A DNA stretch of 64,000 nt from an uncultured Candidatus Saccharibacteria bacterium (GTDB lineage Bacteria; Patescibacteriota; Minisyncoccia; UBA6257; 2-01-FULL-56-20): assembly GCA_964505005.1 (NCBI GenBank), contig CAZDFQ010000004.1, positions 5,172 through 69,171 of the forward strand, written 5' to 3'. Below, in pieces: positions 1-64,000 of the stretch. Positions within the stretch are counted from its first letter, which is position 1; each line of letters begins with the position of its first letter. The notes under the pieces were generated by a model, which saw nothing but the letters and a program-made list of their open reading frames with translations, ran no database searches and was not told where the DNA came from. The translations under genes were made by a program, and so were the position numbers.

Positions 1-810
1 CTCGCTTTCAGCGAAGCAGTTGAAGCAACGAAAATCTTGAGCGCGGCCGGCCTGAATCGCGGCGGACTTCTCAGAGAAAGACCTTTCCGGTCGCCGCATC
101 AAACAGCGTCTCTGGTGGCCATTATCGGCGGCGGCCCCCAGCCAAAACCCGGAGAAATAAGCTTGGCCCATCGCGGGGTTCTTTTTCTCGACGAATTGCC
201 GGAATTTCAAAGAAACATCCTCGAGGCCCTGCGCCAACCCTTGGAGGCCGGCGAAGTTCAGGTCGCCAGAGCCAAAAACACTCTTTGCTTTCCGGCCAAA
301 TTCACGCTGGTGGCCGCGATGAATCCCTGCCCCTGCGGATTTTACGGCGATCCGGAAAAAGAATGCCGCTGCTCGGCTTACGAGGTCATCAAGTATCAGA
401 AAAAAATTTCCGGACCCCTGCTTGACCGCATCGACCTCCAGGTCAAAGTGCCGCGCCTCAAAGTGGCTGAACTCAGGCAAAATAAAAATCAGCCAGCGCT
501 TAGTCAAAAGACAAAAGAAAAGGTGGAAGCAGCGAGAAAAATCCAGGAGAATCGTTTCAAAGAGCTCTCCGCCAGCCGGCGGATAAAAACCAATGCGGAA
601 ATGAGTTCTAAAGAAACGGAAAAATTCGCCGAACTCGATTCAACAGCCGAAAAATTTCTGGTAACCTTGGACAAAACTCGTTTGTCGCCCCGCGGCTACT
701 ACCGGTTATTGAAAACCGCCCGGACTATCGCCGATTTGGACGCCCAAAAGAATATCTCTGCCGAGCATTTAGCCGAGGCCTTCAGCTATCGGCTGAAAGA
801 AGAAATCTGA
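1..810 (+). CDS. comM: YifB/ComM family Mg-chelatase-like AAA ATPase, C-terminal part (5' end truncated by window edge)
   Basis: Frame is open from base 1. Translation has 'VLFLDELPEF' and a Cys-rich zinc-binding stretch 'PCPCGFYGDPEKECRC' followed by a helical C-terminal domain, as in YifB/ComM proteins. Confidence 0.75.
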   Translation, partial: LAFSEAVEATKILSAAGLNRGGLLRERPFRSPHQTASLVAIIGGGPQPKPGEISLAHRGVLFLDELPEFQRNILEALRQPLEAGEVQVARAKNTLCFPAKFTLVAAMNPCPCGFYGDPEKECRCSAYEVIKYQKKISGPLLDRIDLQVKVPRLKVAELRQNKNQPALSQKTKEKVEAARKIQENRFKELSASRRIKTNAEMSSKETEKFAELDSTAEKFLVTLDKTRLSPRGYYRLLKTARTIADLDAQKNISAEHLAEAFSYRLKEEI

Positions 811-923
811 GAGAATTACGAATGGCCACGGATGTAGGACTGATTCACGCGAATCACTGATTTTTATTTGTGATTAGCGACTATCCGTTAAGAATCCGCG
901 GCTATCAGTTATCTCCTATCTCG

Positions 924-1676
924 CTATCGGGCGAAGGGGTTGGTCGCGCCTTCAACTTCAAAATGAACATGGCAGCCGGTGGCGTCGCCGGTCCGGCCCA
1001 TTGTTCCGATAACTTCACCCTGTTTAACATATTCGCCCAAAGAAACATTGATTTTATCGAGGTGGGCGTAGCGCGTTTTTGTTCCGTTGGGATGGCTTAA
1101 GATTACATAATAGCCGTAGCCCTCGCTCCAGGAGTCCAAAGAAATGTCGCTAACCAAGCCGCCGGCCGAAGCGACAATCGCGGTGCCGCAGGAATTAGCG
1201 ATGTCAACGGCATTGCGAGGATGTAATTTGCCCCAGTTAAAACCCTGAGTAGGCAGAATGAAGTAGGCAGCCGAATTGAAAGAAGATGAATTCCCGGTTT
1301 TAGGGAGAAGGCCAGCTGGATTACGGGGCGCGTCCGGACCAACGTTCTCTTTCAGGGCCGCGGCTTCCTGAATGATATTCGCTTCAGCCGCTCCGCTGAC
1401 CGAGGCCGAATCAGGAGCACCGCTTATCGGTTTGCTTAAAAATACCGCCTGGGATTCTAAAAGATTAGCTGAAGCCGCCAGAGCTAAGCTATCAGAAGAA
1501 GGCCCGCCTAAAATGCCTTTTTCGGTCTGGCTTTTCGCGGAAATAACGGCTGAGCCGGCAAAAATCAGGCCCATAACTAAAAAAACAGCCATCATCAATG
1601 GCTTACTAAACTTATCCGATTGTTTTAGAATTGTACTAATGCTTGGGAGCATAGCATACTGAGACGGGTCTGCCAA
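924..1676 (-). CDS. M23 family metallopeptidase (peptidoglycan DD-endopeptidase-like) with N-terminal membrane anchor
   Basis: C-terminus 'GYGYYVILSHPNGTKTRYAHL...GTMGRTGDATGCHVHFEV' matches the M23/LytM HxH zinc motif; N-terminal hydrophobic segment. Confidence 0.75.
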   Translation of the reverse strand: MADPSQYAMLPSISTILKQSDKFSKPLMMAVFLVMGLIFAGSAVISAKSQTEKGILGGPSSDSLALAASANLLESQAVFLSKPISGAPDSASVSGAAEANIIQEAAALKENVGPDAPRNPAGLLPKTGNSSSFNSAAYFILPTQGFNWGKLHPRNAVDIANSCGTAIVASAGGLVSDISLDSWSEGYGYYVILSHPNGTKTRYAHLDKINVSLGEYVKQGEVIGTMGRTGDATGCHVHFEVEGATNPFAR

Positions 1677-1719
1677 TAACGGTCAAATTCTCAATTTCCA
1701 ATGTTTAATTTCCAATTAA

Positions 1720-3639
1720 ATGATTGTTAACCTTAATCCCCAACAAAAATTGGCTGTTCAGGCAGCGGATAAACCGCTTTTAATCGTGGCCGGCGCCGGA
1801 ACCGGCAAAACCAGAACCCTGACCAGCCGGCTGCTCTACCTTATAAATAAGGGAGTGCCGCCTCAAAATATCGTGGCCATAACCTTTACCAATAAAGCGG
1901 CCAGGGAAATGGCCGAGAGAATACATAATGCGAAAACTGCGAATACTTTAGGCGAATACCGCGAAAATTTTTCGCATCATTCGCATCCGCTTTCGCATCG
2001 TTCGCATTATGCTTCCCCGTTCATTGGCACTTTCCATTCTTTGGGGGCAAAAATTCTTAGGGCTGAAGCTCGGCGGCTCGGCCGAACGCCTGATTTTGTA
2101 ATATTTGATGACAATGATTCTCTCCGGTTAGTGAAGAAAATAGTCAAGTTGACGGAGGAACAACTAACAGGAGTTGAAGAACAAGGACCGGCACCTTTGG
2201 CGGAAAAAATTTCCAAAATCAAAAACGGCATTGTCGCCCCTAATTCTTTTAAAAATTCTGGCCCGACTTTAAGAGTTTTAAAACGTTATGAAGAAGAACT
2301 TCAACGACAAAATGCTTTTGATTTTGACGACTTGATTGAAAAAGTTGTCGAAATTTTCCAAAAACATCCCGAAGTTCTCAAAAAATACCAAAAGCGCTTT
2401 CATTGTTTTCTGGTCGATGAATATCAGGATTTGAACAACAAACAATATGAACTCGTAAAACTGCTGGTTGGCGATTCGTCTCGTTTGTCGGTGGTCGGCG
2501 ATGACCAGCAGATGATCTACAGTTTCCGAGGTTCGAATTTCAAAATTTTCCTCGATTTTGAAAACGACTGGCCAGAAGCCAATGTTATTTTCCTCGAAGA
2601 AAATTACCGTTCGACCAGCAACATCATCAAAACCGCTTCAACTCTGGTTCAAAATAATGTTTACCAAAAACCCAAGATTCTTTGGACGAAAAACGAAACG
2701 GGCCAGCTGGTGAAAATCATCGAAACAGACGATGAAGGCGCGGAGGCGGAGTGGCTCGCCGGACAAGTTGATAAGTTTATAAGTCACGCTAACGCTCAAG
2801 TTGGTAAGTTGGATAATCAAAACTTAAAAACTCACAAACTTAGAGGCCCAGAGACTATCGCGGTGCTCTACCGGACCAATGCCCAGTCGCGGGCCTTAGA
2901 ACAGGCACTGCTCGAAAGAAACCTTCCTTATCAAATTTTTGGCGGGGTCCGATTCTATGAAAGAAAAGAAATAAAAGACATTGTAGCCAGCCTTCGCTGG
3001 GCGCAGAATCCGCAAGACGAGCTCAGTCGCGAACGCTTGGAAAAGAATTTGTCGAAAAGAAAATTTTTAGAATTTCAGAAATCGTTTACTGCTCGGCAGC
3101 GCCTCCGCCCCTCAGAACTAATTCATTTATTTCTAGAAACCACTGGTTATCTCGAGCTTCTGGAAAGAGATTTTTTCAATTTTGAAGAACGCCGAGAAAA
3201 CATTGGCGAGCTGATGAATTTTGCGGCCGGCTTTGAAGAATTGCCTTTATTCCTCGAACAAATTGCTCTTCTTCAGCCGACGGACGATTTAGCGGCAAAT
3301 GGCAAAGCGCGAAGCGCAAAGCGAAATAGACTATTTGCGCCAAGCGATTCGCGACTTGCCGTCAACCTAATGACTATCCATTTAGCCAAAGGACTGGAGT
3401 TTGATACGGTTTTTGTGGCTGGCTGCAACGAAGGAGTCTTGCCCCACGGCCGTTCGCTTAATAGCCAAGCAGAAATTGAAGAAGAGCGGCGGTTGATGTA
3501 TGTGGCGATGACCAGAGCCAAGAAAAAACTTTTTTTAAGTTTTTATGACTGGCCATCAAGATTTTTAGGCGAGCTACCTCAAGAAACCATCGAGTTCGAA
3601 AGTTTATTGGGCGAAGAGCGATACATAGCTCTGGATTAA
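1720..3639 (+). CDS. uvrD: UvrD/PcrA/Rep family ATP-dependent DNA helicase
   Basis: 'AGAGTGKTRTLTSRLLYLI' Walker A, 'TFTNKAAREM', 'TFHS', 'VDEYQD', 'TIHLAKGLEFDTVFV' and 'YVAMTRAKKKLFL' helicase motifs. Contains an in-frame repeat-derived insertion around 1928-2012. Confidence 0.85.
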   Translation: MIVNLNPQQKLAVQAADKPLLIVAGAGTGKTRTLTSRLLYLINKGVPPQNIVAITFTNKAAREMAERIHNAKTANTLGEYRENFSHHSHPLSHRSHYASPFIGTFHSLGAKILRAEARRLGRTPDFVIFDDNDSLRLVKKIVKLTEEQLTGVEEQGPAPLAEKISKIKNGIVAPNSFKNSGPTLRVLKRYEEELQRQNAFDFDDLIEKVVEIFQKHPEVLKKYQKRFHCFLVDEYQDLNNKQYELVKLLVGDSSRLSVVGDDQQMIYSFRGSNFKIFLDFENDWPEANVIFLEENYRSTSNIIKTASTLVQNNVYQKPKILWTKNETGQLVKIIETDDEGAEAEWLAGQVDKFISHANAQVGKLDNQNLKTHKLRGPETIAVLYRTNAQSRALEQALLERNLPYQIFGGVRFYERKEIKDIVASLRWAQNPQDELSRERLEKNLSKRKFLEFQKSFTARQRLRPSELIHLFLETTGYLELLERDFFNFEERRENIGELMNFAAGFEELPLFLEQIALLQPTDDLAANGKARSAKRNRLFAPSDSRLAVNLMTIHLAKGLEFDTVFVAGCNEGVLPHGRSLNSQAEIEEERRLMYVAMTRAKKKLFLSFYDWPSRFLGELPQETIEFESLLGEERYIALD

Positions 3640-3763
3640 ATCCTAAATTCTAAATCCTAATTTCTAAACAATCTCAAATGACCAAAATCCAAAATTAAAA
3701 AGTTTTAAAAATTTGAAATTAGAATTTTGAAATTATTTAGGATTTAGAGATTAGAGATTTATC
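3640..3763. repeat. Palindromic MITE-like intergenic element, family A ('ctaaatcctaat / tctaaacaatctcaaat' arms)
   Basis: Left arm 'aatcctaaattctaaatcctaatttctaaacaatctcaaatg' and a near-reverse-complement right arm 'atttgaaattagaattttgaaattatttaggatttagagattagagattta'. Sits just upstream of the rsmA start. Confidence 0.6.
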
Positions 3764-3769
3764 AAAACT

Positions 3770-4594
3770 ATGCCCAGGCGGCTCGGCCAACATTTTCTTC
3801 GCAACAAAGCAGTGCTCGAAAAAATTGTTGGGTTGCTCGAACTTAAACCAAAAGATATTCTGATTGAAATCGGCGCCGGACACGGAGAACTGACCGAGCT
3901 TTTAGTTAATCAGCTTTTAGTTTTTAGTAAAATTATTGCCGTAGAAAAAGACGAGGAGCTGGCCGGATTTTTGAAGGAAAAATTTTCTAGGGATAAAAGA
4001 ATTGAAATAATCGAAGGCGACATCCTGAAAATCCTCCCGGGGTTAACTAAAGGCTATAAGCCCCGCCTGCGCCGAGGCTTCGGCGGGCAGGTAAAAGCTA
4101 AAAGATTCAAGGTTGTCGGCAACATTCCTTACTATCTTACTGGACAACTTCTGCGACTCATCGGCGAACTCCCGAACAAACCGGAGCGAATCATTTTTAT
4201 GCTCCAAAAAGAAGTGGCCGAGCGGCTGGTAGCCGAACCGCCGCAAATGAACCGCTTAGCCGCGAGCGTCCAATTCTGGGCAGCGTCCAAAATTATCAGC
4301 TATGTTTCCAAAAATGAATTTAGGCCGCGCCCCAGGGTTGATTCAGCCATAGTTTCCTTCACGCGGCTTAACTTGGACTATAGGCGGATAGATGCGGATA
4401 AATACTATAAAACCGTTCGAATTCTTTTTCAGCAGCCGCGGAAAACCATTTTGAACAATCTTGCCGCCGCTTTTCCAAAAACAACCAAGCGATTAATTCT
4501 TCAAAAACTTTCTGACATCGGAATCAATGCTAATGACCGACCGCAGAACCTATCGATTGGAGACATAATAAAAATCGCTCATATTTGGGGATAA
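3770..4594 (+). CDS. rsmA: 16S rRNA (adenine1518/1519-N6)-dimethyltransferase RsmA/KsgA
   Basis: N-terminus 'RLGQHFLRNKAVLEKIV...IEIGAGHGELTE' is the KsgA signature; about 274 aa. Confidence 0.85.
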   Translation: MPRRLGQHFLRNKAVLEKIVGLLELKPKDILIEIGAGHGELTELLVNQLLVFSKIIAVEKDEELAGFLKEKFSRDKRIEIIEGDILKILPGLTKGYKPRLRRGFGGQVKAKRFKVVGNIPYYLTGQLLRLIGELPNKPERIIFMLQKEVAERLVAEPPQMNRLAASVQFWAASKIISYVSKNEFRPRPRVDSAIVSFTRLNLDYRRIDADKYYKTVRILFQQPRKTILNNLAAAFPKTTKRLILQKLSDIGINANDRPQNLSIGDIIKIAHIWG

Positions 4595-4635
4595 AAGGTT
4601 TTATATTTAAACGCCGATAACATATAATTTAGCTG

Positions 4636-6930
4636 ATGGGGCCCGCTGACATCAAAAAAATAATTACGGGATTTTTGGTGCTTTCGATTGTAACCGGCGT
4701 TTTAACGCTGGCGGTTTTCAACTTCACCGGTTCCCAGCCGGCAGCTTCTCCTAATTTGATAAGTGCGGTTGGCGAAAATTCCCTTTCCGTAGCCAGCAGC
4801 GCGCTTGTCGAGTCGTTGCCGGAAACTAATGTTCAAGCAGGGATGCAAACAAAGAATCCTGCTGCGGTTTCAACAGCTGGTTTGGCAGCGGACAATTCCA
4901 ATCTGACCCAGAATTTCGCCAGGGTTTTCACCCAAGAAGTGCTCGACAATAATCCTGGCGGCCCGCAAACCGACCTCAATGGCCAGCAAACTCTAAATCT
5001 GCCAACCGAAAACTATGCGCAGGAACTAATCCAAAAAGCCCTGGCCACCACGACCATTGAAATTGACGAAGAAATTCCGGCTTCGGCGATAAAGATAAAA
5101 AGTTTTTACGCGCCAGATGACCTCGCCAATTATTTTGAATCCGTTAATAAAATTCTTGCCGATGTCAGTTCAAGTACCGCTTCGCTCAATATCGCCAATC
5201 AGAGTTCCACGCCCGAAATCCTAACGCTCAGCCAGCTGATTTTTGAAAGCGCTTTTCAGAAGCTGAAAGATATTTCCGTACCTCAGCCATTGGCCGAGAT
5301 GCACAAAACGATTCTGAAATTCTTCGGCAATCAGAACAAGGTTCTTGAAATTGCGTCCGGTTATCAAAGCGACCCGTTAAAAGCGGTTCTGGTTTTGCAA
5401 TCAAACAGCCAGCTCGTCGAACGAGACCTGGGGAATTTTCAAAATGAATTTCAAAAAATCAAGCCGGTTTTAGCTTCGGAAAATTACTTAAAAAATAGCC
5501 GCGATGATTTATCGATTCTGCAGAAACTTTTAGGAGTTGAAGTTGCCTATGCTATTCCAGTTACCGAAGTAGGAGCGGCGCTGGCAGCGGCCATTGCGCA
5601 GGTTGCCGACTGGGTTACCTCTCTCGCCAAGGACGCGGCCCAATGGGCCTATGATACGGCGCTCCGCATCGCGGTCAAGCTGCTTATCGACACCTTTCAA
5701 AACCAGGTGGTCAACTGGATTGCCGGCAACGGCGATCCCAAATTCATCACCAACTGGAGCGGGTTTTTGAGCGATGTGGCTAATAAGGCCATTGGCCAAA
5801 GCATTTATCAGGTTGCGCCGTTTCTCTGTTCGGGCATCGGCCCGCTTTTGAGGATAGCGGTCACTCCGGTGCCGGCCATTGATACCTCGGTGCGCTGCAC
5901 ATTGAATCAGGTGGTGAAAAATGTCACTGATTTTTACAACAGCTTCCAGAACGGCGGCTGGGTGGCTTATGGCGCCACGCTCCAACCAGGAAATAATTTT
6001 TTCGGCAACTTAATCCAGCTTAATGACGTCATTACCAGAAAAGCTGCCGAGGCGGTTGGCACGGCCCAGAGCAAAGCCATAGCTGGCCAAGGCTTTAAGG
6101 GCATTACCAAATGCGTCAAATCGCACGAGGAAAGAGGCCAGCCCATTGCCTGGGATGAAACCGGAAGGCCCACTGATTACGGACCGTCGGTAACTGTCTG
6201 CGACCAAGAAATTGAGACCACGCCGGGCGGCGCCGTGGCCAACGCGCTTTTTGGTTCTATGAACTGGCAAGTGGGTGAAATCGTCAACGCTCGAAGATTT
6301 GAAGAATTAGCGGGTGCCATTATCCAGGCCGGCATCAACCGGATGATAAAGGAAGGGCTTAATGCTTTGACCGAAGCGAGGAACCCAAAGCCGGTAAGTT
6401 TCGCTGGGGCCATCCCAGCTGGCGTTCCCAACCCGGGCGATATTTCTTCGGTTAAAGCCAGCATGCAGAGTTTGGTCAGCTCGTATCAGGAAAACGGCAC
6501 TTTCCAAAAATTCCAAGATGTGGCTGACGCGGATAGTCAGTGGTTGGCTTTAATGCCGCAGGTCGTCAATACCCTGAATCAGGTGGCTTCCAGCTGCTCA
6601 TCTTTAGCTTCCAGCGCCAAGCAAAAAATCAGCGACCTTAACTCGCTGAACAGCAATGTGACAACCGAATTCCAAAGCGCCTCGGCCAACACTTACAGTT
6701 CGCTCAAACTGCAGATTGACAATGCCACCAGCACGGAGGCGCTTAACAATATGCTCAACCGGCTCCAGGGCTTGGCTTCGGTAGGCGTGGACGTCCAGGC
6801 GGCCCAGGCCCGGCTGACCAAGCTGAAAAATCTTTCCGCCAATGCCCGGGCCAACCTGCCGGACAACTGCAACGTCCCGCTAATTGATAGCTCGATATAT
6901 TATCAGCCAACCGGCTACGAAAGCCGTTAA
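4636..6930 (+). CDS. Large secreted/membrane-anchored protein of the T4SS-like locus, unknown function
   Basis: N-terminal TM anchor, Q/N/S/A-rich. Shares a Cys-loop motif 'KCVKSHEERGQP...VTVCDQEIETT' with the next gene ('KCVKSRQEYKPG...VTICEQEENEN'). Confidence 0.55.
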   Translation: MGPADIKKIITGFLVLSIVTGVLTLAVFNFTGSQPAASPNLISAVGENSLSVASSALVESLPETNVQAGMQTKNPAAVSTAGLAADNSNLTQNFARVFTQEVLDNNPGGPQTDLNGQQTLNLPTENYAQELIQKALATTTIEIDEEIPASAIKIKSFYAPDDLANYFESVNKILADVSSSTASLNIANQSSTPEILTLSQLIFESAFQKLKDISVPQPLAEMHKTILKFFGNQNKVLEIASGYQSDPLKAVLVLQSNSQLVERDLGNFQNEFQKIKPVLASENYLKNSRDDLSILQKLLGVEVAYAIPVTEVGAALAAAIAQVADWVTSLAKDAAQWAYDTALRIAVKLLIDTFQNQVVNWIAGNGDPKFITNWSGFLSDVANKAIGQSIYQVAPFLCSGIGPLLRIAVTPVPAIDTSVRCTLNQVVKNVTDFYNSFQNGGWVAYGATLQPGNNFFGNLIQLNDVITRKAAEAVGTAQSKAIAGQGFKGITKCVKSHEERGQPIAWDETGRPTDYGPSVTVCDQEIETTPGGAVANALFGSMNWQVGEIVNARRFEELAGAIIQAGINRMIKEGLNALTEARNPKPVSFAGAIPAGVPNPGDISSVKASMQSLVSSYQENGTFQKFQDVADADSQWLALMPQVVNTLNQVASSCSSLASSAKQKISDLNSLNSNVTTEFQSASANTYSSLKLQIDNATSTEALNNMLNRLQGLASVGVDVQAAQARLTKLKNLSANARANLPDNCNVPLIDSSIYYQPTGYESR

Positions 6931-6975
6931 GTCAAATAGCAAAAAGCAAATAGCAAATAACAGAAATAAAGACAA

Positions 6976-9117
6976 ATGAAAAGTCCTCGAGCGACGAAGA
7001 AATTAAATCTATTTAAGACCGGCGGCTTGATTACTGTTTTGATAATTCTGCTTTTGCTGACGCCCAGGGTTCTTGCCGTAACAGGAGTAGAGGACTACAC
7101 TGCCCCTTCGTTGGGAGGCCTGCTTGGTTTCATCGGGGATGTTACTGGCACTGTTGTCGGCTGGGTGGTTTATGTCTTCAACTATATAGTCGCCACGATT
7201 TTCGGCGTTTTCATCGCCATTATCACCTATTTTATAGAAGTAGTTCTTCAATATAATTACAACATTGTAAATTCCCGCCTTGTCACCATCGGCTTTGGAA
7301 TAACTTTAGCCATTGCCAATCTCGGCTTTGTTTTGGCCATCATCATCATCGCCATTGCCACCATTCTTCGCCGTCAAACCTACGGCATTAAAGAAGTGCT
7401 CTGGAAGCTGGTGGCCGCGGCCGTGTTGGTGAATTTCAGTTTGGCGATTGCCGGCACAATTTTGACTTTCTCCAATACTCTGACTTCCTACTTCCTGAAT
7501 AGTTTTAATCCGGCTGGCACTGGAAGTTCTTTCGGGGCTTTTGCCAATGCCATTGCCGGCGCTTTTGCCCCGCAAAAAGTATTCCTGGCCATGGACCAAG
7601 GCGCCACTGTTAAAAAATGCGTCAAATCACGCCAAGAATATAAACCTGGCATGAGTCAGCCGGTAACCATCTGTGAGCAGGAGGAAAACGAAAACGCCGG
7701 TAATCTTATTGACCCCAATAAAATAAAGAACGCGGCTGGCGCCACCAAAACTTTCGGGGGCATTCTAGTCCCCCTGCTTAATCTTTTTTTCCCAACAATT
7801 TTTCTCATTATCGCGGTCATCGCGATGGCCGCTCTCTGGATTATGCTGCTGATTCGCTATGTATTTTTAGGCATACTTTTGATTTTAATGCCTTTGGCCT
7901 GGTTGTTGTGGATTTTCCCCTTAACCAAGGGTCAGTGGCAGAAATGGTGGGATGAGTTCATTAGGTGGACTTTTTTTGCTCCGGTGGTCGTGTTCTTTAT
8001 CTATCTCGCGATTTTGACAGCCGGCGGAATGGCTGGCCAAGGAGTGGTTATTGACGAACAAGGAGCAGCTGCTCAAATCTCTAAAGTAATTGGCACCACC
8101 AGAGGGCTTTCGCCGTCAATAGAAACAATGCTCCAGATGGCAATGCTGACCGCAATGTTGGTGGCCGGCCTGATTATAGCTAACAAAATGGGCATTATGT
8201 TCGCTGGCGCAGCCGTAGGCGCGGCCACCGCGGTCGGCATGGGGTTCGGCGCATGGGTTGGCCGACGGGGCAAACAGCTCGGCGGCGCAACCCTTGATAC
8301 ATTGAGGGCGCGCAAGGCGGCTGAAAGACTTCAGCGGGTAGGAGCTGGAAGAGGCGCTGTTGGGAAGCTACTTACTTTGCCGGTGCGCTATGCCGGCCGG
8401 GGTATAGAAGCTATCGCGGTAGCCACCAGAGAAAGCCTTGTAAAAGACGCGATGAAGCGCTTGGCGGGTAAAACCACTGGCGAGCTCTCTCACAATATGT
8501 CCACATTTACAGCTCCCGAAAGAATGGCGGCTCTCGAGATGCTCCGACAGAGCGGTGATGTATTCGACGCCAGCAAAACGGGCGGAGTTAAAGAGGTATT
8601 CTCTCGGTATGTAGACCAAAATCTTTATAAGCGGTACGGCCAGCAGAACTACTATGACAACCTCACGAAAGGTAAGGGCGCTATGGCAAATCCTGAGGCA
8701 ATCCAAGCCGCTATTATTGGAGACCTGAAAAAACTTGACGACGCATTAAAGGGAATCATTCCCTCTATAACAAAAAGTCATATTGGCGACAACAAAAACC
8801 TTAATGATATTTTCGCCGGTAAAACCGACGAGGAAAAACTTTTGAATAAGTACCAGATTCGCAACCTCCTTACCAGCAATTTTGCTTTGATATCCTCGAT
8901 AATCCCGAAGCTAAACTCGAGCAGTAGAAACAATTTCCAAAAACTAACTTATGAAGCATTGGAAGAGCTTCTAAACGAAAAGAGAATAGAGGGAAAAGAT
9001 TACGACGACCTTAAAAAGGAGTTTGGAGGAATAATGCTGAATAATACCAGGGGCTTAATTGTCGAAGCCGGCGTTCCGCCAACTGCTCCAACGGCGACAC
9101 CAACCGCCGGAACATAA
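6976..9117 (+). CDS. Polytopic membrane protein, VirB6/TrbL-like (T4SS-like inner-membrane component)
   Basis: Signal peptide followed by at least 8 hydrophobic helices and a large soluble C-terminal domain. Sits in a same-strand cluster with VirB3/VirB4/VirB2-like genes. Confidence 0.5.
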   Translation: MKSPRATKKLNLFKTGGLITVLIILLLLTPRVLAVTGVEDYTAPSLGGLLGFIGDVTGTVVGWVVYVFNYIVATIFGVFIAIITYFIEVVLQYNYNIVNSRLVTIGFGITLAIANLGFVLAIIIIAIATILRRQTYGIKEVLWKLVAAAVLVNFSLAIAGTILTFSNTLTSYFLNSFNPAGTGSSFGAFANAIAGAFAPQKVFLAMDQGATVKKCVKSRQEYKPGMSQPVTICEQEENENAGNLIDPNKIKNAAGATKTFGGILVPLLNLFFPTIFLIIAVIAMAALWIMLLIRYVFLGILLILMPLAWLLWIFPLTKGQWQKWWDEFIRWTFFAPVVVFFIYLAILTAGGMAGQGVVIDEQGAAAQISKVIGTTRGLSPSIETMLQMAMLTAMLVAGLIIANKMGIMFAGAAVGAATAVGMGFGAWVGRRGKQLGGATLDTLRARKAAERLQRVGAGRGAVGKLLTLPVRYAGRGIEAIAVATRESLVKDAMKRLAGKTTGELSHNMSTFTAPERMAALEMLRQSGDVFDASKTGGVKEVFSRYVDQNLYKRYGQQNYYDNLTKGKGAMANPEAIQAAIIGDLKKLDDALKGIIPSITKSHIGDNKNLNDIFAGKTDEEKLLNKYQIRNLLTSNFALISSIIPKLNSSSRNNFQKLTYEALEELLNEKRIEGKDYDDLKKEFGGIMLNNTRGLIVEAGVPPTAPTATPTAGT

Positions 9118-9127
9118 CAGCAATAGA

Positions 9128-10279
9128 ATGGCAATAGTAATTACCCAACAACAATTTGATTCGCGCTGGGACACCCTTGCCGAGGTTTTGCGCGAGGCGC
9201 TGGTTTCCAAAGCAAACTCCGACATTATCAGAAAAACTGCGGAGGCCGAGCATCTGCCGGAAGAAAAGGCGTCGATTATTTCAGGGCTGACCGGTTCGGT
9301 GCTTATGGGCTTTCTCCATCCTGAGGATTTAGCCGAAGAAATACAAGATTATCTGAAAATCAACGCCAATATTGCTTCAGCTATCGCCAATGCCATAAAC
9401 ACCCGAATTTTTTCTCCGCTTAGAAATGAGCTGGAAAAAGTTTATGCGCCGGCCTCAGGGGTTGAGCCAATAATCGTTGAGGAAATTAAAAGACCCTTCG
9501 ATATAACTCAGGGCAAGCCGGCAGCGCCTGCTCCAGCCGGAGCGCCTGTTTCGCCAGTATCAATAAAAATAACGCCGGCGCCAGAACCAAAACGAAATGA
9601 GGGAGCCATTCCTGTTCCACCTGCAGTGAGCTTGTCGAATCTGCCGCCCAAAATAATTTCTTCATCAGAAGAAATAGTTGCGCCTTCGACTTCCGCCCCT
9701 AAAATAGAAATTTCCAAGCCAACCGAACCAGCGCCGACAGGTATTCCCCAGCCGCCGGCGAAGAGCGTGGTCGAACCGCCGCCTCTAAAACCAATAGAAG
9801 AAAAAATACCGGTCCCGCCCAGGCCGCCAGCGCCGCCTGCGGTGAGCCAGGCCGAACCGTTTATTCTTCACGAAGAAACAAAATTCGAGCCGGTGAAACC
9901 AATCGCTGGATTCAAGCTGGAAATTCCCCGACCAGAATCAAAAGAAACAAAAATCGGGATGCCGCCCCGGCCAGCCCAGATAGAAATCGGCGGCCTCGAG
10001 ACAAAACCGCCAGCGCCGCCAGCAAGCCTGAAGCCGGATGCTACGCCTCGTTTGGTCCACTATACCGAATACCGGACGCCGCTCGGCCAGCCGCCAACGC
10101 CGGCCAGCGCTCCGGCTGTTGCGCCAGCGGCCAAGGTCGTCGAAATCAAAATGCCGCCGGCGCCGCCAAAACCGCCGGCAGCGAAGTCCTTGGTTGAATC
10201 CGGCCGAACGTCCGGGGCTAAACCGCTTCTGGAAACATTGAAAGAACCGGGGCTGCCGGCCCCGGAAAAACGTGAATAA
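9128..10279 (+). CDS. Hypothetical protein with proline-rich disordered C-terminal half
   Basis: The ORF track start 9059 overlaps the upstream gene. The ATG at 9128 ('MAIVITQQQFDSRW') is the first start after the upstream stop. Long PAPxPP low-complexity tail. Confidence 0.5.
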   Translation: MAIVITQQQFDSRWDTLAEVLREALVSKANSDIIRKTAEAEHLPEEKASIISGLTGSVLMGFLHPEDLAEEIQDYLKINANIASAIANAINTRIFSPLRNELEKVYAPASGVEPIIVEEIKRPFDITQGKPAAPAPAGAPVSPVSIKITPAPEPKRNEGAIPVPPAVSLSNLPPKIISSSEEIVAPSTSAPKIEISKPTEPAPTGIPQPPAKSVVEPPPLKPIEEKIPVPPRPPAPPAVSQAEPFILHEETKFEPVKPIAGFKLEIPRPESKETKIGMPPRPAQIEIGGLETKPPAPPASLKPDATPRLVHYTEYRTPLGQPPTPASAPAVAPAAKVVEIKMPPAPPKPPAAKSLVESGRTSGAKPLLETLKEPGLPAPEKRE

Positions 10280-10733
10280 ATCTCTAATCTCTAAATCCTA
10301 ATCTCTAAACAATCTCAAATGCTAAAAAACCAAAATGATAAACCATACGACTTAGAAAACAGAACTTTCGAATTTGCGCAAGGTGTTGTCAGTTATTTCA
10401 AAATACTTCCTAAAACTATTTCCAATGTAGAAATCGCAAAGCAGGGAATTCGCTCTGCCGCCTCGGTAGGCGCAAACTTTATTGAAGCTAATGAAGCATT
10501 AAGTAGGAAAGATTTTTTGATGAGAGTAAAAATCTGCAGAAAAGAAGTTAAAGAAACGATCTATTGGTTAAAATTATCAGAACCGAATGAGACGCAAAAG
10601 AATAAAACAGGATGAGCTTATCACTGAAGCGACTGAACTTATGAAAATATTCGGTGCAATTATTGAAAAATCGAAAAAATGATTTTGAGATTTGAAATTA
10701 TTTAGAAATTAGAGATTAGAATTTAGAGATTAT
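10280..10733. mobile_element. Family A inverted-repeat pair bracketing a four-helix-bundle gene (MITE-like cassette)
   Basis: Left arm 10280-10318 'taatctctaaatcctaatctctaaacaatctcaaat' runs straight into the ATG. Right arm 10679-10733 'gattttgagatttgaaattatttagaaattagagattagaatttagagatta' is its approximate reverse complement. Confidence 0.5.
10319..10615 (+). CDS. Four-helix-bundle protein (TIGR02436 / '23S rRNA intervening-sequence protein' family), frameshifted near its 3' end
   Basis: 'IRSAASVGANFIEANEALSRKDFLMRVKICRKEVKETIYWLKL' matches the family core. The expected C-terminal helix ('ELITEATELMKIFGAIIEKSKK*') continues in the +1 frame to 10680 after an A-run. Confidence 0.6.
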   Translation: MLKNQNDKPYDLENRTFEFAQGVVSYFKILPKTISNVEIAKQGIRSAASVGANFIEANEALSRKDFLMRVKICRKEVKETIYWLKLSEPNETQKNKTG

Positions 10734-10741
10734 TTTTATTC

Positions 10742-11251
10742 ATGCAGTTCCAAGTCCCCCAATTCATCGATATCGAGGATAAAATCGTCGGGCCGCTGAC
10801 GCTTAAACAATTTCTTTATTTAGCCGCGGCCGCTGGTTTAAGTTTTATGCTTTTTTTCGCCGTCCAAACCTGGCTTTGGTTCATCCTCTCCATTTTTTTG
10901 GTGGGGGCGGGCGTCGGCTTGGCATTCGTGAAAATAAACGGCCGGTCCCTGCTCCGCATTATCTTGTCGGCCATCCATTTTTACTGGCAGCCCCAAACTT
11001 ACGTCTGGCAGCCGGATAATCCCGATTTGCCGAAAACCGAATCAACCCTCCAAAAATTCAGCGAGGGACTGTCGCTCGAAAGTATTATTTCCGGCTTGTC
11101 ACTCCGTAATGTTTGGCAGAATGTCCAAACCGGCAGCAAAACTTTGGTTGGAGAAAGCCAGAGAGGATACCGCCGCGCCAAAGAGCGTTATGAAATAATC
11201 CAGAAAATCACTGGCGAGCGCCGGGCCGCCAGAAGAGTGGACTACCGGTAA
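10742..11251 (+). CDS. VirB3/PrgI-like small membrane protein (T4SS-like locus)
   Basis: N-terminus 'QFQVPQFIDIEDKIVGPLTLKQFLYL' followed by two TM helices, the VirB3-like pattern of Gram-positive T4SS. Sits immediately upstream of VirB4. Confidence 0.45.
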   Translation: MQFQVPQFIDIEDKIVGPLTLKQFLYLAAAAGLSFMLFFAVQTWLWFILSIFLVGAGVGLAFVKINGRSLLRIILSAIHFYWQPQTYVWQPDNPDLPKTESTLQKFSEGLSLESIISGLSLRNVWQNVQTGSKTLVGESQRGYRRAKERYEIIQKITGERRAARRVDYR

Positions 11252-11335
11252 CACATATCACAAAACACAAATCAAAGTGCAAAATGACAATGAAAAATGA
11301 TAAAATGAATTATTGGACATTTTGATTTTTGAGAT

Positions 11336-12034
11336 TTGAATTTTAAATTTATTATTATGCCCAAAGAGTTCGGCAATGCCCAAGATTTGGTGACCCTCGA
11401 AGAAATTCGTCAGGATGCCGTTATTTTAAAAGACGGCAGCTTGCACCAGCTGGTGATGGTTGGCGGTCTGAATTTTTCCCTCAAATCAGAGGCTGAACAG
11501 ACGATGATAACCCAGGCCTATCAGAATTTTCTGAACAGTTTGGATTTCCCTGTTCAAATCGTCATTCATTCAAGGAAAATAAACATTGACGATTATCTTG
11601 GCGTTTTAACGGAGCAGATAGCCAAAGAGCCGTCCGAGCTTCTCCAGGGCCAGATTGCCGAATACAAAGAATTCGTGGCTGGTTTTGTCCGGGAAAACCC
11701 CATAATGGCCAAGGTTTTCTTGGTGGTAGTTTCTTTTTCTCCTATTTTCTTTTCCGCTGGTAAACAGGCAGTTGCCAGCTTTCTTCCTTTTTTAAAAAAG
11801 AAAAGTAAGGAGGAAGAAAAAAAATCGCTCCAAGAAAAGGAGGCGGAACTTCAAAAAAATTTGGAGCAGCTTCGCCAGAGAGTGAACCAGGTAGTCAGCG
11901 GCTTGCAGGCCATCGACCTAGAGGCCACGGTATTGGGCGATGAAGAGTTGGTGGAGCTTTTTTACAATTTTTACAACCCCGGCACCATCGAAAAAGAGAA
12001 AATTGCTGCTGATGACCAGACAAAAAAATCCTAA
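11336..12034 (+). CDS. virB4: VirB4/TrbE-family conjugal-transfer ATPase, N-terminal fragment (gene split by repeat insertion)
   Basis: 'DAVILKDGSLHQLVMVGGLNFSLKSEAEQTMITQAYQNFLNSLDFPVQIVIHSRK' matches the VirB4 N-terminal motif. The stop codon lies inside the family A repeat arm. Confidence 0.55.
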   Translation: MNFKFIIMPKEFGNAQDLVTLEEIRQDAVILKDGSLHQLVMVGGLNFSLKSEAEQTMITQAYQNFLNSLDFPVQIVIHSRKINIDDYLGVLTEQIAKEPSELLQGQIAEYKEFVAGFVRENPIMAKVFLVVVSFSPIFFSAGKQAVASFLPFLKKKSKEEEKKSLQEKEAELQKNLEQLRQRVNQVVSGLQAIDLEATVLGDEELVELFYNFYNPGTIEKEKIAADDQTKKS

Positions 12035-12254
12035 ATCCTAATATCTAAATCCTCCAATTGGCAACGAGGAGAAAGTAAATGAGAATACATTTATTTTCGG
12101 CGAGCCCTGCCTGCCGGCAGGCAGGGAACCGATTGAGGAAGCGAAGCTTCATTAACAACCACAAAATTCAGATCTCAAAAATTTTCATTTTGGTCATTTA
12201 TAACATTTGGGCTTGTTTAGAGATTGGGGTTTAGAAATTAGATATTAACATAAG
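12035..12254. mobile_element. Family A MITE-like element with conserved ~120-bp core, inserted between the two VirB4 fragments
   Basis: Arms 'ctaaatcctaatatctaaatcc' and 'gtttagagattggggtttagaaattagatatta'. The core 'cctccaattggcaacgaggagaaagtaaatga...ttcattaacaa' is shared with the copy at 39833-40030. Confidence 0.55.
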
Positions 12255-13982
12255 ATGGCGGAAACAAATTTTCAAAATCTAAAAAAGGTTATTACGCCGG
12301 CTGGGATTCAGGTGGATTCCAACCATCTTAAGGTCGGCGATAAGTTCGTAAAAACGTTTTTCATTTTTTCTTATCCGCGCTATCTTTCCAGCGGCTGGTT
12401 CGATTCCCTAATTAATCTGCCTAATCTTTTTGACGCCGCCATTTTCATCAACCCCGTGGATACGGCTCTGGCGCTCAAAAATCTCCGAAAAAAGGCGGCC
12501 CAAATAGAATCGCAGATAAGCGACCAGCAGGAAAAAGGCCTGGTGCGCGACCCGATGCTGGAAACCGCTCTCCGCGATGTCGAACTGCTCCGCGACACCC
12601 TCCAGCAGGCCCAAGAGAAACTTTTCAGTGTCGGCGTCTATATAGCGATTTACGCTGATACGTTTGATGATTTGGCGCGACTGGAAAGCCAAATTGTTTC
12701 TTCGATGGAGGCCAAACTTGTTTACATCAAGCCAGCGCTTTTCCAACAGCTGGACGCTTTTTTGTCGGTAATGCCGCTCGGCCAGGATAAAATTTCCGTA
12801 ACCCAACCAATGAATTCAGCGCCGATATCTTCGTTTTTCCCGTTTGTCTCTGAAGATTTGACTTCTGACCGAGGGGTTCTTTACGGCATCAATCGTCATA
12901 ATAATAGTTTGGTGATTTTTGACCGGTTTTCTTTAGAAAATGCCAACCAAGTGGTTTTTGCCAAAGCCGGCGCTGGCAAGAGTTACGCCACCAAATTAGA
13001 GATAATCAGGTCTTTGATGATGGGCGTGGATGTGCTCGTCATTGACCCGGAAAATGAATACAAGCGGCTGGCCGAAAGCTTTGGCGGCAGTTTTTTCAAC
13101 ATTTCACTTTCTTCTCGCGAACACATCAATCCATTCGACATTCCGATTGTGCCGGAAAACGAAACAGCAGCTGATGTCCTGCGGTCGCACATCGTCACCC
13201 TGGCTGGCCTGGTCAAAATGATGCTCGGCAAGGTAACGCCGGAAGAAGACGCGATTCTTGACCGGGCTATCACCGAAACCTACGCCTCGCGAGAGATAAC
13301 GCCTAATGAAGATTTTTCCAAGGCCCAGCCGCCCCTGCTTGAAGATTTGGAAACGGTTTTGAAAAATCTCGAAGGGGGTCGCAGTTTGGCCGAACGGCTT
13401 TATAAATACACCAAAGGGAGTTTTGCCGGATTTGTGAACCAGCCGACCAATGTGGATGTGAATAATCGGCTAATTGTTTTTTCCATCCGCGACCTAGAAG
13501 ACGAGCTTCGACCGGTGGCGATGTACGTGATTCTCGGTTTCATCTGGAATCTGATTCGCTCCAAGATGAAAAAACGGATTATGATTGTTGACGAGGCCTG
13601 GTGGATGATGAAATACGAAGAAAGCGCTTCGTTTTTGTTCGGCTTGGCCAAACGTTGCCGCAAATACTATCTCGGGCTCTCGACTATCACCCAAGACGTG
13701 GAGGATTTTTTGCGTTCGCCTTACGGTCGGCCGATTATCACCAACTCTTCCTTGCAGCTCCTTTTACGGCAAGCACCGGCCACCATTGACTTGGTGGCCA
13801 AGGCTTTTGATTTGACCGAGGCGGAAAAAGATTATCTGCTGACCGCCGAGGTGGGCACCGGGCTTTTCTTTGCGGGCCGCCGGCATGTGGCGATTCAGAT
13901 AATCGCTTCCTACTTCGAAGACCAAATAATCACCACCAGCCCGCAGCAGTTGTTGGAAGAAAGAGCCGGAGAAGTCCGATAA
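12255..13982 (+). CDS. virB4: VirB4/TrbE-family conjugal-transfer ATPase, C-terminal ATPase fragment
   Basis: 'YPRYLSSGWFDSL', 'FLSVMPLG', Walker A 'AKAGAGKSY' and Walker B-like 'IMIVDEAWWMM'. The combined 232+575 aa equals a typical VirB4 length. Confidence 0.65.
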   Translation: MAETNFQNLKKVITPAGIQVDSNHLKVGDKFVKTFFIFSYPRYLSSGWFDSLINLPNLFDAAIFINPVDTALALKNLRKKAAQIESQISDQQEKGLVRDPMLETALRDVELLRDTLQQAQEKLFSVGVYIAIYADTFDDLARLESQIVSSMEAKLVYIKPALFQQLDAFLSVMPLGQDKISVTQPMNSAPISSFFPFVSEDLTSDRGVLYGINRHNNSLVIFDRFSLENANQVVFAKAGAGKSYATKLEIIRSLMMGVDVLVIDPENEYKRLAESFGGSFFNISLSSREHINPFDIPIVPENETAADVLRSHIVTLAGLVKMMLGKVTPEEDAILDRAITETYASREITPNEDFSKAQPPLLEDLETVLKNLEGGRSLAERLYKYTKGSFAGFVNQPTNVDVNNRLIVFSIRDLEDELRPVAMYVILGFIWNLIRSKMKKRIMIVDEAWWMMKYEESASFLFGLAKRCRKYYLGLSTITQDVEDFLRSPYGRPIITNSSLQLLLRQAPATIDLVAKAFDLTEAEKDYLLTAEVGTGLFFAGRRHVAIQIIASYFEDQIITTSPQQLLEERAGEVR

Positions 13983-14044
13983 TGATTTGGATGAATGCTT
14001 TCTAACGCCCTATTCGGATGCTATAATAGTTTTAGAAACTTTAA

Positions 14045-14758
14045 ATGGCTGACGTGGAGAAATTAAGCATTCTGGATCCGCTGGTTATTTTCGCGGCCAT
14101 CGCTGCTTTTATAGGAGATATTTCCTGGCTTATAGCAATTTTTGCTCTGGCCGCGCCTGTTATCGGGCTTCCCCTTGCTCTTTATATTTTGGTCGGGCGT
14201 TATGTGGCCGCAACAATTGTGGGTTTTTCGCTTTGGGCTAAAGCAAAAGGATGGTTAGCTAAAATAGTTTTGATATTGGCTGTGCTTATCCCTTTGCCCT
14301 TGCTTGTTCTTGGTATCATCTTAGTTGTCCTTCTCTCCAATCGCTTTATTAGGTTTTTGGCCGAACAGGCGGTCATTGCCGTTGTCGGCACGGCCACGGC
14401 CGGAGCCGGAGTTGTTGCCGGCGAGGCTGTGGCGGTTGGCGAAGTAGCGGCCGGCGCGGCAGAAATAGCGGCGGCCGGAGGAGAAATTACGGCTGGCGCC
14501 GAGGCGGCCGCCGAAGCCGGAATAACAGCGGAGCGCGCTGTGACTGCCGAAGAAACGGCCACAGCCGAGGCCGGAGTCAGGCCGCCGGAGGCGCCGGAAA
14601 AAGAAATAGCCCCAGAAGCTTTGGGTGAAGAACCAACGCCCTTTGAAAAGCTCCGGGAATTAACCGAAAAAATGCCCGAGGCGCCGGAGAAAAAAGAAAA
14701 AGAGGAAGAGGTTGAAATTGACGATGAAGCCAACGAGGTTAATTTGAAAGAAACATAA
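14045..14758 (+). CDS. Membrane protein with Ala/Glu-rich low-complexity C-terminal tail
   Basis: Four predicted TM helices, then 'AGAGVVAGEAVAVGEVAAGAAEIAAAGGE...' and an acidic tail. Confidence 0.45.
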   Translation: MADVEKLSILDPLVIFAAIAAFIGDISWLIAIFALAAPVIGLPLALYILVGRYVAATIVGFSLWAKAKGWLAKIVLILAVLIPLPLLVLGIILVVLLSNRFIRFLAEQAVIAVVGTATAGAGVVAGEAVAVGEVAAGAAEIAAAGGEITAGAEAAAEAGITAERAVTAEETATAEAGVRPPEAPEKEIAPEALGEEPTPFEKLRELTEKMPEAPEKKEKEEEVEIDDEANEVNLKET

Positions 14759-14836
14759 TGCTAATAATGCGGAATAGCATGCGAATGATGCGGAAGATTT
14801 TCGCGGTATTCGCATAATTAATTCGAGAATTCGCAT
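14750..14836. repeat. Family B palindromic octamer array (mirrored 'ATGCGAAT ... ATTCGCAT' units) in promoter region
   Basis: 'aatgcggaatagcatgcgaatgatgcggaagattttcgcggtattcgcataattaattcgagaattcgcattatg'. Ends with the conserved 'ttcgcattatg' terminal. Confidence 0.55.
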
Positions 14837-14883
14837 TATGCTCAAGGGCAAATGAGTTGGAGTAATGAATTTTAAAAGCAAAG

Positions 14884-15570
14884 ATGAAGATTAAACTATT
14901 GACAAGTCTAATTATCGGTCTGACCGCGATGGTATTTTTTGCCGTCTCTTCAAAGGCCCAAACATCCAAGCCACAGTTTTTAATTACCTGGAAAGCCGAT
15001 TCTTATGCGCCGGCTGATTTCCAAGGGAAAATTTTGCCGACCGCCGGTTCTTTAATCACGACTTCTTTTGAGCTGATTGACCAGGGCAAGCCAGCCGACC
15101 TATCCCAAGAAATGGTTTACTGGTATGTGAACAATGATTTTTTGCGGGGCGGCAACGGACTGCAGAGCATTCGGTTCCAAGCGCCGCAGGCGGCTGGCGG
15201 CGCCATTGATTTAAGAGTTGAAATCCCTAATTACAAGCCGGGCGCTCAACTGAAAACAATCGAGATACCCGTGGCCAGTCCAAAGGCCGTCATCGAGGTG
15301 CCTTTTCCTAACGGAGAATTCTCGGCCTCTCAGCTGGAATTAACTGGCCAGGCATATTTTTTTAATGTTAGAAGTCTATCGCGATTAAACTTTTCCTGGA
15401 ATATAAATGGCCAGACACCAACTGGCGCTGAAAATCCGGCCACCCTAAAAGTAAATATTGGCCAGGATGTGCCGGTCGGTTATCCGGTCAATATAGTCTT
15501 TACTGCTCAAAACCCAGACAGTGTTTTGGAAAAGGCGTCTAAAAATATTTCTTTGGTTTACAAGCCATGA
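14884..15570 (+). CDS. Secreted protein (signal peptide), unknown function, T4SS-like locus
   Basis: N-terminal 'MKIKLLTSLIIGLTAMVFFAVSSKA' signal peptide. ATGA overlap with the next gene. Confidence 0.5.
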   Translation: MKIKLLTSLIIGLTAMVFFAVSSKAQTSKPQFLITWKADSYAPADFQGKILPTAGSLITTSFELIDQGKPADLSQEMVYWYVNNDFLRGGNGLQSIRFQAPQAAGGAIDLRVEIPNYKPGAQLKTIEIPVASPKAVIEVPFPNGEFSASQLELTGQAYFFNVRSLSRLNFSWNINGQTPTGAENPATLKVNIGQDVPVGYPVNIVFTAQNPDSVLEKASKNISLVYKP

Positions 15571-16037
15571 TTAAGAAATTGTTTTTTTCCTTTTTAATTT
15601 CGGCCTTGTTCTGGGGAATATCCAACTTTGCGAGCGCGGTTAGTGTTTCGGTTATTTCCGGCCAGGGCCCATCTGCGGCTCCGGCTTCCAGCCCCGGCGT
15701 CTGGATTGCCGAGTCCTACAAGTATTCCTTGATTCTGGTGGGGCTGCTGGCTTTTGCCGTGATTGTCTGGGCCGGGCTGCGCTATGCGATGGCTGCCGGC
15801 AATCCTTCAACCCAGAGCGATGCCAGAGACCAAATATTGCAGGCGCTTTTAGGGCTACTGCTTCTGTTGGGCGCGACCATTGTGCTTTATACCATTAATC
15901 CCAACATCATCAGCAAGGAAGGAGAATTGCCAGCGTTGCCGACCCTAGAGAGTGTTAGCGGGCAAAAAACCCAGCAGCAAACAGGAGAACAGCCGTATAC
16001 TAATCCTGCTAACCCATATATTACTCCCCGAAAATGA
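15567..16037 (+). CDS. VirB2/TrbC-like pilin candidate
   Basis: Signal peptide 'ISNFASA', then two hydrophobic helices in a ~130-aa mature region. ATGA-coupled within the locus. Confidence 0.45.
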   Translation: MIKKLFFSFLISALFWGISNFASAVSVSVISGQGPSAAPASSPGVWIAESYKYSLILVGLLAFAVIVWAGLRYAMAAGNPSTQSDARDQILQALLGLLLLLGATIVLYTINPNIISKEGELPALPTLESVSGQKTQQQTGEQPYTNPANPYITPRK

Positions 16038-17263
16038 AAAAGTTCCTTGTTACAATTTTTATAATCTTGCTCGTCGCCGGCCTGATTTTCTTGGGCTATT
16101 ATTTCCGTTTCCAAAAAGAGCAACTGGTTTCTTCGCCGACCAACGAGATTGGCGGCTTGCCGGCCAGCCAAGCGCCCGCCAACGCTTCTTCAGCGCCAAC
16201 AGCCGGCGCTAATCAGCAATCACAATTGAATGTTGTCATTAATAATCCGGTTCTCGGCTACTTCGTTGACAGCAATAGCACCTTATTCGTCCAGCCGGAC
16301 GGTCAAATCATAAAATTGGCCGATAATAAAACCGAGGTTTTGAGCGCGAGCGCTATCAACAACATTGCGGCGGCTTCTTTTTCTTTTGACGGCAAAAAAG
16401 TTTTGGCGATAATGAAAGACCAGTCCGGGGAACAGGCGAGTGTTTTTGACACAACGAAAAAAACCTGGCAGCCCCTGCCAGGAAATAGCCAAGCGGCGGT
16501 TTGGTCGCCAACTGATTACCAAATAGCTTATTTTTCTAAAGCTGCTGACTCGAGCTTGCTTTCATTCTGGGATGCTGGCAGCTCAACAGCTAAGCCAAAA
16601 ACCATACTTCGGCTCCGTCAAGAAGATGCGGCACTCAGCTGGCCGGTTCCTGATAAAATTTTTATAAGCGACAAATCATCGGCTGTTTCAAATTCGTCTG
16701 TTTGGGTCTTTGGCGTCAGGGAAAAAACTCTTTCGCCGGTTATTCAAGGCCGGCCTGGCCTAGAAACTATTTGGAGCTCGTCTTCTCCCATGTTCGGCCT
16801 AGTTTTTTCGGCCAACCAGAATGCTCAGGGCGGCCAGTTGGAGTTGGTTAGTGGTTCCGGGGCGCTGCTTAAAAATATTAATTTTTTGACTTTGGCTTCG
16901 AAATGTCTTTTTTATGAAAAAACGGTTGGTCAGGCAACTAGTACCACCGGGGCAACTGCTATTGCGACTACCACCCAACCAAAACCAGCGGCTAAACCAA
17001 GGCCCCAAACAGTCCTGGTTTGCGCTGTGCCACGAGACCGAGCGACTTTAGACATTACTGCTTTACCGGATGATTATGAAATGAAAGCGCTTTTTACGGC
17101 TGATGATTTTTTTGAAATCAACATTGATGAGGCCAGCATAAAAACTATTTTCAATGGCCGGGCTAAGAATTTTGATGCGACTAAGCTTAAAATTTCCGGA
17201 CAGAATCTTTTCTTCATCAGTCGCTTCGACGAGAAGGTTTATTCTTTGCCGCTTATCCCCTAA
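16034..17263 (+). CDS. Secreted/anchored protein, possible beta-propeller fold
   Basis: N-terminal TM helix, Ser/Ala-rich, no recognisable catalytic motifs. Last gene of the same-strand locus. Confidence 0.4.
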   Translation: MKKFLVTIFIILLVAGLIFLGYYFRFQKEQLVSSPTNEIGGLPASQAPANASSAPTAGANQQSQLNVVINNPVLGYFVDSNSTLFVQPDGQIIKLADNKTEVLSASAINNIAAASFSFDGKKVLAIMKDQSGEQASVFDTTKKTWQPLPGNSQAAVWSPTDYQIAYFSKAADSSLLSFWDAGSSTAKPKTILRLRQEDAALSWPVPDKIFISDKSSAVSNSSVWVFGVREKTLSPVIQGRPGLETIWSSSSPMFGLVFSANQNAQGGQLELVSGSGALLKNINFLTLASKCLFYEKTVGQATSTTGATAIATTTQPKPAAKPRPQTVLVCAVPRDRATLDITALPDDYEMKALFTADDFFEINIDEASIKTIFNGRAKNFDATKLKISGQNLFFISRFDEKVYSLPLIP

Positions 17264-17283
17264 GGGCGGCTGTCGTTGGGGGA

Positions 17284-17781
17284 CTATTCTTTTTTTTCTT
17301 GGGGCTGGGAATTTACCGGCTGTTTAGTTTGGCCGCCAGCGGCTTTTTCTTTAATTGGTTTAACCACCACGTAACGATTTTTGCCGGCGCCGACGCTTTC
17401 GGTGGTGACATCGGGGTGAATCGCCAACTCGATATGGATAAGGCGGCGCTCATAAGAATTCATAGCTGGCAAAGAAATTTCTTCTTCGGTGGCCACGGCT
17501 TTTCTGGCCGCGGCCCGGGCCAGTTCAGCAATAAGCCCTTCGCGCTCCCGGCGATAATTATTAATGTCAAAAAATAGCGGGGCTTCGTTTTCTTTTTTGG
17601 CAACCAGCTGGATAAGATGGTTCAAGGACTGAAGAATGGCCGGCAGATTTTCTTTTAAGAGGTGGGGGTGGTTATGGATGAAAATCCTGGCGTGCCGATG
17701 CCCCTCATCGAGTTCAAGGGTGTAGTCATCGAATCCAATCAATTCAATTATTTTTCTTGTAAAGGCTTCCTGGTTCTTCAT
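17284..17781 (-). CDS. jag: Jag/KhpB R3H-domain RNA-binding protein
   Basis: 'NSYERRLIHIELAIHPDVTTESVGAGKNRYVVVKP' is an R3H domain; position downstream of yidC is the conserved arrangement. Confidence 0.8.
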   Translation of the reverse strand: MKNQEAFTRKIIELIGFDDYTLELDEGHRHARIFIHNHPHLLKENLPAILQSLNHLIQLVAKKENEAPLFFDINNYRREREGLIAELARAAARKAVATEEEISLPAMNSYERRLIHIELAIHPDVTTESVGAGKNRYVVVKPIKEKAAGGQTKQPVNSQPQEKKE

Positions 17782-17796
17782 GCCCCGTAGGAAATA
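17775..17796. promoter_or_regulatory. 22-bp perfect inverted-repeat arm covering the jag start codon (partner at 18078-18099)
   Basis: 'tcttcatgccccgtaggaaata' is the exact reverse complement of 18078-18099. In the minus-strand transcript the pair would form a 22-bp stem that loops out 285 nt and buries the jag AUG. Confidence 0.5.
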
Positions 17797-18077
17797 AAAA
17801 TATTTCCGTAGTTATTGATTTAGGCCTTGAAAATAATATCGCAATCTCTGTTTAATGAACCTTTTGCCGACGCCAGTTTTGAAATATTTTTCTCTTTGTT
17901 TGGCGCCTTGTTCGTTGAGGCAGGCCTCATAATATATCAGTTTGAGGGGCCTCCTTGATTTCGTAGAAAACACCTTTCCGCTGGCGTGTTTTAGGAGCCG
18001 CCTTTGAAGATTATCTGTAAATCCCCCATATAACTTTCAGTCCTTCTGGCTTTGCAACAGATACACATAAAACATGC

Positions 18078-18099
18078 TATTTCCTACGGGGCATGAAGA
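18078..18099. promoter_or_regulatory. 22-bp inverted-repeat arm covering the yidC stop codon (partner of 17775-17796)
   Basis: 'tatttcctacggggcatgaaga'. Confidence 0.5.
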
Positions 18100-18797
18100 T
18101 GGGCTAATTGGCGGTTAACAATCTTCTGCTGAAAAATTGAAAAAAGAGAGCTGACGGCCCAGTACAAGCTTACCGCCGCCGGCAATTTCCAGAAAATAAG
18201 AAAGGTGATGATTGGAGCCATAAAAACCATTTGCCGGCCGATTTTTTCAGCCGAGCTCAATTCCCGGCTTTTATCTATTTTAGGCAAAGCTGTCCAGCCT
18301 TGAAGATACTGCAATAAAGCCGCCAGGCTCACCATCACAATACTCGTTTTTTCCAAGTTTATCAAGCCGAAAAGGGAGTAGTTTAAGGAACCAGGCGCTT
18401 TTATGAAAGGATAGAGGTCTTTTAATATTTCCGGCGTCAGGGGATTGAAAAATATTCGGTAGAGCGCAATGAGGACCGGCAATTGAACCAAAAGGAGGAG
18501 GAGCCCGGAAAGGGGATTGATATTGTGTTCCTGATAGAGCGCCATGGTCTTTTTAAGTTGTTCTTCTTTGTTGTCTTTATGCTCTCGCTGGATTTTCTCC
18601 AGTTTGGGTTGAATCTTTTGCATAAGCATCTGATGTTTGGTGCTTTTATGGAAAAGAGGGTAAAGGATGAGTCGAATAAAAATGGTCAAAAAAATTATGG
18701 CTAAACCGAAATTTTCAACGGCAATGGTGTTGTAGAAAAACACCAGAATATTTAAAAGCGGCTGATAAAAAATTAAATAATAGATGGAGCCAAGCAT
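18084..18797 (-). CDS. yidC: Membrane protein insertase YidC (short Oxa1-type form)
   Basis: Five TM helices, ~237 aa, conserved position between rnpA and jag. Confidence 0.8.
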   Translation of the reverse strand: MLGSIYYLIFYQPLLNILVFFYNTIAVENFGLAIIFLTIFIRLILYPLFHKSTKHQMLMQKIQPKLEKIQREHKDNKEEQLKKTMALYQEHNINPLSGLLLLLVQLPVLIALYRIFFNPLTPEILKDLYPFIKAPGSLNYSLFGLINLEKTSIVMVSLAALLQYLQGWTALPKIDKSRELSSAEKIGRQMVFMAPIITFLIFWKLPAAVSLYWAVSSLFSIFQQKIVNRQLAHLHAP

Positions 18798-18802
18798 CTG
18801 AT

Positions 18803-19123
18803 TTAGATGGATTTAATGTTTTCAAAAATTTTTTTAATTTCTTTTTTGATTTCAACCCTAGAAAGCTTGCCGGCCCTTGGAGAAGCAATAATCAAAAAAT
18901 CTCTGCTGGAATTTGGTTGTTGCCGGGCCCGACTAAGAATCAATCGTTTTAAAAAATGGCGCCGGGTGGAACGTTTGTCAACCCGGTTGTTGATGATGAC
19001 TCCGAAGCGATTGTAGCCGAGTTTGTTTTTAAAAACTTTCACCAGGAAATATTCGGCGACAAAACGTTTGATTGGTTTGGCAAAAAAATTTTCCGCTGGC
19101 AGGCGAAATTTTTTGGCAAGCAT
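18803..19123 (-). CDS. rnpA: Ribonuclease P protein component
   Basis: 'KKFRLPAENFFAK...RFGVIINNRVDKRSTRRHFLKR' basic RnpA signature, adjacent to rpmH. Confidence 0.85.
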   Translation of the reverse strand: MLAKKFRLPAENFFAKPIKRFVAEYFLVKVFKNKLGYNRFGVIINNRVDKRSTRRHFLKRLILSRARQQPNSSRDFLIIASPRAGKLSRVEIKKEIKKIFENIKSI

Positions 19124-19154
19124 AATAAAATCCAGTTTAGGTCGAGCTGATTAT

Positions 19155-19289
19155 TCAAGCCGTAAGGCGCCAACGCTTTTTGCGTCTTCGAGCCTTGAGA
19201 ACGCGGCGGCCGCCCGGGGCCCGACTTCTTTTTAGAAAGCCGTGGGTTCGCTGCCTTTTCCGTTTTTTGGGTTGATAAGTAACAGACAT
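19155..19289 (-). CDS. rpmH: 50S ribosomal protein L34
   Basis: Found by manual translation; it is under 60 aa and so absent from the ORF track. Product is '[44 protein letters not shown]'. Confidence 0.9.
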
Positions 19290-19690
19290 TATAATTAGAT
19301 TACCATAGTAATTTTTAGATGCAATCCCAAACTAAAAATCGATAAAAAGTTTTCAACAAATAATCCCCAATTCTCTGTTTTCTTTCTTAAAATTTTCGAT
19401 AGAGTTGGAATCAAACAGCGAATCGTTTTTGATATTTTGTTGGCTAAAGATTGTTTCGGTGGTCGAGGTTTTATTAACTAATAACTATTGCTTTTTGAAA
19501 TTTTTGTCTGTTGCGAGTATATTATGTTTATAAGATTGTTCGTAATCGCCGCGCCCCCGCAGGAAATTAGGAAGTAACGAGAAAATAAATATTTTTGAGA
19601 TAAAGCCACGCTATTTAAATACAAAATCATCTCTAAACATTTTAAGGTCGTTTTAGGTATCAACAGAAAATATTTAATTTCCTCTGGGGC
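19290..19690. promoter_or_regulatory. Candidate chromosomal replication origin (oriC) between rpmH and dnaA
   Basis: rpmH-rnpA-yidC-jag diverging from dnaA-dnaN is the canonical oriC neighbourhood. 400-bp AT-rich non-coding stretch with DnaA-box-like 9-mers (19270-19278 'GTTGATAAG', near 19655 'GTATCAACA'). Confidence 0.55.
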
Positions 19691-21049
19691 ATGGAAAAAA
19701 ATCTTGAGCGCCTCTGGCAATCGGTTCTTAGCGAAATCGAGTCTCAGGTTTCGCGGGCTAATTTTGTTACTTGGCTAAAAAATAGTCGAATAGTTGACGA
19801 GCAGGACGGCGCCCTTTTTGTAATTTTGCCGAACAATTTTGCCAAAGAATGGGTAGAAAATAAATATCAGAAAAACCTTCTTGGTATTTGCCGGCAGTTT
19901 GATGATTCTATTAAAAAATTGGAATTCGTGGTTTCCGCCCAGAAAGCCGAGTTAGTAATTTCCAGAAAAAATCCGGTGGTTGTCGGCTTTGAAAACAAAA
20001 TGAATCTCGAGTTCCAAACCGACCAAGAGACCAGCCTTAATCCTCGTTATACTCTCAACTCTTTTGTTGTCGGTTCGTCGAACGAACTGGCGTTCAGCGC
20101 GGCCAATGCTGTTGTCCAAGGCGTCGGCACCAAATACAATCCGTTTTTTGTTTACGGCGGCGTGGGCCTTGGCAAAACCCATTTAATTCAAGCTATTGGC
20201 AACGAAATCAAGGCTCTTTACCGCGGCAAGGTAAGGCCCAAGTATGTGCCCTCAGAAAGATTCACCAGCGATGTTGTCTGGGCCATCCGGAATAAACGAA
20301 TGGAGGATATAAAAAAGAAATATCGCGACGTCGATGTCCTTATAATTGATGACATTCAATTCATCGGCGGCAAAGAAAAAACCGAAGAAGAATTTTTTCA
20401 TACTTTTAATGCGCTTTATGAAAACAACAAGCAGATTATTATTTCCTCGGACCGGCCGCCGCAGTCAATTCCGACCCTGGAAGAGCGGCTGCGGTCGCGA
20501 TTTGAGGGGGGCTTGATAGCTGATATTGTTTATCCGGAGTATGAAATGAGGGTGGCGATAATTAAAAGCAAGCTCCAAGAGAACAGTCGCGAATTAAAGG
20601 AGGAAATTATTGATTTAATCGCCCGCAAAGTAAAAAAGAATATCCGGGAACTGGAGGGGGTGCTGAATAAAATTCTTTTTTATCATGAAATGAAAGGTGT
20701 TCCGATTACCGAGAAGGCGGCTGAAGAAATAATTGAAAAATCCATTCAAAATTTCAGCCGGCGCGTTAGTGATTCCCAAATTATCAAGTCAGTGGCTGAA
20801 TTTTATAATATTTCGGTTGATGATTTAGTGGGGCAGGCTAGAAAAAAAGAAATTGTCGAGCCGCGCCAAATCGCCATGTATTTACTTCGGGATATGTTGG
20901 ATATGTCTTATCCTTACATCGGGGAAAAACTGGGGAAGGACCACACCACTGCCATTCACGCGGTAAGAAAAATAAACCAGGAAATCAACAGGAATTCTTC
21001 GTTAAACCAGAAGATTATTTCAATCAGAGAATTAATTTACGGCAACTAA
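19691..21049 (+). CDS. dnaA: Chromosomal replication initiator DnaA
   Basis: 'NPFFVYGGVGLGKTHL' Walker A, 'LIIDDIQF', and the C-terminal 'MYLLRDMLDMSYPYIGEKLGKDHTTAIHA' DnaA-box-binding domain. Confidence 0.95.
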   Translation: MEKNLERLWQSVLSEIESQVSRANFVTWLKNSRIVDEQDGALFVILPNNFAKEWVENKYQKNLLGICRQFDDSIKKLEFVVSAQKAELVISRKNPVVVGFENKMNLEFQTDQETSLNPRYTLNSFVVGSSNELAFSAANAVVQGVGTKYNPFFVYGGVGLGKTHLIQAIGNEIKALYRGKVRPKYVPSERFTSDVVWAIRNKRMEDIKKKYRDVDVLIIDDIQFIGGKEKTEEEFFHTFNALYENNKQIIISSDRPPQSIPTLEERLRSRFEGGLIADIVYPEYEMRVAIIKSKLQENSRELKEEIIDLIARKVKKNIRELEGVLNKILFYHEMKGVPITEKAAEEIIEKSIQNFSRRVSDSQIIKSVAEFYNISVDDLVGQARKKEIVEPRQIAMYLLRDMLDMSYPYIGEKLGKDHTTAIHAVRKINQEINRNSSLNQKIISIRELIYGN

Positions 21050-21172
21050 TTAACAGGACATTAAGTTTCCTAATTTTAAAAAAATAGGAATTGCAAGGGT
21101 TGTTAGGCGATTGGCAGAGAAACCGCCTTTTCTTAAAAACAACAACTATAAAATAATTTTATAAATATTATT

Positions 21173-22285
21173 ATGAAGTTGGTTATTATAAAGAATAATT
21201 TGAAAGAGGGAATTTCGGCTGTTAGTCGGGCGGCTGGAGAAAATCTAAATTTGCCCATTCTTAAAAACATTCTTTTAGAAACCGAAAGCGGCAAGCTTAA
21301 ATTGGCCGCCACCAACCTCGAATTAGCCGTCAGCTTTCATGCCTCCGGGAAGATAATCGAAAACGGCAGACTAACCGTCCCTCTTAATGTTTTCTCGGAA
21401 TTAATTAATAATATTTCGAGCGAGCGGCTCAACTTGGAAAGCCGGAAAAACATTCTGGAAATAAAAACCGATAATTATCAAGCTAGCCTTCGCGGCGCAG
21501 CGGCCGACGAATTCCCCTTAATTCCTAAAATAAAAAACACCAAAGAGTGCCTAGAATTTGATTCGGCGGTGCTTAAAGAGGCCTTAGGCCAAGTCATCGT
21601 CGCCTCCCAAATTTCCGAACTAAGACCAGAACTAAACAGTATTTTTTTTAATTTTTCGCTGGACAGCTTGAAAATTGTGGCCACCGACAGCTTTCGTTTG
21701 GCGGAAAAAACCTTGGCGGCTAACCAATTCCAGTCAAATCACCAAGAACCGTTTTCTTTGCTGCTACCCCTCCGCAGCGGCCAAGAACTGTTAAGAGTTT
21801 TTGACAACGAAGGAAAAGTCAAAATCTACCACGACGAAAACCAGATTTTATTCGAAACCGACCGACTCGAATTTTTTTCTCGGCTGTCAGAAGGAACCTT
21901 CCCTGATTATCAAGCCGTGGTCCCACAGAAATTCAATGCCGAGGCAAACATTTCCAAGGAGGAGCTTCTAAGCAGCCTTCGGTTGGCCGGCATATTTAGC
22001 AGCCGAACCAGCGAAGTAAAAGTTAAAATTTTAGAAAACAAAAAGGCCTTAGAAATTTCTTCTTCAGACCAAACAGTCGGCGAAAATAGTTATTTGTTGC
22101 CAGCCAGGCTTCAGGGCAGCGCCAAGGAAATCGGTTTCAATTGGCGCTATTTAGCTGATGGCTTGAAAGCGCTCAAAACCGACGAGGCCTTTCTGGCTCT
22201 CAACGACGATAATAAGCCCTCGCTTATCAAATCACCCAACGACGCTTCTTATTTTTATCTTTTAATGCCGGTTCTGCGGGTTTAA
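21173..22285 (+). CDS. dnaN: DNA polymerase III beta sliding clamp
   Basis: 370 aa immediately downstream of dnaA. 'LKLAATNLELAV' clamp N-terminal pattern and three-domain length. Confidence 0.9.
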   Translation: MKLVIIKNNLKEGISAVSRAAGENLNLPILKNILLETESGKLKLAATNLELAVSFHASGKIIENGRLTVPLNVFSELINNISSERLNLESRKNILEIKTDNYQASLRGAAADEFPLIPKIKNTKECLEFDSAVLKEALGQVIVASQISELRPELNSIFFNFSLDSLKIVATDSFRLAEKTLAANQFQSNHQEPFSLLLPLRSGQELLRVFDNEGKVKIYHDENQILFETDRLEFFSRLSEGTFPDYQAVVPQKFNAEANISKEELLSSLRLAGIFSSRTSEVKVKILENKKALEISSSDQTVGENSYLLPARLQGSAKEIGFNWRYLADGLKALKTDEAFLALNDDNKPSLIKSPNDASYFYLLMPVLRV

Positions 22286-22296
22286 TATTTTGTGGC

Positions 22297-24864
22297 CTAC
22301 TGAGCATACAAGATAATTTCTTGGCGGCTGCTCCGGCCCAAGCCGTCAATCGCCTCTACCTCCAAAAGATTTTGCGGATTTAGGGTTGGCGCAAAACTCC
22401 AGTCAAGCTGGTATGGAGAGCCGAGATTTTCTGAAAAACTGCCGACCAGCCGGCCGTTAAAATAAACATTTATTTGCTTGATGACCGAGGCCGCCGAAAT
22501 TTTGGCGGCCACTCTTAGCGGCGACCCAACAAAAGCCGCGCTAGTCGGCTCAATTATTTGGATTAGCGGCGAAAAAGACGCCGGGGCCGGAGCGCTGGAA
22601 GTTGAATTTAAAATAATCAGATTGGATTGAGAGAAATTCGGCAGATTGTTTTTGGCCCACTCCAAAACACCGAACTCCCAGTTGGAAAATTGAGGATCGT
22701 CAGCTGGATTGCCGGGGGCCGGCCCAAGGGGGTCGGCCTTATCGACGTAATAAAGAATCGAATGGATTTGTTGGTTGGCTAAATAATCGCCATTCAGCAT
22801 GGGCTTTGATTCAGTTACCGGAGACGGTCTATTGAAAACTTCTTTTGGCTGGGTTTTCAGGGCTTCGAGCATAAAATCATGCCAAATCGGGACAGCGGCC
22901 AAAATACTGCCGGCATTTTTTTGCATTGGCGCGTTGTCGTTGTTTCCGGCCCAGACGCCGGCCACAAAAGAAGGCGTATAACCAACAGCCCAGGCGTCGC
23001 GGTAGTCATTACTGGTGCCGGTTTTAAGCGCCACATCATAGTCAGGGAAAACAGTCAGAGGTAAACTATTCTGGAAAAGTCCGGCCCGGGCGTCATTGTC
23101 AGAGAGGACATCGTTTACCAGCCGGACAAACTGACTGCCAGCCGCAATTTCGCTTTGGTCCTGATAGGACTCGAGAATTTGATTATTGCTGTTCCGAACC
23201 TCCAGAATCATGGATTGCTGATGTTTTACCCCTTCTTGCGAGAGAGCCGAATAGGCCTCGACCAAATCAATAAGCTTCACTTCGCCGCCGCCCAGCACCA
23301 GCGAAAGGCCATAGCGGCCGGCCTCATTGAGCGTCGTAATGCCGAATTTGTGAAGCGTATCCAGAGTATTTTTGAGGCCAGCTAGATAAAGAACTTTGAC
23401 CGAGGCCACATTTATTGATTGAGCCAGGGCCTGGCGGAGGGTGACCGGCCCCAGGAATCTCCCGCTGAAATTTTCTGGATGAAAGCAAGCCGGGTTGTCA
23501 TTGGAAAAATCAACTGCGGCCGGACAGAGCGGATTGTTGGGGACAAACTCGGTTGGCGCATCGAACAAGGCCGTGTCCGGCGAATAACCTTTTTCAAAAA
23601 GCGTTAGATAGGCGAACGGCTTGAGCGCCGAGCCTGGCTGACGCAAGCCCTGAACCGCAACATTAAAATTCGGTTCGAATTTGCAATTTTGACCAGGAAC
23701 GCAGCCTTGAGGCAAAGAAGAGCTGGCAAAGTAATCTCTTGAGCCAACTAGGGCCAGAATTTGACCAGTTTTCGGGTCTTCGGCAACTAACGAAGCATTG
23801 TAGCCCTGGTACAATTTCTCGTTTCGTTCGGCGCCGTCTTTAACAGCTTTTTCCGCGGCCCGCTGAAGATTCCAGTCGAGAGTAGTGATAACTTTGAGCC
23901 CGCCTTCCCGGACAGCGGCCTCGCCGTATTTTTGAGTTAATTCGTCAACAACCGTCATTACGAAATGCGGCGCCTTAATCCCAGTCAGGCTGCGCGGAGC
24001 AAAAGAAATTTTTTCCTTTAGAGCGTTGTTAAATTCCTTTTCGGTAATCTTATCCAGACGATACATTCTCCCCAAAATATATTTTTGCCGGCTGAACAAC
24101 TCGTTAGCGTGGCTGCCCCAGGGCGAGTAATAACTCGGGGCCCGCGGCAGGGCCGCGATAACGGCGCTTTCTGCTAGGGTCAAATATTTTACCGGCTTTC
24201 CGAAGTAAAGCTCGCTGGCGGCCTCGACGCCATAGGCGGTTGGGCCATAAGGAATTTCATTAAGATAAAAATAAAGTATTTCGTCTTTGGAGTAGCGCCG
24301 GTTAAGCTGAATCGCCAAAACGAATTCTTTTATTTTTCTCGTTAAAGTTTGTTCAGAAGACAGAAAAGCGTTTTTAGCCAGCTGTTGAGTAATGGTTGAG
24401 CCGCCCTGGAGGATACGGCCATTAAGCGCGTTGACCATTAGGGCTCTCGCAATGGCGAACCAAGAGAAGCCGGATTCAGTGTAAAAATTTTCATCTTCAG
24501 TAACAATGGTGGCGTCTTTAAGCGATTTCGGAATGTCGCTTAAAGGTATAATGGTTCTATTTTCATTAGCATGAATTTCATAAAGCAAGGTTTGGCCAGC
24601 GCGGTCGTAGATTTTGGTGGACTGGCTGATTTTGCGTTCGTTGAGCTCGGCGACCGATGGCAAATCTTTTGCTAGAACCAAGACTAAAAAGACAAAAAAA
24701 ACAAAAAAAGTCGCCAGCAAAGAGGCCGCTAACCAAAAAAGATTTTTCCAGCGGCCTATTTTCCGTCGATTTTTCCCCGCCGAATCAATTAGTTCTTGGC
24801 CGGCCAAAGAGGTGGTCCCTGGTTTTTCCTGTTGGATAGCCTTTTTTACTTTTTTAGACCTCAT
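22297..24864 (-). CDS. Class A penicillin-binding protein (bifunctional glycosyltransferase/transpeptidase, PBP1A family)
   Basis: N-terminal TM, GT51 motifs 'EDENFYTESGFSW...RQGGSTITQQLAKN', transpeptidase 'KTGTS' motif, and a C-terminal extension. Confidence 0.85.
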   Translation of the reverse strand: MRSKKVKKAIQQEKPGTTSLAGQELIDSAGKNRRKIGRWKNLFWLAASLLATFFVFFVFLVLVLAKDLPSVAELNERKISQSTKIYDRAGQTLLYEIHANENRTIIPLSDIPKSLKDATIVTEDENFYTESGFSWFAIARALMVNALNGRILQGGSTITQQLAKNAFLSSEQTLTRKIKEFVLAIQLNRRYSKDEILYFYLNEIPYGPTAYGVEAASELYFGKPVKYLTLAESAVIAALPRAPSYYSPWGSHANELFSRQKYILGRMYRLDKITEKEFNNALKEKISFAPRSLTGIKAPHFVMTVVDELTQKYGEAAVREGGLKVITTLDWNLQRAAEKAVKDGAERNEKLYQGYNASLVAEDPKTGQILALVGSRDYFASSSLPQGCVPGQNCKFEPNFNVAVQGLRQPGSALKPFAYLTLFEKGYSPDTALFDAPTEFVPNNPLCPAAVDFSNDNPACFHPENFSGRFLGPVTLRQALAQSINVASVKVLYLAGLKNTLDTLHKFGITTLNEAGRYGLSLVLGGGEVKLIDLVEAYSALSQEGVKHQQSMILEVRNSNNQILESYQDQSEIAAGSQFVRLVNDVLSDNDARAGLFQNSLPLTVFPDYDVALKTGTSNDYRDAWAVGYTPSFVAGVWAGNNDNAPMQKNAGSILAAVPIWHDFMLEALKTQPKEVFNRPSPVTESKPMLNGDYLANQQIHSILYYVDKADPLGPAPGNPADDPQFSNWEFGVLEWAKNNLPNFSQSNLIILNSTSSAPAPASFSPLIQIIEPTSAAFVGSPLRVAAKISAASVIKQINVYFNGRLVGSFSENLGSPYQLDWSFAPTLNPQNLLEVEAIDGLGRSSRQEIILYAQ

Positions 24865-24973
24865 GATTCCGATTATGAGAACAATACGCTGTTTGGGGGA
24901 CTATTTTCATATTATCGTTGTTTTCTAAATAGTTTGTCAAAAAATTTCTAAATTACTTGTAGAGAGAACAAAC

Positions 24974-25007
24974 AAAAATCGCTTCGACGCTAGTCGAAGC
25001 GATTTTT
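24974..25007 (-). terminator. Rho-independent terminator (perfect 14-bp palindrome)
   Basis: 'aaaaatcgcttcgacgctagtcgaagcgattttt' flanked by T/A runs, downstream of the small acidic ORF on the minus strand. Confidence 0.6.
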
Positions 25008-25060
25008 GAAAAACTGATTATTATAGCCGCCGGAATAGTTCCGCCTGACCGCCGTCGGGT

Positions 25061-25216
25061 TTATTCGTAAGAATCCTCATCGTCTGCTTCCTCCAAATCC
25101 TCTAACTCCTCTTCATCCAAAGATTCTCCGTTCCCAGGCCCTTCATCATCAGCGACATCGTCGCCATCATTGTCTTGAAGCCAAACATCGGAGAGAAGTT
25201 CTAATTCAGCATTCAT
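25061..25216 (-). CDS. Small highly acidic protein (51 aa), hypothetical
   Basis: Manual translation gives 'MNAELELLSDVWLQDNDGDDVADDEGPGNGESLDEEELEDLEEADDEDSYE'. The only support is the terminator that follows it. Confidence 0.3.
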   Translation of the reverse strand: MNAELELLSDVWLQDNDGDDVADDEGPGNGESLDEEELEDLEEADDEDSYE

Positions 25217-25513
25217 TGGATATTAATTCTTTGGTCCAAGCAGATTATTTTAAAAATAATCAGGCTGCCAAAACATAAGAAGGCCTCGACCTTTCCGAAA
25301 TTAAATAATTATTGTTCAATCTTATTGAGGGGAAAGAATTAGTTCTTTGCCAATCGCCGAATTTTTAATTTAAAAAGTATATGATAAAAAGGCCTTTTGT
25401 CAACCCCCACACCAATCGGTGCACAGATGAGGCAGATGCAACATCAGAGCCGCAAGGCGACTCGTCTTCTAATTGTGCCATTCCACTAAATTCTGCCGCG
25501 ATTGGCGTGGGGG

Positions 25514-25993
25514 TCAACCCTGGCCAAGCCCCGATTGCCGAGCAGCCAAAACAGCAATTGCCAAGGCGTCACTAACATCGTCAATCACCTTTAGTTTGGG
25601 CAGTCGCAGCGACAATTTGACCATTTTGGCTACAGCGGCTTTATCCGCCAAACCGTAGCCGGTCAGGCCGGCCTTTATCTCACTCGGAGAGTATTCTTCG
25701 ATTTTGAGGCCGGCTTCCAAGCCAGCCAGAATAATCACGCCGGCGGCTCGGGCCACGGCCATGGCGGTTTTCTGGTTCTGGGCAAAGTAAAGCTTTTCCA
25801 CCGCCATAATTTCCGGCTGATGTTTTCTGAGGAGCGAATCAAGCGTTTTTTTTATTTCCAAAAGATTATTTTTCTTGGCGGTAGATTTTATTTTTAGCAA
25901 TCCGGCCGCCACAAACCTCAGAGTCGCCCGCTCTTTTTTGATTAAACCGTAGCCGACGCGGACGGTGCCAGGGTCAATACCGAGAATTATCAT
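25514..25993 (-). CDS. ruvC: Holliday junction resolvase RuvC
   Basis: 'MIILGIDPGTVRVGYGLI' RuvC N-terminus; ~159 aa. Confidence 0.9.
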   Translation of the reverse strand: MIILGIDPGTVRVGYGLIKKERATLRFVAAGLLKIKSTAKKNNLLEIKKTLDSLLRKHQPEIMAVEKLYFAQNQKTAMAVARAAGVIILAGLEAGLKIEEYSPSEIKAGLTGYGLADKAAVAKMVKLSLRLPKLKVIDDVSDALAIAVLAARQSGLGQG

Positions 25994-25996
25994 AAA

Positions 25997-26136
25997 ATTC
26001 TAAATCCGAAATCCTAATTTCTAAACAAATCCTAAATATCAAAATCCAAAATCCTAATAATCGAGACCCGTTTTTGGAATTTTTAATTTGGGGTTTTGGA
26101 ATTTGTTTAGGATTTAGATATTAGGATTTAGAGATT
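25997..26136. repeat. Family A palindromic MITE-like element between ruvC and yebC
   Basis: 'ctaaatccgaaatcctaatttctaaacaaatcctaaat...tttgtttaggatttagatattaggatttagagatta' with a short central spacer. Confidence 0.55.
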
Positions 26137-26662
26137 AGTTGCTGTTTGCATAGACCCTTTGGATATCATTATGGTCTTCGAGAACTTTTACAAGCGCAGC
26201 CAATTTGCTTTTGTCTTCTTCGTTAAGTTGCTGCGGAAACTTGGCTTGCCAGCCGCCGTCTTTTTGTTGGAAAGCCCAAGCCACGCTTCCAAACTCAGCC
26301 CATTTAGTGTTGTTTTCATTTAAAATTTTTTTAATTTCCGCGATGGTCCGGTTTTTGTTGTCAGTAGTCGCCTCGATTAAGAGCTGGCTGCCGGCTGGCC
26401 CGATGGCTCCTAATAAAAGTTCTTCAATAGCCGCGCCGGCCTCGTTCGCCCGCTTGATAGCGCGCTCGATATTTTCGTTCGGCACCTTGGCCTCTCTGGC
26501 TTTTTGAACAGCGGTTCGGAGCCGCGGGTTAAACTCCGGATTAGGGTCGGTTCTGGCCGCAATGCTGATGGCTGCCAATAGTTTGGAAAATATCTGGCCG
26601 CGCTTCTGATCAGCAATTCCTTTTTTATGTTTTATGCCACTCCAGTGGGAATGTCCGGACAT
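26135..26662 (-). CDS. YebC/PmpR family DNA-binding regulator (short form)
   Basis: 'MSGHSHWSGIKHKKGIADQKRGQIFSKL' is the YebC family N-terminus. Confidence 0.8.
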   Translation of the reverse strand: MSGHSHWSGIKHKKGIADQKRGQIFSKLLAAISIAARTDPNPEFNPRLRTAVQKAREAKVPNENIERAIKRANEAGAAIEELLLGAIGPAGSQLLIEATTDNKNRTIAEIKKILNENNTKWAEFGSVAWAFQQKDGGWQAKFPQQLNEEDKSKLAALVKVLEDHNDIQRVYANSN

Positions 26663-26711
26663 GGTTTTATATCATCAGTTTATAGTTATAAGGTATTAGT
26701 TTCAAGATTGT

Positions 26712-26765
26712 AAAAAAGAACACCCCTGGCCAGCGCACGCATTGCACGCACTGCTAGCCAGGGGT
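26712..26765 (-). terminator. Hairpin terminator downstream of the high-GC lipoprotein gene
   Basis: Stem 'cccctggc ... gccagggg' preceded by an A-run on the plus strand, giving a T-run after the hairpin on the minus strand. Confidence 0.45.
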
Positions 26766-26780
26766 CGAGCGAAGGGAGGG

Positions 26781-27668
26781 TCAGCGCCGGATGTCCCACG
26801 GGCCAAGGAGGAACGGATAGGCGAGGACGCCCTCCTCGGGAACCGTGAACATAAACGCCGCCTGACCGGCGAGCCCGCCCCGCGGATCGGTGAAGCGGGC
26901 ATTGAGAATTCCGGTCTGGCTTGGCCCTAGCAGAACCCGGGGATTCCAATAGGTAAAGCCGCAAGGCGGTAGCACCCTTTCATCACCAACCTTGTTGCCG
27001 ACCGTGATGCTGGCCGTAACCGTGAACAGCGAAACGTTCACGACCGGCACCGCGGCCGTACCGTTATACGACTCCCGCGGCCTTTCTTTGATAGTCGTGG
27101 CAAGCTGGGTTGCTGGCGGCGGGTATACAACACCCAAACCACTTTGGACATACCGGCCGTCCAACCCGCGGATTTCGCCTACCGTAATGGGCCAGGTGTC
27201 CGTTACCGCATAGCCAACCGGGAACTGAAAGACCCGGGCCGCGGCGCCGACGCACTGGGTCATCCCAGGGTCGGTGTAGAAGATCTCGACTGCCGGAATT
27301 TGTGCCCACAATGGCTCAAAAGATCTCCAAGTGATGAGTCGGTCCCCGGGGTCCAGCTCAGCCATTGGCTCGCCATAGATGTAGATACGGCCGTAGAACG
27401 GCGTACTACCGTTATCCACCGACAACGTTTGGCTTCCGGCTGGGATAATCCCTGCCTGCCGCAAAGCCGGCAGGTCGCCCCTCGGCAACCCGCTGACCAC
27501 CAGGCTAGCGGTCCGGCGAACCGATTGCTGGAGTTCGGCACAGCCGGAGAGGGCCACAACGAGCATGGCGACAGCTATTACTGCCGCTACTACCCACATG
27601 ATTCTCAGCCACCACTGCAAAGCGGCGGCCGAGAAAGCCGCGAGGCGCTCGACATCCACTCTTCTCAT
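26781..27668 (-). CDS. Lipoprotein (signal peptide plus lipobox 'LSGC'), unknown function; high-GC horizontally acquired islet
   Basis: N-terminus 'MRRVDVERLAAFSAAALQWWLRIMWVVAAVIAVAMLVVALSGC'. Local GC is ~60% or more, with GC3-rich codons, against ~45% in neighbouring genes. Confidence 0.6.
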   Translation of the reverse strand: MRRVDVERLAAFSAAALQWWLRIMWVVAAVIAVAMLVVALSGCAELQQSVRRTASLVVSGLPRGDLPALRQAGIIPAGSQTLSVDNGSTPFYGRIYIYGEPMAELDPGDRLITWRSFEPLWAQIPAVEIFYTDPGMTQCVGAAARVFQFPVGYAVTDTWPITVGEIRGLDGRYVQSGLGVVYPPPATQLATTIKERPRESYNGTAAVPVVNVSLFTVTASITVGNKVGDERVLPPCGFTYWNPRVLLGPSQTGILNARFTDPRGGLAGQAAFMFTVPEEGVLAYPFLLGPWDIRR

Positions 27669-27795
27669 TTTTCACTTCCTTTCTTTGCTCTCTGCCTCGC
27701 AGGCAGAGAAAAAAGTTGATTGCAACCGCCAAGTTTCTGCCTAAATTATATATTATAAATACCATTTCGTCAAATTTTCGGACGGCCCCTAAAAC

Positions 27796-27838
27796 TCATT
27801 CGCAACATTCGCATAAAAATTCGTATCATTCGCATTAT
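27796..27838. repeat. Family B octamer array upstream of pilB
   Basis: 'cattcgcaacattcgcataaaaattcgtatcattcgcattatg'. Confidence 0.5.
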
Positions 27839-27886
27839 GTTTATATTTATTGCCAATCCTTTTTTTCTGCTCTAAACTTTTAGGTA

Positions 27887-29563
27887 ATGCCCGAACTCAA
27901 GCCCACGGGGCTTCAAAAAAAATTGAGCGAGATGCGCCGCGAAGCCGAGGAACGCGAGGCCCAACGTCGGGCCAAAAAATTCGGCTATCCTTACATTGAC
28001 CTTAGGAAAATTCCTGTGGGCGTTGAGGCCCTGAGATTAATTCCGGAAGCCGAAGCCAAAGAAGCCGAAGCCGCTGCCGTGGAAGCGAGAAGAAGCGAGG
28101 TAGCCGTGGCGACAACCGACCCTGAATCAACGGCTTTCAAAAGCATTATCAAAAAACTTGAAGCCAGCCATTTGACGCTAAAAATTTTCATTGCTTCTAA
28201 AAGCGCCATCGAAAAGGCCTGGGAACTTTATAAATTCATCCCTCAGGAGCGGGAAGAAATCACCGGCAAAGTGGAAATCGAAAAAAAGAATTTCGAGGCG
28301 CTGATGGCGCGGCTGACGAGCTTCCAGTTGGTTCAGAACGAATTCAAGAATTTCGATTTCAAAAAAATTACCACCACCAGGGTTCTCGAAACTATTTTAG
28401 CCGGCAGCTTGGCCATCGCCGCTTCGGACATTCATTTCGAAGCCGAAGAAAGAAAAACCCGAATCCGTTTCCGGGTGGATGGCGTTTTGCACGACATCTT
28501 CGGCGACCTGCCGCTCGATATTTACGACCACCTAATTTCGCGCATCAAGCTTCTTTCCGGCTTGAAAATCAATATCCGCGACGAAGCCCAGGACGGCCGA
28601 TTCACCATTGCCTTGGCGAGCAAGGAAGTAGAAGTTCGGGTTTCGATAATCCCCTCCGAGTTCGGCGAAACGATTGTGATGCGGCTGCTGGACCCCAATG
28701 CCATCAAGGTGGATTTGTCCGGCTTGGGACTGAGGCCGGACGACCTGGAGCTCGTCCAGCGGCAACTCAAAAAACCCAACGGTCTGCTTTTGAACACCGG
28801 CCCAACCGGTTCGGGAAAGACCACTACGCTCTATGCTTTTCTCCGGCAGGTGGCTGGCCCGGAAATCAAAATCATCACCATTGAAGACCCGATTGAATAC
28901 CGGCTTGGGGGGATTGAACAGACCCAGGTTGACCCCAAAGCCGGTTATACTTTTGCGAGTGGCCTGCGCTCAATTTTGCGCCAGGACCCGGACGTGATTC
29001 TGGTCGGCGAAATCCGCGACCGCGACACCGCGGACATTGCGCTTCAAGCCGCCCTGACCGGCCACCTGGTTTTTTCCACTCTCCATACCAACGACGCCAT
29101 CGGCGCGGTGCCGCGGCTGATTGACTTAGGCGTCACCGCGGCGAGCATCGGCCCGGCCGTCAACCTGATTATTGCCCAACGGTTGGTAAGAAAGCTTTGC
29201 GTTTATTGCCGAAAAAAAGTCGAACCAGCCGCAGAATTGAAAAACAAAATAAAAAATTTTCTGGGAAAGCTGCCAGCAAAAATCGACCAGCGGCCATACC
29301 AAGGCCCAACCATCTACAAGTCCGTTGGCTGTGACAAATGTGTTGGCTTCGGCTACAAGGGCCGAATCGGGATTTTCGAGTTTTTTGAGACCGGGCCGGA
29401 ATTCGAGGAAGCGATTTTAAAAGAAGCTTCCGAAGTGGTTTTGGGTAAACTCGCCGAAGAGCAGGGGATGGTAACGATGCAGCAGGACGGCCTGCTCAAG
29501 GTTTTGGCCGGCGTTACCAGTTTTGACGAGCTGGAGAAAATTACCGGAAGCATTGCTTGGTAA
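27887..29563 (+). CDS. pilB: GspE/PilB-family secretion/type IV pilus assembly ATPase
   Basis: 'LLNTGPTGSGKTTTLYAFL' Walker A, 'ILVGEIRD', and tetracysteine 'CVYCRKK...CDKCVGFGYKGRIGIFE'. Confidence 0.85.
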   Translation: MPELKPTGLQKKLSEMRREAEEREAQRRAKKFGYPYIDLRKIPVGVEALRLIPEAEAKEAEAAAVEARRSEVAVATTDPESTAFKSIIKKLEASHLTLKIFIASKSAIEKAWELYKFIPQEREEITGKVEIEKKNFEALMARLTSFQLVQNEFKNFDFKKITTTRVLETILAGSLAIAASDIHFEAEERKTRIRFRVDGVLHDIFGDLPLDIYDHLISRIKLLSGLKINIRDEAQDGRFTIALASKEVEVRVSIIPSEFGETIVMRLLDPNAIKVDLSGLGLRPDDLELVQRQLKKPNGLLLNTGPTGSGKTTTLYAFLRQVAGPEIKIITIEDPIEYRLGGIEQTQVDPKAGYTFASGLRSILRQDPDVILVGEIRDRDTADIALQAALTGHLVFSTLHTNDAIGAVPRLIDLGVTAASIGPAVNLIIAQRLVRKLCVYCRKKVEPAAELKNKIKNFLGKLPAKIDQRPYQGPTIYKSVGCDKCVGFGYKGRIGIFEFFETGPEFEEAILKEASEVVLGKLAEEQGMVTMQQDGLLKVLAGVTSFDELEKITGSIAW

Positions 29564-29675
29564 GCCCCGCACCTTTTCCAGAAATGATTCTGCTTTTGCC
29601 TAAATTTAAGGGCGGAATCGCCTACCGGCTCTGAATGGCGTTTAAAAACCATTCCTTCTGGAAAAGGTGCGGGGT
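29564..29675 (+). other. Long-range perfect 20-21-bp RNA stem enclosing ~72 nt with internal hairpins (candidate structured RNA / processing element)
   Basis: 'gccccgcaccttttccagaa' at 29564-29583 pairs with 'ttctggaaaaggtgcggggt' at 29656-29675. Inner hairpins 'gauucugc/gcggaauc' and 'gaaugg/ccauuc'. Confidence 0.35.
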
Positions 29676-29684
29676 AAGTACCTT

Positions 29685-29737
29685 GCCCCGTAGGAAGTGG
29701 CGAGAAAATATAAAGATATTTTTATTTCCTATGGGGC
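29685..29737 (+). other. Second hairpin with the 'gccccgtaggaa / ttcctatggggc' arms, the same motif as the yidC-jag inverted repeat
   Basis: 12-bp stem with one mismatch and a ~29-nt AT-rich loop. Confidence 0.35.
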
Positions 29738-30017
29738 TTGAAAAAAACAAAAATCGCCTCGAATCTGGGGGCTGCTACTCTGTCGCTAAAACAGAGAACC
29801 AGAAAACTCTTTTTAATAAATTTAAAAGAGGTTAGAATTGCTTTCGAGGATAGGCCTCGCTAGAGCCAAGCCGTCCTTAAAAACTAAAAGCCATTCCTGC
29901 CCCCAGGTTCGAGGCGGCCGAGCACATAAAATATATGTGCTTGGCAAACATATGTTATCATAAAAAATTTATCCTGTCAAGTCCTTAGAAGGGGCCGAAA
30001 CAAGAGGTTTTAAAAAA

Positions 30018-31052
30018 ATGAGACCGAGCAATCGTTTCAATTTGACCAACGATGACCTGACCATTGAACAGGCGCTTCGGCCGACTCAGTGGGAGGAATA
30101 TTTTGGCCAGGAGAAAATAAAGAAGAATTTAAGAATCATTATCGAGGCCAGCCGGAAAAGAAACGAAGCCATGGACCATCTGTTGCTTTGCGGTCAAGCC
30201 GGTCTAGGCAAGACCACCCTGGCTTATCTAGTGGCCAAAGAATTGGGCGCGGCCGTGAAAACCACTTCTGGCCCGGCCCTTGAAAAGCTCGGAGACATGG
30301 CCGCGGTACTGACCAATCTTGAGCCCGGGGAAATACTTTTCATTGACGAAGCCCACCGTATCAATCGGCTGATTGAAGAAGTGCTTTACCCGGCAATGGA
30401 AACGAGGAAATTGCACTTGGTGGTTGGCAAGGGGCCGGCTAGCCGGAGCATCAGCTTGGATTTGCCGCCGTTCACTTTAATTGCCGCGACCACCCGCGAG
30501 AATCTTTTATCTCAGCCGCTGCGCTCGAGATTCGGCGCTATTTTCCGGCTTGATTATTATAACCTCGAAGACATTAAGGCGATTCTAAGGCGTTCAGCGG
30601 AAATTTTGGGAGTTAAATTAGCGGACAAAGCTATTGAAATTTTGGCTCAGGCCTCGCGAGCCACGCCCCGGGTGGCTAATCGGCTTTTGAAGCGCGCTCG
30701 CGACTATGCCGAGGTCCATTCCTACACTAAAATCGGCGAGGGGGTAAACTCAAAAAATTACATTGACGATAAAACCGCCCGAAAGGCCTTGGATCTTTTG
30801 GATATTGATGAAAGAGGATTAGAGCCCCAAGACCGCCGACTTTTGGAAGTCATTATCAATAAGTTTGCTGGTGGGCCAGTTGGCTTAGGCACCTTAGCTG
30901 CCGCGCTTAACGAAGATCGCGGGGTTATCGAGGACATTTACGAACCATATCTGATGACCCTTGGATTTTTGAAGCGGACCGCGGCTGGCCGCGTGGCTTT
31001 ACCAGCGGCTTATGAACATATAGGGCTTAAGCGACCCGGCGAAATGCTGTAG
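30018..31052 (+). CDS. ruvB: Holliday junction branch-migration helicase RuvB
   Basis: 'LLLCGQAGLGKTTLAYLVAKELG' Walker A, 'LFIDEAHR', and C-terminal winged helix. Confidence 0.95.
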   Translation: MRPSNRFNLTNDDLTIEQALRPTQWEEYFGQEKIKKNLRIIIEASRKRNEAMDHLLLCGQAGLGKTTLAYLVAKELGAAVKTTSGPALEKLGDMAAVLTNLEPGEILFIDEAHRINRLIEEVLYPAMETRKLHLVVGKGPASRSISLDLPPFTLIAATTRENLLSQPLRSRFGAIFRLDYYNLEDIKAILRRSAEILGVKLADKAIEILAQASRATPRVANRLLKRARDYAEVHSYTKIGEGVNSKNYIDDKTARKALDLLDIDERGLEPQDRRLLEVIINKFAGGPVGLGTLAAALNEDRGVIEDIYEPYLMTLGFLKRTAAGRVALPAAYEHIGLKRPGEML

Positions 31053-31114
31053 GTTATTAGTTTGGTTGGAGGTGCCAGTCCGGCGGCCAGACCTAAACCC
31101 AAATACCAATCCAA

Positions 31115-31690
31115 ATGATCTACATCAATGAATGGCTGCCGAATCCGGCCGGGGACGACGCCCAAAACGAATGGGTGGAGATTTTTAACAGCGGCCCGGA
31201 AAATGTTTCGCTTAGGGGCTGGATTCTTAAAACCAAAAGCGGCAAAGAATTTATTTTGAATAATTATTCGCTTAAAACCAGGGCCTATCTGGTGTTAGGG
31301 AGGCCGCAGACCAAGCTGGTTTTGAAAAATACCGACGAGAAGCTCTCTCTTTATGATGCTTCAGGCAAATTGGTTGACGAATCCGGTTTTTCCGGTAGCG
31401 CGCCCGAAGGCAAAAGCTTCCAAAAGATTTCTTCGGCCAGCGCAGAAAGCAGTCGATTCGTCTTCGGAGAACCGAGTCCCGGTCAGCCGAATAAAATCAG
31501 CGGAACCGCTGATTATCTAATAAACAATATTTATCCTTTTAATCAGCCGCTAAACTCTCCATTAAGTTATTTCGATGTTATGATGTTAGCAATCGGCAGC
31601 GGTCTTGTTTTAGCGGCTTCCACAACCTTTCTTTTCGAAAGAAGTGGATTTTTAACCAATCTATTTTTTGGTGAAGATGCGCCACGTTAA
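31115..31690 (+). CDS. Lamin-tail-domain (LTD) protein with C-terminal TM anchor
   Basis: 'INEWLPNPAGDDAQNEWVEIFNSGPENVSLRGW' LTD signature. Confidence 0.6.
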   Translation: MIYINEWLPNPAGDDAQNEWVEIFNSGPENVSLRGWILKTKSGKEFILNNYSLKTRAYLVLGRPQTKLVLKNTDEKLSLYDASGKLVDESGFSGSAPEGKSFQKISSASAESSRFVFGEPSPGQPNKISGTADYLINNIYPFNQPLNSPLSYFDVMMLAIGSGLVLAASTTFLFERSGFLTNLFFGEDAPR

Positions 31691-32174
31691 GAAATTTCGC
31701 ACCCATTCCTCGGCTGAAACTAAAAAATTAGGTGAAGAGTTGGCGCGAAAAATTGCGAAAGATGGAGCGCAAAAAAACGCGAAAGATGCGGTCGTCATCG
31801 GCCTGGCTGGCGAACTCGGCAGCGGCAAAACCACTTTTATCCAAGGATTTTTCCGGGGTCTCGGCGTTCGCAAAAAAATCGCCAGCCCAACCTTTGTCTT
31901 GATTAAAAGCTACAAGCTAAAAACTATAAGCTATAAGCTGGCGCATCATATTGACGCTTATCGTCTTAAAAAGCCAGGCGAGCTCCTTGCCTTGGGCTTT
32001 AAAGAAATTATTAAAAACCCGGAGAACATTGTTTTAATCGAGTGGGCGGATAGAATGAAGAAATTGCTTCCCGAATCAGCGGCTAAGCTGCGTTTTAGAC
32101 ACGGCCGAACAGAAAATGAAAGGACCATAAAAATTAAACAATGTAAACAATGCCGGGAAATTTTACAACTATAG
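31668..32174 (+). CDS. tsaE: tRNA threonylcarbamoyladenosine biosynthesis protein TsaE (C-terminus extended into an IS-end remnant)
   Basis: 'GLAGELGSGKTTFIQGF' P-loop. The last ~15 codons read through the 27-bp IS terminal repeat copy at 32141-32167. Confidence 0.75.
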   Translation: MVKMRHVKKFRTHSSAETKKLGEELARKIAKDGAQKNAKDAVVIGLAGELGSGKTTFIQGFFRGLGVRKKIASPTFVLIKSYKLKTISYKLAHHIDAYRLKKPGELLALGFKEIIKNPENIVLIEWADRMKKLLPESAAKLRFRHGRTENERTIKIKQCKQCREILQL

Positions 32175-33542
32175 CACGCTTTCCTCGAACGGCGCCGGCA
32201 CCACGGCCTCGACCGCATACTCGTCCCTGATTTTTTGGGCCAAAACCTCGCTGGCCCCTTTCTCTCCCTGGACCACGAAAACTTTTTTTAAGGAAAGCCG
32301 CATCGGCTTAAGCCAATCCAAAAGCTGCTGCTGGTCAGCGTGCGCCGAATAAGCGCTTATCTCTTTGACCCGGCATTTCACTGGAACCTCCTCGCCGAAG
32401 ATTCTGACGCTTTTCGCGCCTTCAAGAATTCTCCGGCCGAGCGAGCCGCTGGCCTGGTAACCGACGAAAAGAATTGTGCTTTTCGGGTCCGGCAGATAAC
32501 GTCGTTCATGATGAAGAATCCGGCCGCCGTGAGACATTCCCGAGCCGGCGATGATTATTTTCGGAGCCGGCGCCTCGTTTATCTCTTTTGACTGCTCGGT
32601 GGTCAGCGTCAGCCGCAAACCGGGGAAATTTAAAATGTCCCCGTCTTTATCCTCTTTCTCTGCCCTTAAAACATCTTTATTGAAATAATTCTCGTATTTT
32701 TCATAAATAGCGGTCAGTTTAATCGCCAAGGGGCTGTCAATGAACACCGGCGCCCGCGGCACCCGGCCTTCTTCAAAAAGCTGATGCAAATGATAAAGCA
32801 GGTCCTGGGTCCGTTCCATGGCAAAAGCCGGAATCAAAAGAACGCCGCCGGCCCGGACCGCGTCTTCAATGGCGTCTTCCAGCATTTCCCTCCGCTTTTC
32901 CACTGGTTCGTGAAGCCGGTCGCCGTAAGTTGATTCAATCAGACAATAATCCGCCCGAGAAATTTTTTCCGTTGGCTGGATAAGCGGTGCCGGCGAATTG
33001 CCCAGGTCGCCGGAGAAAACAATTGTCTTGTTTTCCGCCTGGATTTTTATTATGGTTGAACCCAAAATGTGGCCAGCATCGAAAAATTCGACTCGGAAGC
33101 CGCCTACTTCAACCGGCTGATGGTAATCAACGGTTTTCCAGTTGTCCATCAGCTGCTTGATATCATCGGTTGCGTAAAGCCGCGGCCGGCCTTCCTGTTC
33201 AGCTTCTTTTTCCAAAATATGCTCCGAGTCAAGAAGCATCAGTTCGGCAAAATCTCTGGTGGCTGGCGTGGAATAAACATTGCTCTTGAAGCCGTCTTTC
33301 AAAAGTTTGGGCAACCGGCCGATGTGGTCAATGTGGGCATGAGTTATAAAGACCGCCTCTATCTCGGCTGGATTGTAAGGGAACGGCTCGAAATTCTTTT
33401 TCTCGGCAAAATGGCTGCCCTGCATCAACCCGCAGTCGATGAGTATACGAGTCGACCCTGAGCCCGTCGAAGGGCCACTTATCTCCAATAAATAGTTCGA
33501 CCCGGTAACCGTTCCCACGCCGCCGTAAAAGATTAAACGCAT
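32169..33542 (-). CDS. MBL-fold/beta-CASP ribonuclease (RNase J-like)
   Basis: 'HAHIDHIGRLP' metallo-beta-lactamase motif plus a beta-CASP region; 457 aa. Confidence 0.7.
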   Translation of the reverse strand: MRLIFYGGVGTVTGSNYLLEISGPSTGSGSTRILIDCGLMQGSHFAEKKNFEPFPYNPAEIEAVFITHAHIDHIGRLPKLLKDGFKSNVYSTPATRDFAELMLLDSEHILEKEAEQEGRPRLYATDDIKQLMDNWKTVDYHQPVEVGGFRVEFFDAGHILGSTIIKIQAENKTIVFSGDLGNSPAPLIQPTEKISRADYCLIESTYGDRLHEPVEKRREMLEDAIEDAVRAGGVLLIPAFAMERTQDLLYHLHQLFEEGRVPRAPVFIDSPLAIKLTAIYEKYENYFNKDVLRAEKEDKDGDILNFPGLRLTLTTEQSKEINEAPAPKIIIAGSGMSHGGRILHHERRYLPDPKSTILFVGYQASGSLGRRILEGAKSVRIFGEEVPVKCRVKEISAYSAHADQQQLLDWLKPMRLSLKKVFVVQGEKGASEVLAQKIRDEYAVEAVVPAPFEESVL

Positions 33543-33555
33543 AGAATAATTATAG

Positions 33556-33626
33556 CATCCGAATAGCGCTCGCTCGCGCTGCGCACTCGCGAAATCCGAA
33601 TGCGCCCATCCGAATTATCAGAAATT
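33556..33626. repeat. Family B-like 'ATCCGAAT' repeat array
   Basis: 'catccgaatagcgctcgctcgcgctgcgcactcgcgaaatccgaatgcgcccatccgaatt'. Confidence 0.4.
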
Positions 33627-33741
33627 ATACCCTTCAGAAATCTTTTCCCAAACTCTTTACAAAACAAAAATAATGTAGTATTGAAAAACCAGTTCTTGCA
33701 GTCCAAGAAGATAAGAGACGGCTGAAAAGGAGGGGAATCCA

Positions 33742-34029
33742 ATGTCCATAAAAACGCTCGTCCTCCAAGTCGAGGCAACGCTTCAGCGGGACTACCCCCG
33801 GCTGGAGAAGGTTCTTGAGTGGGTCGTACTCGCTGTTATCGTCGTCGGGGCCTTCTTCGCGGGGATGGATTACAACACGCCAGGCGCTCGGCAGAAAGCG
33901 GATATCCAGGAGTGGCTCCTGACGCGGGAACTGAAAAAGTGCGTCCAGGAGCTGATTGAAGAGCGACAACGCCAAGGGGTGTACCCACCCCTTCGGCCGC
34001 CGCGGGGGAATCGGACTATCCTGCTCTAA
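33742..34029 (+). CDS. Small single-TM protein (95 aa) in a high-GC insert with its own SD and terminator
   Basis: SD 'aaaggagggg' 5 nt upstream of the ATG and a terminator hairpin at 34044-34080. Flanked by direct repeats 'gcYgaaaRggagggg'. Confidence 0.5.
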   Translation: MSIKTLVLQVEATLQRDYPRLEKVLEWVVLAVIVVGAFFAGMDYNTPGARQKADIQEWLLTRELKKCVQELIEERQRQGVYPPLRPPRGNRTILL

Positions 34030-34043
34030 AGAGAGCAGCCGAA

Positions 34044-34080
34044 AGGAGGGGTGCCGTTAAGGGCCCCTCCTTTGTCATTT
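34044..34080 (+). terminator. Rho-independent terminator
   Basis: 'aggaggggtgccgttaagggcccctcct' followed by 'ttgtcattt'. Confidence 0.55.
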
Positions 34081-35373
34081 ATCTTTATCTTTTAAAATCC
34101 CCTCTACTATTCCTTTTTCATTCCATGGTATTTTCTTGTTGGCTTCAATTGCCATCCAGACCTCGCCGCCTTTGCCAGTCAAAATAACCACCTCGCCGGC
34201 TTGCGCCAAAGACAGGGCTCTCTTAATCGCTTCATGTCGGTCAATAATTTTTAGGATTTTGGATTTTGGATTTTGGATTTGCGAGCAACCGGAAGCAATA
34301 TCGTTAATTATGTTTTCCGGCTGCTCGTCATAAGGGTCTTCGTTGGTCAGCACAACAACATCGCAGTACTGGGCCGCGATTCTGCCCATCGCGGCTCGTT
34401 TCCATTTGTCCCGGCCGCCGCCCTGGGCTCCCAAAAGACAAATCATCCTCTTCGGCTTAAAAAGTTTTTTGGCTGTTTGATAAACCGCTTCCAAACTTTT
34501 CGGCTCATGGGCGTAATCAATGATGACCTTGAAGCCGCGGTTCTCGATTATTTCCTGCCGGCCCGGAACCGGCCGCGGATTTTGCAGCGCCGCTTTTATT
34601 TTCTCAAGCGGAACATTTTGGGAAATCCCTACTACGGCCGCGGCCGCCGCGTTATAAACATTGAATTCGCCGATTAAGGGCATCTCGAATTTTTCGCCGT
34701 TAAGCTCGAACGAACTGCCGTAAGCAAAAAGTTTGATATTGGAAATTTTAAAAACATTGGCGGGTGGCGATTTGCGATTTGCGATTTGCGCCGTGTATCC
34801 GTATTTATTCTTGACTTTTGGCGCCAAAAAATAGCCGACATTTTCATCGTCAAGATTATAAATGCCGATGCCATCTTTTCTCCGGCTGACTTGCTCGAAT
34901 AACTCGACTTTGGCAGCCCGATAATTTTCAAAACCAGCGTGCCGCTCGATGTGTTCCGGCGACAAATTAGTGAAAACCGCGACTTTATAATCAATGAATC
35001 GGTGTCGATACTGCAAAATACCCTCGGAAGAGGTTTCAATGACCGCATACTGACAGCCACTTTTAATCATCTGGCTGAGCAATTTTTGAAGCCGGAACCG
35101 GCCGAGCATTGTCTGCTTGGTATCGTTGACCCATTCTTTGTCGCCAATCCGGAAATTGACGGTGGTCGAAAGACCGACTTTGAATCCGGCTCTGGTCAAA
35201 ATATCAGCAATCAGATTGCAAGTCGTGGTTTTGCCCTTGGTGCCGGTTACGCCGATGACAATCATCTTCTGGGACGGAAAGCCGTAAAAAACCGCAGCCA
35301 AAAAAGCCAAAGCAAAATGATAGGGCTTCATCAAAAACTGGAATTGCCGGAAAAAATTTAGAATGGGATTCAT
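34075..35373 (-). CDS. Mur ligase family protein (MurE-like)
   Basis: 'VIGVTGTKGKTTT' Mur ligase P-loop. Carries two in-frame heptanucleotide triplet repeats, (CCAAAAT)x3 near 34255-34285 and (CGCAAAT)x3 near 34768-34792, read on the gene strand. Confidence 0.7.
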   Translation of the reverse strand: MNPILNFFRQFQFLMKPYHFALAFLAAVFYGFPSQKMIVIGVTGTKGKTTTCNLIADILTRAGFKVGLSTTVNFRIGDKEWVNDTKQTMLGRFRLQKLLSQMIKSGCQYAVIETSSEGILQYRHRFIDYKVAVFTNLSPEHIERHAGFENYRAAKVELFEQVSRRKDGIGIYNLDDENVGYFLAPKVKNKYGYTAQIANRKSPPANVFKISNIKLFAYGSSFELNGEKFEMPLIGEFNVYNAAAAAVVGISQNVPLEKIKAALQNPRPVPGRQEIIENRGFKVIIDYAHEPKSLEAVYQTAKKLFKPKRMICLLGAQGGGRDKWKRAAMGRIAAQYCDVVVLTNEDPYDEQPENIINDIASGCSQIQNPKSKILKIIDRHEAIKRALSLAQAGEVVILTGKGGEVWMAIEANKKIPWNEKGIVEGILKDKDK

Positions 35374-36153
35374 CTAATTTAATTTTTTGACCCACTCGTT
35401 AATTATCTTTTTCAATTCCGCCAAATGAGCCGGCTCTCTAAAAGTATGCGGCGCTCCTTTAATTACATGCAATTCTTTAGGGCCGGGCAATTTATCATAT
35501 AAAATCTTCTGATGTTCAGGAGGCGTAGACATATCATTTTCTCCGACTATCAACAAAATTGGCATTGTTAATTTATCTACCTTCGATAATAAATCGTACT
35601 TTAATTCATCATTAATATATTGGTGCCATTTCAGTCGTTTTATAACGCCCGGCTTCGAACGACTCTCGCTTATCCTCCATCCAGTGTTCTCCCACTCCTT
35701 AAGATTTTCCGGCTCATAGCGCTTGTAGAACTCTACCATCAATCGGCCAGAGACAACCGTAGAAATAGGAGCTACTGCTTTCACCTTCTCGGGATGGTTT
35801 TCTGAAAACAACGCTACGCAGATTGCGCCCGAGCTGTGTCCTGCCAACACAAACGGTTCCTGATACCATTCTTGCGTCCCGGCCCATTGAATCACATCTT
35901 CCAAATCCTCGTAATAATTAGTAGTCGTTGCGTCTTCGTAATTCCCATCGCTTTCACCAATTGTATTCGTAGTGTCAAACCTGACAACGCTGTAACCATT
36001 CTCTTTAAAAGCCTCGGCTATAATTTCAAGCTGCGGTTGTTCCTTAAAGCCTCCTAAGCCGTGCATAACAAAAGCCAGTCCTTTTTGCGGCTTGGCTTTT
36101 TCTACTATGACTGCGATTTTCTGGCTTTTTCTATTTTTAATAAACTCTTTCAT
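35374..36153 (-). CDS. Alpha/beta hydrolase
   Basis: 'GHSSGA' nucleophile elbow, with a His near the C-terminus. Confidence 0.7.
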   Translation of the reverse strand: MKEFIKNRKSQKIAVIVEKAKPQKGLAFVMHGLGGFKEQPQLEIIAEAFKENGYSVVRFDTTNTIGESDGNYEDATTTNYYEDLEDVIQWAGTQEWYQEPFVLAGHSSGAICVALFSENHPEKVKAVAPISTVVSGRLMVEFYKRYEPENLKEWENTGWRISESRSKPGVIKRLKWHQYINDELKYDLLSKVDKLTMPILLIVGENDMSTPPEHQKILYDKLPGPKELHVIKGAPHTFREPAHLAELKKIINEWVKKLN

Positions 36154-36752
36154 CTTCTCGCGCTTAAAATTTTTAAGGCGGCTTTCAGCCGCTCCTCCAA
36201 AGAAACGATTTTCTCGCCAACTTTTTCCAAAGCGGCTTTGGCCTGGTCCTTGCGGTAGCCGAGGCCGACCAGAGCTTCGACGATGTCCGCGTCGGATTCC
36301 ATTTTCCTAACTGCCTCCTCCGACTTTTCGGCTTTGACCTTGCTTTTTAACTCCACGATGATTCGCTCGGCGGTTTTCCGGCCAATGCCCGAAGCCCGGG
36401 TCAAAAGGTCGGGTCGGCCTTCTTTGATGGCCGCGGCCAAATCCTTCAATTCAGCCACCCCCAAAATCGCCAGCGCCGACTTGGGGCCGATACCGGCTAC
36501 CGAATTCAACATTTCAAAAAAGACCAGCTCTTCTTCGCTCAAGAACCCGTAGAGCTCAAAGGCGTTCTCGCGGCCGTAAAGATAAGAAAAGAATTTGACC
36601 TCCACGCCGAGCGGTGGCAAACTATGAAGCGTTCTTTCGGAAACGAAAATTTTGAAGCCAATGCCGCTTGTTTCCACGACCGCGAAATTATCAGTTTTTT
36701 GAGCGAGTTTCCCAGCAATGGTATAAAGCATATAAGTATTATAAATTATCAA
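36150..36752 (-). CDS. ruvA: Holliday junction DNA helicase RuvA
   Basis: ~200 aa, HhH motifs 'LNSVAGIGPKSA' and 'LTRASGIGRKTAERI'. Confidence 0.9.
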   Translation of the reverse strand: MIIYNTYMLYTIAGKLAQKTDNFAVVETSGIGFKIFVSERTLHSLPPLGVEVKFFSYLYGRENAFELYGFLSEEELVFFEMLNSVAGIGPKSALAILGVAELKDLAAAIKEGRPDLLTRASGIGRKTAERIIVELKSKVKAEKSEEAVRKMESDADIVEALVGLGYRKDQAKAALEKVGEKIVSLEERLKAALKILSARR

Positions 36753-36834
36753 TTTTCAATGCTCAATTTTCAATGAACCGAAAATTGAAAAACGGAATCA
36801 TTGATAATTGGAAATTGATAATCGATAATTTCCC
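36753..36834. repeat. Family C palindromic intergenic element ('tcaattttcaat / attgaaaa' units) in the ruvA/uvrB divergent region
   Basis: 'atcaattttcaatgctcaattttcaatgaaccgaaaattgaaaaacggaatcattgataattggaaattgataatcgataatt'. Confidence 0.5.
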
Positions 36835-38709
36835 ATGTTTAAATTATCATCCAATTTCCAGCCGCAGGGCGACCAGCCCGCGGCCATCGAAAAACTGATT
36901 GAAGGTCTTGGAAACGGCTTGGAGCACCAGGTCCTTTTGGGCGTTACCGGCAGCGGCAAAACCTTCACTGTGGCCAAGGTCATCGAGCGGGTTGGTTTGC
37001 CGACATTAGTCATTTCCCCGAATAAAATTTTGGCGGCTCAGCTTTACCAGGAATTCAGAAGTTTTTTCCCGGAAAACGCCGTTCACTATTTTGTTTCTTA
37101 TTATGACTACTACCAACCCGAGGCCTATCTGCCAGCCACCGACACCTACATCGCCAAAGATGCGCGCATCAACCGCGACATCGACCGCCTGCGCCACGCC
37201 GCTCTCCAAGCCGTACTTGAACGCCGCGATGTCGTCATTGTGGCTTCGGTTTCCTGCATCTACGGCCTCGGCGACCCGGCGGAATATCAGCGGGCCAGCT
37301 TGGAGCTGAAAATTGGCCAAAAAATAAGTCCGGCTGATGTCAGCCGGCACCTCAACTTCCTGCAGTACGAACGAACCAGCCGCGAACCTGGCCAAGCCGG
37401 CCAGTTCCGAACAGAGAAACCTGCCCGCCGCGCTTCGCTCGGCGCAGGCGGGAATTCGATTTTTATTTACTTAATCACTGGCGAAAAAGTTATTCTTGAT
37501 TTCCATCCGCCAACTGGCGGACGCCGGCTCGCCTCAATTTTTAATCTCTCGCGTAACAAAGAGATGCGGAAATTGCGGATCTTCCCGGCTAAATTTTGGG
37601 TCACTCCCCGCGACCGCTTGCGCCTGGCGCTTTTGAACATCGAGCGAGAACTGACTGAACGCCTTGAAGACCTGCAGCAAGCCAACAAATTCAAAGAAGC
37701 CGAGCGCCTGGAAAAACGGGTGGCTTTTGACCTTGAGCGCTTGAAAAAAGACGGCTACATGAATGGAATTGAAAATTATTCGCGGCATTTGAGCTTCCGC
37801 GAGCCCGGCGAACCGCCGATGACCATTCTTGATTATTTTCCCAAGCCGTTTCTTCTTTTCGTCGATGAATCGCACATCGCCGTGCCCCAGCTGAACGGAA
37901 TGTACCAAGGCGACCGCCGGCGCAAACAAACCCTTGTCAATTACGGCTTCCGGCTGCCCTCGGCCCTGGACAATCGGCCGTTGCGGTTCGAGGAATTCAA
38001 GAAAAAAATCAGCCAGACGATTTACGTCTCGGCCACGCCCGGTGACTATGAACTCAAGAATGCCAATGAAGTCGGCCAAGTCGTGGAACAAATCATCAGG
38101 CCAACCGGCGTTCTTGACCCGGAAATAATCATCCGACCAGCCCAGACCCAGATAAAAAGCTTGCTCGTAGAAATCAAAAAGCGGGCCCAGAAAAACGAAC
38201 GGGTGCTGGCCCTGACCCTGACCAAGCGCCAGTCCGAAGACCTGACCGAATTTCTTTTGAGCCGCGGCCTCAAAGCCCAATACATTCATTCGGAAATAAA
38301 AACGCTTGAGAGGCCGAAAATTCTTCATCAGCTGCGGAGCGGGGAAGTCGATGTGCTGGTCGGCATCAATCTTTTGCGTGAGGGCCTGGATTTGCCGGAA
38401 GTGAGTTTAATCGCCATCTTGAATGCGGACGCCGAAGGATTTTTGCGAAATCACCGGAGCATCATCCAGATGGCTGGCCGGGCCGCCCGCTCCACCAACG
38501 GCCAGGTGATTCTTTACGCGGACCAGATTACCGATTCCATTAAAAAAGCCGTGGCGGAAACCAACCGCCGCCGGAAAATCCAAATGGCTTTCAACAAAAA
38601 ATACCGGCTGGAACCGAAAACCATCAAAAAACCGCTGACTGTTTCCAGCTTGCTCGAAATCGCCGGCCTCCAAAACGCGATTGAAACAGAAGAGGACTTG
38701 CTCAAGTAA
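36835..38709 (+). CDS. uvrB: Excinuclease ABC subunit B (short form lacking the C-terminal UvrC-interaction tail)
   Basis: 'VLLGVTGSGKTFT', 'GIENYSRHLS.REPGEPP' and 'VGINLLREGLDLPEVSL' are UvrB hallmarks. Confidence 0.9.
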   Translation: MFKLSSNFQPQGDQPAAIEKLIEGLGNGLEHQVLLGVTGSGKTFTVAKVIERVGLPTLVISPNKILAAQLYQEFRSFFPENAVHYFVSYYDYYQPEAYLPATDTYIAKDARINRDIDRLRHAALQAVLERRDVVIVASVSCIYGLGDPAEYQRASLELKIGQKISPADVSRHLNFLQYERTSREPGQAGQFRTEKPARRASLGAGGNSIFIYLITGEKVILDFHPPTGGRRLASIFNLSRNKEMRKLRIFPAKFWVTPRDRLRLALLNIERELTERLEDLQQANKFKEAERLEKRVAFDLERLKKDGYMNGIENYSRHLSFREPGEPPMTILDYFPKPFLLFVDESHIAVPQLNGMYQGDRRRKQTLVNYGFRLPSALDNRPLRFEEFKKKISQTIYVSATPGDYELKNANEVGQVVEQIIRPTGVLDPEIIIRPAQTQIKSLLVEIKKRAQKNERVLALTLTKRQSEDLTEFLLSRGLKAQYIHSEIKTLERPKILHQLRSGEVDVLVGINLLREGLDLPEVSLIAILNADAEGFLRNHRSIIQMAGRAARSTNGQVILYADQITDSIKKAVAETNRRRKIQMAFNKKYRLEPKTIKKPLTVSSLLEIAGLQNAIETEEDLLK

Positions 38710-38735
38710 GAAAAAAAATATAAGCTTTTATAACT

Positions 38736-38999
38736 ATGCCTATTACAAAATCGGCCAAAAAAGCCCTTCGGCAATCGAGCCGCCGGCAGCTCCAAAATTT
38801 AAGGCGCAAAGAAACGTTCAAAAAAGAAATTAAGGACTACAAACGCCTGTTAGTTGACCAGAAAATCGACGAGGCCAAACAAAAACTGATTTTGGTCTAT
38901 AAAGCGCTTGATAAAGCGGCCAAAACCAACGCCATTAAAAAGAACAAGGCTGGCCGGCTGAAGTCACGTTTAGCCCGATTACTAGAAGCTAAAAGCTAA
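38736..38999 (+). CDS. rpsT: 30S ribosomal protein S20
   Basis: 'MPITKSAKKALRQSSRRQLQNLRRKE' basic S20 N-terminus; 87 aa. Confidence 0.85.
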   Translation: MPITKSAKKALRQSSRRQLQNLRRKETFKKEIKDYKRLLVDQKIDEAKQKLILVYKALDKAAKTNAIKKNKAGRLKSRLARLLEAKS

Positions 39000-39829
39000 C
39001 CGCTCAAAGCTAAATCCAAAATAACCTCCTCGTAGTCGAGCTTACCTGATTTTACTAAAACATCGTAAGTCGCCAGCTGGCTTAATTTTTCCGGCCACTG
39101 ATAAACGAGCATATTAAAAACTTTGGGCATCGGTTCGTTGAGCGAAAAAATCCGTTCCAAGGAATTCAGCCGTTCGCCCAATTGATAATCCCTTAAGTCC
39201 CTTAGAAATTCCCGAAGGTCAGGCGTTATTTCCAAGCCCAGTTTTTCCAGTTCGTCCTTGCTGATGACCCCGCGCTTTAAAGAACTGATTTTCTGAAGCT
39301 CGGTAATCAGGCGCCAGGTATCGCCCTGGTAAACATCAGCCAAAAATTTCAGAGCTGGGCTGTTTAATTTAATTCCGTATTCTTGCGCTTTCTCCGCGAT
39401 AAACCTACTCCATTCCTCTTCTCCTAAATAATCGAATTTATGAACCTCAATATTAGCCGATTTCCTTCTAAGGAAACTCAGACCTTCGCCAGCGGCGTTT
39501 TTTTCAGACATTAAAATTGTCAAAGCCCCGCTGGCCATCGGCTTCGCCTCAGGCGAATGGCGGGCAGGCGGTTGTTTGGCTGCCCATTTCAATTCTTCGG
39601 CCAAAGCTTTCTCCGAAAATTCGAAGACGTTTTTCAAAACCGCTAATTTTCCGGATTCAAACATTGATTGATTCCTTATAAAATCCCGGAGGCGGGAAAA
39701 TTCTTCTTTTTTCTCCAAATCAAAAAAATCAACCGCTGAGCTCGACTGCTCTTTTCTGAACCCAGATATAATATTTCTTTTTTCTTTTTCCCGCCGGTAA
39801 TCATCCGGGCCGTAAAGAAAGATAATCAT
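38996..39829 (-). CDS. holA: DNA polymerase III delta subunit (HolA-like)
   Basis: 'MIIFLYGPDDYRREKE' is the delta-subunit N-terminal pattern; ~277 aa. Confidence 0.55.
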   Translation of the reverse strand: MIIFLYGPDDYRREKEKRNIISGFRKEQSSSAVDFFDLEKKEEFSRLRDFIRNQSMFESGKLAVLKNVFEFSEKALAEELKWAAKQPPARHSPEAKPMASGALTILMSEKNAAGEGLSFLRRKSANIEVHKFDYLGEEEWSRFIAEKAQEYGIKLNSPALKFLADVYQGDTWRLITELQKISSLKRGVISKDELEKLGLEITPDLREFLRDLRDYQLGERLNSLERIFSLNEPMPKVFNMLVYQWPEKLSQLATYDVLVKSGKLDYEEVILDLALSG

Positions 39830-39832
39830 AGT

Positions 39833-40030
39833 ATGATTGAATCTCTAATTCCTAATCTCTAAATCCTCCAATTGGCAGCGAGGAGAAAGCAAATGAATTA
39901 GACATTTATTTTCGACGAGCGAACCAATTGATGAAATGAAGTTTCATTAACAAATCCAAAACTCAAATTTCAAAACGATTTAGAATTTTGGGTTTTGATA
40001 TTTGAGATTGTTTAGAGATTAGGGTTTAGA
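39833..40030. mobile_element. Family A MITE-like element with the conserved core (second copy of the virB4-splitting element)
   Basis: 'aatcctccaattggcagcgaggagaaagcaaatgaattagacatttattttcgacgagcg...gaagtttcattaacaaatcc' is co-linear with 12058-12170. Confidence 0.55.
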
Positions 40031-40032
40031 AA

Positions 40033-41715
40033 TTAGGATTTTTTATTAGCGGCTGTTTTAATGAATTCTCTGAACAGCGGGTGGGGATGAAGCGGTCGGG
40101 ACTTGAATTCTGGATGGAATTGAGTGCCGACGAAAAACGGATGGATGCTTCGGGGCAATTCCATAATTTCCATCAAACGCCGGTCCGGCGAAACTCCGGA
40201 AAAGATAAGGCCTTTTTTTTCTAGTTTTTCGATGTAGCGCGGATTGACTTCGTAGCGATGCCGATGCCGCTCGGAAATCGTCAGATAAGTCCTATTAGTC
40301 TTATAAGTGTTATAGGCAATCGTGTCTTTTTTTAAAACCGCCGGATAAGCACCCAGCCGCATGGTGGCGCCGTAATTCTTTTCAGCCAGCAACTTTTTCT
40401 GCTCAAGCATAACATCAATCACCGGCTCAGGGGTTCTTGGATTAATCTCCGTGGTGTGGGCCTTTTTAAGGCCCAAAACATTTCTGGAGAACTCGACAAC
40501 GGCGAGCTGCATTCCGTAACACAAACCAAGATAAGGGATTTTCTTTTCCCGGCAATAACGGATGGCCACAATTTTACCTTCTACGCCCCGGCCGCCAAAG
40601 CCTCCCGGAACGATTACGCCGTTGTATTTAGAAAGTTCTTTGATGCTCGCCGGATTCTTTTCAAACTGGCCGGAATTGAGCCAAATAATCTGCGGTCTGA
40701 CTTTGAGTTCGCCGCCGGCGTGCTTGATGGCTTCAATGACGGAGATGTAAGAATCCTCAAGAATAAAATCGCCGGTGCCGAAGTACTTGCCCACGATGCC
40801 GATTTTCACCGCTTTTTTGGAACGATTCATATCCAAAACCATTCTTCGCCATTCGCTCATATCCCGCCGCCTGGGTTTCAAATTGAGATTGCCGAGCAGG
40901 CGCTCACTCATCGCATCTTTTTCAAAATTGAGCGGCACTTCGTAGATATTCGAGACATTCGGCGCGGAAATGACATTGCCGTTGGCAATGCTGCACATAA
41001 ACTCGATTTTTTCTTTGCGCTTGCGGTCGAGCGGCACGCTGGCCCGGCCCAATATCATTTCCGGATGCAAACCAACCGCATTCAAGCTGCGCACCGCGTG
41101 TTGGGTGGGCTTGGTTTTGAGCTCAGTGCCGCCCGCGCCCAAAGCCGGCAGAAAGCTCACCAGCACCAGCATTACATCCGTCGGCTGTTTTATCTTGAGC
41201 ATCCGGATGGCTTCTAAAAAAAGAATGTTTTCGTATTCGCCGACCGTGCCGCCGATTTCCACGATAACAATGTCCGCCCGGCTTTTTCTGGCCGCGGTCT
41301 CAATCCGGCTGATAACTTCCAGGGGAATACGCGGGACCACTTCCACTTGCTTGCCGTCGTATTCGAGATTCCTTTCTTTCTGAATAACTGATAGATAAAC
41401 GCTGCCAGTGGTCATATAATTGGCCCTGGTCAGGTCGCGGTTCAAAAACCGCTCATAATTGCCCATGTCCTGGTCACATTCGGTGCCGTCATCAAGAACG
41501 AAAACCTCGCCGTGCTCGGTCGGACTCATAGTACCGGCGTCAACATTGACATAGGGATCAATTTTGACAGCCGTAACCTCAAACCCTCGCGATTGAAGTA
41601 TCTTGCCAATCGAAGAAGCGGCCACGCCCTTGCCGACGCCGGACATCACGCCGCCGACCACGAAGATATATTTTAGATTCTTTGTTTTAGGCATTGGTTT
41701 TGGCCTGCCCGCCAT
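40033..41715 (-). CDS. pyrG: CTP synthase
   Basis: 'VVGGVMSGVGKGVAASS' N-terminus and a C-terminal glutamine amidotransferase domain 'GLCYGMQ'. Confidence 0.95.
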   Translation of the reverse strand: MAGRPKPMPKTKNLKYIFVVGGVMSGVGKGVAASSIGKILQSRGFEVTAVKIDPYVNVDAGTMSPTEHGEVFVLDDGTECDQDMGNYERFLNRDLTRANYMTTGSVYLSVIQKERNLEYDGKQVEVVPRIPLEVISRIETAARKSRADIVIVEIGGTVGEYENILFLEAIRMLKIKQPTDVMLVLVSFLPALGAGGTELKTKPTQHAVRSLNAVGLHPEMILGRASVPLDRKRKEKIEFMCSIANGNVISAPNVSNIYEVPLNFEKDAMSERLLGNLNLKPRRRDMSEWRRMVLDMNRSKKAVKIGIVGKYFGTGDFILEDSYISVIEAIKHAGGELKVRPQIIWLNSGQFEKNPASIKELSKYNGVIVPGGFGGRGVEGKIVAIRYCREKKIPYLGLCYGMQLAVVEFSRNVLGLKKAHTTEINPRTPEPVIDVMLEQKKLLAEKNYGATMRLGAYPAVLKKDTIAYNTYKTNRTYLTISERHRHRYEVNPRYIEKLEKKGLIFSGVSPDRRLMEIMELPRSIHPFFVGTQFHPEFKSRPLHPHPLFREFIKTAANKKS

Positions 41716-41756
41716 TGCCTTTCAGCAAGGCTGGGCAACTATTAAGGGCGCCTGAT

Positions 41757-42158
41757 TCAACTTCTGAATCTGTGCCGACTTTTATTAACAGGCGCTGGCA
41801 GACGGGCGCGGCTGCGGCGCTTCAGTTCATAATAATCGACGGCCTTCACGAGTTTAACCGGATATTTTTTAGTATTAAGCCGGATTTTTTCCTCAACGGT
41901 TTTCGAAACATCGATTTCTTCTGCCGAAGCAAATTCCAAACAGTAGACAATCACATCCGCTAATTCATACTCCATCTCCTTTTTATTCTTGCCTCTGTTT
42001 TTGAAAAAATCATCCCATTGAAAATGTTCCAAAAGTTCAGCGGCTTCAATCGCAATAGAGATGGCGAGGTCGCGCGACTTAGGATTCCAGCCGCGTTCCC
42101 GCTGGAATTTTTTAAGTTTATTTTTTAGCTGTTGAATGGTTGTTGTTTTATCGCTCAT
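41757..42158 (-). CDS. MazG-like nucleotide pyrophosphohydrolase
   Basis: 'RDLAISIAIEAAELLEHFQW...EMEYELADVIVY' matches the MazG EExxE pattern. The C-terminal ~20 aa read through a hairpin. Confidence 0.65.
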   Translation of the reverse strand: MSDKTTTIQQLKNKLKKFQRERGWNPKSRDLAISIAIEAAELLEHFQWDDFFKNRGKNKKEMEYELADVIVYCLEFASAEEIDVSKTVEEKIRLNTKKYPVKLVKAVDYYELKRRSRARLPAPVNKSRHRFRS

Positions 42159-42175
42159 GGTTTTTATCCCTTGAT

Positions 42176-42595
42176 TTAACCTAGCATAGCTAAAATAATC
42201 GCTCCAGCAACAATAAAAATAATTCCTAAAATTTTTGCGGCTGTTACGCTATCTCCGAGTAAAAACCCTATAGCAACTGCTATTGCTATACTTCCCCCGA
42301 TTATTATCGGCCCACCAATGCTTACCGGAACACCTCCTGAATACGCTTTTAATGCCAAGAAATCTATAAAGAAAGCCATTATGCCTGCAAGCACAACAAA
42401 AATTACGCCTTTTATGTCAACGATAAATTGTATATTTTTGTTTTTAATAAAGAAAATTATGCCAACAATGACAGCGGCCAGAGAAACAATAATCGCCCCT
42501 AAAACCTGACTAATGTAAGGTGAAGCAAGTTTATGAAAGACAGTCCACAAACCCAAAACTAATGCGGCTAGGATTGCAAAGATGTAGGGGTTCAT
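42176..42595 (-). CDS. Small four-TM membrane protein
   Basis: 139 aa, hydrophobic throughout. Confidence 0.45.
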   Translation of the reverse strand: MNPYIFAILAALVLGLWTVFHKLASPYISQVLGAIIVSLAAVIVGIIFFIKNKNIQFIVDIKGVIFVVLAGIMAFFIDFLALKAYSGGVPVSIGGPIIIGGSIAIAVAIGFLLGDSVTAAKILGIIFIVAGAIILAMLG

Positions 42596-42605
42596 TATAT
42601 TTGTC

Positions 42606-43475
42606 TTATTTCTGGCATTTCGGGCAAAAATGAGCGGTCCGGCCGCCGATTTTCAGCCGACTGATTTTCGTGCCGCAGCGCCGGCAGGGCTGGCCAGCAC
42701 GCTGGTACACCAAGCGGCTGTTGGTGTAATTGCCGGGTCGGCCAGCCGGGTCCCGATAATCACTGGTGGAAGTGCCGCGCAAACGCACGGCTTTTTTCAA
42801 AATGAAATTCATAGCCAGAAAAAGATTTTTCAACTCCCTCTCGCTCAACTTTTCCGCCGGTTTAGCCGGATGAATTTTAGCCCGCCAAAGAATCTCATCC
42901 GAATAAATGTTGCCTATGCCGGCAATCACTTCCTGATCCATCAAAATCGGCTTGATTTTCCGCTTTTCGGCTTTGATTAAACTTTTGAATTTTTCAAAAT
43001 TCAATTCCGGAGACAGCGGCTCTGGGCCGAGGCTCTGAAGGTCCGCGGAGTTCTCGATTTCTTTCTTCGGCCCGAAAAGGATTTTCGCAAATTTCCGCAA
43101 ATCCGACAAGCCGAGCATCCGGCCGTCATCAAGTTTAAACATCAAGTGGAGATAGTCGTTCACTTTTTCCTGAAGCGGCCCCTTGCTAACGCTTTCCCAT
43201 TTCCCCTGTCTCATTTGCCATTTACCAATCAGGAGGTGGCCGGTCATTTTCTGGTGGATTAAAAGCAGCTGCTGTTGGTCAAGCTCGAAGAGAATGTTTT
43301 TGGCACGGCGGCTAATTTTCTCGATGCGGCGGCCGATAATCCTCTTTTTGAATTCTTCGGGTTTCGGCTTTTTAATCAGCTTCGGCCAGTCGAACCAGAC
43401 ATCGGTAATCCGCCGGCCGATGATTTTTTTCTTGAGAGTATTGACGGTGGTTTCGACTTCGGGGAGTTCAGGCAT
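42606..43475 (-). CDS. mutM: Formamidopyrimidine-DNA glycosylase
   Basis: 'MPELPEVETTV' N-terminal Pro/Glu catalytic dyad and a C-terminal zinc finger 'CRRCGTKI...CPKCQ'. Confidence 0.9.
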   Translation of the reverse strand: MPELPEVETTVNTLKKKIIGRRITDVWFDWPKLIKKPKPEEFKKRIIGRRIEKISRRAKNILFELDQQQLLLIHQKMTGHLLIGKWQMRQGKWESVSKGPLQEKVNDYLHLMFKLDDGRMLGLSDLRKFAKILFGPKKEIENSADLQSLGPEPLSPELNFEKFKSLIKAEKRKIKPILMDQEVIAGIGNIYSDEILWRAKIHPAKPAEKLSERELKNLFLAMNFILKKAVRLRGTSTSDYRDPAGRPGNYTNSRLVYQRAGQPCRRCGTKISRLKIGGRTAHFCPKCQK

Positions 43476-43479
43476 AATA

Positions 43480-43612
43480 ATATAAAAAATCCTAAATCCT
43501 AATCCCTAAATCCAAATGTTCTAAATTTAAAATGGGTTTAGAATTTTGGGTTTCGGTTATTTGTCCGCCACCCGGCGGATTGTTTAGAAATTAGGATTTA
43601 GAAATTAGAGAT
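43480..43612. repeat. Family A palindromic MITE-like element between mutM and the histidine kinase
   Basis: 'cctaaatcctaatccctaaatccaaat...ttgtttagaaattaggatttagaaattagagattta' with a 'ccgccacccggcgg' central palindrome. Confidence 0.55.
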
Positions 43613-44947
43613 TTATTCCATTATTGGTATTTCTCGTTGCGGCACCAGATTTTTGTCTGTCGGCAGAGTGAAATGGAAAACGCTGCCGCGATTTAGTTCT
43701 GACTCGGCTCCTATTTCCCCTCCATGAGTTCGGACTATGTTTCTGGCGATGTAAAGTCCGAGGCCGGTTCCCTCGGTCTGAAACTTTAGCGCATTGTCGG
43801 CCCGGAAGAATTTGCTGAAAAGTTTCTGCAGGTCTTCGGCCGGAACGCCGATGCCGGTGTCTTTCACGCTTACTTTCAAAAATGGCTTGTCGGGAATTTG
43901 TTCGGCCTTGACGATAACTTCGCCGTTTTTCACATTATAACGGATGGCATTATCCAAAAGATTGACGAGTACCAGGGAAAGTTTCCGGGTATCGGCAAAA
44001 ACCAACGGCAACTGCCCGGTTGGCGCATCGAAATAAAGCCGCACGCCGGCTTGATGCGCTTGAGGCGAAACTTGTTCAAGAATTTTATTCAAAAATTCTA
44101 CAAGATTAATTGGCTCGAAATTGTAGCCGAATTTACCTTCTTCAATTTTCGCCACGTCTAAAATATCCTCCACGGTTTTTACTAAAAGCTGGCTGGCCTC
44201 GAGCGCTTTCTTCGCAATCTCTCGATTATTATCACTTAGGTTTCTATCTGCCGCCAGGGCTTCGAGGGCCCAGGTGATGTTGGTCAGCGGTGTTTTGAGT
44301 TGGTGTGAAGCCACGGTTATAAATTCACTTTTTTCTTTTAAAAGAACGACTTCCCGGGTACGGTCGCGGATGATTTTCATGAATTTTTCCGGCTGACCTC
44401 CGGCAACTGCCGGACTGCCGAGCCTTGAGGTAATAATGCGGAATTCCAAAGCCGGCTCTTGGAAAGAGACATCGACAACCTGGGGCCACTCGCCGCTGGC
44501 CGACCGCGGGACCATTACCGGAGCCAGGGAAGGAAAAAGAGTTTGGACCAGAAGCTGGAGCTTAGGGTTCTCGGCATCCTGCGGCGAAATAGCTTTGCCT
44601 TCAACGCTGCCGGCGCCTATCCCAAAGAGTTTTTCAGCCGCTGGATTAAAAGAAATTATCCGGAAATCCTGGTCGTAAATAATCAGGGCGTCAGCCAGGC
44701 TGTCGATAAATTTCTTAAATTCCTGGTTTTTTCCGGCTGGCTCGCGGCTGGGCCGGCGGCCGCCGGCCCAGCTCAAGAAAAAGAAAATTACTATTCCTGA
44801 AATAAAGATGGCGTTCAGCCAACCCCATAAACCCGGCAGTCCCAACAGGCCAATCAGCAAAAGAACAATACCAAAAGTCAAAACCAGAAAAAGGTAGATA
44901 TAAGCCCGCCAGTCAGCGGTTTCAAAAAATCTTTTGAAAGCATTCAT
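43613..44947 (-). CDS. Sensor histidine kinase (PAS, HisKA, HATPase_c); no adjacent response regulator
   Basis: Two TM helices, H-box 'ASHQLKTPLTNI', and G-boxes 'DTGIGVP' and 'GTGLGL'. Confidence 0.85.
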   Translation of the reverse strand: MNAFKRFFETADWRAYIYLFLVLTFGIVLLLIGLLGLPGLWGWLNAIFISGIVIFFFLSWAGGRRPSREPAGKNQEFKKFIDSLADALIIYDQDFRIISFNPAAEKLFGIGAGSVEGKAISPQDAENPKLQLLVQTLFPSLAPVMVPRSASGEWPQVVDVSFQEPALEFRIITSRLGSPAVAGGQPEKFMKIIRDRTREVVLLKEKSEFITVASHQLKTPLTNITWALEALAADRNLSDNNREIAKKALEASQLLVKTVEDILDVAKIEEGKFGYNFEPINLVEFLNKILEQVSPQAHQAGVRLYFDAPTGQLPLVFADTRKLSLVLVNLLDNAIRYNVKNGEVIVKAEQIPDKPFLKVSVKDTGIGVPAEDLQKLFSKFFRADNALKFQTEGTGLGLYIARNIVRTHGGEIGAESELNRGSVFHFTLPTDKNLVPQREIPIME

Positions 44948-44991
44948 TTTGAGGAATTATATCATAAAATCCGGCGCTTCTCGGTAAGCAG

Positions 44992-45999
44992 TCAGGAAAA
45001 TATTTTGCCTTGGCCAGCTGGCTCTTTCGGCTCGGTCGCCTGAATGTTGTCCAGTCTTTTGAGAATCATTTTGAAGCCGGCTTTTTGGAAATATTCTCTA
45101 AGTTCATCCCGATTATTTTTTATTCTAAGCTCGTCTATTTCGCCGACTCCCAGGTCGAGATTTCTTTCGAGCGTCACCAATTTTTTGGAAAGCATTGCTT
45201 GTCCCTCATTTTCCTGAAGTTTTTCTCTGATTTTTCCCGGTGTTTCAGCCAGATTCTCGTAAATTTTTTCGAGATTGCCGAATTTTTTCAGAAGCTCAGT
45301 GGCGGTTTTTGGTCCAATGCCTTTTACGCCTCTAATGTTGTCCGAGACGTCGCCGATTAAGGCCTTGTAGTCAATCAGCTGTGACGGTTTTAGGCCATAG
45401 CGTTCTTCAACCGCTTTTTCGTCGTACAAGGTTGTTTCGCTGATTCCTTTTCGGAAGGTCCGGACAACTATTTTTTCGTCTTTTATCAGCTGGAGGGTGT
45501 CCAAATCGCCGGTCAAAATCACAATCTGTAAATCATTTTTTCCGTCCGAGGCGGATTCCTGCTCGTCCCTGCCTTGCCGGCAGGCGGGCGACAGGCGGGC
45601 GCCCTTGGCGGAAAATCTTTCCGCCAGGGTCGCCACCAAATCATCGGCCTCGAAGCCGATTTTCTCAAACACTCGGATGCCGAATTTTTCAAAAAGCGCC
45701 TGGGCTTCAATGATTTGCGAAATAAGGTCATCGGGCGTCGGCGGCCGCTGGGCTTTGTATTTTGGATATTCTACTTCACGAAAAGTCGGCTCTGGTCGGT
45801 CAAAGGAAGCCGCGGCGTACTCCGGTTTCTCTTCTTTAGTTATTTTCAAGAGAATATTGGCTAAACCTAAAATTGCCTGAATCGGTCGGCCATCCGGCGC
45901 CGTCAATCTCGGCAGAGCGTGAAAGCAGCGGTGAATTAGGGAATTGGCGTCAATAAGAAGAAGGGTTTTCATGAGAATAAATTTAAATGCAAGATGCAA
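44992..45999 (-). CDS. 5'-3' exonuclease (FEN / PolI N-terminal-domain type)
   Basis: 'LLLIDANSLIHRCFHA' and 'GFEADDLVATLA' match 5'-3' exonuclease motifs. A repeat-derived insertion 'SPACRQGRDEQESASDG' is present. Confidence 0.8.
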   Translation of the reverse strand: MHLAFKFILMKTLLLIDANSLIHRCFHALPRLTAPDGRPIQAILGLANILLKITKEEKPEYAAASFDRPEPTFREVEYPKYKAQRPPTPDDLISQIIEAQALFEKFGIRVFEKIGFEADDLVATLAERFSAKGARLSPACRQGRDEQESASDGKNDLQIVILTGDLDTLQLIKDEKIVVRTFRKGISETTLYDEKAVEERYGLKPSQLIDYKALIGDVSDNIRGVKGIGPKTATELLKKFGNLEKIYENLAETPGKIREKLQENEGQAMLSKKLVTLERNLDLGVGEIDELRIKNNRDELREYFQKAGFKMILKRLDNIQATEPKEPAGQGKIFS

Positions 46000-46115
46000 A
46001 AAATCTCAGCCCGAGGCGGATTCCTGCTCGTCCAGCAGACGCCTTTGGCAGAAAAATGACAATTCAAAATTTCTAAAGCATTTTTGATTTTACATTATTA
46101 TTTTACATTTTGATA

Positions 46116-46800
46116 TGTAAAATTTCCCGGCATTGTTTACATCGTTCGACTGGTGCAAAACAACGTTATGACAATCCATAAAAGGGCCTGCCCGCCACCT
46201 GTTCAGCATCAGGAAATCTCTCAAGTATTATAGGATTATAGGGAAAACAAGAGAATCTGCGGCTTGGGCCACGAGTCCAGCGCTTCTCGGCGGACGTCTA
46301 CCGCGCGCTCGAACCAGACAGAGACAAGGATTTCCCGTTCCCCAAAAGCACTAACAAGCAAGAATTCTGAGCAGCTATTTGTGGCTATTGATGATTTCTC
46401 GAGCGAGTTCTCCGCCGCCATTCTGCCGGACAAAGCGCAGTATTCCGCCACCAGATTCTTGGAACAGGCTGTCAAATGCCCCTATACCATTGAGGTGTGG
46501 TATACTGACAATAGCCGCGAGTTTGTCGGTAATCCCAAACCTCACGTCTTTATGAGGCTTCCCGCGATAAAAAAATTGAGCAATGCTTCACAAAGGCGAG
46601 GACTCCGAGGACCCGACGGCAAGGCGAAGAGGGCGATACAGCTGATTAGGGAAATGTGACACGAGAAAACAAGGCTTAAGAGCAGTGCATACAGGAGACA
46701 GAAGTTTATCAGGTTCGTGAACTGCTGCAACGCCGTGAAACCACCCAAGAGCATTGGAAACCTGACGCCGACGGGGAAGCTAATCAGCTATTTTTATCCC
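46116..46800 (+). mobile_element. Decayed IS481/IS3-superfamily insertion-sequence remnant (left terminal repeat plus truncated transposase)
   Basis: Terminal 'tgtaaaatttcccggcattgtttacat' with subterminal 'ttttacat' repeats. The internal transposase fragment has the rve-type 'FVAIDDFS' and 'VWYTDNSREF' motifs. Confidence 0.55.
46264..46659 (+). pseudogene. Transposase (DDE/rve integrase core) fragment, N- and C-terminally truncated
   Basis: Has 'FVAIDDFS' and 'TDNSREF' but lacks the upstream HTH and 'W..D.T' region. Confidence 0.55.
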
Positions 46801-46874
46801 CAAGATATAAACAAGGCGACGGTTTCTTACAGATAAGTAAGTTAATCAGAATAATAGATTTAGGATTTAAGAAT

Positions 46875-47477
46875 ATGTCCAAAAAGAATAACCAGCACAA
46901 TCACCAGCCGGAAATCTACCAGCTGAAGTATAAGATTTGCATTTCTGGTGCTGCTGATACCACCCACTGTGGTCCGGATATTATGAAGCGGGTGGAAGAA
47001 TTGGGACGTTTGGTTGCTCAACATAATTTCGTTTTAGTAACCGGCGCCACCACCGGCGCGCCGTTCTGGGCGGCCAAAGGCGCCAAAGAAGCCGGCGGGT
47101 TTGTCATCGGCGTCTCCCCGGCCTATTCCAAGCTCCAGCATGTCAAAACCTATCATCTGCCGCTCGATTACCACGATTTGATAATTTACACGGGCTTCGG
47201 CTATTCGGGCCGCAATCTTCTTCTGACGCGCGCCTCTGACGCTGTTATAACGGTCTGCGGCCGAATCGGCACCCTGAACGAGTTCACCGATGCTTTTGAA
47301 GATGAAAAACCCCAAGGCGTTTTGACCGGCAGCGGCGGCACCACCGATATGCTCGAGGAGATTCTTGAGCGGGCGCACCGCGGCCGCGGCAAAGTGGTTT
47401 TCGAAAGCGACCCTTCGAAGCTTCTCGACAGAGTCGTCGAGCTGATTATGGCCGAGGAAAAAGAGCTTAATAACTAA
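46875..47477 (+). CDS. TIGR00725/LOG-like Rossmann-fold protein
   Basis: 'KICISGAADTTHC...VLVTGATTG...VICGRIGTLNEF' resembles the SLOG/LOG family. Confidence 0.5.
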   Translation: MSKKNNQHNHQPEIYQLKYKICISGAADTTHCGPDIMKRVEELGRLVAQHNFVLVTGATTGAPFWAAKGAKEAGGFVIGVSPAYSKLQHVKTYHLPLDYHDLIIYTGFGYSGRNLLLTRASDAVITVCGRIGTLNEFTDAFEDEKPQGVLTGSGGTTDMLEEILERAHRGRGKVVFESDPSKLLDRVVELIMAEEKELNN

Positions 47478-47593
47478 TAATTCATTCGGATGGGCGCATT
47501 TGCCCGCCTGCCAGCGCCTTCGGCGCAAGCCGGTGGCGGGCAGGTAGCGCGCTATTCGGATGCCAAAGGTCGGGACCGGAAACCATATTATTT

Positions 47594-47860
47594 ATGCCTA
47601 ATAGTCAAAAACCAAAACCCATCGGCGCGGTTACTCATTATTACGGGAAAATCGGGGTGGCCATCGTGAAGTTCAATCAGGAATTCAAGCGCGGGGGCCG
47701 GGTACGTTTCCTCGGCGCCACCACCGACTTCGAAGAAGCCGTTGATTCGATGGAGTACGACCACCAGCCGATTGAAACAGCCAAAAAAGGGCAAGAGGTC
47801 GGCATCAAGGTGAACCAGAAAGTCAGAGAGGGGGACGAGGTGCACGAAGCATCCACCTAA
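47594..47860 (+). CDS. Hypothetical small protein (88 aa)
   Basis: ORF only; no strong signals. Confidence 0.3.
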   Translation: MPNSQKPKPIGAVTHYYGKIGVAIVKFNQEFKRGGRVRFLGATTDFEEAVDSMEYDHQPIETAKKGQEVGIKVNQKVREGDEVHEAST

Positions 47861-48091
47861 CTCATTTTTCAAACCCGCTTCAAACCCTTGAAAGTTACAG
47901 TCGTTTTGCTTCGGGAAAATTGCGCGGTTCCCGTCGCGTCCGCTCCGACCGCTATTTTCCCTTGCAAAAATCCTTAATTTTTGGTCTTTCCGCTAAGGTT
48001 TTTCAAAATGAGTTAGGCGGAGCAACGAAATTCGGCGCGACGGTTTCCTCGTGGCAAACTTACGCCCGCAAGATGAGACGCTTTTATTTTT

Positions 48092-49285
48092 ATGAAGGAG
48101 GATTGGAAATTTTTTTGGGGTAGCGCTGGTTTATTGGCGGCCACGACCATCGGCGCCGGAATCTTTTCCCTGCCTTATGTTTTTAACAAAGCCGGCTGGC
48201 TGACCGGCGTTTTTTATTTGGCGGTTTTAAGTGGAATTCTGATTTATGTTCATTATCTATACTGGCGAGCCTTGACTGAATTGAAAGAGAAAAATCGCTT
48301 GCTTGGTTTGATAAAAAATTATTTAGGAGAAAAATTTTTTTATTTCGGCTTGGCAACGGTTGTCGGAGGCCTAACTTTGACATTGGTCGTTTATCTTGTT
48401 TTGAGCAGTCAGTTTTTGAAACTGATTTTCCCGACGATTTCTTTGAAAGAAGGAATTCTGGTTTTTTGGCTGTTGGCGTCCTTGCCGCTTGCCTGGCGAT
48501 TGCCTTGGCTGGTGTTTTTTGAATTTAGCGGCACTCTTTTAATGGCCGGAATCATTGTTTTGGTCCTGATAAATGGCTGGGGGAAGGGGATTGGGTCAGC
48601 TGGCGTTCCAGCTTTTAATTTCGATAATATTTTTCTGCCTTTCGGAGCGGTGCTTTTTTCTTTGGCTGGCTGGACCGCCATCGAGCCGATTTTTGACTGG
48701 AAAAAGAAATTGGAAGATGGCTATCGACCGCCTAATCCGAATATCCAAATGCATCTGAATGTTCCGAATAGATTTAAGAAGGAGGCAGTAGAGTCGAAAA
48801 TCGGTTTATCCGGCTTGGCGGCTGGCACTTTAATTCCGGCTTTTCTTTATCTTGTCTTTGTGCTCGGAATTTTGGGCTCAGCCGGGGAAATAACACCAGA
48901 TACTCTTTCTGGACTGACTAATTGGCAATTTTGGAAATTGGCAAGTTTAGGGTGGTTGGGGCTTTTGGCAATTTTGACTTCTTATGTGCCGATTGCCTTG
49001 GAAATTAAAAACTCTTTGACAAAAGATTTGGGATGGAATGCCGGCTGGAGCACTCTGGCGGTTGTATTTTCACCTCTCGTTTTGGTGGTATTAGGATTGC
49101 GTAGTTTTTTCTCGGTCGTCAGCTTGGCCGGCGGCATTTTCCTCGGACTTCAATATCTCCTTATCATCTTGGTGGCTAAAAAAATTTTGTCGCTGGACCG
49201 CTTTCAAAAAATCTTTCTTAATGTCTTAGCCGCTGTCTTTATTTTAGCCGCTGTTTACGAGGCCTATCATTTTCTGATAAGATAA
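48092..49285 (+). CDS. Amino-acid permease-like polytopic transporter
   Basis: About 11 predicted TM helices; 397 aa. Confidence 0.55.
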   Translation: MKEDWKFFWGSAGLLAATTIGAGIFSLPYVFNKAGWLTGVFYLAVLSGILIYVHYLYWRALTELKEKNRLLGLIKNYLGEKFFYFGLATVVGGLTLTLVVYLVLSSQFLKLIFPTISLKEGILVFWLLASLPLAWRLPWLVFFEFSGTLLMAGIIVLVLINGWGKGIGSAGVPAFNFDNIFLPFGAVLFSLAGWTAIEPIFDWKKKLEDGYRPPNPNIQMHLNVPNRFKKEAVESKIGLSGLAAGTLIPAFLYLVFVLGILGSAGEITPDTLSGLTNWQFWKLASLGWLGLLAILTSYVPIALEIKNSLTKDLGWNAGWSTLAVVFSPLVLVVLGLRSFFSVVSLAGGIFLGLQYLLIILVAKKILSLDRFQKIFLNVLAAVFILAAVYEAYHFLIR

Positions 49286-49293
49286 ATCTTGCC

Positions 49294-49370
49294 GTCCCCG
49301 TGGTGTAACTGGATAAGACGTCGGCCTCCGAAGCCGAAGATTGGCCGTTCAAGTCGGCCCGGGGACACCA
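49294..49370 (+). tRNA. tRNA-Arg (anticodon CCG), CCA encoded
   Basis: Acceptor 'GTCCCCG/CGGGGAC', anticodon arm 'TCGGC-CTCCGAA-GCCGA' (U33, CCG, A37), T-arm 'GGCCG-TTCAAGT-CGGCC', A20 and discriminator A, 3' 'ACCA'. Confidence 0.8.
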
Positions 49371-49412
49371 AAAGTTCACTTCCCGCGACTTGGCCAACTT
49401 TTATTATTTTCT

Positions 49413-49868
49413 ATGGATTGCGTTTTCTGTAAAATTGTAAAAGGAGAAGTACCCGCCCATAAAATCTGGGAAGACGAAAAACATCTTGCGTTTCTCTCTA
49501 TCTTTCCAAACACTGAAGGGGTTTCCGTCGTAATTACAAAGGAACATTTTCCGTCATATGTTTTTGATTTACCGGAAGAAGTTTTAATCGGTTTAGTTAA
49601 GGCCGCGAAACAGACGGCAAAATTGCTTGACGCGAGATTGGAAGATGTCGGCCGCACGGGTATGATTTTTGAGGGGTTTGGCGTTGATCACGCCCATGTA
49701 AAGCTTTTCCCGATGCACGGCACGAAAATGTCAGAATGGAAACCGATTAAATCGAATGTTGATAAATATTTTGAGAAATACGAAGGGTATATTTCTTCTC
49801 ATGATTACAAACGTGCTGATGATGAAAAGTTAGCTGAACTTGCTAAAAAATTACGAAATCAGGAATAA
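49413..49868 (+). CDS. HIT-family nucleotide hydrolase
   Basis: 'FCKIVKGEVPAHKIWEDEKHLAFLSIFP' and the histidine triad 'DHAHVKLFP'. Start trimmed to 49413 so it does not overlap the tRNA. Confidence 0.75.
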   Translation: MDCVFCKIVKGEVPAHKIWEDEKHLAFLSIFPNTEGVSVVITKEHFPSYVFDLPEEVLIGLVKAAKQTAKLLDARLEDVGRTGMIFEGFGVDHAHVKLFPMHGTKMSEWKPIKSNVDKYFEKYEGYISSHDYKRADDEKLAELAKKLRNQE

Positions 49869-49974
49869 ACATAAACAAAAGTAATAGGGACAATATCCTA
49901 TGCTGAATATGGAAGGCCTGACTGTATAACAGCAGTCAGGCCTTGATATATTTTTTACGGCAGGTGTTCAGATG

Positions 49975-50616
49975 TTATTTCTCTCCTACAAACACCCAGT
50001 GTGCAGAGAGGTAGGGAGTTCCCACATCAATCAGGCCGCCGTGCTTCAAGTGGTAAACCTCAATAGCCTTGAAGCATTGCATGAGTGAGCGGGTCTCCTC
50101 TTCGTCCACGAAGTGATGGGGTACGCCAGCTTCAATCCCCTCGTTGGGGACGAAGGTGTGTGGTTCTATCTCTTCGCCTCTCCGGTATTCAGAGCTTTCA
50201 CGGGAGATGAATGTGCACATGACAATTCCTCCCGGGGACAACGTGCGGCGCATCTCCGCGATGCAAGCACAGATGCCGCTCACAGTGTTGTGAGTAATGA
50301 CTCCTCGACAGATGCACGCATCGAAGAAGTCATCCGGATAAGGAATCACTGTCATGTCGCTCATTACGAGTTCGGCTTGAAGACCCTCTTGTTCAAGCCA
50401 ATTTCTCGTAACTTGTTCGCCTCTCTTGGAGATGTCGGTCCCGTACATCATAAATCCCAGTTTTGCGAGGTAGACGATGTGACGTCCAGCCCCGAATCCG
50501 AGATCGAGCACCCGCTTGGCTCCGCGAAATCGGAGAATTGACACGACTTTCACGACTTCTTCTGCGGGATCTTTCAGGCAGAATTTCGCGTCTTTGTAAA
50601 GATCGTCCCAGTTCAT
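49975..50616 (-). CDS. Class I SAM-dependent methyltransferase (first gene, by coordinate, of the GC-rich island)
   Basis: 'VLDLGFGAGRHIVYLAKLG' SAM-binding motif I. Start chosen at 50616 with SD 'gggagg'; the longer ORF would overlap the upstream aaRS gene. Confidence 0.65.
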   Translation of the reverse strand: MNWDDLYKDAKFCLKDPAEEVVKVVSILRFRGAKRVLDLGFGAGRHIVYLAKLGFMMYGTDISKRGEQVTRNWLEQEGLQAELVMSDMTVIPYPDDFFDACICRGVITHNTVSGICACIAEMRRTLSPGGIVMCTFISRESSEYRRGEEIEPHTFVPNEGIEAGVPHHFVDEEETRSLMQCFKAIEVYHLKHGGLIDVGTPYLSAHWVFVGEK

Positions 50617-50698
50617 GTTAGCCGACCTCCCATGAGATGGAGCGGATGACCGGGAAGCACTCCGCCTCCCGGTCATCCTATTATTCCTTACTCGCAAG

Positions 50699-52006
50699 TC
50701 ACGGCGTGAGCCGATTGACTCCTCGATAGAGGTATGTCACCTCGCGCACGGATTTGGCACCCAGCATCACCATGAGCATGCGGGTGAGGCCGAAGCCGTA
50801 GCCGCCGTGAGGCGGGCAGCCGAAACGGAAGCAGTCCAGATAGTACTGGATAGGCTCAAGCGAGAGCCCTTTCTCCCTGGCCTGCGCCACAAGAACGTCG
50901 TAGCGATGTTCACGCTGCGCCCCCGTCGTCACCTCAAGTCCTTTCCAGAGAAGGTCGAAGCTTTTGGTGAGGTGGGGCTTGCCTTCCGGACGCATGTGGT
51001 AGAACGGCCGCACCACCAATGGGTACTCGGTGACGAAGACGAACTCGTGTCCGGTCTTCTCTTGGAAGTGCCGGCACAGAAGCCGCTCGCCTTCGGGGTC
51101 GAGGTCGCCCTTTTCGCCCCGCTCGACGCGATGTTCCATCTGCTCGAGGATTTCGTACGCCTCGGCCATGGTTACCCGCGGGAACGGAAGCTCGGGGACT
51201 ACGATCTCTGTGCCGAACGTTGCCTTGATCTCCCCGCCGTACTCGGCTTTCACCGCTTGAAGTACGTGGCGGAGCCAGCGTTCCTCAAGTTGCATGACGT
51301 CCTCGTGGGAATCAATCCATGAGATTTCAACGTCAACACTGGTGAATTCCGTGTCGTGGCGGGAAGTGAAGGACGGATTGGCCCGGAAGACCGGCCCGAT
51401 CTCGAAGACGCGATCGAAGCCCGCCGCCATCGCCATTTGCTTGTAGAATTGCGGCGATTGGGCAAGGTACGCCTTGCGGTCGAAGTACTTCACTTCGAAA
51501 AGCTCCGCACCCGATTCGCTCGCGCTGCCCATGAACTTCGGAGAATGGATCTCAATAAATTCCTCCGCTGTCCAGAACGAACGCATGGCGTGTTCAGCCG
51601 CCGTCTGGATTTTGAAGATGAGCAGGTTCTGCGGGTTGCGCAGATCCAGAAATCTCCAGTCCAGACGTGTTTCGAGACCGGTGTTTTCGTCGAGAGGCAG
51701 AGGTGTGTCCGCCTTGCTCACGACCGCAACCGACTCAGCGACGATCTCTAGTCCGCCCAGCTTCACCACCGGATTGAGGATAACTCTGCCGGTGATTTCC
51801 ACTGCGCTTTCCGGCGTGAGGCCGGCGATGGCTGCGGTGAGTTCAGCGTTGATCGACTTCTCGTGCACTACCTGCGCGCTGCCGGTGTGGTCACGGACGA
51901 TGAGAAACTGCATCTTCTTTTGGTCGCGCAGCCTCTCAACCCATCCGCAGATCCGAACGGCCTCGCCGTTCTTGGTTCCGAGTTGCTTGATCAGTATTCG
52001 TTGCAT
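50699..52006 (-). CDS. aspS: Aspartyl-tRNA synthetase, archaeal/eukaryotic-type (class IIb, ~435 aa)
   Basis: Co-linear with archaeal AspRS: 'DTPLPLDENTGLETRLDWRFLDLR', 'QSPQFYKQ', 'GPVFRA', 'GGYGFGLTRML', ending '...NRLTP'. The conserved 'FPRD' is replaced by 'YRGV'. Confidence 0.7.
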   Translation of the reverse strand: MQRILIKQLGTKNGEAVRICGWVERLRDQKKMQFLIVRDHTGSAQVVHEKSINAELTAAIAGLTPESAVEITGRVILNPVVKLGGLEIVAESVAVVSKADTPLPLDENTGLETRLDWRFLDLRNPQNLLIFKIQTAAEHAMRSFWTAEEFIEIHSPKFMGSASESGAELFEVKYFDRKAYLAQSPQFYKQMAMAAGFDRVFEIGPVFRANPSFTSRHDTEFTSVDVEISWIDSHEDVMQLEERWLRHVLQAVKAEYGGEIKATFGTEIVVPELPFPRVTMAEAYEILEQMEHRVERGEKGDLDPEGERLLCRHFQEKTGHEFVFVTEYPLVVRPFYHMRPEGKPHLTKSFDLLWKGLEVTTGAQREHRYDVLVAQAREKGLSLEPIQYYLDCFRFGCPPHGGYGFGLTRMLMVMLGAKSVREVTYLYRGVNRLTP

Positions 52007-52064
52007 GACTGTTTTCTCCTTTCAGTGTGCCTTGCCGATATTGGCTTAGCGTATGTGGTGGTGT

Positions 52065-53387
52065 TCATGGATTAATCCTCCTCCCGAACGCTCGGTGGAA
52101 AGGGATCGTGTCCCGCACATGCGGAATCTGCAGGAGCCAACGGATGAACCGTTCCAGCCCCAGACCGAAACCTCCGTGCGGCACACAGCCGTACTGACGA
52201 AGCTCCCGCAACCATTCGTAGCGGGCGTCGCCGGCTTTGCCTTTTTCTGCCAGACGCTCATCGAGCATCGGTAGTGTACTGATTTTCTCGGCAATACCGA
52301 GAAGCTCGCCATAACCCCGGCTTGCGATTAAATCCGCCGTCTTGGTGCGACGTGTATCCGACGGATCAATTACATACGGGAAGGGCTCGATGGAACGCGG
52401 GATGCCGACAACCCAGAATGGGATGTCGCCGAATCGCTGGCTTAGCCTAGCTTCTTCATCAGAACCCAAGCTTTTGCCGAATTCGATGTCAAAGCCCTGC
52501 GCTTTGAGCCACTCCACGGCCTCCGTGTAGTCAATACGCGGAAACGGCGTTTTCAGACCGTCGCCGCACATTTCAGTGCCGATGACGTCAGCGAGCTCGC
52601 GTCCTTCACGGATGCTTTGCTCGTTCACGTCCCGAATGAACCGCTCGACCACGGAGACCATGTCTTCCAGATCCACAAAAGCCAGCTCAGCCTTGATATG
52701 CCAGTACTCCATGAGATGTCTCTTGGAGCGGCTTTCCTCGGCACGAAAACTGGGGCCGATGTTGTAGATCTTTTCGAAAGCGTGCACCGCGGCTTCGAGG
52801 TAGAACCCGACGCACTGCGTGAGATACACGTTTTGGCCGTGAACCTTGAGCGCAATCGGTGTTCGGTCGTCGTAGAGCGGTGTCGGCGTGAGCACGGGAG
52901 CGTGAACCTCGGTGAATCCATTTTCGTGGAACCACTGATGTACGGCTCGTGTGAGGATGTGGCGAAACCTCAGGATGGCGGCAATTTTCTCGTTGCGGAG
53001 ATAAAAGTACCGCTTGTCCAGAAGTTGCTCTTGCATCCTCGGATCCTGAATATCAATGTTCGCCCGCGGGTACGGGGAGACATTGATCTCGCTCGTGCCG
53101 ACGATTTCGATTTCCCGCACACGAAGCTCTCTTGGCGGATTAGGCCGTCCGGTTTCTGCAATGATTCCGGTAGCCTTGACCGCCGTTTCTTGGCTCATGC
53201 GACGTGCGAGTTCGAAAGCGGCTTTGTTGCCATCTTCGATCACGCACTGCACCGTGCCGGTGGAATCAGCGATGTCCAGAAAGACAACGCGGCTGTGGCC
53301 GCGGCGGGTTTTCACCCATCCGTAGAATTCGACCCTGCTACTGTTTGGAATGTGTTTGAGCAAGTCAACTGCATATACCCTTTTCAT
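52065..53387 (-). CDS. asnS: Asparaginyl-tRNA synthetase (class IIb)
   Basis: 'IGPSFRAEESRSKRHLMEYWHIKAELAF' motif 2 and 'RYEWLRELRQYGCVPHGGFGLGLERFIRWLLQIPHVRDTIPFHR' are co-linear with the E. coli AsnS C-terminus. The 'FPR' motif is altered to 'FHR'. Confidence 0.75.
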   Translation of the reverse strand: MKRVYAVDLLKHIPNSSRVEFYGWVKTRRGHSRVVFLDIADSTGTVQCVIEDGNKAAFELARRMSQETAVKATGIIAETGRPNPPRELRVREIEIVGTSEINVSPYPRANIDIQDPRMQEQLLDKRYFYLRNEKIAAILRFRHILTRAVHQWFHENGFTEVHAPVLTPTPLYDDRTPIALKVHGQNVYLTQCVGFYLEAAVHAFEKIYNIGPSFRAEESRSKRHLMEYWHIKAELAFVDLEDMVSVVERFIRDVNEQSIREGRELADVIGTEMCGDGLKTPFPRIDYTEAVEWLKAQGFDIEFGKSLGSDEEARLSQRFGDIPFWVVGIPRSIEPFPYVIDPSDTRRTKTADLIASRGYGELLGIAEKISTLPMLDERLAEKGKAGDARYEWLRELRQYGCVPHGGFGLGLERFIRWLLQIPHVRDTIPFHRAFGRRINP

Positions 53388-53854
53388 TTTTTCTTTCCTC
53401 CTTGTCGTATCCTTTGGAACGCGGCAGAGAATGTTGCGGGTGAGTTCGGTATAACGCCAGTGTAATATTTGTATACGCTATTCCAGTAACGATCTTGTAA
53501 CGCATCGTTTAAATACACACTGTTTTCTCTATTTAGTTGTTAAAGAACTCTCAATAACCTCCCGGAGTAATTCCAGAGAGGAATATAAATTTTGACATTT
53601 ATGGATAGTTTTGTAAAGAAGTAATATAAGGGTAATCTAAGCCAATTGGTACAGCTCTACTATCATGGAAAGTATGTACCAATTCAACCAAATACCATCA
53701 GAAGCAAAGGTCGAGAAATACTTCCGGCGGATTCTGTTCGGGAAGAATATGTTTTGTCCTCTGTTTTAATTCGGAAAATATCACGATAGAATTGACTCTG
53801 TCTGTAATTAGTTTTCATTTCGGCCGAGAAAATATCTCGAAAAGAAAAAGGATT

Positions 53855-53905
53855 TAAATAACAAAACAAAAAGGCGGAGAGGCCTTCTTGGTGTATCTCT
53901 CCGCC
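53855..53905 (-). terminator. Rho-independent terminator of the RiPP-like operon
   Basis: 'ggcggagag-gccttcttggtgtat-ctctccgcc', followed on the minus strand by 'tttttgttttgtt'. Confidence 0.6.
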
Positions 53906-53925
53906 CTTTGCTGGCTGAGGGTATC

Positions 53926-54972
53926 TTACCGTCTTCTGATGCTTAGTTGCCTCATTATTCTCGCTTCGCGACAGGTTCGGGTTGCAGGCGTCCGCATATC
54001 TCCAGCCTCAATATGATTGAGACCTAGACATGGTCGGCAGTATTTCAGCAGCTCGCAACTGCCGCACTTCAGGCCTTGGAGCGTTACCGAGCGCATATCA
54101 AGGAGTTGTGGCGAGTTCTCCCAGATATCCGCAAAAGGACGTTCTGTTACATTCCCGCATCGAAGGGGCATTTGGACGCAGGGGTACACGTCCCCGTACG
54201 GGGAAATGTAGCAGGACATGTGCCCGGCGCCGCAGGGGATAGTGTTGAATGAACCGGTGTATGCTTCCTCGCGTTCCATTTCCGTGCCTGTTTCCTCTTT
54301 ATTGAAATTGAAGAGAGGATCAGAGAGGAGGTGGGGGAGGTACTCGTCATCCACACAGAACTGAAGCGGCCGGTCGCTGCCGTCGCTTTTGGGTGCGAGG
54401 CGATAGTCCGTCTGGAATCGCGCTCCAATTTCTTTCGCGAAGGCGTGGATCTCGCGCCAATCCTCTTTGTTTTGTTCCATGATGACGGAGGATATTTTCA
54501 CTCGCGCTTTGCGCTCTCGGAGCATTTTCGCCGCCCGGATGGATTTCTGGAGCGAACCCAGGCCCCGGGTGATTGCATCGTGAAGTTTGGGATCCAAGCT
54601 GTAGATGCTAATGGCAACAAGCTCCGGATACAAGGCGGCGATGCGGTCTGCGCTTCCTTCGGTGAGCAGCGTGCCGTTGGTCAGGAGTCGGAGAGCGAAG
54701 TTCAGTTCGCGCGCGTACTCCGCTATCTCGAACAAGTCTTTGCGCGCCATAATCTCGCCCCCGCTAAGGGTGAGATAAAGCGTTCCGACTGCGGCTAACT
54801 GCTCTAGTGTTCGCTTTGCTTGAGTAGTAGCGAGCTCCGGTCGGGCCTGCGCCGTAATGTAGCAGTGAACGCAGTCCAAATTGCAACGGTAGGTGAGGTC
54901 GAAGTGGGCTACCAGAGGAATTTTGCTCCTCAGCGCTTTCTCGCGCAGGGTCTCGAAAAGGTTAAGGTTCAT
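53926..54972 (-). CDS. Radical SAM/SPASM-domain peptide-modifying enzyme (PqqE/MftC-like maturase)
   Basis: 'FDLTYRCNLDCVHCY' CX3CX2C cluster and a C-terminal SPASM 'CGAGHMSCYISPYGDVYPC...CGSCELLKYCRPCLG'. Start is an ATGA overlap with the upstream PqqD-like gene. Confidence 0.8.
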   Translation of the reverse strand: MNLNLFETLREKALRSKIPLVAHFDLTYRCNLDCVHCYITAQARPELATTQAKRTLEQLAAVGTLYLTLSGGEIMARKDLFEIAEYARELNFALRLLTNGTLLTEGSADRIAALYPELVAISIYSLDPKLHDAITRGLGSLQKSIRAAKMLRERKARVKISSVIMEQNKEDWREIHAFAKEIGARFQTDYRLAPKSDGSDRPLQFCVDDEYLPHLLSDPLFNFNKEETGTEMEREEAYTGSFNTIPCGAGHMSCYISPYGDVYPCVQMPLRCGNVTERPFADIWENSPQLLDMRSVTLQGLKCGSCELLKYCRPCLGLNHIEAGDMRTPATRTCREARIMRQLSIRRR

Positions 54973-55277
54973 TCCGGAGCTCCTTTCATGAGCAGCAGAT
55001 TCTTCTCTGTCATCTGGTTGATGAACTCGACGCAATCCCTTTCCAGTTCCTCTCGGCCGACATCAAATTCGGCCAGCAGCGCGTCAGTGATTTCCCGCAT
55101 GCTTTTCGTGCCATCAATCATCTCCCAGATGCGGGTGGCAACCGGGTTCAGGAGATGGAAAGCGGCCTCCCGCAAATCCACCGCCACTGCTTGACCGGCG
55201 ATTACCCGCCAAGCGATAATTTCTCTATTCTTCGTCGGAATGCCATCCGAGACGTCTACTGCTCGTTCGTCCCTCAT
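54969..55277 (-). CDS. PqqD-family RiPP recognition element (RRE) protein
   Basis: 'AFHLLNPVATRIWEMIDGTKSMREITDALLAEFDVGREELERDCVEFINQMTEKNLL' matches the PqqD family. SD 'ggagacagcataATG'. Confidence 0.75.
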   Translation of the reverse strand: MRDERAVDVSDGIPTKNREIIAWRVIAGQAVAVDLREAAFHLLNPVATRIWEMIDGTKSMREITDALLAEFDVGREELERDCVEFINQMTEKNLLLMKGAPE

Positions 55278-55362
55278 TATGCTGTCTCCTCTGCTGGTTG
55301 TTTTAGGTTTTTTCAGGTTTCTATGTCTAATCTATCAAAATTAAACCTCGACATCAATTTAT

Positions 55363-56217
55363 TTATTTCTTCCCACTTACGGCGTAGGAAGTATAAATGT
55401 CTCCGAAGCGCGGGAGGAAGTTCTTCCGACTTAATTCCGGGCTACTGAAAAATGTTTGATAATTGATATTGCGGAATTTAAGCCGCCTAAGATAGCCGAC
55501 TATTATATTACTAGCAGCAAATTCAATCTTATATTTCTGGGCTAATTTTAGGCTAGTGGAATTTTTTTCATAGACCAGGCCGCTCAAAACCAATCGGCCG
55601 CTTCTTTTTAAAACTCTTTGAGATTCTTTAACCCCCGCGTGGATATTCGGTTCGTCAAGGCCATGCCAAGAACTTACGCTGTCAATTGATTGGTCGGCAA
55701 ACGGCATGCATCTAGCATCAGCGCAGATAATGCTGACTTTAGAATATTTACCGAGCCGCTGTAATAAGATTTTAAGCCCGACGGCGCTGGCATAATCAAT
55801 TTCCAAAGCAATGACTTTACCACGACTTTTGTCGAGTATGTTTCTCAAAAATCTGCCGGTTCCGCTGGCCCAATCCAGATGAATCCCGCTTTCTGAAAGA
55901 ATAAGCTGGCGGGTCATCCACTTTATTTCCTTCTTTAGATAAGCAAGCTCTCGCGGGTTGAAGTTTTTAAGCCATTTGTTTTTTAATTCCTGTTTTGTGA
56001 TAAAGTTTAAAATTTTGCGGAGGCGCGCCTTATTCTTGTCTTTACAACTGAGGGAACGAAAGCAAGCAATGTCATCGATAACCGCGAATTTAGCGGCACA
56101 ACCTTGGCAAATCAGGATGCCTTGTTTAATTCTTGTCTCCGAAGATTCGTCTTCTTCCAAATGCAACGGCGATTTACACTTAGGACATGTGAGAATGGAA
56201 AGCAGGTCGCGGTTCAT
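55363..56217 (-). CDS. Methyltransferase with N-terminal Trm112-like zinc ribbon fused to a class I SAM MTase domain
   Basis: 'LSILTCPKCKSPLHL...LICQGCAAKFAV' zinc ribbon, then 'LDWASGTGRF' SAM motif I. Confidence 0.7.
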   Translation of the reverse strand: MNRDLLSILTCPKCKSPLHLEEDESSETRIKQGILICQGCAAKFAVIDDIACFRSLSCKDKNKARLRKILNFITKQELKNKWLKNFNPRELAYLKKEIKWMTRQLILSESGIHLDWASGTGRFLRNILDKSRGKVIALEIDYASAVGLKILLQRLGKYSKVSIICADARCMPFADQSIDSVSSWHGLDEPNIHAGVKESQRVLKRSGRLVLSGLVYEKNSTSLKLAQKYKIEFAASNIIVGYLRRLKFRNINYQTFFSSPELSRKNFLPRFGDIYTSYAVSGKK

Positions 56218-56243
56218 AATCGAAAAATTTATAGGTATGATTG

Positions 56244-56289
56244 TTATGCCGTACTAAAATAGAGAGAACGCCCAGAGCACCGACGACTC
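56244..56289 (-). terminator. Intra-operon attenuator/leaky-terminator hairpin between the candidate precursor and the modification genes
   Basis: Minus-strand 'agaacgctcagagtcgtcggtgctctgggcgttct' followed by 'ctctatttt'. Confidence 0.4.
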
Positions 56290-56312
56290 TGAGCGTTCTT
56301 TGCGCGACAACC

Positions 56313-56459
56313 CTATCCCTTCTTCGGAGAGAAGGGCTGGCCGCAGAACTTGACACTGGTCGTGGGACAGTCCCCCATCCGTTCCTGAGGCTCTGCCCCC
56401 GAGACCGTCCGTGGCGGCTCGTACTGCTTCTTGGTTGCCGCGGCTTCGCCTTTCTTCAT
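56313..56459 (-). CDS. Candidate RiPP precursor peptide (48 aa)
   Basis: Manual translation gives 'MKKGEAAATKKQYEPPRTVSGAEPQERMGDCPTTSVKFCGQPFSPKKG'. Consensus SD 'GGAGGTG' lies 6 nt upstream of the ATG. It is the first gene of the operon, followed by the attenuator hairpin; under 60 aa so absent from the ORF track. Confidence 0.45.
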   Translation of the reverse strand: MKKGEAAATKKQYEPPRTVSGAEPQERMGDCPTTSVKFCGQPFSPKKG

Positions 56460-56527
56460 GGCCTTCACCTCCTTCCTGCCAAGTTTCTATTTTTAGGATA
56501 TTATTATAATTCAAAATGTCAATTATG

Positions 56528-56551
56528 TTGCCAAGGGGATTCGCCTGGCAA
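56528..56551. promoter_or_regulatory. Operator-like palindrome 'TTGCCA-N12-TGGCAA' next to a TTGACA -35 element upstream of the precursor gene
   Basis: 'ttgccaaggggattcgcctggcaa'. A TTGACA hexamer (minus strand) sits at 56517-56522. Confidence 0.4.
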
Positions 56552-56593
56552 TCTGGCTTTTAAATTTGAAAATACCGCATTAGAATTGTTTCT

Positions 56594-56875
56594 ATGCCCG
56601 GTAGTACAACTTCGAACAGATATTATGTCGTCTATACGCTGGAAAGCAGAAAAGACGGGAAAAGATACATCGGCTTGACCACTAATCTCCAAAAGAGAAT
56701 CAAGGAACATAATATGGGAAAATCCTTTTCAACCAGCCCTCGCCGGCCATTCAAGCTCATTTACGCCGAACTCTGCCTTAATTCCGAAGACGCCAAAAAA
56801 AGAGAGCGTTATCTGAAAACCACCGGAGGTCGCCGGTTTTTAGCTAAACGGCTTCGAGCTTATTATTCCCAATAA
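56594..56875 (+). CDS. GIY-YIG nuclease family protein (YhbQ/UPF0213-like, 93 aa)
   Basis: 'YYVVYTLESRKDGKRYIGLTTNLQKRIKEHN' is the GIY-YIG motif. Confidence 0.7.
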   Translation: MPGSTTSNRYYVVYTLESRKDGKRYIGLTTNLQKRIKEHNMGKSFSTSPRRPFKLIYAELCLNSEDAKKRERYLKTTGGRRFLAKRLRAYYSQ

Positions 56876-56932
56876 TTCGAAGCCCAGTAGCACAACTTCG
56901 TTGTCCTACTGGGCGAAGTTGTCCTACCGGGT
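56596..56932. mobile_element. Small palindromic cassette carrying the GIY-YIG gene
   Basis: Left repeat 'cccggtagtacaacttcg' at 56597-56614 overlaps the start codon. The right end has a direct copy 'cccagtagcacaacttcg' and an inverted copy 'cgaagttgtcctaccggg' abutting the next ATG. Confidence 0.5.
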
Positions 56933-58255
56933 ATGCGGTTCATTGCCGATTTACAAATTCATTCCAAATACAGCCGGGCCACCTCCAAAGAAATGGTTTT
57001 GGAAGAAATCGACCGCTGGGCCGGCAACAAAGAGATTTTGGTGATGGGCACCGGCGATTTTACCCATCCGGCCTGGTTTGAAGAAATCAAACAAAAGCTT
57101 GAGCCAGCTGAACCCGGCCTTTTCAAATTAAAAAAAGAATTCAAGTGGCCGACATTGCGCGGCGACTTGTCGGAAACACGTTTCCTTTTGGAAGTGGAAA
57201 TCTCCGGAATTTATTCGCGCCCCTCGGCGCGGCTCGGGGCAAACAAGACCTATCGGATTCACAATCTGATTTTTGCGCCGGACTTAGAAACCGCGGAAAA
57301 AATCAACACTCAGCTCGGCTGGATAGGGAATTTGAAATCTGACGGTCGGCCGATTCTGGGGTTGGACTCCGAAGAACTAGCCAAAATCGTTTTTAATACC
57401 AATCCTCAGGCGGTGATTGTCCCGGCCCACGCCTTCACCCCATGGTTCAGCTTGTTTGGTTCGATGTCTGGTTTTGATTCAATTACAGAATGTTTTGGCG
57501 AATATACAAAATATATCTTTGCTATTGAGACCGGGCTGTCCGCGGATCCTTCGATGTGCTGGCGAATGTCTCAACTTGATAATATTTCCTTAATATCCAA
57601 TTCCGATTCGCACTCGCTTCAGCGCATTGGCCGCGAAGCCAATATCTTTGACACTGAGCTTTCCTATGAGGGGATAATTGACGCAATCAGGTCTCGCGAC
57701 CCTAAAAAATTTTTAGCCACCATTGAATTTTTTCCCGAAGAAGGCAAATACCATTTGGATGGCCACCGACTCTGCGGCGTGGTCTTCGAGCCGGGCGAGA
57801 CGAAAAAACATAACGGCATCTGTCCCAAGTGTGGCCGGAAGCTGACCATCGGAGTTCTGAACCGAGTGGAAGAATTGGCTGACCGGCCGCCAGTCAAAGT
57901 AGAGATAAGCGGCTATCTTCATAAATACGAAAACCGTGTGCCATTTTATAATCTGGTGGCTCTTGACGAGGTGATTGCCCAAGCTTACGGACTCGGCGTG
58001 GCTTCGCGAAAAGTCAAGTCCGAGTACGAAAACCTGATTAAAAAATTCGGCGGCGAATTCAAAGTTCTAATGGAAACAAATGTTGAGGAATTGCGGGCTG
58101 GCGGCGCGCCGGAAGAAATCATCAAGAGTATTGTCGCGGTGCGCGAGGGCGAGGTGAAATTCGAGCCGCCGGGCTTTGACGGCGAATACGGCAAAATTTC
58201 CATTTTCAGCGAAAACGAAAGAAAAGAAATCGAGCCGCAGAAATCGTTGTTTTAA
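56933..58255 (+). CDS. Endonuclease Q (PHP-domain deaminated-base endonuclease, TIGR00375 family)
   Basis: N-terminus 'IADLQIHSKYSRATSKEM...VMGTGDFTHPAWFEE', 'PAHAFTPWFSLFGS', and 'KYHLDGHRLCG...ICPKCGRKLTIGVLNRVEELAD' are co-linear with archaeal EndoQ, including its zinc finger. Confidence 0.8.
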   Translation: MRFIADLQIHSKYSRATSKEMVLEEIDRWAGNKEILVMGTGDFTHPAWFEEIKQKLEPAEPGLFKLKKEFKWPTLRGDLSETRFLLEVEISGIYSRPSARLGANKTYRIHNLIFAPDLETAEKINTQLGWIGNLKSDGRPILGLDSEELAKIVFNTNPQAVIVPAHAFTPWFSLFGSMSGFDSITECFGEYTKYIFAIETGLSADPSMCWRMSQLDNISLISNSDSHSLQRIGREANIFDTELSYEGIIDAIRSRDPKKFLATIEFFPEEGKYHLDGHRLCGVVFEPGETKKHNGICPKCGRKLTIGVLNRVEELADRPPVKVEISGYLHKYENRVPFYNLVALDEVIAQAYGLGVASRKVKSEYENLIKKFGGEFKVLMETNVEELRAGGAPEEIIKSIVAVREGEVKFEPPGFDGEYGKISIFSENERKEIEPQKSLF

Positions 58256-58265
58256 GCATAATACT

Positions 58266-58333
58266 AATGCCGCGAATTTTTAGACGAATGATACGAATTA
58301 ATTTTATTCGTAGCATTCGAATGCCATTTGTAG
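58266..58333. repeat. Family B-type mirrored 'CGAAT / ATTCG' array
   Basis: 'aatgccgcgaatttttagacgaatgatacgaattaattttattcgtagcattcgaatgccatt'. Confidence 0.5.
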
Positions 58334-58357
58334 ATTTGTATTATATAATATTTCCAA

Positions 58358-58705
58358 ATGAGCTTTTCTTTGATTTATCTCGCGAACCGGTTTTTCTATC
58401 GGCTGGGCGATTTTTTCCATCATTGGTACGCCGACGGCTCTAAAATTTTTTTCAATTACTTTTTGAATTTTTTGGAGCGGCTGGACAGAAAATTTGCCAT
58501 TCGGATTACGCTCCGTTATTTTTTCCAGCCGCTTTATCGCGATTACACCGTAGTCGGCCGGATTCTCGGCGTGATTTTCCGAAGCGGGAGAATTCTAATT
58601 GGCGGCGCGGTTTATGTTTCAGCATCGGTTGTCTTTCTTTTAGTTTATTTTTTATGGCTGGCGATACCGCCGCTTATATTTCTTTATGTCATCGGAGCAA
58701 AATAA
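58358..58705 (+). CDS. Small membrane protein (115 aa)
   Basis: Two C-terminal TM helices; overlaps the next gene by 20 nt. Confidence 0.4.
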   Translation: MSFSLIYLANRFFYRLGDFFHHWYADGSKIFFNYFLNFLERLDRKFAIRITLRYFFQPLYRDYTVVGRILGVIFRSGRILIGGAVYVSASVVFLLVYFLWLAIPPLIFLYVIGAK

Positions 58706-61226
58706 AATTGGACAACAGGAATCGGCCAGCCGCTTTTTCTTCGACGAGCCGCGCCTGAAAATGACTATCCCTGGCCGGCTGTTGGTGAGGATTTCCAGTT
58801 ATATCACCTATCTTGTTTTACTGGCCGCTGCTTTTACTTTTGTTTTTTCGGATATTATTTCGTTGAAAGCCCTGGGAATTTTTCTTCTCCTTTTTCTCGG
58901 TGACCGGGCGCTCCACTTGAAGGAGGCCGACAGACCGTTCGGGGAGCTGCCGAAAACCGGCCGGGTTAATCTGGCTGAATATCTTTCGCCAGCCGCCTAT
59001 GCAATTTTGGAAAGAGCTTTTGACAAAGCCCGTTTGACCAGGAAAAAATTTTTTTTGGAAATAATCCGCGAGCTTTTGAGCCTGCCGGAAATCATTGACG
59101 GCCTTCGCCGGCTGGACATCAAGCCAGAAGAATTCAGGCAAAAAACCGAGGAACTTTTGGAAAGCAGCCAAGACACCAGTTTAGTTTCTGACAAAGCGAA
59201 GCTTTTTCAGAATGTCGAGGCCTTAGTGCTTCAAGCGGCGGAACGGAGCTTAACAAACAATCACCGCTTCATCGAACGAGTTGATTTATTTTCCGGATTG
59301 TTTTCAGTGGCCGATGAAAATGTCAATCGTCTTTTCAATGTCTTTTCCGTCGAGCCCGCTGATTTGGAACTGGCTTTGCTCTTGAGCTCCCTTAAAAAGA
59401 GCTGGCGATTTCGCTTGCCCAGGGCCCTGGGCGGCTTCACTTTTGAGGTCCAGCGAAAAGTCCGGCACCGGATTATGAACCGAGCCTGGACCAGCCGACC
59501 AACGCCGACTCTGGATAAATTCAGCACTGACCTGACTGATTTGGCCAGAGCCGGTAAAGTCGGTTTTCTCATCGGCCACGAAAAAGAGTACCAGCGGCTC
59601 GTGGACACGTTGGCCCGGCCGCTTAATCCCAATGTTCTACTGGTTGGCGAAGAAGGAATCGGCAAAGAAACGATTATTTCTCATCTAGCTGCCAGAATCA
59701 TAAAAGACGAAGTGCCGGCAGCGATTTTCGATAAACGTTTGGTGAGCTTGGAAATAAACAATTTGGTGGCCGGCGCGGCGCCCGAAGAACTTCAGGAGCG
59801 TCTGAAGCGGATTGTTGACGATATATTTATGGCTGACAACATCATCTTATGCATTCCGGACATCCACAATCTGGTGAAAACCTCCGGCGCTTATTATCTT
59901 TCCGCGGCTGACGCTTTGATGCCGGTGATAAAAAACAACACTTTTCCGGTCATCGGCATTACCTATCCCAAAGAATTCAAAGAATTTATTGAAAACCGAA
60001 GCGATTTTACCAGCCTTTTCGAAATCATCCGGGTCGAAGAAATCAGCGAAGCCGAGGCCCAAAAGGTTCTTATTTACGAGAGTTTGCTCTTGGAAAGAAA
60101 AACCGGCGTTCGCATCAGTTTCGCGGCCATCAAAAAAGCGGTGTTTCTGGCCAAAAAATATTTTTCCGGCAAACCACTGCCCTCCAGCGCTGAAGAACTT
60201 TTGAAAGACGCTTTGGTGGCGGCCGAGCGGAAACAGGAAGCCGAACTTAAACCAGACGAAGTGGTGGTTGCGGCTGAGGAAAAAATCAATGTTCCAATTC
60301 ACGAGACCGGCGCCAGCGAGGCCGAAAAACTTCTTCGCCTTGAGGAGATAATCCATCAGCGGCTGATTGACCAGGAAGAATCTGTTCAAGCGGTCAGCGC
60401 CGCGCTCCGCGAATACCGGAGCGGTTTAACGCGGCCCGGCGGACCGATTGCCTCTTTTCTTTTTGTGGGGCCGACCGGCGTCGGCAAAACCGAATTAGCT
60501 AAAATTCTCGCCAAAATCCAATTCGGCGAAAACGCTATGGTTCGTTTCGACATGACCGAATACCAGAGCAAAGAAAGTTTTTACCGGTTCATCGGTTCGC
60601 CGGACGGCCGAATCAGCGGCGCTCTGACCGAAGCCGCGCTTCAAAAGCCCTACTGCCTGATTCTCCTTGATGAATTCGAGAAGGCCTTTCCGGATATTTT
60701 GAATCTTTTTCTTCAGGTTTTCGACGACGGCCGGCTGACCGACAATCTCGGCCGGACCGTAGATTTTCAGAACACCATCATCATCGCCACCTCCAACGCC
60801 CACTCGGACATCATCAATGAGGCGCTGGCCAAAGGCGAGAAGATGACGGACATCACCGAATATCTTAAGCGGAAATTGGTTGATGTTTTCAAACCCGAAC
60901 TTCTTAATCGGTTTTCCAAAGTCGTGGTTTTCAAAGACCTTTCGCCTGAAGACGTGGGGAAAATCGCAGTTTTGAATCTTAATGACTTGGCCGGAATTTT
61001 GAGCGAGCAGGGAATCAAGCTGGAGTTCGACGAGTCGGCGGTGAAACAAATCGCCAAGCTGGGTTATGAACCGGCTTTTGGCGCCCGGCCCCTGCGCCGA
61101 GCCATCGAGGAGAATTTAAGAGCTCTTTTGGCTGAAGAGATACTCTCCAAAAAAGTAAGCCGCGGTTCAAAGGTTAAAGCGGTTTTTCAGGAGGGAAAGT
61201 TTCAATTTGTTAATGTCAAGGAGTGA
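58686..61226 (+). CDS. ClpC/ClpB-like AAA+ chaperone with N-terminal membrane anchor and degenerate first nucleotide-binding domain
   Basis: Two TM helices, then a Clp_N repeat. D1 has 'GEEGIGKE' and 'IILCIPDIH' in place of GxPGVGKT and DExx. D2 is intact: 'LFVGPTGVGKTELAK', 'LILLDEFEKA', 'GARPLRR'. Confidence 0.75.
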   Translation: MSSEQNKIGQQESASRFFFDEPRLKMTIPGRLLVRISSYITYLVLLAAAFTFVFSDIISLKALGIFLLLFLGDRALHLKEADRPFGELPKTGRVNLAEYLSPAAYAILERAFDKARLTRKKFFLEIIRELLSLPEIIDGLRRLDIKPEEFRQKTEELLESSQDTSLVSDKAKLFQNVEALVLQAAERSLTNNHRFIERVDLFSGLFSVADENVNRLFNVFSVEPADLELALLLSSLKKSWRFRLPRALGGFTFEVQRKVRHRIMNRAWTSRPTPTLDKFSTDLTDLARAGKVGFLIGHEKEYQRLVDTLARPLNPNVLLVGEEGIGKETIISHLAARIIKDEVPAAIFDKRLVSLEINNLVAGAAPEELQERLKRIVDDIFMADNIILCIPDIHNLVKTSGAYYLSAADALMPVIKNNTFPVIGITYPKEFKEFIENRSDFTSLFEIIRVEEISEAEAQKVLIYESLLLERKTGVRISFAAIKKAVFLAKKYFSGKPLPSSAEELLKDALVAAERKQEAELKPDEVVVAAEEKINVPIHETGASEAEKLLRLEEIIHQRLIDQEESVQAVSAALREYRSGLTRPGGPIASFLFVGPTGVGKTELAKILAKIQFGENAMVRFDMTEYQSKESFYRFIGSPDGRISGALTEAALQKPYCLILLDEFEKAFPDILNLFLQVFDDGRLTDNLGRTVDFQNTIIIATSNAHSDIINEALAKGEKMTDITEYLKRKLVDVFKPELLNRFSKVVVFKDLSPEDVGKIAVLNLNDLAGILSEQGIKLEFDESAVKQIAKLGYEPAFGARPLRRAIEENLRALLAEEILSKKVSRGSKVKAVFQEGKFQFVNVKE

Positions 61227-61240
61227 ACAAGGCAGCCGCC

Positions 61241-61333
61241 TAATCCGAATTTCCGAATACATCCTAATTATACGAATAAATTCATTCGGGGCATTCGGAT
61301 ATTATTCGGATTCATTCGGATTATGTGGTCTAC
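61241..61333. repeat. Family B-type mirrored 'CCGAAT / ATTCGG' array upstream of polX
   Basis: 'taatccgaatttccgaatacatcctaattatacgaataaattcattcggggcattcggatattattcggattcattcggattatg'. Confidence 0.55.
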
Positions 61334-61349
61334 TATAATAAGAATATAA

Positions 61350-63107
61350 ATGTTGCTTTCCAATTCCGAAATCGCAAAAGTTCTTTATGAAATCGGCGAG
61401 TATCTGGCGATGCAGGATGTTCCGTTCAAGCCTCGGGCTTATGAAAAAGCTGCCTTGGCCATTGAGGGGTTAGAAGAAGAAGCTGGAAATATCTACCAGA
61501 AAGGCGGCTTAAAGGCCTTGGAACAAATTCCGGGCGTCGGGGCTTCCATTGCCGAAAAAGTTGAAGAACTTCTGAAAACCGGCCGGCTCAAATATTACGA
61601 GACGCTCAAAAAAAAGGCGCCGGTCAATCTTTCGGAATTGAGTGCGGTGGAAAGCTTAGGCCCCAAGTCAATAAAAAAACTTTATCAAAAACTCGGCGTC
61701 AAGAATCTGAAAGATTTGGAACGGGCCGCCAGACAGAAAAAGATAAGGAATTTAGAAGGGTTTGGCGAAAAATCCGAAGAGAAAATTCTGACCAGCATTG
61801 AATTTTTGAAAAAGACCAAGGGCCGGTTTTTATTGGGGACGGTTCTGCCGTTTGCCAGAATGCTGGAGGAGCGCCTGAATAATTTGCCGGAAGTCGAAAA
61901 AGCCATTGTGGCCGGCTCGGTGCGTCGCCGAAAAGAGACCATTGGCGACATTGATATTCTGGTTACGGTCAAAAAGAGTAAGGCGGCTTCAAACAAGGCC
62001 AGCGCTAAGATTATGGATTATTTCGTGACTATGCCCGAAGTCGGCCGGGTGCTGGCCAAAGGGGAAACCAAGTCAGCGGTAACTTTTTCCTGGGGCTTGG
62101 ACGCTGACTTGCGGGTGGTGCCCGAAGAGTCCTATGGCGCAGCCCTCAATTATTTCACTGGCTCCAAAGACCACAATGTGGCTTTGCGTCAGCTGGCCAT
62201 AAAGCACGGCTGGAAACTGAATGAATACGGGTTGTTTAGGCGAATCGCAAAGCGCGAGGCGCAAATCGCCGGCGAGACCGAAGAGGGTTTATATAAAGCG
62301 CTTGGAATGGATTATATCGAACCGGAAATGCGCGAGAACACCGGAGAAATTGAATTAGCTCAGAAGTATAAGCTTCCCAAGCTTATCGGCTACCACGACC
62401 TGCAGGGCGATTTGCAGACCCAGACTGACTGGACTGACGGCTCTGATTCCATCGAGGATGTGGCTAAAGCTGCCTGGAAAGCCGGCTTGAAATATATCGC
62501 CATCACCGACCATACCAAGCGGCTGGCAATGACCCGCGGTCTGGATGAGAAAAAAATCATCAGGCAGATGGCGGAAATCGACCGGGTCAACAAAAAACTC
62601 GGCGGCAAAATAAAAATCTTAAAAGGCACGGAATGCGATATTTTAAAAGACGGCACCCTTGATTTGCCGGACAAAATTTTGGCCAAACTCGAAGTGGTGG
62701 GCGTGTCAGTCCATTCTTTGTTCAATTTGAGCCGCCGCGACCAGACCGAACGGCTGAAACGGGCGATGGCCAATCCGCACGCGGACATTCTTTTCCATCC
62801 AACCGGCCGCTTAATTCACAAGCGCGAGGCCTATGATGTTGATATGGAGGAAATTATTTCTTTTGCCAAAAAAACCGGCACGATTCTCGAAATCAACGCC
62901 GAGCCGGACCGGCTGGACTTGAAAGATGAATACATCAGGAAAGCCGTGGAAGCCGGCGTCAAAATGAGCATTGACTCCGACAGCCACAGCGCGCTTCAAT
63001 TCGCCTTTCTCGAATTCGGCCTCAGCCAAGCAAGAAGAGGTTGGGCAACCCGTGGAGATATTATCAATGCTTGGCCTTTGGAGAAAATGAAAAGTTTTCT
63101 TAAATAA
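61350..63107 (+). CDS. polX: DNA polymerase X family protein with C-terminal PHP domain
   Basis: N-terminal HhH 'LEQIPGVGASIAEKV', Pol-beta core 'GSVRRRKETIGDIDILV', and C-terminal PHP 'LQTQTDWTDGS...ITDH'. Confidence 0.85.
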   Translation: MLLSNSEIAKVLYEIGEYLAMQDVPFKPRAYEKAALAIEGLEEEAGNIYQKGGLKALEQIPGVGASIAEKVEELLKTGRLKYYETLKKKAPVNLSELSAVESLGPKSIKKLYQKLGVKNLKDLERAARQKKIRNLEGFGEKSEEKILTSIEFLKKTKGRFLLGTVLPFARMLEERLNNLPEVEKAIVAGSVRRRKETIGDIDILVTVKKSKAASNKASAKIMDYFVTMPEVGRVLAKGETKSAVTFSWGLDADLRVVPEESYGAALNYFTGSKDHNVALRQLAIKHGWKLNEYGLFRRIAKREAQIAGETEEGLYKALGMDYIEPEMRENTGEIELAQKYKLPKLIGYHDLQGDLQTQTDWTDGSDSIEDVAKAAWKAGLKYIAITDHTKRLAMTRGLDEKKIIRQMAEIDRVNKKLGGKIKILKGTECDILKDGTLDLPDKILAKLEVVGVSVHSLFNLSRRDQTERLKRAMANPHADILFHPTGRLIHKREAYDVDMEEIISFAKKTGTILEINAEPDRLDLKDEYIRKAVEAGVKMSIDSDSHSALQFAFLEFGLSQARRGWATRGDIINAWPLEKMKSFLK

Positions 63108-63141
63108 TTTTACGGTATCAAAAATTGGAACTTAATCAAAA

Positions 63142-63181
63142 GACCCCGGCATCGCCTTCGGCGAGCCGGGGTCTTTTTTTC
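63142..63181 (+). terminator. Rho-independent terminator after polX
   Basis: 'gaccccggcatcgccttcggcgagccggggtc' followed by 'ttttttt'. Confidence 0.7.
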
Positions 63182-63576
63182 TACTGGAGTGGGTGGGCAC
63201 TGAGGAATCTAGAGATGCGGTTGATGTTTTCCTCGAGATTGTCCGCCTCATGGATGGAGCGTTCTCTTTCTTCCCGGGCTACTCCCAGCCATTCCGTTGC
63301 GAATTTTTTGACGAGCGCACTATCCCTCGGGACAATACCGACTTTGTCTCGCGGAGCGTCCACGGGGCAGTGGAGTTCGCCAATCTGGCGGTTGTGCCAG
63401 GCAAAGTAAGCGCTGATATACTCGATGTGTTCTTGATAGCTCTTCATGACCTTCACAGAGAGCCCGCCGATACCGCTGTACCCTTCCAAGTACATGGCGG
63501 TTTGGATACAGGAAGCGAAAAATTCGGGTTGCTTCCATATCCTAGGGCACCTTTCTAGTATCACCGTAATCGCCAT
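63181..63576 (-). CDS. Hypothetical protein (131 aa) with strong SD
   Basis: SD 'gggaggtg' upstream of the ATG at 63576. No recognisable motif. Confidence 0.45.
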   Translation of the reverse strand: MAITVILERCPRIWKQPEFFASCIQTAMYLEGYSGIGGLSVKVMKSYQEHIEYISAYFAWHNRQIGELHCPVDAPRDKVGIVPRDSALVKKFATEWLGVAREERERSIHEADNLEENINRISRFLSAHPLQ

Positions 63577-63710
63577 GGCACACCTCCCTGCTTGCTCATC
63601 CTTCGATTCTACTCAGGACTGCAAGCTCAGGATGACAAAGAACAACTGACGGCACCATTACCGTCACCCGGACCATAATACAATTATTGCAACCCTGTCA
63701 AATACAAATC

Positions 63711-63748
63711 TTAATTAAGTGTTATGACGCGTCATAACATTTAATTAA
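63711..63748. promoter_or_regulatory. 38-bp near-perfect palindrome (candidate operator) in a divergent promoter region
   Basis: 'ttaattaagtgttatgacgcgtcataacatttaattaa' has one mismatch and a perfect 18-bp core 'gttatgacgcgtcataac'. Confidence 0.5.
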
Positions 63749-63823
63749 AAGCATAAGTTCAATTTTTCAAATACGAATTTTGGTTAAAATTCATTAAAAT
63801 GTTAAAATTTTTGAATGAGTGAC

Positions 63824-64000
63824 GAAAAAACCAAGCGGGAAATCTCCGCCGGCTTCATCGTTTACCGGCGCACTTCTGAAGGCCTGAAATTTTTGCTTCT
63901 TTATCACGGCCGTAATTATTGGAATTTTCCCAAAGGCAAAATTGAGCTCTCGCCCGCCAAAATTTTGCCCGCCAGAACTTCGGCGGAAGCGGGTAGGACC
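63824..64000 (+). CDS. Nudix hydrolase (3' end truncated by window edge)
   Basis: 'AGFIVYRR...LLLYHGRNYWNFPKGKIE' is the start of a Nudix fold. Confidence 0.65.

Follow-up and report, generated by a model that had tools for sequence, protein, structure and literature searches.

The region described here lies within a window of 64,000 nucleotides (64 kb) and extends from a tRNA-Arg(CCG) gene (49294-49370, plus strand; ARAGORN, Rfam 55 bits) to an EndoQ-like gene (TIGR00375; 56933-58255, plus strand; NCBIfam). The tRNA is a backbone gene that forms the proximal edge of a variable interval, and the EndoQ-like gene is the first backbone gene past it. Between them, we resolve an island of three parts: a synthetase module, a RiPP operon, and a small GIY-YIG gene. 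Gene content and layout agree with the initial annotation, which had described a methyltransferase, AspRS, AsnRS, a spacer, a RiPP-like operon, here resolved into radical SAM (rSAM), PqqD, and Trm112-methyltransferase genes, and a GIY-YIG cassette.

The synthetase module begins with a HIT-family gene (49413-49868, plus strand; Pfam HIT), in which the third His of the motif is replaced by Lys (HxHxK). It is convergent with a gene for a class-I SAM methyltransferase (MT1; 49975-50697, minus strand; Pfam Methyltransf_25/11), and a GC-rich hairpin with a 13-bp stem and a T-run (49913-49944; terminator scan) sits between the two as a candidate bidirectional terminator. Next are an archaeal-type, nominally non-discriminating AspRS (50699-52006, minus strand), which clears the cutoff of NCBIfam NF003483 (498 vs 353 bits), and an AsnRS of the archaeal/Thermus-like type (52065-53387, minus strand; Pfam tRNA-synt_2 and OB fold). 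The closest PDB matches of the latter are the P. horikoshii and T. thermophilus AsnRS, and its score falls under the NCBIfam AsnRS cutoffs (320 vs 414). Beyond AsnRS, we find the last ~22 codons of a small ORF (sORF; 53388-53456, minus strand): tblastn searches with the 84-110 aa sORFs of loci L001 and L002 align only at 53453-53388. An AT-rich filler (53457-53866; 38% GC) then separates the two larger units. It has no detectable similarity to the fetched loci or to the rest of the window and no Rfam match, and a promoter scan places a promoter-like site at 53617-53589 on the minus strand, a candidate driver of AsnRS-AspRS.

The RiPP operon is likewise on the minus strand. Its first gene, located by tblastn with a peptide of locus L091, encodes a 48-aa precursor (56313-56459, minus strand; MKKGEAAATKKQYEPPRTVSGAEPQERMGDCPTTSVKFCGQPFSPKKG) and has a strong Shine-Dalgarno sequence. 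Two promoter-like sites lie upstream (56495-56551, minus strand; 10/12 consensus positions each), and a strong hairpin with a 14-bp stem and a T-run, a candidate attenuator or partial terminator, lies just after the gene (56265-56299, minus strand). The precursor has no match in Pfam or NCBIfam families. It is 54% identical over 39 aa (E=5e-10, tblastn) to a 49-aa peptide encoded right after a PqqD-rSAM gene in L091, and the two have in common the core CPTT[SN]VK[FW]CG.P[FY]SPKKG. The precursor is followed by a methyltransferase that carries a Trm112-like zinc ribbon at its N terminus (55363-56217, minus strand; Pfam), which is 48% identical to a 285-aa methyltransferase after PqqD-rSAM in L093-L095, by a PqqD-like RiPP recognition element, or peptide chaperone (54969-55277, minus strand; Pfam PqqD E=3e-17), and by a radical SAM/SPASM peptide maturase (53926-54972, minus strand; Pfam Radical_SAM and SPASM), whose start codon shares bases with the PqqD stop (ATGA). 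No NCBIfam equivalog scores above its cutoff for the maturase; the top scores, for heme b synthase (162 bits) and mycofactocin maturase (154 bits), are both far under cutoff. Its closest non-self homologue is 61% identical, and its homologues occupy other contexts, most of them being ~455-aa proteins of Patescibacteria and archaea in which PqqD and rSAM are fused. A terminator hairpin, formed by a stem-loop and a T-run, follows right after the rSAM stop codon (53867-53890, minus strand). As predicted from these elements, the operon is complete, with precursor, Trm112-methyltransferase, PqqD, and rSAM/SPASM genes and its own promoter, hairpin, and terminator. Its product would most likely be a peptide that is methylated and carries cross-links formed by radical chemistry.

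When compared to other metagenome assemblies, from which every sequence considered here derives, the synthetase module recurs as a unit. An sORF-AsnRS-AspRS array with a convergent HIT gene is present in L001, L002/3/4, L005, L085/86, L088, and L180, and L087 has the same array on a contig that stops just past AspRS. The full unit of ~3.7 kb consists of a promoter, a leader hairpin, the sORF, AsnRS, AspRS, and HIT with its own promoter, and homology among the copies ends at the two -35 boxes. The flanks are all unrelated: they include IleRS, NUDIX and sortase genes, IS elements on both sides, and rpoB with a second AspRS. We found no terminal repeats on the module and no viral copy (viral matches are of 48-50% identity only). 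The window proteins are 86-93% (AspRS) and 77-93% (AsnRS) identical to those of the module copies, and the HIT genes that converge on AspRS in L001, L002, L005, L085, L088, and L180 match the window HIT at 85-88% identity. MT1 has an orthologue, 84% identical, in the same slot between AspRS and HIT in L005 (Ca. Wildermuthbacteria), while this slot is vacant in L002, L085, L088, and L180 and, in L001, is occupied by an amidohydrolase; MT1 is thus cargo of a variable slot.

These comparisons shift the proximal boundary of the island. HIT had been read as a housekeeping flank and the island as starting about 600 bp past the tRNA, at 49975. Since HIT belongs to the module in each of the nine further copies examined, the island instead begins immediately past the tRNA, at about 49371-49404, and HIT is, judged by this linkage, part of the imported module. 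Nucleotide homology of the window module begins at 49404-49412, which places the backbone junction between 49371 and about 49404, and HIT has lost its own module promoter. At the distal end, blastn homology stops at 53449-53456 in 5/7 aligned copies, giving a breakpoint at 53456/7; all other module copies have a complete sORF with the conserved promoter and leader. By alignment, the window copy is thus truncated at both ends. The initial division into two units by an AT-rich spacer (53388-53925; 538 bp, 38.1% GC) and the suggestion of a two-step acquisition both hold up: with different relatives, different contexts elsewhere, and the breakpoint at 53456/7, the synthetase module and the RiPP operon appear to be at least two independently acquired units.

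The similarity of the module to its other copies is discordant with that of the genomes. Between the window and L001, AspRS, AsnRS, and HIT are 91%, 93%, and 86% identical, respectively, and synonymous sites are unsaturated in both synthetases (dS 0.37-0.47), whereas RuvA is only 35% identical. L001 RuvA is also just 37-44% identical to that of all 14 syntenic-relative loci tested, and RuvA of those 14 loci is 34-66% identical to that of the window (54-66% in the closest clade). Among 5.8 billion proteins, the top non-self PyrG is 77-78% identical to that of the window; AspRS clusters at ≥85% number about 35. The module hosts therefore appear distant from the window organism, as judged mainly from one marker (RuvA) and a lack of synteny. 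In HIT, synonymous sites are saturated and identity is flat at 85-88%, so the module is not a simple unit of a single age.

To place the island in its locus, we surveyed 80 loci, using the neighbouring LDcluster4 gene as the anchor, with about 20 kb visible per relative. In about 25 of them, tRNA-Arg(CCG) is followed by 1.7-8 kb of varying cargo and then by UDG4 or EndoQ, p115, ClpB, and PolX. The order AA-permease to tRNA-Arg(CCG) is also conserved in L089 and about 25 syntenic metagenomic loci, so that the common backbone reads AA-permease, tRNA-Arg(CCG), variable interval, UDG4 or EndoQ, p115, ClpB, PolX. L112, L115, L121, L127, L161, L169, and L138 have EndoQ orthologues (52-66% identity) in the stretch from tRNA-Arg to p115/ClpB. 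L089 and L090 are syntenic with the window over about 25 kb (PyrG 78%, RuvB 75-78%, RuvA 59-61%); in L089, the next genes after AA-permease and tRNA-Arg(CCG) are those for a serine recombinase, DUF1003, and UDG, and the synthetases are absent there. Every syntenic relative has other cargo 3' of the tRNA, with an HTH-Fic/DOC gene among that of L100. Within the ~20 kb viewed per relative, HIT, MT1, AspRS, AsnRS, rSAM, PqqD, and Trm112-methyltransferase occur in the tRNA-Arg interval of 0/~25, as anticipated for relatives lacking the island, and the locus is therefore a gene-gain hotspot. The distal-most island gene, for a stand-alone GIY-YIG nuclease domain of 93 aa (56594-56875, plus strand; Pfam GIY-YIG E=2e-16), is missing at the same position in relatives and has a 48% homologue elsewhere in L127/L128.

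A hotspot next to a tRNA invites the explanation that the whole interval is one element, integrated site-specifically at the tRNA-Arg 3' end, with the integrase and att sites since decayed. The island does abut the tRNA 3' end, with its junction within about 35-45 nt, L089 carries a large, apparently frameshifted serine recombinase gene right after the same tRNA, and cargo differs per lineage, as the gene in L100 illustrates. However, neither the island nor its surroundings reveal an integrase, a transposase, or an att-type repeat, the island itself lacks a recombinase, and the tRNA 3' end is not repeated even when 3 mismatches are allowed; its two main units, so far seen only apart in other genomes, have separate histories with a breakpoint between them, and elsewhere the synthetase module is not tRNA-associated (tRNA-Arg adjacent in 0/8 loci). 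We thus regard a single site-specific event as unlikely, and of the proposed tRNA-Arg integration hotspot, the variability of the interval stands while the signs of site-specific integration are missing.

The island is also anomalous in composition, although in a patchy manner. The span from 49975 to about 56500 had been described as 55-60% GC. This applies to the MT1/AspRS/AsnRS unit (49975-53387; 56.2%) and to rSAM and PqqD (55.1%), but 49975-56520 as a whole has 52.1%, against 47.8% for the 64-kb window, and Trm112-methyltransferase (42.6%) and the region 55278-56593 (43.5%) are host-like or lower; the spacer is not GC-rich either. The flank values of about 42-48% are borne out (dnaA 42.4%, HIT about 40%, EndoQ 48.4%). 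Among all 3.4-kb windows (mean 47.7%, sd 2.6), 49975-53387 is the maximum, the top value outside the island being 53.1%. No gene of the window has a higher GC3 than AspRS (GC 58.9%, GC3 74.3%, z=+2.9 vs 47 other genes); AsnRS has GC 55.9% and GC3 65.3% (z=+1.6). A gene outside the island (26781-27668) exceeds even these in GC, at 61.4%, owing to the amino acids that it encodes (GC2 0.51). The oligonucleotide signature is far clearer than GC: the TETRA z-score correlation with the remaining window is 0.12-0.34 only for tiles over 49.3-56.1 kb, compared to 0.55-0.78 for all others, and returns to 0.69-0.78 from 56.1 kb on. Per gene, TETRA z is -3.95 for AspRS, -3.71 for AsnRS, -2.37 for rSAM and PqqD, -1.5 for MT1, and -0.7 for Trm112-methyltransferase. 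By codon-usage likelihood, both synthetases are only mildly deviant (z about -1.6).

These values allow vertical inheritance to be weighed, in which AsnRS and AspRS would be native, highly expressed, and constrained, their high GC3 selected, and the differing flanks a result of fast rearrangement in Patescibacteria. The synthetases do prefer NNC codons (Phe, Tyr, His, Asn, and Ile, 0.63-0.78), a classic expression-linked mark, their codon-likelihood deviation is small, and GC3 is raised in other conserved enzymes of the window (UvrB 0.64, PilB 0.62). Selection alone could also yield a module homology that stops exactly at functional promoter boxes, and saturated HIT dS is as old vertical divergence predicts. 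However, AspRS GC3 follows flank GC across 76 non-module loci (r=0.95), with window AspRS lying +3.6 sd above the line, and AspRS homologues of 51 other genomes have host-typical tetranucleotides (mean z +0.12, sd 0.88), so the high GC3 is not intrinsic to the gene. Module AspRS keeps a GC3 of 0.62-0.74 although host flank GC ranges from 0.34 to 0.57, and in L087, a second, host-like AspRS (58% identity, GC3 0.32) adjoins the GC-rich module. The preferences for Leu CTC, Lys AAG, and Glu GAG differ in kind from those of the window's other conserved genes. Together with the missing module in all syntenic intervals and the unsaturated, 91-93% identical synthetases in a host with 35% identical RuvA, this leaves vertical inheritance a slightly poorer candidate than a single tRNA-targeted element. 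Even less probable, at the level of a slim chance, is a chimeric contig or binning artefact that stitched a conserved synthetase segment of another population into the backbone: every sequence comes from a metagenome assembly, nucleotide identity of the module between co-occurring populations is 80-90%, which makes it a repeat type that confuses assemblers, and composition changes abruptly, but the distal backbone order (EndoQ, p115, ClpB, PolX) and TETRA (0.69-0.78) recover as in an internal insertion rather than an end-to-end join, the window copy is unique in having both ends truncated, MT1 cargo, and a fusion to the RiPP operon, matching no other population's copy, and nine independent assemblies carry the module inside long contigs (up to 695 kb).

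We therefore consider it highly probable that 49371-56932 (~7.6 kb, tRNA-Arg(CCG) to EndoQ) is a lineage-specific, three-part mosaic, imported into a gene-gain/gene-loss hotspot of a Patescibacteria lineage (Paceibacteria-type; CPR, small genome). Its foreign composition, the lack of these genes at the corresponding locus of relatives, the recurrence of the module in unrelated surroundings, and the discordant similarity are observations, from which horizontal transfer is inferred. A higher-GC source for the synthetase unit, as initially proposed, is plausible, with AspRS GC3 implying a home genome of 52-59% GC; in L001 (flanks 57% GC), module AspRS GC3 matches the host, but by tetranucleotides the synthetase pair stands out from each of the hosts examined, L001 included, and no donor was found among them. 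The module would circulate and recombine among distantly related Patescibacteria, with optional cargo riding between AspRS and HIT, in this case the methyltransferase, and would give the window organism direct charging of tRNA-Asn and tRNA-Asp. With the module's own promoters lost, AsnRS-AspRS is probably transcribed from the AT-rich filler and HIT via read-through from the tRNA or the permease. The RiPP operon would have been acquired separately as a self-contained unit, from promoter to terminator.

As a genomic island, the locus is of an ordinary, already known kind with moderately interesting cargo. Like other tRNA-adjacent genomic islands, a general concept, it has foreign composition, lies directly downstream of a tRNA, is missing at the relatives' locus, and carries mosaic accessory cargo, but it spans just 7.6 kb without integrase or flanking direct repeats and its cargo includes core translation enzymes, where accessory functions would be typical. 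The unusual part is the combination of a ready-made tRNA-charging enzyme pair, also found in distantly related bacteria, with a small modified-peptide operon. Transferred aminoacyl-tRNA synthetases are familiar from the archaeal-type second AspRS of Deinococcus/Thermus and from aaRS 'homeoalleles' exchanged between related lineages. In CPR bacteria, archaeal-type TyrRS/TrpRS operons are horizontally transferred (PMC5370408). The module resembles such cases in a similarity pattern that conflicts with the host backbone, in the conserved small ORF that accompanies it, much as ORF1 accompanies the TrpRS-A operon, and in its ability to coexist with a second, native copy (L087). Unlike them, it joins two class IIb synthetases (AsnRS, AspRS) and HIT in one ~3.7-kb promoter-to-promoter unit, holds its own composition across hosts of 34-57% GC, and shows internal recombination; we found neither an archaeal connection nor one to a special tRNA. 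The adjacency of AspRS and HIT also offers a lead. AspRS is the target of microcin C, the HIT phosphoramidase MccH detoxifies aminoacyl-adenylate mimics (microcin C-type compounds), and antibiotic-resistance or immunity synthetase paralogs occur on mobile DNA. By analogy, a mobile AspRS adjoining a HIT hydrolase, with a native AspRS also kept in L087, could hint at a comparable role, although the module has no linked genes for toxin biosynthesis and the HIT motif (HxHxK) is atypical. Finally, the RiPP operon resembles rSAM/SPASM and PqqD (RRE) clusters (sactipeptide/ranthipeptide-like, PQQ, mycofactocin) in its translational coupling of PqqD to rSAM/SPASM, in a short precursor whose C-terminal core contains Cys, and in having its own promoter, post-precursor hairpin, and terminator; it differs from them in that no curated family passes its cutoff and in its conserved partner, the Trm112-ribbon methyltransferase.

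Immediately 3' of tRNA-Arg(CCG) (49294-49370), the window carries a HIT gene (49413-49868, +; 30.7 bits against Pfam and E=2e-12 to PDB 1y23), a class-I methyltransferase, MT1 (49975-50697, -), an archaeal-type AspRS (50699-52006, -; NCBIfam) and an AsnRS (52065-53387, -). A spacer of 538 bp separates these from genes with the Pfam domains of a rSAM/SPASM protein (53926-54972) and PqqD (54969-55277), followed by a methyltransferase with a Trm112 ribbon (55363-56217), a GIY-YIG gene (56594-56875; PF01541, 60.4 bits versus a gathering score of 22.6) and, as the next gene, EndoQ (56933-58255). This gene order and content are as the initial annotation described for a GC-rich island at 49975-56520. 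Over its full length, the AspRS exceeds the cutoffs of both archaeal-type aspartate--tRNA(Asn) ligase models, NF003483 (498 bits, cutoff 353) and TIGR00458 (401 bits, cutoff 368), and is thus nominally an aspartate--tRNA(Asn) ligase, discrimination between tRNA-Asp and tRNA-Asn being beyond what a sequence can show; an exact-sequence look-up returned no recorded identical entry. For the AsnRS, the top family is AsnRS at scores below the cutoffs (NF003037, 320 bits, cutoff 414; TIGR00457, 303 bits, cutoff 343), and its nearest solved structures are the AsnRSs of P. horikoshii (E=4e-82) and T. thermophilus (E=1e-71). By its best protein matches, the organism falls within Patescibacteria/Paceibacteria. 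Rfam returned only the tRNA, both for the whole window at gathering thresholds and for 53.3-57 kb at permissive ones, with no match to a known RNA in intergenic stretches, whether AT-rich or GC-rich. Long antisense ORFs in the GC-rich genes (e.g., 52617-53465, +) were discounted as a common side effect of GC3-rich coding.

The strongest compositional signal in this region is its tetranucleotide signature. Correlation with the remaining window falls to 0.12-0.34 for tiles over 49.3-56.1 kb, compared with 0.55-0.78 for other tiles. As a calibration on whether synthetase genes deviate in this way generally, homologous AspRS genes in 51 other genomes were found to be host-typical (z mean +0.12, sd 0.88), while the window AspRS, AsnRS and rSAM+PqqD lie at z of -3.95, -3.71 and -2.37, respectively. 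The composition of the Trm112-methyltransferase and GIY-YIG genes does not deviate. Window GC is patchy at 47.8%, and no 3.4-kb window (mean 47.7%, sd 2.6) exceeds the 56.2% of the 49975-53387 segment; outside the island, the highest value is 53.1%. A GC content of 55-60% had been proposed for the entire span, and this holds for 49975-53387 and for rSAM+PqqD (55.1%), but not for the spacer (38.1%), the Trm112-methyltransferase (42.6%) or the span as a whole (52.1%). The HIT gene is unusually AT-rich (GC3 0.36, z=-2.4). In a leave-one-out codon-likelihood test (the sole ribosomal-protein gene in the window is rpsT), the synthetases deviate mildly (z of about -1.6), MT1 at -3.1 and rSAM at -2.3, and the synthetases have distinct codon preferences (Leu CTC 0.43 versus 0.15, Lys AAG 0.56 versus 0.26).

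A higher-GC donor was also part of the original proposal. Across 76 loci, AspRS GC3 tracks flank GC (r=0.95, residual sd 0.057), and the window AspRS lies 3.6 sd above this line, pointing to a home genome of ~59% GC. This part of the proposal is plausible, but no donor could be matched by tetranucleotides: no host flank fits the module, including that of L001, a GC-matched locus carrying another copy. The richest gene of the window lies elsewhere, at 26781-27668 (-), with a GC of 61.4%, a GC2 of 0.51 and no Pfam match. Its positional orthologs in the syntenic relatives L089 and L090 have GC of 62-66% despite host GC of 55% and 44%, and it makes a useful contrast with the island as a case of gene-specific, amino-acid-driven GC kept by vertical descent.

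The extent of the island was resolved by comparison with related backbones. A PyrG search gave best non-self matches of 77-78% identity, and no close relative is present in the database. Among these matches, L089, from assembly GCA_964409535.1, and L090 show long synteny with the window, with the common order PBP, RuvC, YebC, T2SSE, RuvB, TsaE and, further along, beta-CASP, LDcluster4, an 88-aa gene and AA-permease (PyrG 78%, RuvB 75-78% and RuvA 59-61% identical). In L089, exactly as in the window, tRNA-Arg(CCG) comes after the permease; next come a serine recombinase, DUF1003 and UDG, and both HIT and synthetases are absent from this position. In a metagenome scan anchored on LDcluster4, ~25 of 80 loci have the permease and tRNA-Arg(CCG), then 1.7-8 kb of cargo, then UDG4 or EndoQ, p115, ClpB and PolX; this last stretch is the one found 3' of the window's island, there with EndoQ. 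The cargo varies by lineage (HTH-Fic/DOC; unknown ORFs; MurB/PHP; a radical-SAM gene with NUDIX), and none of the island genes is found in the tRNA-Arg interval of the LDcluster4-anchored loci, even at relaxed thresholds. With L089 and these ~25 loci keeping the backbone around other, lineage-specific cargo without the island genes, we identify the island as the whole interval ~49371-56932 and the locus as a hotspot. Imported DNA starts 1-35 nt past the end of the tRNA (49370). The HIT gene, which had been taken as a flanking boundary, belongs to the imported module, and the proximal boundary at 49975 is therefore wrong. At the position before p115-ClpB-PolX, we observe a family-4 UDG in the closest relatives (L089, L100, L101, L106, L108) and EndoQ in the window and more distant relatives, which looks like one enzyme acting on deaminated bases having been swapped for another.

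The proposed account, in which a tRNA-Arg hotspot took up foreign DNA in multiple steps from a GC-richer source, is thus largely right. As a genomic island, it is a known kind of feature; what is moderately interesting is the cargo, namely an AsnRS-AspRS-HIT cassette found at high identity in distant Patescibacteria and an uncharacterised RiPP operon. Even minimal, host-dependent Patescibacteria have a defined gene-exchange hotspot, the interval downstream of tRNA-Arg(CCG), and the gene traffic there includes core translation enzymes.

The window AspRS has ~35 database clusters at 85% identity or higher, the best at 93%. In all contigs fetched for these matches except L087, which ends just past AspRS, we observe the same arrangement of a sORF (84-110 aa), AsnRS, AspRS and a convergent HIT gene. 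The flanks are unrelated from copy to copy (L001-L005, L085-L088, L180), consisting of IleRS in L001, NUDIX and sortase in L002-L004, IS elements on both sides in L085/86, and rpoB with a second AspRS in L087, while L005 (JACOZJ01) belongs to Ca. Wildermuthbacteria. A tRNA-Arg is found beside the module in none of these fetched loci. At the nucleotide level, the copies are homologous over ~3.65-3.75 kb; the -35 boxes of the sORF and HIT promoters mark the two limits, beyond which homology ceases. The slot between AspRS and HIT contains nothing, an amidohydrolase (L001) or MT1 with an amidohydrolase (L005), the MT1 genes of the window and L005 being 84% identical. The window copy is truncated at both ends: homology begins at 49404-49412, indicating that the HIT promoter was lost, and ends distally at 53449-53456 against 5 of 7 aligned copies, leaving approximately the last 22 sORF codons. 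The spacer at 53457-53866 and the region upstream of the RiPP operon have no similarity to any fetched locus. Upstream of the module sORF, a promoter (CTTTACA, 17 nt, TAAGGT-like) and a leader hairpin, CCTTGGGATGGTCTCAAGG, are conserved (L001 ~8260-8390, L002 ~8267-8370, L085 ~3570-3674, L180 ~109-221). The leader may regulate the AsnRS-AspRS operon; the window's truncated module has neither element.

Several comparisons bear on whether the module moves between lineages. Module AspRS genes have a GC3 of 0.62-0.74 while flank GC ranges over 34-57%, giving residuals of +2.5 to +7.0 sd with the exception of L001 (+0.5), and among the tetranucleotide tiles of L001, L002, L005 and L085, that of the AsnRS-AspRS pair ranks lowest or close to lowest. 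The synthetases of the window and L001 are 91-93% identical with dS of 0.37-0.47, and the fraction of identical codons at conserved residues is 0.75-0.80, against a saturation expectation of 0.40-0.45. RuvA from the same two loci is 35% identical; that of L001 is 37-44% identical to RuvA from the 14 syntenic loci tested, which in turn are 34-66% identical to the window's (54-66% in the closest clade). In backbone genes of the true relatives, dS is saturated. A rough neighbour-joining tree places the module AspRS genes in one tight clade, and the module is internally mosaic, with different nearest neighbours for AsnRS and AspRS; in L085, for example, AspRS is 91% identical to the window's with dS of 0.58, and AsnRS is 85% identical with dS of 1.35. 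When 80 GTDB loci with AspRS 58-69% identical (Chloroflexota, Solirubrobacterales and others) were checked for an adjacent AsnRS or HIT, these occurred only in Patescibacteria-type contigs and two odd bins. L067, labelled 'archaeon', has a diverged module at 7394-10548 with AspRS 61% identical, a second class IIb gene and HIT 76% identical, and L008, labelled 'Bdellovibrionales', has one at 8663-11305 with AsnRS and AspRS 53% and 65% identical; either the bin labels are wrong or the module has a wider distribution.

Taken together, we consider it probable that the cassette is mobile among deeply diverged Patescibacteria, and we find no description of an AsnRS-AspRS-HIT cassette in the literature on this group. 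For phylogeny or binning in this group, AspRS, AsnRS and the HIT linked to them are unsafe as markers, and composition-based binning may misplace such segments. What we propose is a recombining, promoter-to-promoter unit of ~3.7 kb that keeps a bipartite GC-rich/AT-rich composition in hosts of 34-57% GC. That this horizontally mobile unit also has a selective role beyond plain housekeeping is a rather unlikely reading, under which the cassette would replace or double the native AspRS, as in L087. There, a second AspRS at 6832-8145 (-) with host-like GC3 (0.32) and 58% identity to the module AspRS adjoins the GC-rich module (8367-11308), whose own AspRS is 90% identical to the window's; both score above the NCBIfam aspartate--tRNA(Asn) ligase cutoff. 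If true, a mobile cassette with such a role would illustrate, in compact natural form, how decoding capacity or toxin resistance can be transferred in CPR bacteria. The role might be a rescue of Asn/Asp charging in reduced genomes. We think it improbable that the cassette confers resistance or immunity to toxins that mimic aminoacyl-adenylates, in which case HIT would be the hydrolase that detoxifies them. The six aligned module copies (window, L001, L002, L005, L085, L088) all have the HIT motif DHxHxKL, in which Lys replaces the third His of the canonical HxHxHxx triad of the Hint branch, and the HIT domain is still recognised. The module HIT proteins show a flat 85-88% identity with saturated synonymous sites, and the gene is AT-rich even in GC-rich L001. 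The aligned proteins also have a conserved C-terminal extension of ~40 aa.

The tRNA-Arg hotspot is borne out by adjacency and by variable cargo in relatives, but we find neither an integrase nor att-like repeats: the island ORFs include no integrase, recombinase or transposase; no second copy of the 24-nt tRNA 3' end occurs around the island with up to 3 mismatches; direct and inverted repeats around it are 14-19 nt long, at chance level only; and the module has no detectable terminal repeats. Our best guess is that the DNA entered by recombination at this hotspot, which in L089 is occupied by a serine-recombinase element; L089 is the only one of the tRNA-interval loci compared with such a gene at the site. 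This large serine recombinase (~19000-20490, -) lies directly downstream of tRNA-Arg(CCG), is apparently frameshifted with its resolvase domain called separately, and is probably the remnant of another mobile element at the same hotspot. Another large serine recombinase is found ~8 kb away from the module in L002/L003. A composite transposon was rejected, the window island having no IS and the flanking rve transposases in L085 being unrelated (31% identical) and without long repeats. A phage vector was likewise rejected, as AspRS genes in IMG/VR are only 48-50% identical. Finally, we consider assembly chimerism unlikely, since one and the same backbone flanks the island on either side.

The second unit of the island, the RiPP operon, is absent from all module-bearing loci and syntenic relatives, suggesting that it arrived independently of the synthetase module and agreeing with the earlier suggestion of more than one acquisition step. 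It has a radical SAM core with SPASM, a PqqD-like RRE and an adjacent precursor, the features of rSAM/SPASM-RRE RiPP clusters. A strong Shine-Dalgarno sequence precedes the precursor ORF (48 aa, 56459-56313), whose core is CPTTSVKFCGQPFSPKKG, with the consensus CPTT[SN]VK[FW]CG.P[FY]SPKKG. In L091, the maturase is followed by peptides of 48-49 aa, one of which matches this ORF (E=5e-10), and in L093-L095, it is followed by a Trm112-type methyltransferase 48% identical to the window's. Homologs of the window rSAM are at most 61% identical and are mostly PqqD-rSAM fusions from Patescibacteria and archaea; in the window, PqqD and rSAM are separate genes coupled by an ATGA overlap. Promoter-like sites are predicted at 56551-56495, the precursor gene is followed by a predicted 14-bp hairpin and rSAM by a predicted terminator, and with these signals, the precursor, Trm112-methyltransferase, PqqD and rSAM genes make up a complete four-gene operon, as read from the sequence. 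The maturase falls far below all NCBIfam cutoffs for named RiPP classes (sactipeptide StsB/AlbA, mycofactocin, PQQ, GeoRSP, SCM and others), scoring, for example, 154 bits versus 265 for mycofactocin and 121 versus 625 for StsB, and the operon as a whole matches none of the curated RiPP families. We find no description of this family in the literature on Patescibacteria, and the operon adds an uncharacterised precursor and maturase family that is open to heterologous expression.

The remainder of the window contains dnaA, dnaN, PBP, RuvABC, PyrG, UvrB, and type IV pilus and T4SS-like genes. The block at ~32.2-46.0 kb (32169-45999), from beta-CASP to the 5'-3' exonuclease, is inverted relative to L089 and L090. 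A 131-aa ORF (46264-46659) with a weak match to the rve integrase core (E=1e-5) sits at one inversion junction, which suggests that an IS mediated the inversion. The inverted block includes UvrB, Fpg and an alpha/beta hydrolase, none of which is found in the matching stretch of L089. Close to dnaA, a run of large ORFs without Pfam matches (4636-17263) also includes a PrgI-family protein (10742-11251) and a TraG/VirB4-like P-loop ATPase (12255-13982), and resembles a cluster for type IV secretion or a conjugation-like process.

Follow-up and report, generated by a model that had tools for sequence, protein, structure and literature searches.

A mobile pair of AspRS- and AsnRS-like genes in CPR bacteria, found near microcin C-type hydrolase genes, as a possible bypass cassette

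The window, which is the whole 64-kb stretch of DNA analysed here, contains two neighbouring genes that encode class IIb synthetase-like proteins, termed AspL and AsnL. In each protein an OB-fold anticodon domain is joined to a class II D/K/N core (Pfam). The genes and elements of the locus are listed below.

49413-49868, plus strand: homologue of the MccH-clade HIT phosphoramidases, convergent with the synthetase unit; its motif E-GFGVD-H-A-H-V-K-LF corresponds to ExxxxxHxHxKxx
49913-49944, no strand assigned: hairpin with a 13-bp stem and T-runs, in the gap that separates the synthetase/methyltransferase unit from the convergent HIT gene
49975-50616, minus strand: class I SAM methyltransferase, termed MT240; the open reading frame extends up to 50697, with a likely start at Met28 (50616)
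50699-52006, minus strand: AspL, archaeal-type AspRS, 435 aa
52065-53387, minus strand: AsnL, AsnRS-like class IIb enzyme of the 'QC / K / AEK' clade, 440 aa
53390-53453, minus strand: open reading frame remnant, 77% identical over 66 nt to locus L012, from a conserved ~92-aa open reading frame whose 3' end it represents
53589-53617, minus strand: promoter-like site TTTACA-17-CAAAAT, TG-extended, ~200 nt upstream of AsnL, a consensus match only
53867-53890, minus strand: terminator-like hairpin that closes the upstream RiPP-like operon

The layout given in a preliminary description of this DNA was borne out. The two synthetase open reading frames are co-oriented and 58 nt apart, and a co-oriented SAM methyltransferase gene lies directly downstream of AspL. 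The C-terminal strings, ...TYLYRGVNRLTP and ...TIPFHRAFGRRINP, carry LYRGV in the AspRS and IPFHR in the AsnRS. The RiPP-like cluster upstream is present, with genes for PqqD, a radical-SAM/SPASM protein and a Trm112-methyltransferase and a 48-aa open reading frame, and the island has a G+C content of 0.57 compared with ~0.48 around it. The GC3 of AspL, 0.74, is the highest among 27 window genes, and the G+C content of MT240 is similar to that of the AsnL-AspL pair. Orthologues of MT240 occupy the same position at two other loci (L013, 82% identity; L016, 68%). The ~92-aa open reading frame stands ahead of AsnL at 12 other loci and has been lost in the window. The hairpin at 49913-49944 looks like a bidirectional terminator.

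As the hairpin at 53867-53890 ends the RiPP-like operon, the synthetase pair forms a separate unit. This bears on one proposal of the preliminary description, aminoacyl-tRNA-dependent peptide modification, whereby the synthetases would serve the adjacent RiPP cluster. The pair does adjoin the PqqD/radical-SAM-SPASM/methyltransferase/48-aa cluster in the window, and radical-SAM genes are found near the pair at three further loci (L003, L030 and L031). With the window included, however, these are only 4 of ~43 loci; RiPP genes are missing from ~39 of the 43, and the radical-SAM neighbours are only 23-24% identical to one another. No aminoacyl-tRNA user of the PEARL, Fem or cyclodipeptide-synthase-like kind is present. 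A supply of aminoacyl-tRNA to the RiPP cluster is thus extremely unlikely, and the pair was rejected as a component of that cluster because a terminator and a promoter-like site stand between the two units and the co-occurrence is not conserved.

AspL scores above the curated AspRS cut-offs (498 against 353 bits and 401 against 368 bits; NF003483 and TIGR00458), fits the 'aspartate--tRNA(Asn) ligase' model and matches Thermococcus kodakarensis AspRS with 372 bits. Its aspartate pocket is canonical, as the QSPQFYK, D/E (VDVE) and GAQREHR segments align with those of the T. kodakarensis enzyme. Motif 3 is GLTR and the C-terminal motif is LYRGV. The motif 2 string FRAE had been assigned to both proteins, but the AspRS has FRAN, which is seen in 39 of 40 partners.

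In phylogenetic trees AspL is monophyletic and is the sister group of the standalone CPR AspRS. Relative to this housekeeping clade, two changes are seen, QAPGG to VKLGG and FRAE to FRAN. In Patescibacteria the abundant AspRS is the standalone one of YRG/QAPGG/FRAE type, which is named aspartate--tRNA(Asn) ligase. Its L1 loop reads QAPGG in 87 of 120 sequences. The L1 loop of AspL, VKLGG, has no proline, and [VI]K[LMF]GG is found in most of the 40 partners; elsewhere the loop is KAPGG in the non-discriminating AspRS2 of Thermus thermophilus (1N9W) and KAKLG in T. kodakarensis AspRS. An L1-loop proline, which T. thermophilus AspRS2 has, marks a non-discriminating AspRS. AspL lacks this signature, a call that turns on one loop position. 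With the proline lost, AspL probably charges tRNA(Asp) only, and it is the standalone enzyme, which has the proline, that looks non-discriminating.

The altered C-terminal FPR motif, which had been regarded as an anomaly of both proteins, does not carry the weight placed on it. [LVI]YRGV is present in all 120 of the closest standalone Patescibacteria AspRS sequences, so that the substitution in the AspRS is lineage-wide, which the preliminary description itself had named among the observations that would refute its view. In AsnL the proline-to-histidine change is variable within the subclade, where, among 110 sequences, 90 have H at position 431, 11 have P and 8 have F, and FPR is retained in the wider AsnL-type clade.

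The assignment of AsnL as an AsnRS is only partly sustained. The OB-fold and the class II core with motifs 1-3 are present, but the protein scores below both curated AsnRS cut-offs (320.2 against 414 bits and 303.4 against 342.6 bits; NCBIfam NF003037 and TIGR00457), as does its orthologue at locus L003. Several AsnL proteins are labelled asparagine--tRNA ligase by PGAP. Residues of the ATP, Mg and anticodon-domain sites are kept. R215, E217, H224, D352, E361 and R413 are invariant in the AsnL family, and G23, W24, R29, F36, D41, Q47, E67 and E87 of the OB-fold are also found in the 1X54 and 5ZG8 structures. The truly unusual feature, which the preliminary description did not remark on, is the amino acid pocket, which in alignment to 1X54 and 5ZG8 consists of Q191-C192-V193-G194, K232 and I365-A366-E367-K368. 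Asparagine is reportedly contacted, according to structural papers of 1998 and 2006, by the Gln of QSxQ, Glu225 and Arg368 (T. thermophilus numbering). All of the canonical asparagine-contacting residues are replaced in AsnL: QSxQ by QCVG, Glu by Lys232 and SQR by AEK. The signature is found in ~110 of 110 homologues, and the pattern is all-or-none, with 79 canonical representatives keeping all of the positions, 31 of AsnL type replacing all of them and no hybrids.

The AsnL signature defines a deep clade, of which no published description was found. The clade is represented in CPR bacteria, archaeal MAGs, Gram-negative bacteria and Penicillium. Solo AsnL-type genes occur in ordinary chromosomal contexts (L050, L062 and L063), one of them 1.3 kb from a tRNA-Asn gene. 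AsnL may be a second, structurally distinct solution to asparagine recognition and hence an uncatalogued type of AsnRS, a proposition that is evenly balanced. The complete rebuilding of the pocket is left unexplained if AsnL is an ordinary AsnRS, a point that weighs against the bypass reading considered below.

The AsnL-AspL pair is an accessory gene pair that spreads horizontally among CPR bacteria. Loci were located with the pattern MEYWHIKA, which is nearly invariant in the AsnL family, and the pair is sporadic, with ~50 loci in 185,579 species genomes. Across the 43 informative loci, the distance between AsnL and AspL never exceeds 6 kb, and in 40 of these AspL is directly downstream and co-oriented. 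The AsnL and AspL trees are largely congruent. AsnL proteins are 80-87% identical among MAGs labelled Uhr-, Jorgensen-, Gracili- and Saccharibacteria and Paceibacterota, with unrelated flanks. The G+C content of the pair exceeds that of the flanks in 34 of 35 loci, by a mean of 0.08 and a maximum of 0.20. A transposase, integrase or recombinase gene lies near the pair at three loci (L006, L061 and L050).

A gene for a HIT, S51 or MccF-like S66 protein is found within 3.5 kb of the pair in 39 of 43 loci. The three families, which alternate among loci whose flanks are otherwise unrelated, are those shown to detoxify processed microcin C: HIT (MccH), S51 and S66 (MccF). The MccH clade has the motif ExxxxxHxHxKxx, in which the third His is replaced by Lys, and both motif and activity have been described; a Parcubacteria MccH homologue is reported to be active in E. 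coli (PMC7157772). S51 peptidases are a proven microcin C resistance family (PMC9239234). The window HIT protein (49413-49868) carries the MccH-clade motif with Lys for the third His (EGFGVDHAHVKLF). This motif is present in 20 of 21 HIT neighbours and the classic HxHxH in none. The S66 neighbour matches MccF-family structures with 127-270 bits and LdcA with 24-53 bits. In the S51 neighbours no residue could be assigned as the third catalytic one. The surroundings of the loci contained neither a microcin C-type producer nor mccB, and the ThiF gene at L014 is not MccB-like. The hydrolase genes are unlike the pair in base composition, with a G+C content below that of the flanks, and three loci with the cassette (L003, L006 and L052) have no hydrolase nearby; like the missing producer, both observations weigh against the bypass reading. 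The adjacency of pair and hydrolase may come from island formation and not from joint function.

MccH-type HIT proteins abound in CPR bacteria, across which they are 78-89% conserved, and their role may therefore be a core one that has nothing to do with antibiotics, a further point against the bypass reading. It is conceivable that AsnL, AspL or both leak a dead-end by-product of aspartyl- or asparaginyl-adenylate type (e.g., through formation of a succinimide from Asn-AMP), which the HIT, S51 or S66 enzyme would clear as a form of metabolite-damage control, with no antibiotic involved. Such conservation of a near-ubiquitous protein is what a core function would produce, and adenylate-forming enzymes do stand tightly and repeatedly beside cleavers of Asp-nucleotide conjugates. 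On the other hand, solo AsnL-type genes have no such partners, and the HIT family occurs far more widely than the pair and so does not depend on it. Damage control is very unlikely. Further removed is a self-contained growth-control or toxin-immunity module made of tRNA synthetases, in which AsnL-type enzymes, derived from AsnRS but not active in translation, would perform MccB-like chemistry on free asparagine, from Asn-AMP via aminosuccinimide to an N-adenylated product. An AspRS inhibitor of aspartamide-adenylate type would then be made or handled in the cell, with AspL as the insensitive target and HIT, S51 or S66 as antidote; this is highly improbable.

Another reading in the preliminary description was that of plain housekeeping enzymes obtained by horizontal transfer. 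In the form considered here, an ordinary asnS-aspS operon, horizontally gained, would have replaced or be replacing the native non-discriminating AspRS/GatCAB route of its host lineages, with the hydrolases as unrelated residents. Within the 64-kb window there is no second AspRS or AsnRS copy, no other aminoacyl-tRNA synthetase and no gatCAB gene. This fits a housekeeping operon, as do the AspL score in the curated model, the PGAP labels, the intact catalytic and anticodon-domain residues, the solo AsnL-type genes in normal contexts of other phyla and the difference in composition between the pair and the HIT, S51 and S66 genes. However, in the complete genome CP129473.1 a standalone AspRS gene lies 300 nt from the pair, and at seven further loci another AspRS, of YRG, FPRD or bacterial type, is found within 10 kb, which brings the genomes with a second AspRS to eight. 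In addition, gatC-gatA lies 4 kb from the pair at L023, and chance gives no account of three non-homologous microcin C hydrolase families so close to it. With one contig of the window's own genome covered, the housekeeping reading is disfavoured and considered unlikely, since the pair occurs sporadically, its base composition is foreign and related genomes have second AspRS genes.

The gatC-gatA genes at L023 would also suit an asparagine supply of the Thermus/Deinococcus type, in which an extra archaeal-type AspRS2 provides Asp-tRNA(Asn) for GatCAB and an AsnRS recharges free asparagine. Deinococcus radiodurans and T. thermophilus are reported to have a housekeeping AspRS, an archaeal-type second AspRS, an AsnRS and GatCAB (PMC4206432), and the fit of AspL to the 'aspartate--tRNA(Asn) ligase' model agrees with such a role. 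The L1-loop proline of T. thermophilus AspRS2 and of the standalone CPR enzyme is nevertheless missing from AspL, and both the hydrolase neighbourhood and the rebuilt AsnL pocket would be left unexplained. This form of asparagine supply has little probability.

The preliminary description had also suggested extra synthetase copies tied to a product that targets aminoacyl-tRNA synthetases, with AspRS as the target of microcin C for an example. This is the reading favoured here, although the link is the HIT/S51/S66 neighbourhood and not the RiPP cluster. Two marks of an immunity synthetase are a second copy, seen in CP129473.1 and seven other loci and not within the window, and linkage, seen in the hydrolase genes next to 39 of the 43 loci. 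From what was observed of the anatomy, distribution and composition of the cassette, its neighbourhood and its active-site signatures, it is tentatively proposed, at somewhat less than an even chance, that the pair serves to bypass or resist aspartyl-adenylate mimics. The cassette would represent a second, 'direct' supply of Asp-tRNA(Asp) and Asn-tRNA(Asn) that is horizontally mobile in CPR/Patescibacteria. AspL would have arisen by specialisation from the archaeal-type AspRS native to the lineage, probably charging tRNA(Asp) only. In AsnL the amide-recognising pair would be charge-swapped (Glu to Lys232, Gln-Arg to Glu367-Lys368), and the enzyme would most likely still attach Asn to tRNA(Asn), at which the solo AsnL-type genes in ordinary contexts, one of them close to tRNA-Asn, hint indirectly. 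The cassette gathers in small islands beside predicted hydrolases of aspartamide-adenylate, the AspRS-poisoning warhead of microcin C-type antibiotics. A toxin of this type, the presumed selective agent, would block the housekeeping non-discriminating AspRS and hence the GatCAB route to Asn-tRNA, and the cassette would keep translation going, such that target bypass and toxin destruction might form a combined defence. The insensitivity of AspL to aspartamide-adenylate is purely conjectural; its aspartate pocket is canonical.

A producer or biosynthetic module is a further alternative to the bypass cassette. AsnL would then act outside translation, making an Asx-derived adenylate or nucleotide or feeding Asx-tRNA to secondary metabolism, with AspL as self-resistant target and with self-immunity or tailoring provided by the hydrolases and methyltransferases. 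The rebuilding of all three asparagine-contacting positions with retention of the ATP site is in keeping with this, as are the methyltransferases that recur beside the pair. The module at locus L059 is enlarged by a methyltransferase, a HAD hydrolase, an Fe-ADH and a fusion of a GluTR-like reductase with a class IIb core, and a Penicillium AsnL-type gene adjoins an ATP-grasp enzyme and MFS transporters. There is also a precedent in AbmK of albomycin, a synthetase both biosynthetic and protective (PMC8323819). However, no exporter, precursor or scaffold enzyme recurs consistently among the CPR loci, where the smallest set that is conserved comprises just the pair and a single hydrolase. Strict conservation also holds for the anticodon-binding residues of the OB-fold, and solo AsnL-type genes are in plain chromosomal contexts. 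A producer module is quite improbable.

If the bypass reading is correct, the pair would be the first target-replacement defence against microcin C-type peptide-nucleotide antibiotics; the defences described to date consist only of toxin modification, toxin cleavage and efflux. It would also mean that aspartyl-adenylate mimics put the ultra-small CPR bacteria under pressure. Whatever the role of the cassette, the AsnL-type clade is a large unrecognised class IIb branch in which amino-acid-reading residues are exchanged in concert. AsnL is either a second way of reading asparagine, of relevance to the origin of AsnRS from AspRS and to inhibitor design, or an enzyme with a new substrate.

AsnL equals the canonical AsnRS of Pyrococcus horikoshii (1X54) and T. 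thermophilus (5ZG8) in length and domain order, and canonical AsnRS is its best structural-sequence match (279 bits), but the second Gln of QSxQ, the E-x-E Glu and the SQR Arg are all replaced in AsnL. Asparagine synthetase A and archaeal AS-AR are class IIb derivatives of the AspRS/AsnRS core with no tRNA-binding domain and with altered use of the pocket (PMC9437257). AsnL resembles them in combining this core with altered pocket use. Membership in either family was rejected, as the OB-fold is kept and scores are 117-126 bits compared with cut-offs of 309-368.

As in Thermus and Deinococcus, a second archaeal-type AspRS is found alongside an AsnRS-like enzyme and an amidotransferase. Unlike in those bacteria, the extra AspRS is without the non-discriminating loop proline, and the genes are in one mobile cassette beside adenylate-mimic hydrolases.

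The hydrolase neighbours belong to the same three families as the microcin C immunity enzymes MccH (HIT), MccF (S66) and MccG (S51), but they are standalone CPR genes outside mcc operons, and their activity is predicted. None of the described microcin C immunity functions (MccE, MccF, MccH and MccG) is based on AspRS or AsnRS. Target-replacement immunity by synthetases is established for Trojan-horse inhibitors of these enzymes, with the SerRS AbmK for albomycin and the LeuRS of pAgK84 for agrocin 84 (PMC8323819). Like the AsnL-AspL pair, each is an extra, mobile copy beside the housekeeping one and is accompanied by other immunity functions. The pair differs from both in that its resistance is predicted, no biosynthetic cluster is attached and two synthetases travel together.

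Two co-oriented open reading frames on the minus strand, AsnL (an AsnRS-like protein) and AspL (an archaeal-type AspRS), are present exactly where the preliminary description placed them. Its C-terminal sequence strings are genuine as well, but its emphasis was misplaced.

19691-21049: dnaA, origin region of the window
21173-22285: dnaN, origin region of the window
49975-50697, minus strand: class I SAM methyltransferase, directly after AspL
50699-52006, minus strand: AspL, 435 aa, 58 nt downstream of AsnL; OB-fold and class II D/K/N core
52065-53387, minus strand: AsnL, 440 aa; N-terminal OB-fold anticodon domain and class II D/K/N catalytic core

The methyltransferase start is likely 50616, because homologues align from Met28. 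AspL scores above the curated archaeal-type AspRS cut-offs (NF003483, 498 bits vs 353; TIGR00458, 401 vs 368). AsnL is nearest to AsnRS, yet falls under both curated AsnRS cut-offs (320 < 414 and 303 < 342.6). The G+C content of the pair is 0.57 vs 0.48 in the flanks, and the AspL GC3 of 0.74 is the highest of 27 window genes. The remainder of the window is an ordinary CPR-type chromosome (dnaA/dnaN, PBP, ruvB, uvrB, pyrG, fpg, ClpB-like, PolX), with no further synthetase or gatCAB genes within the 64 kb. Near the origin region, at 4636-13982, three large ORFs (764, 713 and 406 aa) without a Pfam match precede a TraG-like P-loop ATPase; the segment could represent a block of secretion- or conjugation-like genes. 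The sole Rfam match over the window is a tRNA-Arg, with no RNA leader or T-box, and PADLOC detected no relevant anti-phage defence families. The tRNA-Arg(CCG) (49294-49370, plus strand) borders the module here and at one homologous locus in another genome (L032, 7855-7926). As a candidate integration site it was rejected: att-like direct repeats were not found in the window, and its position is taken as a coincidence in two loci.

The C-terminal strings LYRGV in AspL and IPFHR in AsnL had been regarded as a meaningful anomaly of the FPR motif, and they prove uninformative. [LVI]YRGV is found in 120/120 closest relatives of the standalone AspRS from a complete Paceibacterota genome. These proteins are annotated as aspartate--tRNA(Asn) ligase, and their sources include Sungbacteria, Minisyncoccia and Paceibacteria. 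YRG thus characterizes the Patescibacteria AspRS clade as a whole. Position 431 of AsnL is variable (His 90, Pro 11 and Phe 8 among 110 close homologues), and FPR is retained by the wider AsnL-type clade. The motif 2 string FRAE was said to be kept in both proteins, but AspL has FRAN, a string present in 39 of 40 AspL partner proteins.

The RiPP-like genes upstream of AsnL form a unit of their own.

49913-49944: strong hairpin, closing the synthetase unit against the convergent HIT gene
53617-53589: promoter-like site ahead of AsnL
53890-53867: terminator-like hairpin after the radical-SAM gene
53926-56459, minus strand: RiPP-like operon with its own terminators (48-aa ORF, Trm112-fused methyltransferase, PqqD, radical-SAM/SPASM enzyme)
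56313-56459, minus strand: the 48-aa ORF of this set, MKKGEAAATKKQYEPPRTVSGAEPQERMGDCPTTSVKFCGQPFSPKKG

The best NCBIfam matches of the radical-SAM/SPASM enzyme are under cut-off (AhbD, 162 bits; mycofactocin maturase, 154 bits). RiPP genes are missing at ~39 of 43 loci, and the radical-SAM neighbours at a few other loci have only 23-24% identity. The proposal that the pair serves the RiPP cluster is thus unsupported, since a terminator and a promoter-like site between the units predict separate transcription and the adjacency is not conserved.

The preliminary description overlooked the amino-acid pocket of AsnL, which was aligned to the AsnRS of P. horikoshii (1X54) and T. thermophilus (5ZG8). 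Every position that holds the amino acid in canonical AsnRS, according to the published AsnRS structures, is exchanged: QSxQ is replaced by Q191-C192-V193-G194, Lys232 stands in place of the first Glu of E-x-E (Tt Glu225), and GGSQR reads G-I-A-E367-K368. The canonical residues are invariant in alignments of archaeal, bacterial and eukaryotic AsnRS, and the AsnL exchanges are essentially invariant among 110 homologues. The motif 2 Arg/Glu/His, both Mg ligands and the motif 3 Arg are conserved to the same degree in these homologues, as are those OB-fold residues that AsnL has in common with canonical AsnRS. HMMER, run exhaustively against 1.84 billion cluster representatives, gave 137 complete top hits that were classed by signature. 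All four canonical residues are found in 79, the full four-residue AsnL-type signature in 31 (down to ~33% identity) and the AspRS type in 14; hybrids of the AsnL-type and canonical signatures number 0 among the 137. The AsnL-type pattern is all-or-none. Its carriers include CPR proteins labelled 'hypothetical', members from an archaeal MAG and from Gram-negative MAGs, and proteins of Penicillium. No description of the family was found: AARS Online holds a single AsnRS family, reviews of aaRS paralogues do not include this one, and a literature search on AsnRS or GatCAB in CPR returned no paper. AsnL belongs to an apparently uncatalogued AsnRS-like clade.

The evidence cuts both ways on whether AsnL would be a true AsnRS with a charge-swapped amide clamp or an enzyme of different chemistry. 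In the proposed swap, the acid would pass from position 232 to 367 and the base from 368 to 232/368. The intact catalytic and tRNA-binding residues favour a true AsnRS, as do solo AsnL-type genes in ordinary chromosomal settings (L050, L062, L063): that of L050 adjoins tRNA-Asn and an aminotransferase, and that of L062 lies among other synthetase genes. Different chemistry is favoured by the loss of the alpha-amino-binding Gln with gain of a strictly conserved Cys, by extra AsnL-type copies in fungi, and by an enlarged module at locus L059. Besides AsnL and AspL, this module comprises another AspRS-like gene, an MccH-type HIT gene, a HAD hydrolase, a methyltransferase, an Fe-ADH, an amidohydrolase, and a class IIb core with a fused glutamyl-tRNA-reductase-like domain.

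L059, 11848-13833: 661-aa protein in which a glutamyl-tRNA-reductase-like N-domain and a Shikimate_DH domain are fused to a class IIb core without anticodon domain
L060, 10001-12040: Penicillium hordei protein P0280, 642 aa, with the complete AsnL-type signature (QCAG, HIKAE, GVAEKS)

The 661-aa fusion gene adjoins the Fe-ADH and could encode an aminoacyl-adenylate or aminoacyl-tRNA reductase. P0280 has a ~200-aa N-terminal extension, and its gene adjoins an ATP-grasp enzyme and MFS transporters. A HIT protein beside the Penicillium AsnL-type gene, a faint Pfam match in which no motif was found, was left out of the evidence. That the cassette of AsnL and AspL is a producer or biosynthetic module, a reading to which the enlarged L059 set lends weight, is decidedly unlikely. 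Outside CPR, NUDIX (and MazG) nucleotide hydrolase genes adjoin solo AsnL-type genes (L050, 11889-12422; L063, 3147-4258).

The pair is a sporadic and mobile unit. A pattern scan against one genome per species in 185,579 species, with MEYWHIKA, almost invariant in the AsnL family, among its patterns, yielded only ~50 loci, nearly all in Patescibacteria MAGs. AspL is within 6 kb of AsnL in 43/43 informative loci and follows it directly, in the same orientation, in 40. By neighbour joining, AsnL and AspL each form a monophyletic group, the two branching orders agree for the most part, and AspL is the sister of the standalone YRG-type CPR AspRS. AsnL displays 80-87% identity across MAGs assigned to separate CPR classes, and the genes that flank it there are unrelated. 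The pair exceeds its flanks in G+C in 34 of 35 loci (by 0.08 on average and at most by 0.20), and a transposase, integrase or recombinase is near it in some. Phage and plasmid carriage were considered and set aside: IMG/VR has no AsnL-type match, and the PLSDB matches are canonical asnS alone, at 30-35% identity. A special tRNA partner was likewise rejected, as tRNAs near the pair vary by locus and the presence of tRNA-Asn at 3 of 46 loci lacks significance. Two isolated features were seen next to AsnL: a 95-nt tRNA-like gene with an unassignable anticodon call ~1.1 kb upstream (L035, 8785-8879), and, directly upstream, a 269-aa AspRS-like catalytic core without anticodon domain (L039, 8200-9009) that scores far under the AspRS and AS-A cut-offs.

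In 12 loci the start of AsnL is overlapped by a conserved ~92-aa ORF, which has the motifs SSSPTAAY and RWLxVLRRDY and lacks a Pfam match.

L003, 9745-10023: ~92-aa ORF; also at L010, L012-L015, L027, L030, L042, L051, L055 and L056
Window, 53390-53453: 66-nt remnant; the ORF is otherwise lost

The ~300 nt conserved upstream of AsnL at other loci were considered as an RNA; they encode this small protein, and no obvious RNA is present.

Other AspRS genes occur beside the pair. In the complete genome CP129473.1 a third class IIb gene, 300 nt beyond it, is a standalone archaeal-type AspRS (514 bits, 56% identity to AspL). At seven further loci an additional AspRS gene (YRG, FPRD or bacterial type) lies no more than 10 kb away. 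The standalone AspRS is far commoner than the cassette, and its best 120 matches are all at least 70% identical. That the cassette is a horizontally acquired replacement of the housekeeping enzymes, as solo AsnL-type genes in ordinary settings might suggest, is unlikely beside these additional AspRS genes.

The standalone AspRS and AspL differ in motif 2 (FRAE vs FRAN) and in the L1 loop (QAPGG vs VKLGG). The same L1 position reads KAPGG in the T. thermophilus non-discriminating AspRS2 and KAKLG in T. kodakarensis AspRS. From mutational work on the latter, an L1 proline reportedly marks non-discriminating enzymes. This proline, present in the standalone AspRS and absent from AspL, weakly suggests that the standalone CPR enzyme may serve both tRNAs and AspL tRNA(Asp) alone. 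At L023, gatC and gatA (580 bits > 481) are found 4 kb from the pair. A Thermus-like supply of Asn by the cassette is very unlikely.

Clustering of all ORFs of the loci detected recurrent neighbour families.

HIT protein: 21 loci, including the window at 49413-49868
Peptidase_S51: ~13 loci
Peptidase_S66: 11 loci
Amidohydro_2: 11-12 loci
Others: two methyltransferase families, a 126-aa protein and the ~92-aa ORF (12 loci)

In 39/43 loci the pair has a HIT, S51 or S66 gene no more than 3.5 kb away; S51 and S66 are mutually exclusive and occupy the same slot directly after AspL. These three hydrolase families have been shown experimentally to detoxify processed microcin C, an aspartamide-adenylate that inhibits AspRS (PMC7157772, PMC9239234). 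MccF is the S66-family enzyme, MccG the S51-family enzyme (PMC9239234) and MccH the HIT-family enzyme, whose clade is defined by the motif ExxxxxHxHxKxx and of which a Parcubacteria homologue protected E. coli (PMC7157772). The motif is present in 20 of the 21 HIT neighbours (the window copy reads EGFGVDHAHVKLF), and the classic HIT triad in 0/21. The S66 neighbour scores 127-270 bits against MccF-family structures and 24-53 bits against LdcA. In the S51 neighbours Ser and His are conserved, and the alignment is ambiguous at the third residue of the MccG-type Ser-His-Asp triad, which therefore does not count as evidence.

Amidohydro_2, the 92-aa ORF and the window-type methyltransferase have a composition like that of the pair; HIT, S51 and S66 genes are, opposite to it, slightly under their flanks in G+C. 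The MccH-type HIT is extremely widespread (conservation of 78-89% among CPR classes and in a Pacearchaeota MAG), and its window copy has the lowest GC3 of 27 genes (0.36); it may have a core role or a mobility of its own. Their composition and the ubiquity of HIT argue that the hydrolases were probably not co-transferred with the pair, which probably ends up beside them repeatedly instead of moving with them. Metabolite repair is very unlikely as the role of the cassette.

Further neighbours were recorded. An Amidohydro_2 protein without NCBIfam match is directly beside the pair at L010, L015, L017, L026, L032, L036, L039-L041, L043, L047 and L059 (13835-14779). At three loci, among them L014 (5332-9136) and L017, the pair adjoins a trio of a Glu/Leu/Phe/Val dehydrogenase, a PaaK-like adenylate-forming enzyme and an Rv1355c-like ThiF protein. 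The ThiF protein was ruled out as MccB, being Rv1355c/TcdA-like with no MccB match.

It is tentatively hypothesized, at somewhat less than even confidence, that the cassette is an accessory 'direct-pathway kit' carried in islands whose role would be to cope with aspartyl-adenylate mimics. In a CPR cell with a single non-discriminating AspRS and GatCAB, a block would cost both Asp-tRNA and Asn-tRNA. A discriminating AspRS variant insensitive to the mimic, as AspL would be, could not by itself restore Asn-tRNA; this may be why AspL is always paired with an AsnRS-like gene, whose product would then form Asn-tRNA. Neighbouring hydrolases would remove the poison, presumably a compound of the microcin C kind. 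Of this model, the anatomy, distribution, signatures and neighbourhood are observed directly, and the AsnL and AspL specificities, AspL insensitivity and the identity of the selective agent are inferred.

The earlier suggestion of resistant synthetase copies survives in part: an aaRS paralogue cassette is tied to an aaRS-targeting antibiotic through its microcin-C-type hydrolase neighbours, not through the RiPP cluster. Replacement of the target synthetase, for which microcin C offers no precedent, is known for albomycin and agrocin 84 (PMC8323819).

Follow-up and report, generated by a model that had tools for sequence, protein, structure and literature searches.

The question raised by this locus is whether four neighbouring genes, in the 64,000-nucleotide stretch of DNA analysed here (the window), form a pathway for a modified peptide, and of what kind. 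Patescibacteria have a minimal metabolism, and we know of almost no characterised specialised products from them. A preliminary description had proposed that the genes encode a precursor peptide, a Trm112-fused methyltransferase (MTase), a PqqD-like recognition protein and a radical-SAM (rSAM)/SPASM enzyme. The minus strand carries all four genes at this site, each with the domain ascribed to it, and together they are a real, conserved RiPP-type maturation cassette that has neither a name nor a characterisation. The full pathway that we propose for it, a joint explanation that takes in leader binding by a RiPP recognition element (RRE), crosslinking and methylation, is in our judgement probably correct.

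The precursor peptide gene (56313..56459, minus strand) encodes 48 aa, with the leader motif Y13-E-P-P16 and the core D-C31-PTTSVKF-C39-GQPFSPKKG. In a collection of 5.8 billion proteins 65 homologues of the peptide were found, none of them named; the gene adjoins rSAM and MTase homologues, and the fetched loci hold 40 distinct variants. The homologues have in common the tail motif NCP[TS]T..[KR][aromatic]CG.[P/A][FY][ST]PKKG and the leader motif Y-x-K-P. Residues C30, P31, T33, C38, P44, K45, K46 and G47 and the leader P15 are invariant in 65/65 peptides, and the leader Y12 is kept in 64/65. The core has a mean pairwise identity of 77%, the leader one of 50%. Synonymous codon differences in the family outnumbered non-synonymous ones (6863 versus 3518), and core entropy was 1.39 bits at the third codon position, compared with 0.38 bits at the first and 0.44 bits at the second. 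Judged by these sequences, selection on the peptide gene acts at the codon level. The 65 homologues and the entropy pattern place the 48-aa ORF far beyond chance, and it is therefore a genuine gene. It is on record only from Logan assemblies and is absent from the NCBI record; no Pfam or NCBIfam model matches the peptide, and no paper describing it was found in the literature.

Profile searches, which had been set beforehand as a check, confirmed the PqqD and SPASM domains. The PqqD-family RRE (54969..55277, minus strand, with GAGGAG 8 nt before the ATG) is a stand-alone protein of 102 aa that matched PF05402 with 63 bits (E 3e-17, cut-off 23.4). The gene for the rSAM/SPASM peptide maturase (53926..54972, minus strand, 348 aa) is coupled to it as previously claimed, its start overlapping the PqqD stop in the ATGA at 54969-54972. 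This enzyme scored 78.7 bits with PF04055 and 43.3 bits with PF13186 (SPASM). Its CX3CX2C cluster reads CNLDCVHC (C30/C34/C37), and the eight conserved Cys of the SPASM region (C247, C265, C272, C303, C306, C312, C315 and C334) make up a complete set, in line with the full SPASM domain that had been described. By both sequence and fold (AF2 model, pLDDT 90.8) its nearest solved relatives were SkfB, SuiB and PqqE. The thioether enzyme SkfB gave a phmmer E of 2e-17 and a Foldseek E of 8.5e-16, and the C-C crosslinking enzymes SuiB and PqqE were structural neighbours as close as SkfB. The best NCBIfam scores, 162 bits for AhbD and 154 bits for MftC, do not belong to sactisynthases, and the StsB and AlbA sactipeptide models gave partial matches. 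A reading of the enzyme as a prokaryotic viperin was rejected: PADLOC pVip covers only the rSAM core (residues 24-171), NCBIfam viperin scored 72 bits versus 180, and the SPASM domain, RRE and precursor also argue otherwise.

The MTase gene (55363..56217, minus strand) encodes 284 aa in which an N-terminal Trm112-type zinc ribbon is fused to a class I SAM-dependent domain. Pfam Trm112p (PF03966) matched residues 3-48 (30.9 bits, cut-off 22), and Methyltransf_25/11 spanned residues 114-211, with 41.9 bits for Methyltransf_25 against a cut-off of 27. The four zinc-ribbon Cys (CPKC...CQGC) were seen in the sequence, and PDB 6zxw_H, an uncharacterised 60-residue protein, matched residues 1-54. By its zinc ribbon and Rossmann SAM-binding domain the protein is a Trm112-fused class I methyltransferase; NF038101 scored 42 bits, under its cut-off of 77. 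About 70 homologues share 37-54% identity, and in a profile search family members scored 349-427 bits and the next proteins at most 200. This score gap sets the MTase apart as a subfamily separate from other Trm112-MTase fusions. A fold search with the AF2 model (pLDDT 94.5) returned only generic class I MTase folds, with the rRNA MTase RlmA(I) among the top matches. The fold gives no clue to the substrate, a point that counts against the proposed pathway. Identity as a UbiE/MenG quinone methyltransferase was rejected, TIGR01934/PRK00216 scoring 45.8 bits versus 158 and other models lower.

We also compared the arrangement of these genes across genomes. Homologous sets of peptide, rSAM/PqqD and MTase genes recur, as the preliminary description had suggested should be looked for; the cassette is present in dozens of genomes, mostly labelled Patescibacteria. 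Of 30 distinct peptide groups, counted over distinct loci with enough flank, 27 have a PqqD-rSAM/SPASM gene directly before the peptide gene, and in two of the three loci without an rSAM gene the peptides have lost the leader (L092, L093/L094). Directly downstream of the peptide gene an MTase homologue was present in 27/31 distinct loci. The window order of peptide, MTase, PqqD and rSAM is a cyclic permutation of the usual PqqD-rSAM, peptide, MTase; locus L075 has the same permuted order with a canonical peptide. In the window the PqqD domain is a separate protein; most homologues carry it as part of the rSAM polypeptide. Each cassette locus inspected held one family peptide, and no conserved protease or exporter/transporter was found in these loci. 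For a secreted antimicrobial RiPP, an unusually invariant core, a single copy and the lack of a linked protease or exporter would be atypical.

Two earlier claims about the setting of the cluster did not stand. RiPP clusters had been held to be very rare in Patescibacteria, but the majority of the organism-named family records are Patescibacteria, Paceibacterota, Parcubacteria or Saccharibacteria; the near-invariant core spans records labelled Patescibacteria, Thermodesulfobacteriota and Methanomethylicaceae. The cluster had also been placed in a GC-rich, horizontally acquired island, but the window MTase gene within it has a GC content of 42.6%. Since the gradient peptide > rSAM > MTase recurs in 11/13 loci compared, and in 10/10 of those with an MTase, the GC pattern characterises the family as a whole and not a local island.

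The spacing within the leader and core was conserved as well. From the leader Tyr to the first Cys is 18 residues in 63/65 family peptides, and the same distance separates them in 15/18 peptides from the wider rSAM clade; apart from two to three Cys, these have cores unrelated to the family core. The window peptide keeps Y13, P16 and the 18-residue spacing. Shared in this way by family and wider clade, the spacing points to an RRE-anchored modification at the Cys-bearing core. A Cys thioether has indirect support in the two invariant Cys of the family, the two to three Cys in all wider-clade cores and SkfB as the nearest structure. The core modification is most likely a thioether crosslink, followed by methylation. 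With an adjacent conserved precursor, a PqqD-like RRE and both the CX3CX2C and the SPASM Cys present, the cassette would fall, on sequence grounds, in the generic class of RRE-dependent rSAM/SPASM RiPPs.

The expression signals described earlier were retained in part. The promoter-like region upstream of the peptide gene (56495..56551, minus strand), a spacer common to a divergent GIY-YIG gene, does contain TTGACA (56517-56522) and the palindrome TTGCCA-N12-TGGCAA (56528-56551). A consensus scan gave TTGACA-16-TATCCT and TTGCCA-18-CATAAT, each 10/12, with promoter-like sites only ∼2-fold over the shuffle mean. Shuffles of the spacer yielded at least two such 6-bp inverted repeats in 16% of cases, so the palindrome does not exceed chance, and its assignment as an operator was dropped. 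The Shine-Dalgarno sequence GGAGGTG (56466..56472, minus strand; read from the sequence) lies 6 nt before the peptide ATG as claimed, and 9/9 loci printed have this sequence or one very similar to it (GGAGGTA, GGAGATG) ahead of the peptide gene. Between the peptide and MTase genes is a hairpin of 14 pairs followed by an interrupted T-run, CTCTATTTTA (56255..56299, minus strand); the hairpin at 56265-56299 folds with −22.9 kcal/mol (z −3.9). A hairpin and T-run occupy the same position in 10/10 folded MTase-bearing cassette loci, plus L075, and the U-tract of the window is weaker than in relatives. In most relatives the hairpin would end the rSAM-peptide transcript. The window MTase ATG has no Shine-Dalgarno sequence and has TATAAA 10 nt before it, and promoter-like hexamers, read by eye, precede the MTase genes and PqqD-rSAM genes of relatives. 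After the rSAM gene the cluster is closed by a rho-independent terminator, GGCGGAGAG...CTCTCCGCC then TTTTTGTTTTGTTATTT (53858..53908, minus strand), which folds with −22.4 kcal/mol (z −3.2; 0/200 shuffles fold as well). Given the conserved hairpin and the relatives' own promoter-like hexamers, one transcript over the four window genes is possible. The hairpin, T-run and ATGA overlap of the proposed tight unit are real, while a single transcript with an attenuator is unsupported.

In the pathway that we favour, the 48-aa peptide would be translated from the strong Shine-Dalgarno sequence, and the PqqD protein would act as the RRE, binding the leader through Y-x-x-P, a motif with a Tyr and a Pro that the clade retains. 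This binding is proposed by analogy with lasso-peptide leaders, which carry such a Y-x-x-P motif. Leader binding would set the register of the core so that C31, lying 18 residues beyond the Tyr, is brought to the active site of the rSAM/SPASM enzyme. The rSAM enzyme would then crosslink the core with a 5′-deoxyadenosyl radical and two auxiliary Fe-S clusters, the most likely product being one or two thioethers formed by the Cys residues C31 and C39, of the sactionine or ranthionine type. The dedicated Trm112-fused MTase would subsequently add one or more methyl groups. Any leader removal and export would proceed through unlinked functions.

The product could instead be a cofactor derived from the peptide, or a modified small protein that stays inside the cell and is not secreted, like PQQ or mycofactocin, with the rSAM enzyme making a C-C/C-O crosslink or an oxidative change on the tail and the MTase finishing it. 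A core that is near-invariant over organisms of the three labels named above would suit this, as would the presence of one family peptide in each locus and the lack of a conserved protease or transporter. MftC, moreover, is the second-best NCBIfam match and aligns over nearly its full length, PqqE and SuiB are close structural neighbours, and the mycofactocin pathway has a methyltransferase too, the MftM model match being very weak (15.6 bits). We nevertheless consider a cofactor-like product unlikely. The peptide has neither E-x3-Y nor a C-terminal GVY, the scores fall far short of the MftC and PqqE cut-offs, no locus has genes of the pqqB/C or mftD/E/F type, nor was a partner dehydrogenase identified. 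The wider-clade cores have only Cys in common, which favours sulfur chemistry.

The MTase might also lie outside the peptide pathway, as an independently transcribed neighbour that methylates RNA or a small molecule. The hairpin and T-run that separate the two genes in every locus examined would be expected of such a neighbour, and so would the relatives' hexamers close to an MTase ATG that has no Shine-Dalgarno sequence. Four rSAM-peptide loci have no MTase (L003, L040, L088 and L089), and in L044 the MTase homologue sits inside a different rSAM cluster without a family peptide. The classical partners of Trm112 are methyltransferases of RNA and translation factors, and an rRNA MTase, RlmA(I), ranks among the top fold matches. 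However, the downstream position in 27 of 31 distinct loci is held among differing other flanks, the adjacency outlasts the gene-order permutation of the window and L075, and the subfamily is similar in size to the peptide family and divided from other Trm112-MTase fusions by the fall from 349 to 200 bits. We therefore think an unrelated MTase quite improbable. Finally, the window copy could be a decaying remnant whose product is no longer made. Its peptide scored 80 bits, ranking 47th of 65 (family best 97), and its leader, by eye the most divergent of the family, carries K15P and TVSGAE in place of IRSEKE; an N30D change is also present, and activity of this copy is therefore not assured. 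The gene order is atypical as well, and leader-truncated remnants are known elsewhere (L092-L094). Decay seems very unlikely all the same: the four ORFs are intact, the peptide, rSAM enzyme and MTase retain every residue that is invariant in the family, the Shine-Dalgarno sequence, terminators, Y13, P16 and 18-residue spacing are preserved, and in L075 a canonical peptide occurs with this gene order.

What is now defined for Patescibacteria is a compact cassette of three or four genes, with a previously unannotated precursor. Its peptide signature and leader 'ruler' can be used for genome mining, and it is a small target that is directly testable by heterologous expression. That the core is nearly invariant in both bacterial and archaeal records suggests that its target or role is specific and conserved, and makes the cassette more interesting than a typical variable bacteriocin. 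As a speculation, which we would not expect to hold, the cassette makes no secreted antibiotic but a Patescibacteria-centred, horizontally shared modified peptide of fixed structure, either a cofactor or an intracellular or cell-surface effector in an episymbiotic lifestyle, whose crosslink and methylation constitute a new RiPP class.

No window protein reached the cut-off of the PQQ, mycofactocin, SCM, GeoRSP or sactipeptide NCBIfam models, and no named family model claims the cassette proteins, which bears out the earlier view of an uncharacterised class that is neither PQQ nor mycofactocin. Sactipeptide and ranthipeptide systems (SkfB/SkfA, AlbA/SboA, StsB, CteB/CteA, PapB) resemble the cassette in having an rSAM enzyme with SPASM, an RRE module and a short precursor with a Cys core, SkfB being the closest solved structure of the cassette enzyme. 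However, this enzyme missed the cut-offs for StsB (121 bits versus 625), AlbA (89 versus 850) and the SkfB model (68 versus 300), and its placement in a named sactisynthase family (AlbA, SkfB, StsB, KxxxW and others) was rejected. The cassette precursor is unrelated and its core nearly invariant, not variable; the cassette has a dedicated Trm112-fused MTase and no protease or ABC exporter, and its thioether is predicted.

Mycofactocin (MftA/MftB/MftC + MftM) likewise has a short precursor with a highly conserved core, a stand-alone PqqD-family chaperone, an rSAM/SPASM enzyme and a methyltransferase, and MftC matches the cassette enzyme over residues 18-324. Mycofactocin identity was rejected, since MftC (TIGR03962) scored 154 bits versus 265 (118-153 for clade members), the tail ends in SPKKG without GVY, and no mftD/E/F-type genes occur in the window or in relatives' loci; the MTase score with MftM compares with a cut-off of 200. 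In PQQ biosynthesis (PqqA/PqqD/PqqE) a PqqD-fold chaperone and an rSAM/SPASM enzyme, the close structural neighbour PqqE, also act on a small peptide, but the scores for PqqE (96 bits versus 381) and PqqD (36 versus 46) and the lack of E-x3-Y, pqqB and pqqC led us to reject it. Haft's SynChlorMet (SCM) and GeoRSP cassettes are bioinformatically defined PqqD and rSAM/SPASM systems. One clade member (P0058, 52% identity, locus L036) adjoins two PqqD genes, a faint ScmC-like gene and an ABC transporter. SCM or GeoRSP identity was rejected, the window proteins and five clade members being far under cut-off (window: ScmE 98 bits versus 400, ScmF 72 versus 400, ScmD 27 versus 100, GeoRSP rSAM 99 versus 400, GeoRSP PqqD 33 versus 100).

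The lasso PqqD chaperone is the best NCBIfam match of the cassette PqqD protein (38 bits), and the cassette leader resembles lasso leaders in its Y-x-x-P (Tyr in 64/65, Pro in 65/65). The match is under the cut-off of 80, however, and the cassette has no lasso cyclase or protease, its modifier being an rSAM enzyme. Many of the 'branch 2' ATP-grasp graspetide loci of CPR genomes also carry a gene for a SPASM maturase or for a UbiE-like methyltransferase, and for most such CPR loci the authors could find no precursor (Makarova et al. 2022, PMC8939145). The window and most cassette loci differ in having no ATP-grasp gene. In L041, on the other hand, an MvdD-type ATP-grasp gene lies ∼1.3 kb upstream of the cassette. 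The cassette differs further in that its own precursor is identified, and this peptide may be the missing precursor for the SPASM and UbiE-like genes of those CPR loci.

The cassette in the window consists of four genes on the minus strand. The precursor peptide is encoded by a 48-aa ORF (56313-56459, minus) with the SD sequence GGAGGTG 6 nt ahead of its ATG. It is followed by a gene for a 284-aa methyltransferase (MTase; 55363-56217, minus), in which residues 3-48 form a Trm112-type zinc ribbon, with four Cys visible, and residues 114-211 a class I SAM methyltransferase domain. Next comes the gene for a 102-aa PqqD-family protein (54969-55277, minus; PF05402 match, E 3e-17). The last encodes a 348-aa radical-SAM (rSAM)/SPASM enzyme (53926-54972, minus), whose start overlaps the PqqD stop (ATGA). 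Besides the motif CNLDCVHC, this enzyme has the eight Cys that two auxiliary clusters would call for, all kept across 27 relatives. The hairpin 3' of the peptide gene has a folding energy of -22.9 kcal/mol (z -3.9 versus shuffles) and that 3' of the rSAM gene -22.4 kcal/mol (z -3.2 versus shuffles). Thus the preliminary description of the four genes was accurate: its ORFs, domains, ATGA overlap, SD and hairpins were all found.

Using the 48 residues in a tblastn search of loci fetched through the rSAM enzyme, we found the peptide in eight independent genomes, all eight of which have an AGGAGG-type SD (GGAGGTG, GGAGGTA or GGAGATG) before the peptide gene. With a profile, 65 peptide homologues were recovered from 5.8 billion proteins; they are here called the NCPTT family, and none of them (0/65) has a functional name. 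The tail follows the consensus NCP[TS]T[SN]x[KR][Y/H/W/F]CGx[P/A/S][F/Y][S/T]PKKG, in which the residues C, P, T, C, P, K, K and G do not vary among the 65 peptides. The leader is Lys-rich, with P15 invariant and Y12 present in 64 of the 65 (family numbering); the stretch that follows is x-[IV]-[RK]-S-E-K-E. Mean pairwise identity is higher in the core (77%) than in the leader (50%). The third codon position has an entropy of 1.39 bits, compared with 0.38 at the first and 0.44 at the second, and 6863 synonymous versus 3518 non-synonymous codon differences separate the peptide genes. The 48-aa ORF is a real, conserved gene with selection visible in the DNA. The window peptide keeps every invariant residue; its leader (YEPPRTVSGAEPQERMGD) is the most divergent of the family, and Asp replaces Asn ahead of the first Cys. 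No Pfam or NCBIfam model matched the window peptide even at E 10, and the same cut-off gave no NCBIfam match for eight related peptides.

Genome, assembly and metagenome loci were pooled and dereplicated by peptide sequence into 40 distinct groups. A PqqD-rSAM/SPASM gene ends 9-161 nt before the peptide gene in 27 of the 30 groups whose upstream sequence extends for 1.3 kb or more. The other three are the window and two remnants with a truncated leader and no rSAM gene at all (L092 and L093/L094). These remnants read KKGQGDE[IL]SFNCPT[TI]SRKYCGIPYSPKKGS (L092 3881-3937, L093 2068-2139, L094 3449-3520), and in L093 and L094 the MTase gene still lies downstream. A Trm112-MTase homologue is found downstream of the peptide in 27 of the 31 groups with at least 1 kb available; it starts ~90-140 nt past the peptide stop and has 36-49% identity in metagenome loci. 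The MTase is absent from L003, L040, L088 and L089, and the core is the same in loci that lack it. We therefore take PqqD(-)rSAM, peptide, MTase as the canonical order. In one locus, L005, the peptide gene (5345-5491) looks disrupted, with a leader identical to that of L077 and the tail replaced after ...KERPE. Its MTase gene (6466-7314) lies ~1 kb farther off than usual, which suggests an insertion.

The window order (peptide, MTase, PqqD, rSAM) is a cyclic permutation of the canonical one. One metagenome contig, L075, shares this order; its peptide is canonical and its PqqD and rSAM are fused. Most homologues are such fusions, of about 455 aa, and in the window PqqD is split off as a separate protein. 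After the window rSAM gene, the ancestral position, a search for leftovers of a peptide or MTase gene was negative, and a decayed copy there was rejected. Between the rSAM terminator and an AsnRS-like gene lie about 540 nt (53388-53925) of AT-rich sequence (37-40% GC) without a convincing ORF.

The cassette flanks vary by locus and contain mainly housekeeping genes. A fourth conserved gene was sought in them; no protease, transporter or small gene recurred, and the flanking small ORFs are unrelated between loci. In the window, a pair of neighboring class IIb aminoacyl-tRNA synthetase paralogs of the Asp/Asn type (50699-52006 and 52065-53387, minus) adjoins a class I methyltransferase gene (49975-50697, minus); the JGI name for one synthetase, from its 90% cluster, is asparaginyl-tRNA synthetase. 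With 52-59% GC, 49975-53387 is the richest coding stretch near the cluster. A tRNA gene (49294-49367, plus) is the sole Rfam match within the 64-kb window. On the other side, a gene for a stand-alone 93-aa GIY-YIG nuclease (56594-56875, plus) diverges from the peptide promoter region; lying beside a rearranged cassette, it could be linked to the permuted order. It is followed by a gene for a 440-aa protein (56933-58255, plus), for which a Pfam scan gave no match and a precomputed table lists PF27218 MJ0043_C.

We also compared expression signals between loci. All 10 MTase-bearing cassette loci that were folded, and L075, have a GC-rich hairpin followed by a T-run in the interval from the peptide stop to the MTase start; the hairpin is kept between loci in structure and not in sequence. 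In the canonical order this hairpin is the predicted end of the rSAM-peptide transcript. Promoter sites were read by eye. The MTase genes of the relatives have TTGnnA-N17-TAtAAt-like hexamers a few nt before the ATG and no SD, and PqqD-rSAM genes, including that of L075, have promoter-like sites of their own, the window site being weaker (TTGATG-N17-TAGATT). Since the U-tract of the window hairpin is interrupted (CTCTATTTTA) and the window MTase promoter is poor, read-through at this point is plausible. The cassette had been described as a tight transcription unit containing an attenuator; the sequence fits three units equally well. The palindrome TTGCCA-N12-TGGCAA, proposed as operator-like, is present but does not exceed chance expectation, and we rejected it as an operator.

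The cluster had also been placed in a GC-rich, horizontally acquired island. The window has 47.8% GC, compared with 62% for the peptide gene (GC3 78%), 54% for PqqD, 55% for rSAM and only 42.6% for the MTase inside the cluster. Thirteen loci were compared (the window's contig L001, and L003, L004, L006-L008, L010, L034, L038, L040-L042 and L047). The order peptide > rSAM > MTase holds in 11 of the 13, and in 10/10 with an MTase, on a local background of 30-42% GC. The peptide gene is far richer in GC than its genome (GC3 up to 0.78), rSAM is intermediate and the MTase is at background. Since the same gradient appears whatever the local background, the mosaic is a property of the family and not a local island, and we rejected it as a sign of recent transfer. 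Codon bias, mRNA structure and staggered acquisition are candidate causes. Transfer of the cassette itself between lineages is likely, judging from sequence identity: peptides and enzymes at >50% identity carry the labels Patescibacteria, Paceibacterota, Parcubacteria, Thermodesulfobacteriota and Methanomethylicaceae. Most organism-named records belong to Patescibacteria in the broad sense, so the expectation that such clusters are very rare there does not hold for this family. The reads behind the window were obtained from the tailings dam of a copper mine in Brazil. A search of viral contigs gave a single relative at 23% identity, and a phage-borne cassette was rejected.

Some 70 sequences with 37-54% identity make up the tight subfamily to which the MTase belongs. 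In an exhaustive profile search its members scored 349-427 bits and the next proteins 200 bits and below, the latter grading into a broader group of ~290-aa proteins whose alignments span the full profile, Trm112 part included. The predicted model is confident (pLDDT 94.5). A fold search for a clue to the substrate gave only generic neighbours, namely class I natural-product, small-molecule and rRNA MTases at TM about 0.5. One MTase homologue (46% identity) lies near metK in L044 (2117-8698 on a 463-kb contig), beside two anSME-like rSAM/SPASM genes, an acetyltransferase gene and a second MTase gene; the NCPTT peptide is absent from that cluster. An archaeal-type SAM synthetase gene is found near the cassette in L032.

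The closest solved relatives of the rSAM enzyme are the RiPP maturases SkfB, SuiB and PqqE. Neither the window enzyme nor five clade members reached any NCBIfam cut-off (score of the window enzyme/cut-off: AhbD 162/500, MftC 154/265, StsB 121/625, GeoRSP 99/400, ScmE 98/400, PqqE 96/381, AlbA 89/850). The best NCBIfam matches of PqqD, to lasso, PQQ and GeoRSP chaperone models, were likewise all below cut-off. PADLOC gave only generic viperin-core and MTase matches, and a defence-system reading was rejected. In a wider clade of enzymes, 35-50% identical (labels Omnitrophota, Methanobacteriaceae, TA06, Syntrophaceae and others), a small ORF directly follows the enzyme gene as well. These peptides have the leader pattern Y-x-K-P-x-h...E..hh in common; their cores are unrelated, and each contains 2-3 Cys. 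The first Cys stands 18 residues from the leader Tyr in 15/18 wider-clade and 63/65 NCPTT-family peptides, a spacing that we read as a probable molecular ruler. The RRE would bind the leader Tyr/Pro element and so deliver the region of the first Cys to the radical-SAM active site, where the enzyme may crosslink the core through thioethers from C31 and C39. A fold search run for the chemistry (model pLDDT 90.8) placed SkfB (thioether) and SuiB and PqqE (both C-C) about equally close. Because Cys is the sole core feature found throughout the clade, the SPASM motif is complete and SkfB is the nearest structure, we tentatively favor thioethers as the most likely of the possible chemistries. The linked MTase may methylate the peptide after or before crosslinking.

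A product that stays in the cell, such as a cofactor resembling mycofactocin or PQQ, would agree with the invariant, single-copy core, the missing protease and exporter in the cassette and the similarity of the rSAM enzyme to MftC and PqqE. We consider it unlikely, since both signature motifs, the family cut-offs and the accessory genes are missing. If the product were a fixed-structure cofactor or effector of Patescibacteria, the interest of the cassette would be far greater. That the MTase is an unrelated neighbor with its own promoter is improbable as well, given its adjacency to the peptide (27/31), which is retained through the permutation of gene order. Decay of the window copy is very improbable, as every ORF is complete, the invariant residues are all present and the spacing is kept.

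An RRE-dependent rSAM/SPASM RiPP is a well-known kind of system, to which the window adds a family member with permuted order and a split RRE. Neither Pfam nor NCBIfam release 20 covers the precursor family, the dedicated subfamily of Trm112-fused MTases or the three-gene architecture. Full-text literature searches (core motif; CPR with RiPP, rSAM or SPASM; Trm112 with RiPP) gave no description of the cassette. The nearest mention found is the remark that CPR ATP-grasp loci often contain a SPASM enzyme or UbiE-like MTase, with precursors unidentified in most (PMC8939145). In L003, a Thermodesulfobacteriota locus, a second, different Cys-rich peptide (…GCWDCGPDGAHC; 7245-7445) is followed by a second rSAM gene (7765-8346). 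In L036 (5454-8194) a clade member with a 52% identical rSAM enzyme is part of a larger cluster, which also contains two PqqD genes, a gene faintly resembling ScmC, a gene for an ABC transporter and one for a 49-aa peptide (…EELFEATVLACTKIPNSLCRVAVSG). Through this cluster the rSAM clade is linked to SCM-like cassettes.
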